Made by a program: the position numbers and the translations under genes | The notes under the pieces: model-generated | Seen by the model: only the letters and a program-made list of their open reading frames with translations | Told to the model about the DNA's origin: nothing | Databases searched by the model: none | Shown: positions 1-20,000 of the stretch, piece after piece | Layout of the letters: each line of letters begins with the position of its first letter | Numbering within the stretch: the stretch's first letter is position 1 | DNA from: an uncultured virus (IMG/VR IMGVR_UViG_3300044616_001484) | Taxonomy: Duplodnaviria > Heunggongvirae > Uroviricota > Caudoviricetes | Length of the DNA stretch: 20,000 nt | Virus record (IMG/VR): IMGVR_UViG_3300044616_001484 | Direction: 5' to 3' (one strand)

Positions 1-111
1 CATCTCTACTGAGAGTTCCAAAACACAATCCATAAAAGATAGATTTGTAGATTTTACTCTATCTAAAACTTTATTTGAAAACTTTTCTTTGGCTGCTTCA
101 TCTATATACAT
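1..111 (-). CDS. N-terminal part of a T4 gp33-like late-promoter transcription co-activator (runs off the window)
   Basis: Manual translation MYIDEAAKEKFSNKVLDRVKSTNLSFMDCVLELSVEM resembles the F..V...V....S-Y/F-xD pattern of gp33 homologues. CTAAATA lies upstream on the minus strand (176-182). Not in the ORF track. Confidence 0.55.
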   Translation of the reverse strand, partial: MYIDEAAKEKFSNKVLDRVKSTNLSFMDCVLELSVEM

Positions 112-144
112 GGTACTAATCTACTGTTAAAGGGACTAAAAGCA

Positions 145-182
145 ATAAATAAAAGTATCTAAATATTCCTAGAACTATTTAG
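145..182. promoter_or_regulatory. Divergent T4-type late promoter motifs
   Basis: ATAAATA 145-151 and CTAAATA 159-165 on +, CTAAATA on - at 176-182, between divergent genes. Confidence 0.55.
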
Positions 183-201
183 ACTCATTTAAGGAAGAAA
201 T

Positions 202-1179
202 ATGCCATCACCATCACCGTTTGGTCCACAAGATGATAACGTAATTATTGAAACAGGCGGTTTGACATTCTTTGTCGCCACAGATTCTGTCGTATTTGCT
301 GGTGTTACGGCACAGTTCCAATTACAAAAATTGGCATTTGGTCCTACTGGTTCTGCCCAAATTGTTGACTCCTCCAATGGTCTTCCTGTAAATGTTATTG
401 CTGGTGGTATAACAGCCAATCTAGTTGGATTCTGTGGTGCGGTTCAAGGTATTGTTGGTGGAACACCGGTAACTGTTGATGGAACAGTTTATGTTACTGG
501 TATAACAAGCGCACCAGCCTATGTTAGAACTGCTTCAGGTTATCAAGTAGAAATCACAGGTGGTGTACCACTAAACAAAACAAAAGATGCAATTTCTGTA
601 TTCGGGCCATCTGGAAGCACGTGGATTTACTCCAATTTAGTAAATTCATCTGGAACAGAAATTGGAAATTCTGCAAATCCAATGTTTGTTCAAATAAGTG
701 GAGCAACAATCAATGCCCTTATCAATCCTATTGTGGGAGTAACAAATAGTGCTTTTTCTCCGTTGTTTATATCAGGTGTATGCGGAGCAACTGCAGTTTC
801 AGTCAATGTCGGAAATACTGTTGGTGTAAATGATACCGCCATTCTTACGGGAATGACTGCAATTTACGGTCAACTTTTGTCATTAAATTTGGGATTGGCT
901 ACGGCAATGCCAACGGATTTCAAAACCGGAAGAACATCTTCTACATATCCAGCAGTACAACAACTAGATTCTGGTTACACCTGTGGCAAGGGAGTTTCAA
1001 TAAAGGCACTTTCAACCAACACAGATTTTGTTTATATTGGTAATTCCGGTTCTTTCTCTGGAAGCGTAGGTCACGCTTTAGATCCCGGTGATAGTGTTTT
1101 CTTGACAATTAGTAATTTAAATAAAGTTTACATTGTATCTGCAAGTTCTACACAGACAGTCACATACATAGCTTCATAA
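202..1179 (+). CDS. Probable virion structural protein (Gly/Thr/Val/Ser-rich, beta-rich)
   Basis: 325-aa ORF with AAGGAAG RBS and late motifs upstream; composition typical of tail or virion proteins. Confidence 0.6.
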   Translation: MPSPSPFGPQDDNVIIETGGLTFFVATDSVVFAGVTAQFQLQKLAFGPTGSAQIVDSSNGLPVNVIAGGITANLVGFCGAVQGIVGGTPVTVDGTVYVTGITSAPAYVRTASGYQVEITGGVPLNKTKDAISVFGPSGSTWIYSNLVNSSGTEIGNSANPMFVQISGATINALINPIVGVTNSAFSPLFISGVCGATAVSVNVGNTVGVNDTAILTGMTAIYGQLLSLNLGLATAMPTDFKTGRTSSTYPAVQQLDSGYTCGKGVSIKALSTNTDFVYIGNSGSFSGSVGHALDPGDSVFLTISNLNKVYIVSASSTQTVTYIAS

Positions 1180-1183
1180 AATA

Positions 1184-2479
1184 ATGTTTAATCCTACATT
1201 AAATAATGTAAGAAATTATAAAAATTATGGTATTTCCGTATATGGAAATACCTATGATCCTGTATTCACAAAAGGTTGGTTAAATTCCAGACCAAATATT
1301 TCTATATCTGGAACAACTTGTTATTTTGATTACTCAAATATTTTTGATACATCTGATAGAACTTTCTTAAAGAAGACTTTTGGTGTAATACCAGCAGGCA
1401 CAACTTTTTATGTTTCAGATATACAATACTACGATGAAAATGCAAATTATCGAACCGTAGTAGGTGGAACATGTTTATTCAACTCCACATTTAATGATGG
1501 AAAAGTAATTATAGGAAATGTTGTAAGCGGATTTACATTTAATCAAAATTACAATTTCTTTAGTCAAGAAAATATTGTAACTGCTCCACAATACCAATTT
1601 TCTTACACCGGTTCTACGGGCTTTAACTATATTTTAAATCAATTCCCAAATGTAAATCAAACCAATCTAAAAAGAATGGGATTTTTGGGAAATAAATTTA
1701 ATTTTGAAGAATATGTTGAAATATCTGGAGCAACAGGATTGAATTACGGCAAGTTAAAAATAGATTCTGTAATAACTCTAAAAGATTCTCAAGAAGCATT
1801 ATATTTAACTGGAACTGCCCAAAATCAAAATCTAACACAAACTGCAACTGAACTAAAAATGTTTATTCGCGGTGGCTCAGATGTTGATGAAATTCAAAAA
1901 CCACAAAATGTTTTGGGAATTTACCGTATTCACAACTCTGATAACCAATTGGTAAATTGCTACGAAAACCAAAACGAATATCAAGTACATTTAAGAAAAC
2001 AAACTTTGGGGTCTACTTATAGTGGTTATTGGGTTCAATGCGAATCTTGTCCAACAACAGTATACGGAGAAGATGTAGCAGTTGAAGACTTTATATCAAA
2101 CATGTTGTTTGATAATATGTTGTTTGTTTATATAAACACAACAGTCACAACATCATTCCCCGATTTTACTCCTGTATACAATAGAACTTTGTTAACACAA
2201 AGAAACTTTACGGGAAATCCGCAAAATGCTTCTTCTCTCACATTCTCAATTAGAACAGGTCTAAAAATAGACTTGAGCCATTCATCTTTACAAAACTGGA
2301 ACTTTGAAGTTTATATTGATCCTGCATATACAGTTCCTCTTTCGGTTGGATTTGTAAAAACGGGAACTCCGGGTTTTAATAATGCTTTTGTTTTAGTACA
2401 AAGAAATGAAAATACCCCAAATCAACTTTATTGTAAATTTGTGGGTCCATCTGTTCTTCCACTAACTCTTAGTATATAA
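1184..2479 (+). CDS. Hypothetical protein, probably virion-associated
   Basis: 431-aa ORF 4 nt after the previous stop, Asn/Thr/aromatic-rich, followed by a terminator. Confidence 0.55.
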   Translation: MFNPTLNNVRNYKNYGISVYGNTYDPVFTKGWLNSRPNISISGTTCYFDYSNIFDTSDRTFLKKTFGVIPAGTTFYVSDIQYYDENANYRTVVGGTCLFNSTFNDGKVIIGNVVSGFTFNQNYNFFSQENIVTAPQYQFSYTGSTGFNYILNQFPNVNQTNLKRMGFLGNKFNFEEYVEISGATGLNYGKLKIDSVITLKDSQEALYLTGTAQNQNLTQTATELKMFIRGGSDVDEIQKPQNVLGIYRIHNSDNQLVNCYENQNEYQVHLRKQTLGSTYSGYWVQCESCPTTVYGEDVAVEDFISNMLFDNMLFVYINTTVTTSFPDFTPVYNRTLLTQRNFTGNPQNASSLTFSIRTGLKIDLSHSSLQNWNFEVYIDPAYTVPLSVGFVKTGTPGFNNAFVLVQRNENTPNQLYCKFVGPSVLPLTLSI

Positions 2480-2508
2480 AAAAAGCTCCGATTGCTCGGA
2501 GCTTTTTT
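2478..2508. terminator. Bidirectional intrinsic terminator
   Basis: A-tract, AGCTCCGA-ttgc-TCGGAGCT, T-tract, between convergent genes. Confidence 0.85.
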
Positions 2509-2528
2509 CTAACGTGTTTGATTATTAA

Positions 2529-2765
2529 TCAGCGCGAACGATTACGAGCAACACGATAATAAGAACGGCCATTGCGAGTCTCACGAACTACGGTGTAGTT
2601 CATATCAAAACGATCAAAAGCCTCACGGAGATCGTGCATGGTAGCACGCATGTTGCTGACTCGGAAACGCTTCCGAGCCTCACCTGCTGTTAGCGTAGAG
2701 CCGCCACGCATGTAATCAAACACTCTTTGAATCTTAGTAGGACGATCAACTGTAGTAATTTCCAT
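2529..2765 (-). CDS. Small basic winged-helix DNA-binding protein
   Basis: 78 aa, Arg-rich; LTAGEARKRFRVSNMRATMHDLRE helix-turn-helix-like segment followed by a beta-hairpin wing; AAAGGA RBS. Confidence 0.65.
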   Translation of the reverse strand: MEITTVDRPTKIQRVFDYMRGGSTLTAGEARKRFRVSNMRATMHDLREAFDRFDMNYTVVRETRNGRSYYRVARNRSR

Positions 2766-2794
2766 ATAAATTTCCTTTCTTATAAGAAGTTGTC

Positions 2795-2830
2795 ATAATA
2801 TATCCCTTATACATCGTATGTCAAGTAATT
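2795..2830 (-). promoter_or_regulatory. Sigma70-type promoter for the wHTH gene
   Basis: Minus strand reads AATTAC-TTGACA (2819-2824), then TATATT (16-nt spacer) or TATTAT (18-nt spacer). Confidence 0.65.
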
Positions 2831-2860
2831 CCCTAAATAATTCTGACTGAAGGAGGCTCT

Positions 2861-3460
2861 ATGGGACAGAACAATCATCAGTTCGTAAAATTTGTGAGGC
2901 AACATCTCGCAGAATACGGTATGAAACTTATTATTGGCCGTGGAAAGCATGTAAATGTAGATGGTTTCCGTTGTTCTGGCTATTTTGATGAATCTGGAAA
3001 GGCTATTGCCGTGGCAGGCAAAGCAAATGAATTTATGCATGTACTGGTCCATGAATATTGCCATTTTTTACAATATATAAACAACTCTAAAATTTATACC
3101 AAGTCCTATGATGCATCTTATATAGTTGATGCTTGGTTAAAAGGAAAAAATTATCCCATCAAAAAAGTAAAACGGGCTTTTTTTATTGTACGAGCCATGG
3201 AGAGAGACTGTGAAAGACGGGCTATGAAGATCATCAAAGACTTCAACCTAGCCATTAACAGCAAAATATATGCAAAACGAGCCCACGTATACATCTACAG
3301 CCACTTTTTGATGGAAAAAACTCGTAAATTTCACTCATACAAGCGAAATCCATACTATAGCAAGTATGTTTTAAAGATTATGCCATCGAATATGGCAGTT
3401 CTTAGCCATAAAACAATTCCACCGAAGGTTTATTCGGTATTAGAATCGTTTACAATCTGA
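2861..3460 (+). CDS. HEXXH zinc metallopeptidase-like protein
   Basis: VLVHEYCHFLQY motif with downstream MERDCE; AAGGAGG RBS; CTAAATA at 2833-2839. Confidence 0.6.
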   Translation: MGQNNHQFVKFVRQHLAEYGMKLIIGRGKHVNVDGFRCSGYFDESGKAIAVAGKANEFMHVLVHEYCHFLQYINNSKIYTKSYDASYIVDAWLKGKNYPIKKVKRAFFIVRAMERDCERRAMKIIKDFNLAINSKIYAKRAHVYIYSHFLMEKTRKFHSYKRNPYYSKYVLKIMPSNMAVLSHKTIPPKVYSVLESFTI

Positions 3461-3795
3461 GATTTTAAATATTTTGATACAAACAATTTAATATCTTCAT
3501 TGTCATAGGGCCATCTGTCGTTTTTATCCATAAACTTATAATGAATCAATGATTCAATGTGCTCATCCATCATACGTAAAGATTCGTCATCAATTGCCCA
3601 TTTAATTTCATCTTCTGTATTTTTAATTGGTCCAGTAGAACCATTTTGTTCTGCTACGATTAAATCTCCAATTTTGGCAAGGTTGCCAAGAATTTCCATT
3701 GATTTTGCGCATTGAAAAAAAAGATCCTTTTTAACAGGATCTTCTTCTTTGCGAGCCAAATTGCGAATTTCGTAAACTAGCTCTGGGATTTTCAT
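3430..3795 (-). CDS. Hypothetical protein
   Basis: 121-aa ORF with AGGAG RBS; 31-nt convergent overlap with the preceding gene. Confidence 0.7.
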   Translation of the reverse strand: MKIPELVYEIRNLARKEEDPVKKDLFFQCAKSMEILGNLAKIGDLIVAEQNGSTGPIKNTEDEIKWAIDDESLRMMDEHIESLIHYKFMDKNDRWPYDNEDIKLFVSKYLKSQIVNDSNTE

Positions 3796-3807
3796 TTCAG
3801 TAACTCC

Positions 3808-4170
3808 TTAACTTAGTGTTAGGAGATACTTGGTTTGTTGAATCAAAGCAAGCATCTCATCACGTATATTTAACAGTGCTGTTTGATCTGGTTTTATTTC
3901 TTTTGGTAATTCATTCTTTAAATAATCTTCAAATGAATCTAATACTGAACCTATGCTAATTTTAAATGGACCATTTAATTTTAGTTCAGCAAAGTCTTTC
4001 AATTCCTGCTTTCCCTTTACTCCCATGTAGGTTTCTGCAAAAGCATCCAATAATGGATCTATACCTTCATACAGTTTACCTAAAGCCTTGTGAGCCGCAT
4101 AAGATTGAGTTCCCCAATGATGAAGACGAATTTCGTTATTAAAGTTTAAGATTTTTTGAATGCAGGACAT
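3808..4170 (-). CDS. Ferritin/Dps-like four-helix bundle protein (DUF5856-type)
   Basis: HHWGTQSYAAHKALGKLYE...D.FAETYMG and LLNIRDEML...KYLLTL motifs; AAGGAAA RBS; ATAAATA on - at 4187-4193. Confidence 0.8.
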   Translation of the reverse strand: MSCIQKILNFNNEIRLHHWGTQSYAAHKALGKLYEGIDPLLDAFAETYMGVKGKQELKDFAELKLNGPFKISIGSVLDSFEDYLKNELPKEIKPDQTALLNIRDEMLALIQQTKYLLTLS

Positions 4171-4185
4171 AATGTTTCCTTAAAG

Positions 4186-4821
4186 TTATTTATTTTCTTC
4201 AGTATCTGGCTTTATAGTTTCATTTATAGCTGTTGCGGCACCCTTCAACGAATCAAACGCATCTACAACATTAAATCCATTTCCAACTTCCGGACCAAAC
4301 TTTTTAAGTGGGCATGCGATTGTTGGCATATAGAGCTTTTGTGACAATGCAGCTCTAGGGTTTCCTACCTTACAACCACACCCACCTTTGCACCAGCCTA
4401 TTGGCTCGGTTTCTGGAACAGGATTTAACTTATAGTCACAAGCCAAGCATGTTTCTTTTCTTTTATTATAGATTTCATCGGAAACTTTTCCGTTTATAAA
4501 TTGTGATGCTTCAGCTTTTCCATATGAAATTACTTTCTTTAAAAGAGACGGTTCTTGTATTCTTACTTGTTCTGATGAAAGTTTTTTAGGAGCAAATTTA
4601 GATTTATCAAAATCAACTACCCGTTCTCTTTTTTCGCACTTTAAACAATCAGTCCATTTTGGGTTATTTAAAACATTTAATGCACATTTAATTTCACAAC
4701 CAGAAGAATCAGTAGACCAATGTTTGCAATTTATTTTTTGTCTATCAATTCTCGTATTTCCGTTTCCGGAATCACAATGATAATATTCATTTAAAAAAAT
4801 GTCTAAAGGTATGTTATTCAT
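4186..4821 (-). CDS. Cys-rich probable metal-binding protein
   Basis: CxxC...C-x3-CGC...KL-x5-ACPLKKF motif plus an N-terminal Cys cluster. Confidence 0.6.
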   Translation of the reverse strand: MNNIPLDIFLNEYYHCDSGNGNTRIDRQKINCKHWSTDSSGCEIKCALNVLNNPKWTDCLKCEKRERVVDFDKSKFAPKKLSSEQVRIQEPSLLKKVISYGKAEASQFINGKVSDEIYNKRKETCLACDYKLNPVPETEPIGWCKGGCGCKVGNPRAALSQKLYMPTIACPLKKFGPEVGNGFNVVDAFDSLKGAATAINETIKPDTEENK

Positions 4822-4825
4822 AATT

Positions 4826-7800
4826 TTAACCGTATGTAATTTCTAAAAAGTCCGCATAACAAATATTTGGTTCAAGAGTTTGAGTTGTCTCGCATAATGG
4901 AAAATCTCCTATTGTAACTTTCATACAAGAAGCTTTTGATCTTATTGCTATACCAGCACCAAAAATTGAATCTGGATTAACAGGGCATATTTGTTCTTTT
5001 AACTGATCTGGCATTACAGACAATCCGACATCCGGACCATTTCCATATTCAAAAGAAGTTTGGTATTCTCCGCGCACAAGTGTGGGTAATTCCCCACCAG
5101 AATTTTCAAAAAGATAATATGGTTCTGAAAAATAAGAATATCTTGAACCATCAGATCTTTCAAAATCCACTTCATAACTTTTTCCGGTCTGACATTGACA
5201 TGCTGGATTGCATACTATATCATCACCGAGCCATTTTGGAAAATTTACTACTTGGTTGACTAATACTTTTGCATCTATTTGAAAGTAATAACCCATAGGA
5301 ATAAAATAGTATTCTAAAATTTGATAATCTAAAGTTTCTGTTATTTTTATTCTATAGACTAAATCTGGAGGCAAAGATTCTTCGAACTCATCACAAGGTC
5401 TTATGTATGGTCTTTTAGACAGCCATAATCTTGGTTCATTTACAATAATTTCTATATCCGATTGCAAATTGTTTGTAATAACAGAAACGAAATCACCAAG
5501 AGTCCCATATCCTGTAATTCTTTTTTCACACAATTCAAACCAGCCCTGCTCACTTGGAAAAGCACCATATGCGTTGCCAACACTCGGAATACCATATTTT
5601 GGTGAATCCTCTATTTGAGGATTATTAGGGTCTGGATGGCATCTTGGAATTCTGATGGTCATTCCTAAAACTTCTCTGCAGATTGGAGTATTTCTAGTAT
5701 TAAACCCTGTTATATTATTGTAAACCTCAAATATAAATGTTCCATTTGGATTGAAGGAGGTGGTACAACCAGTATATTTTCTTCCAAAATATCCACCAAG
5801 TATTGGAATCAGATCACATCTTGAAAAAGATGATGAATAATTTTTTGATTCTTTATTGCATCCAACATATACACATGAGACAATATCTGTCGGCAAACAA
5901 TCACAATTTACTGGTAAACTTGTATCAAAAGCATATCGTTGATAATCTTTTAAATCTGCACAAAGATCTGCATTCACTGAAATAGGCCAAACTAATTTAC
6001 CTTCCCAATATTTTTTTGGAAGAGAGGCCGTGCATCTTTCACTATTCCAACCACGATATTCTTCACAATTTAAATTTGGGTTTTCGGGAAAACAATTTGA
6101 ATTTATAAATGCTTGTAAAGTGCTTCCACATAAACCAGTTGCGGTAATTGGTAAACATCCTTTTTCAAATGGTCCATTTACTAGCATACCATCAATCGAT
6201 AATTCATTGGTTGCTGGAAGAGTATCTTCTGGTGTTACTCCAAATGGATACCAGAATTTTTTTACTTTACGGCACCACCATAACCAACCTTCACTTTTAG
6301 ACCAATATTGATCTGGTTTTTCATCTAAATTTTCACAACAATATTTTGGTTTAGAAAGATCTGTTAAACACGTTGTATTGCATCTGCAGCTGTAACAATC
6401 TGCTTCTGGTATCTTGCAATAACGACTACAAATCATAACATCACAGCAATCATTATATGTTCCGTTAAATGATGCTGCACCATTTCCACCTAAATCTGTC
6501 TTTGCAAGATTTGTTGGAGTACCTTCAACCAATCTTATTGAAGGACAATATGAGTTAACACATACTCCAACGTAAATATAGGTTTCTCCATTTAAAGTAA
6601 AACGTGGATGTGGTACGTCTAATTCTTCATTTTCTGGATCTTTGAAGTTTTCTAAAACTTGATATTGTTCATCTGTAAGACAAATATACATTTTAGCTGG
6701 TAGCTCAGTACTAGAATTACTAGTTTCAGTTGATTCCTCTTCTTGTTCTCCAAACGGTACAACTTCTACAACCTGACCACCAGTAGCACCCGTAGAACCT
6801 TCTGCAATTTCAGAACATGGGCAGTACTTATCAACCCACACAGCTGCTATGACGCCCGGTATACCTTGTTTAAATGGGTTATAATCATAACCAAATCCTA
6901 AAAATCTGGTAGAGCTATTTAAATTTTGGTCTGCCTGTAAATCAAAAACTATGTTTGCGCCACCACCCAGTCCAGCATGCCAGCCATAAACCACTGTATC
7001 AAGTGGATAATAATATATAAATGGATCGCAGACGCCACCCGGACCAAGATCTGAAGCATCTTCACTGTAATTTACATCATCAAAAGACGATCCACCTTGA
7101 TTGCTTGGCCATTTGCTTGCACCACCGCCACCACCGCTTCCTTGATCGCCACCGCCGCCAGCATATCGTCCGCCACCACCACCGCCACCATTGTTTGCAC
7201 CAGATCCCCCATAAAGCGTACCACCATTAAAAGCTGATGGACCTCCGGCCAATCCTGCAGAGTTTTTTCCACCACCATAACCACCAAAAGATCCATCTCC
7301 CCTATAACCATAAGTTATACCACCATACCCACCTCTTGCATCTCTTCCACCACCGCCACCAGCACCACCACCAACTATTGTGGGATCGCTATTGTCTTCA
7401 AGTTGTTCACCCATTAAAGACGGGAATCCACCAATATAATTATTGCCACCAATTCCAGCAAATCCTTCAAGAGCAAGACTAGCTTTTACTCTGCTTTGTA
7501 AAAGAGCGGAGTGACCACCTTTTGGTTCAGATTCATCCCATTCATATTGAGAACTACCACCACCAGACCTAGACAGCAGAATGACATCTCTGGTTGTATC
7601 AAATTGTTTTATTTCTGCAACCCATTTAACAGGACCTCTGTGTATGTATCCACTTTGGTCGTTTCCAAATGCAGGTTCTTGTGCTGTCCATCCGAAAAAT
7701 TTTTGTATACCACTGGTGATTCCTAAAAAACCATCATCACCACCGTAGCCGTATTCAATGCCTGTTATTATATTTGTAGTAGATCCACCACTTGAGCCAG

Positions 7801-7930
7801 ATGAACCAGATGCACCAGAAGCAGCACCAACATCACCATTGAGTGAATATATTCCAGATCTTCCATAATATCTACACGCAACAGCTACATGACGACCAAC
7901 TGGATTACAACAACACGCTTGTTTTGGCAT
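4826..7930 (-). CDS. Large Gly-rich/Cys-rich protein, probably a virion fibre or adhesin
   Basis: 1034 aa; poly-Gly domain in the N-terminal third, Cys-rich remainder; perfect TATAAATA and AAGGTG RBS upstream. Confidence 0.6.
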   Translation of the reverse strand: MPKQACCCNPVGRHVAVACRYYGRSGIYSLNGDVGAASGASGSSGSSGGSTTNIITGIEYGYGGDDGFLGITSGIQKFFGWTAQEPAFGNDQSGYIHRGPVKWVAEIKQFDTTRDVILLSRSGGGSSQYEWDESEPKGGHSALLQSRVKASLALEGFAGIGGNNYIGGFPSLMGEQLEDNSDPTIVGGGAGGGGGRDARGGYGGITYGYRGDGSFGGYGGGKNSAGLAGGPSAFNGGTLYGGSGANNGGGGGGGRYAGGGGDQGSGGGGGASKWPSNQGGSSFDDVNYSEDASDLGPGGVCDPFIYYYPLDTVVYGWHAGLGGGANIVFDLQADQNLNSSTRFLGFGYDYNPFKQGIPGVIAAVWVDKYCPCSEIAEGSTGATGGQVVEVVPFGEQEEESTETSNSSTELPAKMYICLTDEQYQVLENFKDPENEELDVPHPRFTLNGETYIYVGVCVNSYCPSIRLVEGTPTNLAKTDLGGNGAASFNGTYNDCCDVMICSRYCKIPEADCYSCRCNTTCLTDLSKPKYCCENLDEKPDQYWSKSEGWLWWCRKVKKFWYPFGVTPEDTLPATNELSIDGMLVNGPFEKGCLPITATGLCGSTLQAFINSNCFPENPNLNCEEYRGWNSERCTASLPKKYWEGKLVWPISVNADLCADLKDYQRYAFDTSLPVNCDCLPTDIVSCVYVGCNKESKNYSSSFSRCDLIPILGGYFGRKYTGCTTSFNPNGTFIFEVYNNITGFNTRNTPICREVLGMTIRIPRCHPDPNNPQIEDSPKYGIPSVGNAYGAFPSEQGWFELCEKRITGYGTLGDFVSVITNNLQSDIEIIVNEPRLWLSKRPYIRPCDEFEESLPPDLVYRIKITETLDYQILEYYFIPMGYYFQIDAKVLVNQVVNFPKWLGDDIVCNPACQCQTGKSYEVDFERSDGSRYSYFSEPYYLFENSGGELPTLVRGEYQTSFEYGNGPDVGLSVMPDQLKEQICPVNPDSIFGAGIAIRSKASCMKVTIGDFPLCETTQTLEPNICYADFLEITYG

Positions 7931-7950
7931 AAGACACCTTGATTACAAGA

Positions 7951-7958
7951 TATTTATA
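7951..7958 (-). promoter_or_regulatory. T4 consensus late promoter TATAAATA
   Basis: + strand TATTTATA, 20 nt upstream of the 1034-aa gene start. Confidence 0.7.
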
Positions 7959-8328
7959 GCCGCTGTATCCCGGCATCATCTGTGTAATAAATTTTGTGAA
8001 AAACTTCATCACACCACTTAGCACAAACAGGGCATGGCTTAGAATTTCTAAAGTTCCCAAAACGATTGAATCTAAAATTAAGAAGAACCAACTTCTTAGA
8101 TCTGAGGCCGTGGGGAATTTTTCTAAATGCATCCAACTCAGAATGCATCTCGGCACAACGGTACCCCAAACGAAAAGTGTCGGGGTGGGTCTTAAAAATA
8201 TTCTGACCCACCGCGACAATCTTTCGCTTGTAAATTATAAGAGAGATGTGCTTCTTCTGTCTCTCCATTGCCATAGAAAGCGGCTTGGCAATGGGCATGT
8301 ACGTTTCAATTATATTATCAAGAGTCAT
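7954..8328 (-). CDS. Zinc-dependent cytidine/dCMP deaminase-fold protein
   Basis: HSELDA (HxE) and SKPCPVC (PCxxC) catalytic motifs. Confidence 0.8.
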   Translation of the reverse strand: MTLDNIIETYMPIAKPLSMAMERQKKHISLIIYKRKIVAVGQNIFKTHPDTFRLGYRCAEMHSELDAFRKIPHGLRSKKLVLLNFRFNRFGNFRNSKPCPVCAKWCDEVFHKIYYTDDAGIQRL

Positions 8329-8332
8329 TCAA

Positions 8333-8641
8333 TCACGGCGTCAGCTTCAAAGCAGGTCCCTTGCCGAGACCAGTCGAAGGCGTGACAAGCCCCTTATTCA
8401 AACTTGCATCATACTGAGACTTGAGTTCTTCAAGCGGCTCAAGGCTGAATGCAATAAAACTGTGAGGAATTTCAACACCCTTAGCAGCCTTAGTATACAT
8501 CATCCAAGGCATGAGTCCAATTTGTCCTTGACCAACGGGAACCAGAATTGCTGGATCCTTGAGAGTCACGTGTGTATCGGTCATTTCAAATCTTGCTAAA
8601 ATTTCTTCGCCTGAGTTTAGTCTAAATACTTTTACGTTCAT
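8333..8641 (-). CDS. Sm-like domain protein of T4-like phages
   Basis: MNVKVFRLNSGEEILA...LKDPAILVP...GLMPW pattern; AAAGGA RBS; TTGCTA-N16-TATAAT upstream on - (8671-8698). Confidence 0.7.
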   Translation of the reverse strand: MNVKVFRLNSGEEILARFEMTDTHVTLKDPAILVPVGQGQIGLMPWMMYTKAAKGVEIPHSFIAFSLEPLEELKSQYDASLNKGLVTPSTGLGKGPALKLTP

Positions 8642-8709
8642 TTTGTTTCCTTTATAAAATGGTAAGAACTATTATACTTAGTATCATACTAATAGCAAGT
8701 ATTAATCCA

Positions 8710-9393
8710 ATGAAATCATTTAAAAACTTCTTAATCGAAATCGCACCACCAGCAGTAGAACAACAAAATGATGATCCATTTGGTGGAAATGAACAAATTA
8801 AAAAATTATATGGTGCAATTGTAGCAGCAGAGCATGAAGGGGCAAAACCAAAAGATCCTTATGCTTTCGATAAAAATTTATATATCCGCACAAAAGCTGG
8901 CGGTGGCAAATCCACAGCATACGGACCAACGCAAATTACAGTAAGTACTGCAAAAGGTTTTATGAAAACTCAACCAAATCTATTCAAAGGAATAGAGGGT
9001 TATTCAAAGCAATATGCAGATCAAGGAAATAAATTTTTAAAGGCTAATGTAAAAGATCCCCAATATGGATTGGGTTGTGTTGGTGATCTGTGTGATGAAA
9101 AGTATCATAAAGATTATCAAAAAATGTCATCTGCTGTAATTCAAGGAAAAGCAAAAGAAAAGAAGCTTGATTTAACCAAGCCTCTTTCCGATGAAGGTTT
9201 AAATACCTTTATCCAATACTGGCGTGGAGCAGATGAAAAAGCCGATCCACGTTATTTTAATCGCTTCAGAGAAGCATTCAAAGGAACTGAAGTTAAAAAG
9301 GCAACTCCTCCTCAACAACCTCAGCAACCCGCTGCAAAAACCACTCAGGTGCCGAAGAAGCCTTCCACTTCGCAAACCGCTCCTTCTCGTTAA
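8710..9393 (+). CDS. Lysozyme/lytic-transglycosylase-like protein with T4 internal-protein-type leader
   Basis: Likely start MKSFKNFLIE at 8710 rather than 8659; AIVAAE (candidate catalytic Glu) and STAYGPTQITVSTA resemble SLT motifs. Confidence 0.55.
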   Translation: MKSFKNFLIEIAPPAVEQQNDDPFGGNEQIKKLYGAIVAAEHEGAKPKDPYAFDKNLYIRTKAGGGKSTAYGPTQITVSTAKGFMKTQPNLFKGIEGYSKQYADQGNKFLKANVKDPQYGLGCVGDLCDEKYHKDYQKMSSAVIQGKAKEKKLDLTKPLSDEGLNTFIQYWRGADEKADPRYFNRFREAFKGTEVKKATPPQQPQQPAAKTTQVPKKPSTSQTAPSR

Positions 9394-9853
9394 TATAATA
9401 TCTACGATAGGCGACTACTGCGTTGCCATCTTTGTATTGATCGGGCATAGCTTGAGCAAACGGAGTAAGCTTACCTTTTTTGATATTTGCTGGAGGATTA
9501 TACAATCCATCCATAAGCATAGATTCCATTGCATGAACTTTGCCATACCTTGCAGTGTACTCTTTGCACAAAGCATATGCATGTTTCCAAAGCCACATGT
9601 AATTTGCACGACTTTCTCTCACCCAAATGGTGCATGGATGATTAATCATAGTTGCCTTGCAAATATCTTTCTTAGTGCAAACACTAGTCTTATATCTACG
9701 CTTACCAGTATCGACTTCAATCACATCACCGTCAAGAACATGATGTGCTGTCGAAAGCAACTGACAAGACTCTAGAATCATTTTGATAACATGCTTGTCA
9801 CACATCATCTGTGCAGAAACTTCAGGCTGCTGGTCCAAAACAAAAATATTCAT
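9293..9853 (-). CDS. Pyrimidine-dimer DNA glycosylase (DenV-related) family protein
   Basis: MNIFVLD...CDKHVIKMILE..QLLSTAH, NHPCTIW, QAMPDQY, AYRRYY motifs; ATGA-coupled to guaC. Confidence 0.8.
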   Translation of the reverse strand: MNIFVLDQQPEVSAQMMCDKHVIKMILESCQLLSTAHHVLDGDVIEVDTGKRRYKTSVCTKKDICKATMINHPCTIWVRESRANYMWLWKHAYALCKEYTARYGKVHAMESMLMDGLYNPPANIKKGKLTPFAQAMPDQYKDGNAVVAYRRYYINEKERFAKWKASSAPEWFLQRVAEVVEEELPF

Positions 9854-10884
9854 ATTTCGTGGTTCTCAAAAATGTTGTTAATAGTGCGATTGACTTTAAT
9901 CAGTTTACCATTCGAATATAGTTCAGGCAAGTTAAAACCACCAACATAAGAGCAAGCCGAGCGCAAACCACCAAAAATTTCTTGAATTGTATTTCGTACA
10001 GATCCGCGATATGGTACTTCAACTGTTCTTCCTTCCGATGCTCTATAATCGGAAAGCCCACCATTGTACTTTTCATTAGCAGTTTTGCTGCTCATGCCGT
10101 AGTGCAACATCCGGAGCTCTCCATGCTCACCGTGTCGTATTTCACCACCACACTCATCGTGACCGGCAAACATCCCTCCAGCCATAACAAAGGCTGAGCC
10201 AGCAACAAATGATTTTGCAAAATCTCCGGGATAAATTATTCCACCATCAGCAACGATCCCAATACCGAATGCTTCTGCGATCTGAGCACACTCTAGCACT
10301 GCTGATAGCTGAGGGTATCCGACTCCCGCAACTCGCCGGGTCAGGCACATCGACCCCGACCCGATTCCCACTTTTACGAGATCTACGCCAACCTGCGACA
10401 ATTCCTCTACCCCCTCTGGGGTCACGACATTCCCTGCAATCAAAATAGACTTCGGCCATTTTTCTCTAACCTTTCTTGTAAAATTATGAAACTCGGTCAT
10501 GTAGCCGTTTGCTACATCCACACAAACAAAAGTAGGATCGGCAATTATTGCCGTATCCACAAACAATTTACTATCGGAATCCATTCCAAGAGTAAGTGAA
10601 ACATATTTTTCTTTGTCGGGATAACTTGTTGCGAAGCTTGTATAATAATTTCCACCTTTGCGCAAGCAAGTTACAATCTTATACTCTGAGAGCACAAGAG
10701 CCATGTCATGGGTTCCAACTGTAGACATATTAGCTGCCATAACTGGAACACCTTTCCATGTTGTACCACATTTAAAAGTTTTTTCAACTTCAAGTGACAC
10801 TTCCTTTCTAGATTTTACGTTAGACTTTTGAGGTACTATGAGTACGTCAGAATAATCAAGCTTTGGCTCGTAGTTCACAATCAT
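9850..10884 (-). CDS. guaC: GMP reductase
   Basis: KLDYSDVLIVP, AANM, DVANGY, AGNVVT, KVGIGSGSMC, GVGYPQLSAV, ADGG, YGMSS, YRASEGRTV, GGLRSACSYVG. The start at 10884 matches known GuaC N-termini (alternative start 10890). Confidence 0.92.
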   Translation of the reverse strand: MIVNYEPKLDYSDVLIVPQKSNVKSRKEVSLEVEKTFKCGTTWKGVPVMAANMSTVGTHDMALVLSEYKIVTCLRKGGNYYTSFATSYPDKEKYVSLTLGMDSDSKLFVDTAIIADPTFVCVDVANGYMTEFHNFTRKVREKWPKSILIAGNVVTPEGVEELSQVGVDLVKVGIGSGSMCLTRRVAGVGYPQLSAVLECAQIAEAFGIGIVADGGIIYPGDFAKSFVAGSAFVMAGGMFAGHDECGGEIRHGEHGELRMLHYGMSSKTANEKYNGGLSDYRASEGRTVEVPYRGSVRNTIQEIFGGLRSACSYVGGFNLPELYSNGKLIKVNRTINNIFENHEI

Positions 10885-10891
10885 GTCCATA

Positions 10892-10919
10892 AAGATAACA
10901 TCCTATCAAGAATTGTCAA
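10892..10919 (-). promoter_or_regulatory. Sigma70-type promoter, probably giving leaderless guaC mRNA
   Basis: TTGACA-N16-TATCTT with TGn extension, then 7 nt to the ATG at 10884; no SD sequence. Confidence 0.55.
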
Positions 10920-11102
10920 TTATTTTTTATTGTGGTTTTCAATCTTCTCAATCGCATCTCTTAAACTCAACATTTTTTGCGCGAGTTCTTTAGACGTAAG
11001 TTTGTCCCGAAGATACTCTTCATATTTCGAAAGTATAATTTTCGCTTCTCGGAATAAGACAGCATGAAGATGATCAGTGCGTTTGGAATCATGGTCACTC
11101 AT
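10920..11102 (-). CDS. Small hypothetical protein
   Basis: 60-aa helical ORF filling the gap; ATAAATA on - at 11110-11116. Confidence 0.6.
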   Translation of the reverse strand: MSDHDSKRTDHLHAVLFREAKIILSKYEEYLRDKLTSKELAQKMLSLRDAIEKIENHNKK

Positions 11103-11112
11103 CTATATCTAT

Positions 11113-11688
11113 TTATTCAAGACCAATTGTGTCGTCTCGGATAAATTTAATGGTCTTAGCCATATAGAAAGATCTCCATCCTTGTTTATTTAGATCCCAT
11201 ATTCCTATTCTGTCGCCGGGAAGAGGAGAAAAGAAACTTACTCTGGTTCTCAATTCTTTTGTTGGAATGGAGGTTTTATCCAATGTTCCAGTTAAACGTT
11301 GGACATTGTTATCTTTATCAACAAATATTACAGTACATACACCGGACAAAGCTTCCATTATAAGTTGATCTGGTGAAATATGATCGGACTTATAAGAAAC
11401 TTCATCAGTAACTACAGTAACATCCATCATATAATGTATTGTTGGGTCAAATACGCTTAACGATGTATTTAATTTTTTCTGTGACAAAAAATTGTCATAC
11501 GAACCATAAACATTTGATATGTATTGCTTATACAATAAATCTTGTTTTTCTAGACTTTCGTATGTTGATTTTTGCAATTCAGATCCTTGATATTTGCCAC
11601 CATACTTTTTTTCAAAAGTAGAATCTTCAAGACCTTTGGCAATTTCTGCACTAAGTGCATCATTGAAATTTTTTTGTTCTTCTGCCAT
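11113..11688 (-). CDS. Protein with C-terminal WYL_2 (Sm-like SH3 beta-barrel) domain
   Basis: GVCTVIFVDKDNNVQRLTGTL...IWDLNKQGWRSF motif. Confidence 0.7.
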   Translation of the reverse strand: MAEEQKNFNDALSAEIAKGLEDSTFEKKYGGKYQGSELQKSTYESLEKQDLLYKQYISNVYGSYDNFLSQKKLNTSLSVFDPTIHYMMDVTVVTDEVSYKSDHISPDQLIMEALSGVCTVIFVDKDNNVQRLTGTLDKTSIPTKELRTRVSFFSPLPGDRIGIWDLNKQGWRSFYMAKTIKFIRDDTIGLE

Positions 11689-11933
11689 CAGAATTTGATC
11701 ATGAATATATCATGCCTTGTTTCTATTTCTTTATACTTTAAACCACTTTCCCAAACAATATCCATAAATTTTTGAGACATGAAAAGTGGCATTTTTATGT
11801 AAATATCAGAAAACGGAAGTTTTTTATCTTCTGTTATATCTGATATCAACTTTAAAAATTCTGTTTTATAATCTTTTAGATTTGAATTGATAACGTATGT
11901 TATTCCGTAAATGTTTTGAAATTTATGAATCAT
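11688..11933 (-). CDS. Hypothetical protein
   Basis: 81-aa ORF whose stop overlaps the next start (TGATG). Confidence 0.6.
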   Translation of the reverse strand: MIHKFQNIYGITYVINSNLKDYKTEFLKLISDITEDKKLPFSDIYIKMPLFMSQKFMDIVWESGLKYKEIETRHDIFMIKF

Positions 11934-11939
11934 TTACTA

Positions 11940-12134
11940 TTATCTGAAAGTATCTTGTTTTGGTACAAACCCAGATAAAAGGTGACTTCTTATATCTGCG
12001 GTTGGGGGTGTTCCTTGTTGCTGTGGAACCATAGGGACATCTCTATTGGCAAAAAGAAGTGGTGATGGTTTGTTTTTGTGCTTGTTGTGGACTGCGCGAA
12101 TTGCATCTTCAAGAGAATTATTTGATTTTTTCAT
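11940..12134 (-). CDS. Hypothetical protein (64 aa)
   Basis: Likely start MKKSNNSL at 12134, with GAGGA RBS and a late motif upstream. Confidence 0.55.
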   Translation of the reverse strand: MKKSNNSLEDAIRAVHNKHKNKPSPLLFANRDVPMVPQQQGTPPTADIRSHLLSGFVPKQDTFR

Positions 12135-12152
12135 TATTAAAATTTCCTCAAC

Positions 12153-12169
12153 ATAAATATTTATAAATA
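12153..12169. promoter_or_regulatory. Overlapping divergent late promoters
   Basis: ATAAATA 12153-12159 and TATAAATA 12162-12169 on +; ATAAATA on - at 12158-12164. Confidence 0.7.
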
Positions 12170-12174
12170 TTTTC

Positions 12175-13230
12175 ATGAATTACCTGACACAATACTATAA
12201 GAATATATGTGAAAACCTTCAAGCAAAAATTGAAATTATTGAAGCAAATCTTCGTTCCGCATCCGAAATTCAACAATTAGGAAATGAAGAATACCAAAAA
12301 GCTTTGGAAAAGAAAAAGATGGAACTTGGCCGAAGTCTGACTATGGATGAAATTTCTGACGTTGCCAGTGCAACCATAACCCCATACACCGCAAGAGCCT
12401 TAAAGAGAGAGGCATTGATTGCAAAAGCAACAGAACAACTTCCATCAGTAGCACAAACAGGCGATGTTGAAACTGCAACACAATTTGCAGACGTGATGGG
12501 GGATATCTCAAAGAGAAATATTTCTGGAAAGGTTGCCGGATTTGCAAATTTAGGGCCAGAGACTGCAAAAATACTTCAATCAGGTGTTGAAGATGTTGCC
12601 CAAGTGAGCAGAGGTCTTCGGTCCCGTGGCATGCAAACTTCAGTCCCTGCAGACATTGCCTCCTTGAGAAAATTTATTATGATGGGCAAAGGAAAGTACG
12701 AAGCTCCATACGCCCAACCAACAGAAACTACACCAGACTTTTTTGATGGTCCGGATATGGATACAAAGGGATCTGCAATGGAGGTTGGTGCGGCACAAAG
12801 AAGAAATCAATATAAAGGAAGTATAAAAGAAAGTATTCTTCAACAAAAAATATCTTTACTTGAAGAAAGAATAAAAAAGAAACCACAACATCTTCCTTTT
12901 GAAATTTTAGGTATAGACGCACCACTGGACTATGGTAAAAAAAATTTTGATCCAAGTATGATAGGAATTTATGGAAGACATGTTAGACCAGATGGAAGCA
13001 GAGGACCGGAAGTTAATATACCAGTACATGCCTTTGCCGACATGCACCATAATGATGTTATTGATCATGCCGAAGATTATATGAGAGGAAAAGGAAAAAC
13101 ATCTCCTGACAATCCTCTTTTTAAAGCTTTGACCGATGTTGGTGACAGTCCCATCACATTCAAAATCGATTCCAGCAAAATTGAATCAATTGAATCATAC
13201 AATAAAAGAGTAGAAGAAGAAGGACTATAA
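12175..13230 (+). CDS. MNYLT-leader family protein 1 (351 aa)
   Basis: Starts MNYLTQYYKNICENLQAKIEIIEA; late promoter directly upstream. Confidence 0.75.
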   Translation: MNYLTQYYKNICENLQAKIEIIEANLRSASEIQQLGNEEYQKALEKKKMELGRSLTMDEISDVASATITPYTARALKREALIAKATEQLPSVAQTGDVETATQFADVMGDISKRNISGKVAGFANLGPETAKILQSGVEDVAQVSRGLRSRGMQTSVPADIASLRKFIMMGKGKYEAPYAQPTETTPDFFDGPDMDTKGSAMEVGAAQRRNQYKGSIKESILQQKISLLEERIKKKPQHLPFEILGIDAPLDYGKKNFDPSMIGIYGRHVRPDGSRGPEVNIPVHAFADMHHNDVIDHAEDYMRGKGKTSPDNPLFKALTDVGDSPITFKIDSSKIESIESYNKRVEEEGL

Positions 13231-13607
13231 TGAACTACCTAACAAAATATTATAAAAATCTTTGTGAACAACTTCAACAAAAAATTAATATCCTTGAAGC
13301 CAATCTTGATACACCAGATGATATTCGTAGATATGAAAGAAATCCAAGATCAGAAAGAGCATTTAAGAGAGAAGATACTATAGAAGCCATTCGTGGTCTT
13401 TTAAACGATTCAAGTCCCAGAGTTCATAAAGATAAGGTTAAACGTGTTCTAAACGATGTTCTGGATCTAGATGGACCCCGTGCTTCACGGGAAGATTTAC
13501 AACATGTCATGGCTCATATCAGAGGAGATTATTATCTTGGTTCAGAAGACCCACAAGAACAAAAATTAGACGCAGCCAGACAAAGAACATTAGAAAGATA
13601 CACATAA
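13230..13607 (+). CDS. MNYLT-leader family protein 2 (125 aa)
   Basis: Starts MNYLTKYYKNLCEQLQQKINILEA; TAATG coupling to the previous gene. Confidence 0.75.
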   Translation: MNYLTKYYKNLCEQLQQKINILEANLDTPDDIRRYERNPRSERAFKREDTIEAIRGLLNDSSPRVHKDKVKRVLNDVLDLDGPRASREDLQHVMAHIRGDYYLGSEDPQEQKLDAARQRTLERYT

Positions 13608-13611
13608 TTTT

Positions 13612-14010
13612 ATGAACTACCTAACAAACTATTACAAAAATTTATCAGAGCAACTTCAAGATAGAGTCAACCACCTTCATAAACTTTTAAATGAAGAATC
13701 ACAACCTCATCATGAAAATCCGCACTTTCTTGATATAGTACAACACAATGCTAAAATGCATGCATTGGTCGGTGGTGGTGGTGAAGTGACCAAAGAACAT
13801 ATTGCTCAAGCACAAAAAATTATATCGGCAGCAGAGAAAGCAGGACACGTTGGTTTGACTGCAGATCGGTACGGTCAAGATGCCGGAAAAATTGGTTGGG
13901 TAGGAATGACTCCAACCGACTACTTTTCAGCAAATCCAGAAGAACCTCGTGAGATATTCACTCCTATAACACCTAGAACAACAGCGAGTATTTGGAATTC
14001 TTTAAAATAA
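13612..14010 (+). CDS. MNYLT-leader family protein 3 (132 aa)
   Basis: Starts MNYLTNYYKNLSEQLQDRVNHLHKLLNEE. Confidence 0.75.
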   Translation: MNYLTNYYKNLSEQLQDRVNHLHKLLNEESQPHHENPHFLDIVQHNAKMHALVGGGGEVTKEHIAQAQKIISAAEKAGHVGLTADRYGQDAGKIGWVGMTPTDYFSANPEEPREIFTPITPRTTASIWNSLK

Positions 14011-14073
14011 CAGGAAAACCTTTAAGCAACATCTAGAAAAAAGAATTAAAAATTTAAAAATTCAGATAAATAT

Positions 14074-14104
14074 GGGAGCCCACAAAAGGCTCCCTTATTT
14101 TTTT
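14074..14104 (+). terminator. Intrinsic terminator
   Basis: GGGAGCC-cacaaaa-GGCTCCC followed by TTATTTTTTT. Confidence 0.8.
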
Positions 14105-14137
14105 CGCTTCGCAGGTTTTTTGTGCTAGACTGACTAC

Positions 14138-14509
14138 ATGCCACTCTCATTATTCGAAGAAGACAACATTACACAGACTCCCCAAAAAACTTCAACCAAA
14201 ACGAAGAGAACCCGCCGAGTCAATGATGTAAAGAAAGTCTACAAGGCTATCCGGAGGCAGAGTAAGTGCATCGATTGTGGATGGAAGAGAATTCCAGCAG
14301 TATTAGAATTTCACCATCTGGAAGAGGGTGAGCGAGAACCGACTCGGACTCGTAGAAGCCGCACAGTCCAGCCACATACTCATAAAACCGTCGAAAAGAT
14401 GGAAGAGGAATTGACAAAGGGCGATTTTCTGTGCCCGACCTGCCACAAGTGCCGTCACTACAACGAGGAGCTGGATATCTTGGATACTGCGAATAAAAAT
14501 TTGAGATAA
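14138..14509 (+). CDS. HNH-like zinc-finger endonuclease
   Basis: CIDCG...LEFHH...EEL.K...LCPTCHKCRH motifs; TGc-TAGACT-N6-ATG upstream (14123-14140). Confidence 0.7.
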   Translation: MPLSLFEEDNITQTPQKTSTKTKRTRRVNDVKKVYKAIRRQSKCIDCGWKRIPAVLEFHHLEEGEREPTRTRRSRTVQPHTHKTVEKMEEELTKGDFLCPTCHKCRHYNEELDILDTANKNLR

Positions 14510-14520
14510 TAAATAATCTC

Positions 14521-15060
14521 ATGGACTATCTAACAAACTACTACAAAAATCTTTGCGAGCAACTTCAAGAAAAATTGAATATCTTGGAAGGTCAAAGAGA
14601 ATATTACCTTAAACATCTTGATGGCAGACGTGACAGAAGTAATGAATCAAATCCATTTGATTCTTTTTTTAAAAAATCAAAATTAAAACCTAAAATTAAT
14701 GGCACTATAGATACCGAGACCGACGATGATATCTTAGCAATGAGACAGACCGCAGCCGATCAAGGTGGCATTCCACAGGACATGGTGAACGAACCAATCC
14801 GCAGAACCAAACAACAACCAGACGGAAGATTAATCTACGGTGAAAGCAAGCCAAAGCCAAAAGCCAAACCAGATATTGGTTTACTAGTCAAACCAAAAAT
14901 GCCTCTTCCAGCTCCAAAAGAGGAGACAATGATTCCAACATCCTTGTATGGATTAAAAAAGGAACGGGATTTTAACAATACTCCCATGGGACTAATTCCA
15001 CAGACTCCAGAACAAAGAAGAAGATATGGAATGACACCATACGACAATACAAGATCTTAA
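14521..15060 (+). CDS. MNYLT-leader family protein 4 (179 aa)
   Basis: Starts MDYLTNYYKNLCEQLQEKLNILEG; ATAAATA at 14509-14515. Confidence 0.75.
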   Translation: MDYLTNYYKNLCEQLQEKLNILEGQREYYLKHLDGRRDRSNESNPFDSFFKKSKLKPKINGTIDTETDDDILAMRQTAADQGGIPQDMVNEPIRRTKQQPDGRLIYGESKPKPKAKPDIGLLVKPKMPLPAPKEETMIPTSLYGLKKERDFNNTPMGLIPQTPEQRRRYGMTPYDNTRS

Positions 15061-15084
15061 AAAATTCTAATAATTAAAATAAAC

Positions 15085-15113
15085 AAGAGGAGGCTCATTA
15101 AAAGCCTCCTCTT
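15085..15113. terminator. Probable bidirectional terminator
   Basis: AAGAGGAGGCT-cattaaa-AGCCTCCTCTT between convergent genes. Confidence 0.75.
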
Positions 15114-15147
15114 ATTGTTTATAGCCACTGTGTGGCGTTTCAGTGAA

Positions 15148-15270
15148 TCAACCGGCGCATTTGACCAATCCGACAATAGCTACCAACAGAACGATTCCTG
15201 TGATAACCCATTCAACCGGAGTAAAGTTTTGCAAAGTGTCTTTAATTTTTGTAACGATGTTTGTTAGCAT
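15148..15270 (-). CDS. 40-aa single-pass membrane protein (below the ORF-track cutoff)
   Basis: MLTNIVTKIKDTLQNFTPVEWVITGIVLLVAIVGLVKCAG; AAAGGA RBS and CTAAATA upstream. Confidence 0.65.
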   Translation of the reverse strand: MLTNIVTKIKDTLQNFTPVEWVITGIVLLVAIVGLVKCAG

Positions 15271-15342
15271 AAAAATTTTCCTTTAAACTATTTAGACCAT
15301 TTTACGCCCGGAAATTTTTAAGGGCATCCCATGTATTTCAAA

Positions 15343-15540
15343 AAGGGGACCCATTTTCTAGGAATCCTTGGACGGGACCACGGGGGGTACTAAAAGGGGA
15401 CCCAGAATATTCAAAGTTATTTGAGAAAATTTAAGAATTATTTGAGGGTGGGGTGGGCTAGCCCCGCCGGGTCCCACACACCCCGAAGGGGACCCAAATC
15501 ACTGTATGGACACCGATGCAAGGCCCTACCCCCCCCCCCC
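15343..15540. repeat. Non-coding junction with AAGGGGACCCA x3, TTATTTGAG x2 and a C12 tract
   Basis: AAGGGGACCCA at 15343, 15394 and 15486; inverted GGGTCCC at 15469; TTATTTGAG at 15417 and 15438; C12 at 15529-15540. Confidence 0.8.
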
Positions 15541-15576
15541 TAATAACTCAGAGGCCCCCGCAAGGGGGCCTCTGAG
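15541..15576 (-). terminator. Terminator hairpin for the leftward early genes
   Basis: CTCAGAGGCCCCC-gcaa-GGGGGCCTCTGAG 13-bp stem, followed by TTATTA on the minus strand. Confidence 0.7.
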
Positions 15577-15586
15577 GGGCTGGGGG

Positions 15587-15808
15587 TTAGCCCTCCGCAT
15601 GTTGCTCCCAGTAGGGGTCGTCGTCGCCTTCGTAGCCCATGGCGCGCTCATGCGCGTCCCATGCCATGTCTGCGCGCACATCGTCCACGCACATGACGCA
15701 CAGCGTACCGTGCTCGGTAGCGCGCACCGCGTCGTCCACGTGGTCCGCGCCGCAGACGCAGCAGCAGGGGCGAGAGGTTTCAGCCGGGTTGTTCTGAGTG
15801 GTGCTCAT
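15587..15808 (-). CDS. Small acidic zinc-ribbon-like protein (73 aa), leaderless
   Basis: Start MSTTQNN at 15808, defined by TATACT-N6-ATG; CCVC...CVMC motifs; acidic tail. Confidence 0.7.
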   Translation of the reverse strand: MSTTQNNPAETSRPCCCVCGADHVDDAVRATEHGTLCVMCVDDVRADMAWDAHERAMGYEGDDDPYWEQHAEG

Positions 15809-15814
15809 GCGTGT

Positions 15815-15848
15815 AGTATACCACAATCCCCCATCGATGTAAGTAAAC
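15815..15848 (-). promoter_or_regulatory. Early promoter P1
   Basis: GTTTA-CTTACA-N17-TATACT-N6-ATG on the minus strand. Confidence 0.75.
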
Positions 15849-15896
15849 ACCACCCAAAATTTTTGGGTGGTGTGGCTAAGGGTTAGGCGGTGGGCT

Positions 15897-16175
15897 TCAC
15901 ATCTCGCCCCATCCCGCACTCGCTAGCCAGTCGTTGTCGGCGTCCCAGTCCTCGCGGCTCATCCGGCTAGCCGCGTCGATGAACGCATCGTTGTCCGCCT
16001 CGCGGCTCGCCTCCTCAAGGGAGGGCTCCGCGTGTTCCCCTCCCCTGCGCGCCTCGCGCTCGCGCTCGCGCTCCTCCTCGCACATCGGGCACATCGAGTC
16101 CGTGTAGGCGTACTCGGGGCGGTGGCAGTCGCAGGGGAAGTGTTCGTGTTCGTGGTTGTGGGTGGTGTTGCACAT
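15897..16175 (-). CDS. Small acidic Cys/His-rich protein (92 aa), leaderless
   Basis: CDC...CPMC motifs, Glu/Asp-rich; TAGAAT-N6-ATG. Confidence 0.7.
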   Translation of the reverse strand: MCNTTHNHEHEHFPCDCHRPEYAYTDSMCPMCEEEREREREARRGGEHAEPSLEEASREADNDAFIDAASRMSREDWDADNDWLASAGWGEM

Positions 16176-16181
16176 GGCGGC

Positions 16182-16295
16182 ATTCTACCATACTCCCGCC
16201 TCCCCGGCAGCAATTGGGCACGGAAGTCTGGTGCGAAACTTCCTGAAATTTTTCCGTGCCCAATTGCTGCCGGGGAGGCATCGGCGTGGTACAAT
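16182..16295. promoter_or_regulatory. Back-to-back promoters P2 (-) and P3 (+) built on a perfect 28-bp inverted repeat
   Basis: Arms at 16198-16225 and 16252-16279. Each arm gives CAATTG-CTGCCG-N17 to TAGAAT (16182-16187, -) or TACAAT (16290-16295, +). Confidence 0.85.
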
Positions 16296-16301
16296 ACGCC
16301 C

Positions 16302-16676
16302 ATGACCACCACCAACTACACCGCGCCCGTCACCCTCATCCGCCTCCGTCACCCCGACCACCCGACCATCGTTGAGTTCGCCTTCACGCCCCGCTACATG
16401 AAGTGGACGATGCTGAAGTACAACCCCGGCAAGGGGCACACGGCATCGGACGCATGGCTACGCTACTGCGAGGATGACATGGTCAAGCCCTCGCGGTTCG
16501 ACAGCGTCAGCCACGGGGCGACCGACCTGTACTACGCCGACATCGAACGCATCGTCGGCCACCTCGCCCTGAACGGGTGGACCGTTGCGGAGAGCCGGAA
16601 GTACACCGGGCCGACCGGGTACTACGAGTGCAACGCTGCGAACGCAGCGGAGGCCGAAGACCTCGTCCTGTTCTGA
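16302..16676 (+). CDS. Hypothetical early protein (124 aa), leaderless
   Basis: Start MTTTNYT at 16302; GC-rich third codon positions. Confidence 0.75.
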   Translation: MTTTNYTAPVTLIRLRHPDHPTIVEFAFTPRYMKWTMLKYNPGKGHTASDAWLRYCEDDMVKPSRFDSVSHGATDLYYADIERIVGHLALNGWTVAESRKYTGPTGYYECNAANAAEAEDLVLF

Positions 16677-16684
16677 ACCCCACG

Positions 16685-16740
16685 GGGGGAGGGAAAATCT
16701 TTCCCTCCCCCTTGACACCTCGCACCACCTACGGTACAAT
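16685..16740 (+). promoter_or_regulatory. Stem-loop plus early promoter P4
   Basis: GGGGGAGGGAAA-atc-TTTCCCTCCCCC directly abuts TTGACA-N17-TACAAT-N6-ATG. Confidence 0.85.
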
Positions 16741-16746
16741 ACCGCC

Positions 16747-17034
16747 ATGAACCGCACCACCATCGCTGACCTCGTCCTCTCCGTCCGCCACCTGAACTCC
16801 GCTATGGGATTCTCCGATGACGCTGCCGCCGCCATCGGCGTGAACTCCGTCCCCGGCTCCTTCGTCCTGCAGGGAGCCTACGGAGGCTGGCAACTGCAGC
16901 GCATCCACCCATCCGGGGGCGTGACCTCCGTGACCTCGGGCTACCGCAGCAAGCGCGAACTGTGGGAACTGGTGAACGCGATCCGCTACGGCGTACTGGA
17001 GGGGACGGTACGCGTGACCGCGCCAACGATCTAA
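16747..17034 (+). CDS. Hypothetical early protein (95 aa), leaderless
   Basis: Start MNRTTIADL at 16747; contains a GAYGGWQL segment. Confidence 0.75.
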   Translation: MNRTTIADLVLSVRHLNSAMGFSDDAAAAIGVNSVPGSFVLQGAYGGWQLQRIHPSGGVTSVTSGYRSKRELWELVNAIRYGVLEGTVRVTAPTI

Positions 17035-17205
17035 CGAGGTGGTGCTCGTTTCAACCGAAGAGGATTCGTCCCTGCCCCGATTCGTTCGGGGCTAGGTTGT
17101 TTATAGGGGGGACTACTATCCGGCAGCAAAGCTGCCGGATTCCGAGCCTGATAGTAGCCCCCCCCCGGACAGCCCATAATATTATTTCTAATATTCGCGC
17201 CGCCA

Positions 17206-17238
17206 TTTACTGACGCGCCCGCCCCCGTCTGGTACAAT
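17206..17238 (+). promoter_or_regulatory. Early promoter P5
   Basis: TTTA-CTGACG-N17-TACAAT-N6-ATG. Confidence 0.8.
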
Positions 17239-17244
17239 GTACGC

Positions 17245-17805
17245 ATGAGCACCACCGCCTACCGTTACCTCACCGTCCGCACCCGCGCCTCCGAATCCTT
17301 CATCGGGCTCCTCGCGCAGGCTACGCTCTTCGACCTCCACGCCGCCGAGCGTTGGTACGACGAGGCGCAGTCGTTCGCCAACACGCTGCGCCCGTCCACC
17401 GGATGGAACATGGAGGTGGCGGCTAGCGTTGTCTCCGCGTTCTCGCCCCGTGTCACGTGGGCGCACAACAAGGCGAAGGCGGCGCAGTACGCGCAGGGGA
17501 TCACGCCCAAGGGTCTACGCTCCCATGTGGTCGCGGCGGATCGCTGCGTGTCGGAAGGCTTCAACGGTCTGCGCGGCCCCAAGACCAACGCATTCGCCCG
17601 TGCCATCGCCGGGGATCCGAACGCGGTCGTGGTCGATGTGTGGATGTGCCGCGCCGCAGGTCTGTGCAAGGACGCGCCGAACACGACCGAGTACCGCGCC
17701 ATCGCTGACGCCATCCGCGCCATCGCGGGTACGCCGACCGTGAACATGGCACCCGCCACGCTTCAGGCTCTGCTGTGGATCATCGTCCGGGGGAAGGCGG
17801 AATAA
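17245..17805 (+). CDS. HhH-glycosylase-like fold protein (DUF7178-type), leaderless
   Basis: WY..A...SAFSPRVTW..N...GPKTNAF...VVVDVWMCRAA...PATLQALLW pattern. Confidence 0.65.
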   Translation: MSTTAYRYLTVRTRASESFIGLLAQATLFDLHAAERWYDEAQSFANTLRPSTGWNMEVAASVVSAFSPRVTWAHNKAKAAQYAQGITPKGLRSHVVAADRCVSEGFNGLRGPKTNAFARAIAGDPNAVVVDVWMCRAAGLCKDAPNTTEYRAIADAIRAIAGTPTVNMAPATLQALLWIIVRGKAE

Positions 17806-17813
17806 TTCTTCCG

Positions 17814-17851
17814 ACCCAATTACTGACTTTCGCACCTCTAACGAGTACAAT
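17814..17851 (+). promoter_or_regulatory. Early promoter P6
   Basis: ACCCAATTA-CTGACT-N17-TACAAT-N6-ATG. Confidence 0.8.
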
Positions 17852-17857
17852 ACCGCC

Positions 17858-18145
17858 ATGACCACTACCACCACCATCGACCGCACCCAGCCCGTCCTCA
17901 CCGCCTCGCTCATCTCCCCGACCGGGGAGCGCATCGACATCCATGAGATCCCGGCCTACGGCCAATGCGTCCTCGTTCGCTACGACCCGACCCTCAACGA
18001 GACTGCTAGCGAGGCGTGGCTCCGTTCATCGGTCGCCGTGCAAGCAGGACTGCGCGTCTGCGGCAACTACAAGTACTTCCGAACAAGCGAAGCCTTCCAC
18101 CTTATCGGTCGCCTCGTGGTGGAGGAAGGGTGGGCGCGAGCATGA
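17858..18145 (+). CDS. Hypothetical early protein (95 aa), leaderless
   Basis: MTTTTTID start directly after P6. Confidence 0.75.
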   Translation: MTTTTTIDRTQPVLTASLISPTGERIDIHEIPAYGQCVLVRYDPTLNETASEAWLRSSVAVQAGLRVCGNYKYFRTSEAFHLIGRLVVEEGWARA

Positions 18146-18396
18146 CCACCGCCCTCCCCAAGATCACCCGGCGCACGACCCGCGTAGAGTTGTCCGCCCG
18201 TGAATTGCTCCTCATCGATGCCGCTATGTTCGACGGACTAGTGCGGCTCCTCAAGGACTCCAAGTCGTTCGACATCACCGACCCCGAGGACGACACTTGG
18301 AGCATGGAGGCGAAGACCGATGCGGACACCATCCGCAGCGTACAGCACAAGATTGGTTTCGCCCTGAAGCAGATCGAACTGGAGTCCAAGCAATGA
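18142..18396 (+). CDS. Hypothetical protein (84 aa)
   Basis: ATGA coupling at 18142-18145; start MTTALPK. Confidence 0.7.
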   Translation: MTTALPKITRRTTRVELSARELLLIDAAMFDGLVRLLKDSKSFDITDPEDDTWSMEAKTDADTIRSVQHKIGFALKQIELESKQ

Positions 18397-18533
18397 ACCA
18401 CCGTCCCGCCAAGTTCGTCCATGACGCTTTCCGCGAAGGTATCCGGCTCCGGCCCAAGACATGGGGCAAGAAGAGCCGAGACCCCCGGAAGGCGCGGAGG
18501 GAGGGGAAGAGGGAAGTAGCCAGCGAGGGCTGA
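18393..18533 (+). CDS. Small basic protein (46 aa)
   Basis: ATGA coupling at 18393-18396; MNHRPAKFVHDAFREGIRLRPKTWGKKSRDPRKARREGKREVASEG; terminator follows. Confidence 0.6.
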   Translation: MNHRPAKFVHDAFREGIRLRPKTWGKKSRDPRKARREGKREVASEG

Positions 18534-18539
18534 GCTACT

Positions 18540-18572
18540 ATCAGGCAGGTCCTAGGACCTGCCTGATTTTTT
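18540..18572 (+). terminator. Palindromic terminator
   Basis: Perfect 28-nt palindrome ATCAGGCAGGTCCTAGGACCTGCCTGAT running into a T-tract. Confidence 0.75.
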
Positions 18573-18618
18573 ATTGGACGGCGCGTGATAGTAGTCACAA
18601 TCCCCCCAAATAATTTGA

Positions 18619-18656
18619 ACCCAATTACTGACGGCAGACAGGATGTGTGGTACAAT
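18619..18656 (+). promoter_or_regulatory. Early promoter P7
   Basis: ACCCAATTA-CTGACG-N17-TACAAT-N6-ATG. Confidence 0.8.
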
Positions 18657-18662
18657 CCGCGC

Positions 18663-18938
18663 ATGAACAGCACCACCAACAACACCGTGACCGATACCTC
18701 CGGCGGCATCATGCTTGACACCCCCGAGCAGATCTGCGCCTACCGTGAACTGATGATCTACAACGGTCTGAAGTTCGAACTCCGCACCGCTACCCGTGGC
18801 ATCCCCATGCGCCTGACCCGTGGCGTCTCCTGCTACGCCCTCGCCAAGAAGGAGTACGGTCTGAAGGGCAACCGCCTCAAGGTTCTCACCGCCCTGAAGG
18901 AACTCCTTGAGGCGAAGTACGGAGTCACGTTGACCTGA
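18663..18938 (+). CDS. Hypothetical early protein (91 aa), leaderless
   Basis: Start MNSTTNNT at 18663. Confidence 0.75.
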   Translation: MNSTTNNTVTDTSGGIMLDTPEQICAYRELMIYNGLKFELRTATRGIPMRLTRGVSCYALAKKEYGLKGNRLKVLTALKELLEAKYGVTLT

Positions 18939-18946
18939 CCCCCCGG

Positions 18947-18986
18947 AAGGGGGAGGGGTTGAGAGAAATCTCCCCCTCCCCTTTTT
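18947..18986 (+). terminator. Intrinsic terminator
   Basis: GGGGAGGGG...CCCCTCCCC stem followed by TTTTT. Confidence 0.7.
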
Positions 18987-19006
18987 ACGAATAAAACTGT
19001 TTGCGT

Positions 19007-19040
19007 AATTACTGACGCACGCACCCCGACCTGATACAAT
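19007..19040 (+). promoter_or_regulatory. Early promoter P8
   Basis: AATTA-CTGACG-N17-TACAAT-N6-ATG. Confidence 0.8.
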
Positions 19041-19046
19041 ACCACC

Positions 19047-19436
19047 ATGAAGAACACCACCAAGCCCGTCCGCCTCGCCAAGATCGATGACCTCGTTGTT
19101 TCCCTCGTCCTGACCGCCAACAACGCGCCGGAGTTCAAGGACAACCCCGCCGAGATCAACGCGGCCCTTGCCCTGTGCGAGATCACCGTCTCCCTGCCGT
19201 TCGGATGGTTCACGGATGCCGAGAAGACCCTCGTCTACCTCATCGTGACGGAACTGGGTCTGAACTGGGAAGAGTTCGTGGACAGCGTCCGTGACGGATC
19301 TGTGTCCTACTACGCCAAGGCATCGGACACCTCCCTCCGTGATACGGGCATCTCCGTTCTGCCGCTGCAGGACATCGTGAAGGAGTGCCTGCGCCTACAC
19401 TTGGCCCAGTTTGGCAAGGTCAACTTTCCGATCTAA
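19047..19436 (+). CDS. Hypothetical early protein (129 aa), leaderless
   Basis: ORF begins 6 nt after TACAAT. Confidence 0.75.
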   Translation: MKNTTKPVRLAKIDDLVVSLVLTANNAPEFKDNPAEINAALALCEITVSLPFGWFTDAEKTLVYLIVTELGLNWEEFVDSVRDGSVSYYAKASDTSLRDTGISVLPLQDIVKECLRLHLAQFGKVNFPI

Positions 19437-19453
19437 CATGGTGGTGCATGTAG

Positions 19454-19537
19454 CCTCCCGGCCCCACTGTGGGGCCGGGAGGAAGTTTAGAATAAATCTG
19501 CACACCCATTTGCTTTCACCCGAACACAAGGCACAAT
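19454..19537 (+). promoter_or_regulatory. Palindrome plus early promoter P9
   Basis: CCTCCCGGCCCCAC-t-GTGGGGCCGGGAGG; TTGCTT-N16-CACAAT-N6-ATG. Confidence 0.65.
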
Positions 19538-19543
19538 ACCATC

Positions 19544-19846
19544 ATGAACAGCACTACCGAACTTCCGATGTCCACGATTCTTCGCGTTGCCCTCTCCAAC
19601 AACGACACTCTGTTCGTGTCGTTCAGAAAGAAGGACGGCACAAAGACTTCGCGTGAGATCACGGCTGACCCCGTGTTCATCAAGCAACTGGGAGGCAACC
19701 TCCCGACTGGTACTCGTCACACCACCGAAGGGTACATCTGCGCCTTCGACATTCTCAAGAAGGACTGGATCCTGATTGGTGAGGATAAGATTGACGGCAT
19801 CGCAGCATACTCCCGCAAGACGGAGAAGATGCTGAACATGAACTAA
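19544..19846 (+). CDS. WYL_2-like SH3 beta-barrel protein, leaderless
   Basis: VSFRKKDGT..R.IT...AFDILKKDW motif. Confidence 0.65.
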   Translation: MNSTTELPMSTILRVALSNNDTLFVSFRKKDGTKTSREITADPVFIKQLGGNLPTGTRHTTEGYICAFDILKKDWILIGEDKIDGIAAYSRKTEKMLNMN

Positions 19847-19856
19847 AAAATACGTA

Positions 19857-19978
19857 GTCCGGGTTTCTGCAGTAAACGCGGACGGTCTTATGGTGAACGT
19901 TACGCCATAAGGTGCAGGAGTGGACGATCTCCTGCAGACCTCTGACCCGTTCCTCTTTAGGGCGGGTCACGTTCTTTT
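19857..19978 (+). ncRNA. Candidate structured RNA (four tandem hairpins)
   Basis: Stems at 19857-19883, 19887-19911, 19913-19936 and 19943-19969, with G-U pairs on the + strand; T-rich tail. Confidence 0.4.
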
Positions 19979-20000
19979 GAGCTACTATCAGAAATTCCTC

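Follow-up and report, generated by a model that had tools for sequence, protein, structure and literature searches.

Host-takeover modules are known from phages T5 and SPO1, where the first-step-transfer DNA and the terminal redundancy, respectively, lie in fixed terminal repeats; to our knowledge, compositional dimorphism is known for neither. Time-of-expression codon usage in T4 was reportedly described by Cowe and Sharp in 1991, and low-GC T4-like cyanophages with tRNAs for A/U-rich codons are said to have been treated by Limor-Waisberg in 2011 and Enav in 2012.

According to one published account, early and late phage genes differ in their synonymous codons, and the difference is tied to the tRNA supply of host or phage (PMC5683454). 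Low-GC T4-like cyanophages in high-GC Synechococcus carry tRNAs for A/U-rich codons, and a shortage of tRNA was shown to stop phage genes from being translated (PMC11726456); the selective problem faced by AT-rich phage genes in a GC-rich host is real. The closest counterparts in layout are the PeSL cassettes of T4-type hyperplastic regions, which are described as small variable genes between conserved core modules (PMC2839356, PMC4122927), each bounded by a composite early promoter and a stem-loop terminator (PMC4122927).

The window analyzed here is a stretch of 20,000 nucleotides from an uncultured virus (IMGVR_UViG_3300044616_001484). Its positions 15,550-20,000 form the first 4.5 kb of a GC-rich island of 11-12 kb, which continues past the window end. 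With a probability of roughly 0.6, we read this island as a host-codon-matched early-gene module of a T4-like phage and as a variant of the PeSL cassettes. A literature search found no published description of such an island.

Base Composition, Codon Usage and tRNA Genes

The GC content of 500-nt windows was 0.278-0.490 to the left of position 15,250 and 0.516-0.680 to the right of position 15,500. In 100-nt windows, it rose from 0.29-0.34 (15,201-15,350) to 0.65-0.70 (15,451-15,650), and the climb was confined to ∼15,300-15,550, a step of about 250 bp. Third codon positions switched at the same boundary, with a GC3 of 0.26 in the 20 left genes (4,703 codons) and 0.84 in the 10 right genes (1,069 codons). 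The abrupt switch that an earlier note had described by eye was thus confirmed in both sliding-window GC and GC3. Intergenic GC in the window was 0.35 on the left and 0.56 on the right, and the GC1/GC2 of the small island genes was raised (0.59/0.46 vs 0.47/0.39 on the left side).

The codons of the two sides were found to be sharply partitioned. Lys was encoded by AAA in 233 of 335 cases on the left and 0 of 44 on the right, Arg by AGA in 108/188 and 1/70, and Ile by ATA in 103/299 and 0/50; TTA occurred 104 times on the left and not once on the right. Codons that end in A or are otherwise rich in A/U are thus almost missing from the island genes, which a GC-rich host would be able to translate with its own tRNAs. 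A tRNA array (Lys-UUU, Leu-CAA, Arg-UCU and Ile-UAU, reading AAA, UUG, AGA and AUA) lies inside all five islands that were seen whole, and in each of four long relatives U34 was present in 7 of the 10-11 tRNA genes, some of them just outside the island.

At four-fold sites in the islands, C accounted for 0.46-0.55, G for 0.25-0.33, T for 0.10-0.18 and A for 0.05-0.08. In G001, this coding-sense bias was observed on both DNA strands (n = 989 and 257 four-fold sites), with C at 0.49 vs G at 0.27-0.33, and A at 0.07-0.08 vs T at 0.10-0.16. In G002 and G004, the genes on the minor strand showed G > C, but these sets are small (39 and 87 four-fold sites) and some of their ORFs may be spurious. Island genes avoid codons that end in A, an effect tied to the coding sense.

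A regional mutational bias would make the island a recombination hot spot at its repeated promoters and terminators, with GC-biased gene conversion or another local repair bias raising GC at all its sites. Frequent recombination is indeed shown by these repeated elements and by cassette indels, and intergenic GC is raised as well. However, the coding-sense asymmetry on both strands of G001 argues against such a bias as the sole cause; moreover, GC1/GC2 of the CobS gene is unchanged (see below) and the phage tRNAs decode the very codons that the island avoids. We consider this explanation quite unlikely.

Lsr2-like proteins of actinobacteria act as silencers of AT-rich DNA and of phage DNA, as described in PMC7002338 and PMC5137423. 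If proteins of the Lsr2/H-NS type coated and silenced incoming AT-rich DNA in a GC-rich host, only a GC-rich block would stay open to the host RNA polymerase on entry; the early genes would then need GC-rich DNA, and the codon match would be incidental or an added advantage. The intergenic GC of the islands (0.48-0.61, vs 0.35 in the flank) is what a requirement at the DNA level predicts, and the DUF7178 gene of cassette 5 points to actinophages, its cultured relatives (29-37% identity) being, with few exceptions, phages of Mycobacterium or Rhodococcus. Yet escape from silencing predicts a strand-symmetric rise in G+C, whereas the bias seen here follows the coding sense (C > G, with A lowest) and agrees with the set of tRNAs that the phage carries; this explanation is therefore held to be unlikely. 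Codon selection alone leaves the intergenic GC of the island unexplained; hairpins and promoters may contribute to it.

Cassettes, Promoters and Translation Starts

The island is built of cassettes in which a sigma-70-type promoter is followed, after exactly 6 nt, by an ATG, a small gene and a G/C-rich hairpin. Eight TA[CGT]A[AC]T-N6-ATG units were found between 15,587 and 19,436, heading ORFs of 73-186 aa (Table 1).

Table 1. Features of the left flank, the transition zone and the island within the window.
Feature	Position	Strand	Description
HNH endonuclease gene	14138..14509	+	AT-rich flank; GC3 0.50, intermediate
Last large AT-rich gene	14521..15060	+	179 aa; GC3 0.31; fourth member of a paralogue run beginning MNYLT/MDYLT
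Bidirectional terminator-like hairpin	15085..15113	.	Closes the AT-rich gene block
40-aa ORF	15148..15270	-	Hydrophobic core; last gene of AT-rich style; one TAAATA and one AAGGAAA upstream; start region kept in L001 and L007
AAAAGGGGACCCA, three copies	15341..15496 (15,341, 15,392, 15,484)	+	Non-coding transition zone
C12 homopolymer	15529..15540	+	Length variable
Perfect 13-bp stem, GCAA loop	15547..15576	.	Left edge of the island proper; probable terminator of leftward island genes
Cassette 1	15587..15808	-	73-aa Cys-rich protein; GC3 0.81; TATACT-N6-ATG, -10 box 15,815-15,820
Cassette 2	15897..16175	-	92 aa, Cys/His-rich, acidic; GC3 0.88; TAGAAT-N6-ATG, -10 box 16,182-16,187
69-nt inverted repeat, 78% complementary	16157..16320	.	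Back-to-back divergent promoter pair
Cassette 3	16302..16676	+	124 aa; GC3 0.90; TGGTACAAT-N6-ATG; G/C-rich hairpin after it at ∼16,684-16,711
Cassette 4	16747..17034	+	95 aa; GC3 0.84; TTGACA-17-TACAAT then N6-ATG (11/12 consensus positions matched)
Cassette 5	17245..17805	+	DUF7178/phrog_3842; 186 aa; GC3 0.86; CTGACG-17-TACAAT then N6-ATG
Cassette 6, small operon	17858..18533	+	First gene 95 aa; AATTACTGAC-N17-TACAAT-N6-ATG; further, overlapping ORFs of 84 aa (18,142-18,396) and 46 aa (18,393-18,533); terminator downstream at 18,540-18,567
Cassette 7	18663..18938	+	91 aa; GC3 0.84
Cassette 8	19047..19436	+	129 aa; GC3 0.85; hairpin at 19,454-19,482
Cassette 9	19544..19846	+	100 aa; GC3 0.73; CACAAT -10 variant at 19,532-19,537; weak phrog_1086 match

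In five islands, 47 promoter-ORF units had the -10 box exactly 6 nt from the ATG, and 7 units had any other distance within 2-11 nt; at 6 nt, the mRNA should begin on the start codon or directly beside it. None of the eight promoter-headed units of the island has a leader, whereas an SD-like motif was found at -8 to -14 in 8 of the 20 left genes, in line with the switch in translation-initiation mode proposed in the earlier note. Judged from the promoter geometry and the T4 paradigm, the island genes would have leaderless starts and be expressed early. As for the proposed switch in promoter type, sigma-70-like sites were enriched in 14,000-20,000 (12 vs 2.7 +/- 1.6 in shuffles), but the supposed TAAATA late promoters of the left side were at chance (27 observed vs 30 expected from base composition), and only the right-hand part of that claim held.

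The promoter-ATG pattern matched three times in the left 15 kb, with a single match heading a real ORF: TAGACT-N6-ATG, with its -10 at 14,126, in front of the HNH gene (ATG 14138). This unit and AATTACTTGACA, present on the minus strand at 2,819-2,830, had been put forward as links across the boundary, and both were found in place. A further proposed link, the WYL_2-like genes on both sides, proved weak: the two proteins share profile matches to phrog_1086 only (E 1e-8 and 1e-4), and no pairwise similarity between them was detected (BLASTP E = 34).

Conservation of the Junction and Position of the Island

The AT-to-GC step was found in 17 of 20 related IMG/VR viral contigs, 11 of the 20 also matching the AT-rich flank (9,300-11,500) at 70-80% nt identity. 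Island genes matched those of the relatives at 72-93%, each of the four long relatives had exactly one island, and the junction stretch was found in 24 lake-water runs. Of 16 relatives examined, 4 had GGGGACCC sites clustered at the boundary itself, with the orientation unchanged. The C-run differed in length between runs (C14 in X2, longer still in X3), and C/G runs of 8-9 nt occurred at the equivalent boundary of L001, L010, L012 and L013.

The homopolymer at the junction, together with assembled contigs that end at it (X3 record 10), would suit an assembly chimera in which the C-run joined an AT-rich phage to a GC-rich genome. Against this, both compartments are joined with two-sided synteny in 11 independent contigs, the C-run is crossed by contigs of other runs (X2 and X5), and the AT-rich side carries island-type promoter features. 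With the step in 17/20 relatives and one island per long relative, the chimera is refuted, its probability being negligible, and the view of the earlier note that both compartments belong to one phage genome was upheld.

The islands were set within T4-like genomes of 36-38% GC. A gp23 match was found in 4 of 5 long relatives (E about 1e-135), and G001 encodes gp55- and gp33-type factors, RegA, a clamp loader, gp32, gp43, gp41/61, UvsX/Y and TerL/TerS. The earlier note had also suggested a first-injected or terminal-repeat segment, that is, a physical genome end as in T5 or SPO1, whose composition would suit its time alone in the cell. The termination of 13 of the 20 related contigs inside the GC-rich block, a 126-kb contig that starts and finishes in the island, and the strong depletion of AGCT and ACGT in the island only are in line with this suggestion. 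However, the island is internal in five contigs (L006, L007, L013, L016 and L017), for instance between 81 and 93 kb in a contig of 137 kb; the contig ends are scattered, at distances of roughly 1.5-9 kb from the left edge of the GC-rich block, and cassette indel variants explain the assembly breaks. Furthermore, IMG/VR flags end repeats in none of the five long relatives, and the relatives have T4-type terminase genes (gp17/gp16-type); T4-type phages package by the headful, without fixed ends. A genome end is thus very improbable, and this part of the earlier note was not supported.

Maintenance of the Contrast and Recoding of Core-Lineage Genes

Orthologues in the island had a GC3 of 0.71-0.89 (n = 20, 12 and 14), and those in the flank 0.29-0.49 (n = 9 and 7); median dS was 0.59-0.96 for the former and 1.22-2.28 for the latter. 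The lower island dS fits codon selection, although slower mutation or exchange in more recent times would fit as well. Inside the island of full-length relatives, a CobS/peptidase gene pair was found, its CobS sharing 45-54% identity with the CobS of cyanophages and pelagiphages. The GC1/GC2 of the pair (0.52-0.55/0.36-0.40) is as in HTVC008M and Syn30, whereas its GC3 is 0.77-0.87 vs 0.19-0.36 in those phages; the remaining genomes of the CobS-bearing relatives have a GC3 of 0.22-0.25. These lineage-typical genes have been synonymously recoded in place.

Import without local selection would make the island a landing pad with a constant turnover of cassettes drawn from GC-rich phages or hosts, its content being always recent and foreign. 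Relatives do differ in the cassettes they carry, and natural populations include coexisting variants that lack a single cassette: cassette 1 is missing in a variant with a joint from 15,582 to 15,884 (3/4 runs), and cassette 7 in one with a joint from 18,594 to 19,024 (2/4 runs). Protein identity to L016 is 93% for cassette 8 and only 67% for DUF7178, which indicates mosaicism, and DUF7178 also occurs in the unrelated, uniformly GC-rich phage L020, besides the actinophages mentioned above. Since the GC1/GC2 of the small genes is raised and DUF7178 is found in L020, part of the island composition may have been imported instead of selected in place. Import as the whole explanation is nevertheless rather improbable: in the T4-lineage CobS and peptidase GC3 alone is shifted, orthologue GC3 was held through a median dS of 0.6-1.0, one promoter family of fixed geometry is common to all cassettes, and the tRNA array inside 5/5 islands is the phage's own.

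Proposed Function of the Island and Candidate Hosts

The contrast is, we infer, upheld mainly by selection on translation. As a host-codon-matched early module, the island would act as follows. On entry, host RNA polymerase would read its sigma-70/SigA-like promoters, and its genes, nearly free of A-ending and A/U-rich codons, would be translated by the tRNA pool of the GC-rich host. The island tRNA genes and the U34 tRNAs just beyond would then supply readers for the AT-rich middle and late genes, which would be transcribed with the phage gp55/gp33-type late factors. The source phage would be an uncultured lake-water T4-like myovirus with a remaining genome of ∼36-38% GC. The host-mimicking, first-expressed segment of the earlier note remains the best-supported reading as regards the sigma-70-like promoters and the avoidance of phage-tRNA codons, its place in the order of expression being a matter of deduction.

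The GC-rich host is probably an actinobacterium. As the capsid, CobS and peptidase genes are closest to cyanophage and pelagiphage genes, it may also be a GC-rich picocyanobacterium. No match to psbA/psbD was found in five incomplete contigs, nor to WhiB in five long relatives, and a scan of bacterial genomes returned two MAG contigs only, from unrelated phyla.

Comparison with Known Systems

The island resembles the T5 and SPO1 modules in its size of about 10-12 kb, its many small genes, its strong host-type early promoters and its presumed use in the first minutes of infection; unlike them, it is internal (in five contigs) and belongs to a T4-like phage. An early/late codon difference linked to tRNA supply is likewise reported for time-of-expression codon usage (PMC5683454). 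The shifts described there are statistical, within one overall composition, whereas island and core use two near-exclusive codon sets, and the island is physically separate, with a ∼250 bp step conserved across the clade. With the low-GC cyanophages, the present phage shares a T4-like genome far more AT-rich than that of its presumed host and tRNA genes that fit its own frequent codons; in the account of those phages considered here (PMC11726456), a GC-rich, host-codon-matched early block is not reported. HTVC008M and Syn30 keep the CobS/peptidase pair at the ordinary low GC3 of their genomes, unlike the island.

The closest likeness is to the PeSL cassettes, as far as they are described in PMC2839356 and PMC4122927: the island also places small variable genes between conserved core modules and bounds each by promoter and hairpin, a likeness of layout. 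The gain, loss and replacement of PeSL genes at these elements has its parallel in the whole-cassette deletions seen in natural populations. Unlike the PeSL cassettes so described, the island has promoters that abut the ATG (6 nt), so its genes should be leaderless; its composition is opposite to that of the core (GC3 0.84 vs 0.26), and it carries tRNA genes together with recoded CobS and peptidase genes of the core lineage.

Compositional Step and the Transition Zone

In 500-nt sliding windows, the GC content was 0.278–0.490 everywhere left of 15,250 and 0.516–0.680 right of 15,500, and in 100-nt windows the climb was located at ~15,300 to 15,550. GC3 was 0.26 in the 20 left genes (4,703 codons) versus 0.84 in the 10 right genes (1,069 codons), and the GC content between genes was 0.35 on the left and 0.56 on the right. 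The abrupt switch in GC and GC3 that an earlier note had seen by eye was thus borne out by sliding windows and by per-gene GC3. The AT-rich side is referred to here as the core or flank, and the GC-rich side as the island.

The transition zone is non-coding and carries three short features (see the table of coordinates). When the 329-nt boundary was folded as RNA, z was -2.1, mostly from the terminator hairpin and from G-run/C-rich pairing. No Rfam family reached its gathering threshold in the window. A GGGGACCC box was clustered in a single orientation at the same boundary in the related loci L001, L004 (6 copies), L007 and L013, and was not found at the boundary of the other 12 relatives examined; it may be a strain-specific protein-binding site.

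Coordinates of the features (window positions unless another contig is named)
Feature	Position	Remarks
Transition zone		315 nt, non-coding; holds the next three features
AAAAGGGGACCCA boundary repeat	15,341–15,540	three copies within this span
C12 run	15,529–15,540	length varies: 12 C in the window, C14 in run X2, more in run X3
Perfect 13-bp hairpin	15,547–15,576	
Hairpins between units	15,847–15,873; 17,074–17,092; 17,106–17,164; 18,540–18,567; 19,454–19,482	G/C-rich
Hairpins between units	~16,684–16,711; 18,940–18,985	from reading the sequence
69-nt inverted repeat	16,157–16,320	divergent promoter pair
Contig joint	15,582 to 15,884	whole-cassette loss; 3/4 runs
Contig joint	18,594 to 19,024	whole-cassette loss; 2/4 runs
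Contig joint	17,098 to 18,651	whole-cassette loss; 1/4 runs
Contig joint	17,102 to 17,231	drops a 59-nt inverted-repeat element; 1/4 runs
AATTACTTGACA	2,819–2,830 (-)	upstream of the 78-aa ORF
78-aa ORF	2529–2830 (-)	span includes AATTACTTGACA; composition of the ORF intermediate by eye
1,034-aa protein gene	4826–7930 (-)	patch at ~6,750–7,500: GC 0.47, GC skew down to -0.41
MNYLT/MDYLT genes	12175–15060	four consecutive genes: 351, 125, 132 and 179 aa
Two Cys/His-rich protein genes	15587–16175 (-)	CCCVC...CVMC; HNHEHEH..CDCH..CPMC
Island of G001	81–93 kb	
Island of G002	25–36 kb	
Island of G003	116 kb to contig end	also 2.5 kb at the contig start
Island of G004	16–27 kb	
CobS and peptidase genes	9424–13252 of L030	G001; L051 and L052 compared
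tmRNA-like gene	101244–101643 of G001	

Both Compartments Belong to One Genome

A search with the DUF7178 protein of the right side (cassette 5) yielded 20 related IMG/VR loci. An AT-rich flank (~25–45% GC) adjoined a GC-rich block (55–68%) in 17 of them. Two others, L005 and L014, lay wholly within the block, and the 126-kb contig of L005 was AT-rich elsewhere; L020 was an unrelated phage, GC-rich throughout, with its own terminase and portal genes. The profiles of L018 and L019 were identical, so that the two possibly represent one phage sampled twice. The window flank at 9,300–11,500, which covers the GMP reductase and DenV region, was matched by 11 of the 20 loci at 70–80% nucleotide identity (local blastn), and the island genes matched the relatives at 72–93%; therefore, both sides have diverged together. 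Megablast with both window halves against 50,697 phage records gave no match.

At least half of the sampled words of the 1.8-kb junction stretch were present in 24 lake-water metagenome runs (24 studies). Junction contigs were examined in four runs, leaving out a possible source run. The C-run was crossed by single contigs of runs X2 (14,488–15,582) and X5 (15,125–15,574), and a contig of X3 terminated within its longer C-run. The next contigs began at 15,553 and overlapped by 30 bases, as a graph branch would produce; the branch is explained by a coexisting variant without the first cassette (first joint in the table). An assembly chimera at the C-run is ruled out by the step in 17/20 loci, the two-sided matches in 11/20 and the contigs crossing the run. 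The synteny in relatives and the junction-spanning contigs agree with the earlier note in placing both compartments in one genome. The island contigs had 2.1–3.2 times the k-mer depth of the AT-rich flank contigs in all four runs (window 12500–20000), a depth that is not equal to copy number; the excess could come from cassettes common to co-occurring strains, from library GC bias or from a repeat.

The Island in Long T4-Like Relatives

One block of ~11–12 kb with 50–64% GC was found in each of four long relatives, G001–G004 (92–137 kb; overall GC 0.365–0.385), and the window contains the left boundary of this island and its first 4.5 kb. Other, moderately GC-rich patches of G001 fall within giant ORFs (960 and 2,467 aa) and are a separate matter from the island; an adjacent ORF of 636 aa strongly matched tail-fibre and collagen-like proteins.

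The relatives, rather than the window, were searched for a gp23-type major capsid protein (PF07068), which was present in four of five long relatives (E about 1e-135); its identity to cultured phages was at most 56%, with T4-like cyanophages as the best matches. Annotation of 120 ORFs of the 137-kb contig G001 against PHROGs matched a gp55-type late sigma factor, a gp33-type late co-activator, RegA, clamp-loader subunits and gp46/47, together with UvsW/X/Y, gp32, gp43, gp41, gp61, gp21/22/23 and both terminase subunits (gp17/16). The T4 core-set matches were phrog_234, 254, 168/225, 224, 262, 19, 47, 97, 231, 2 and 445; the sliding clamp gp45 itself was absent among the matches listed. On this gene content, the clade is judged to be a true but distinct T4-like lineage. 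The T4-like assignment of the window rests on the two-sided synteny because the window has no core structural gene.

The 137-kb contig was rated 76% complete by CheckV. The 126-kb contig of G003 starts and finishes in GC-rich island sequence (L039 1–2500; L044–L045) and may be a whole genome minus part of the island, in which case the genome would be smaller than the ~180 kb implied by the CheckV figure.

Promoters and Translation Start of the Island Cassettes

The island is built of successive units of a promoter and a small gene. The element TA[CGT]A[AC]T-N6-ATG heads each of eight genes (15,587–19,436), and the ninth gene, at 19,544, has the variant CACAAT. In all, 12 sigma-70-type promoter sites were counted versus 2.7 expected, and the promoter repeats form a direct family of seven copies with two copies on the opposite strand. 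Upstream elements of the AATTACTGAC type occur in four units, where CTGAC[GT] stands exactly 17 nt before the -10 box (CTGAC[GT]-17-TACAAT); one unit has a full TTGACA-17-TACAAT promoter. With one mismatch allowed, five copies of the AATTACTGAC-type word were found versus 1.7 expected, four of them in the island. The 69-nt inverted repeat separates two leftward from seven rightward units, G/C-rich hairpins divide the units, and the unit proteins start with M-[NTS]-T-T-T.

Across five islands, the distance from the -10 box to the ATG was exactly 6 nt in 47 promoter–ORF units versus 7 units at all other spacings of 2–11 nt, a peak not seen in the rest of G001 (125 kb). Transcripts from promoters placed in this way should begin at or beside the A of the ATG, and the island genes are therefore predicted to be leaderless. 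On the left side, an SD-like motif was present at -8 to -14 in 8 of 20 genes. The late promoters (TAAATA) proposed for that side in the earlier note found partial support: TAAATA lies 11–28 nt before several start codons, e.g., those of 4826–7930(-) and 12175–13230(+), and the relatives encode gp55 and gp33, but the count on the left was not enriched (27 observed versus 30 expected from base composition). The island had none versus 0.5 expected.

A AATTACTTGACA element was also observed in the middle of the AT-rich compartment, and together with the short ORF behind it may represent an early-type unit that strayed from the island. Both proteins encoded leftward in the island are Cys/His-rich, the second with an acidic tail; no Pfam or PHROG family was found for them, and they resemble small zinc-binding proteins.

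Cassette Turnover

The contigs of the lake metagenomes jump over window DNA at four joints, and the breakpoints of the whole-cassette joints lie in inter-cassette DNA. The cassette 8 protein was 93% identical, and DUF7178 67% identical, to its counterpart in the related locus L016. In 13 of the 20 related contigs, the end falls inside the GC-rich block at distances of 1.5 to 9 kb from the left edge; these ends are attributed to assembly breaks at polymorphic cassettes.

Codon Partition, tRNA Genes and Age of the Contrast

Codons that are frequent in the core are nearly absent from the island.

Use of A-ending codons in core and island genes
Codon	Core	Island
AAA of Lys codons	233/335	0/44
AGA of Arg codons	108/188	1/70
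ATA of Ile codons	103/299	0/50
TTA, count	104	0
CCA of Pro codons	133/238	2/42

In the coding sense, the base frequencies at four-fold sites of the island genes were 0.46–0.55 for C, 0.25–0.33 for G, 0.10–0.18 for T and 0.05–0.08 for A. The bias was the same for genes of both DNA strands in G001 (989 and 257 sites); small minor-strand sets (39, 56 and 87 sites) were noisier, with G above C in two of the three. The main signal is therefore the avoidance of A-ending codons in the message sense, which is not what biased gene conversion or any other strand-symmetric process would yield.

No tRNA gene was found in the window itself. Inside the block of G001–G004 and L014, the same array of Lys-UUU, Leu-CAA, Arg-UCU and Ile-UAU genes was found, reading AAA, AGA, AUA and UUG; genes for Pro-UGG, Glu-UUC and Gln-UUG, reading CCA, GAA and CAA, lie within a few kb past the block, with those for Gly-UCC, Tyr and Asn at a greater distance. 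For the frequent core codons AAA, AGA, ATA, CCA, GAA, CAA and GGA, each of the four long relatives carries the matching tRNAs (Lys-UUU, Arg-UCU, Ile-UAU, Pro-UGG, Glu-UUC, Gln-UUG and Gly-UCC). ARAGORN predicts a permuted tmRNA-like gene beside tRNA-Tyr in the same four, with unlike tag peptides.

GC3 range and synonymous divergence of island and flank genes (median dS by Nei–Gojobori)
Gene	n	GC3	dS
Island DUF7178	20	0.71–0.87	0.66
Island cassette 8 gene	12	0.76–0.87	0.96
Island cassette 2 gene	14	0.81–0.89	0.59
Flank GMP reductase	9	0.31–0.47	1.22
Flank DenV	7	0.29–0.49	2.28; 9/21 pairs saturated

The GC contrast is old and maintained. An island imported recently and drifting towards the composition of the genome does not fit GC3 ranges that were kept through the observed dS.

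Recoded and Probably Exchanged Genes

The far end of the island in the relatives holds a CobS-type AAA+ ATPase gene and a gene for a 746-aa protein, each behind an island-type promoter. Their best matches, in T4-like cyanophages and Pelagibacter myophages, were at 45–54% identity for CobS and 27–31% for the neighbouring “peptidase”; in these phages, the two genes are adjacent between gp46/47 and the clamp/clamp-loader genes, including gp45. Compared with that arrangement, the pair is shifted into the island and its order is inverted, with CobS first. In G001–G004, the two genes had GC1 0.52–0.55, GC2 0.36–0.40 and GC3 0.77–0.87, whereas those of HTVC008M and Syn30 had GC1 0.37–0.54, GC2 0.33–0.37 and GC3 0.19–0.36; the median GC3 of the long ORFs of G001–G004 was 0.22–0.25. 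The shift in composition of CobS and the peptidase is almost purely synonymous.

The small cassette genes had raised GC1/GC2 (0.59/0.46 versus 0.47/0.39). DUF7178 relatives, at 29–37% identity, came from phage records of Mycobacterium (48), Rhodococcus (5) and Tunturiibacter (1). The DUF7178 gene of L020, a locus with terminase (phrog_38), portal (phrog_104) and DNA methyltransferase genes, was 51–53% identical to those of the island, and its presence in this unrelated GC-rich phage is evidence for a gene pool common with GC-rich phages. Taken together with the recoded CobS and peptidase genes, this suggests a mixed island, in which some genes were exchanged with GC-rich phages and others, of the T4 lineage, were recoded in place.

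Other Genes of the AT-Rich Side

The four consecutive AT-rich genes next to the boundary start with MNYLT or MDYLT, and their ~90-nt 5' segment is repeated in relatives (13,598–13,697 matches three sites of L012). By this likeness, they are classed as a paralogous family with a common N-terminal module; the family had no Pfam or PHROG match, and a pattern search with the 351-aa protein returned one weak locus only. The 1,034-aa protein had no match in Pfam, PHROG or phage tblastn and probably holds a repetitive, composition-biased domain, e.g., of a fibre, because of the skewed patch of higher GC within its gene.

Position in the Genome and Four-Base Words

The earlier note had further proposed a first-injected or terminal-repeat segment. 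This was not upheld: the island is internal in L006, L007, L013, L016 and L017, contig ends are scattered, and IMG/VR flagged no end repeats in five long relatives. What speaks for a terminal repeat is limited to the contig ends in the island and the depletion of AGCT and ACGT there. In the G001 island, AGCT was observed once versus 23 expected and ACGT 5 times versus 41; on the right of the window, the counts were 3 versus 8.5 and 6 versus 19.3. GATC was not depleted (66 versus 72.6 and 19 versus 20.7), nor were GCGC and CCGG in the island. The strong AGCT/ACGT depletion is limited to the island (window 15550–20000; L030 1000–13300), with an observed/expected ratio of ~0.75 in the rest of the genome, and could reflect restriction avoidance, RNA-level avoidance or mimicry of host word usage.

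Host

A -10 box near the ATG is typical of Actinobacteria, and also of Deinococcus. Together with the DUF7178 relatives, this geometry suggests a GC-rich actinobacterium as the host. The core genes resemble cyanophage and pelagiphage genes. Neither WhiB nor psbA/psbD was found in the five long relatives, whose contigs are incomplete, and island-type units were not found in contig L053. A bacterial-genome scan with the DUF7178 alignment gave no host pointer: its two hits, MAG contigs of Phycisphaerales and Flavobacteriales, are probably mis-binned phage DNA. No T4-like isolate is known from Actinobacteria, so that an actinobacterial host, if confirmed, would make this clade the first of T4-like phages to be placed with the phylum.

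Proposed Working and Meaning

Judged by the type of promoter and by analogy with T4, host RNA polymerase would read the island promoters on entry. The leaderless messages, free of A-ending codons, would be translated by the tRNAs of a GC-rich host, and the island tRNA array would be produced at the same time. The AT-rich middle and late genes would then become efficiently translatable and be transcribed with gp55/gp33-type factors, whose genes were found and whose timing we infer. We tentatively propose, with a probability of roughly 0.3, that the codon sets and the early tRNA array act as a timer or lock on the early-to-middle/late switch, and that island DNA alone is open and shielded at entry. 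Until U34 tRNAs from the genes within and next to the island accumulate, a GC-rich host, probably an actinobacterium, would translate the core genes poorly. The GC-rich, AGCT/ACGT-poor island would be the sole part of the genome accessible to host polymerase, shielded from AT-directed silencing or restriction.

Host prediction, binning and chimera filters depend on the usual premise that a phage genome has one uniform composition. Here, an abundant lake phage clade has kept two near-exclusive codon sets per genome for a long time, with boundary, promoters and tRNA genes aligned. Whether the timing of viral expression is set by codon choice and tRNA supply, a question so far treated mostly by small-difference statistics, can be approached here as a natural experiment. 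Genes typical of the lineage (CobS and the peptidase) can be synonymously recoded according to their place in the expression programme. As a practical warning, such contigs break at the island (13/20) and risk being called chimeric or assigned two hosts by composition tools.

Comparison with Known Systems

Codon sets that differ to such a degree and are physically separated were not found in the open-access full-text literature, and neither GC content nor islands nor actinobacteria come up in the Far-T4 paper. In an experimental account of Syn9 in Synechococcus WH5701, a low-GC T4-like phage can be blocked in a high-GC host by scarce tRNAs for A/U-rich codons (PMC11726456), and codon usage has been described as differing between the early and the late genes of phages (PMC5683454). 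Unlike the T5 FST and SPO1, where the segment is a fixed direct terminal repeat, the contigs place the island internally. The closest likeness is in layout: a sigma-70-type promoter per unit, a stem-loop terminator between units and indel breakpoints at these elements are shared with PeSL, and cassette turnover as seen here is the behaviour described for PeSL in T4-type hyperplastic regions (PMC4122927; PMC2839356). By the account of PeSL in PMC4122927, the published stem-loops vary between phage pairs. PeSL consensus sequences are published for RB49/phi1, T4/PST and KVP40/nt-1; the likeness drawn here is one of layout and turnover.
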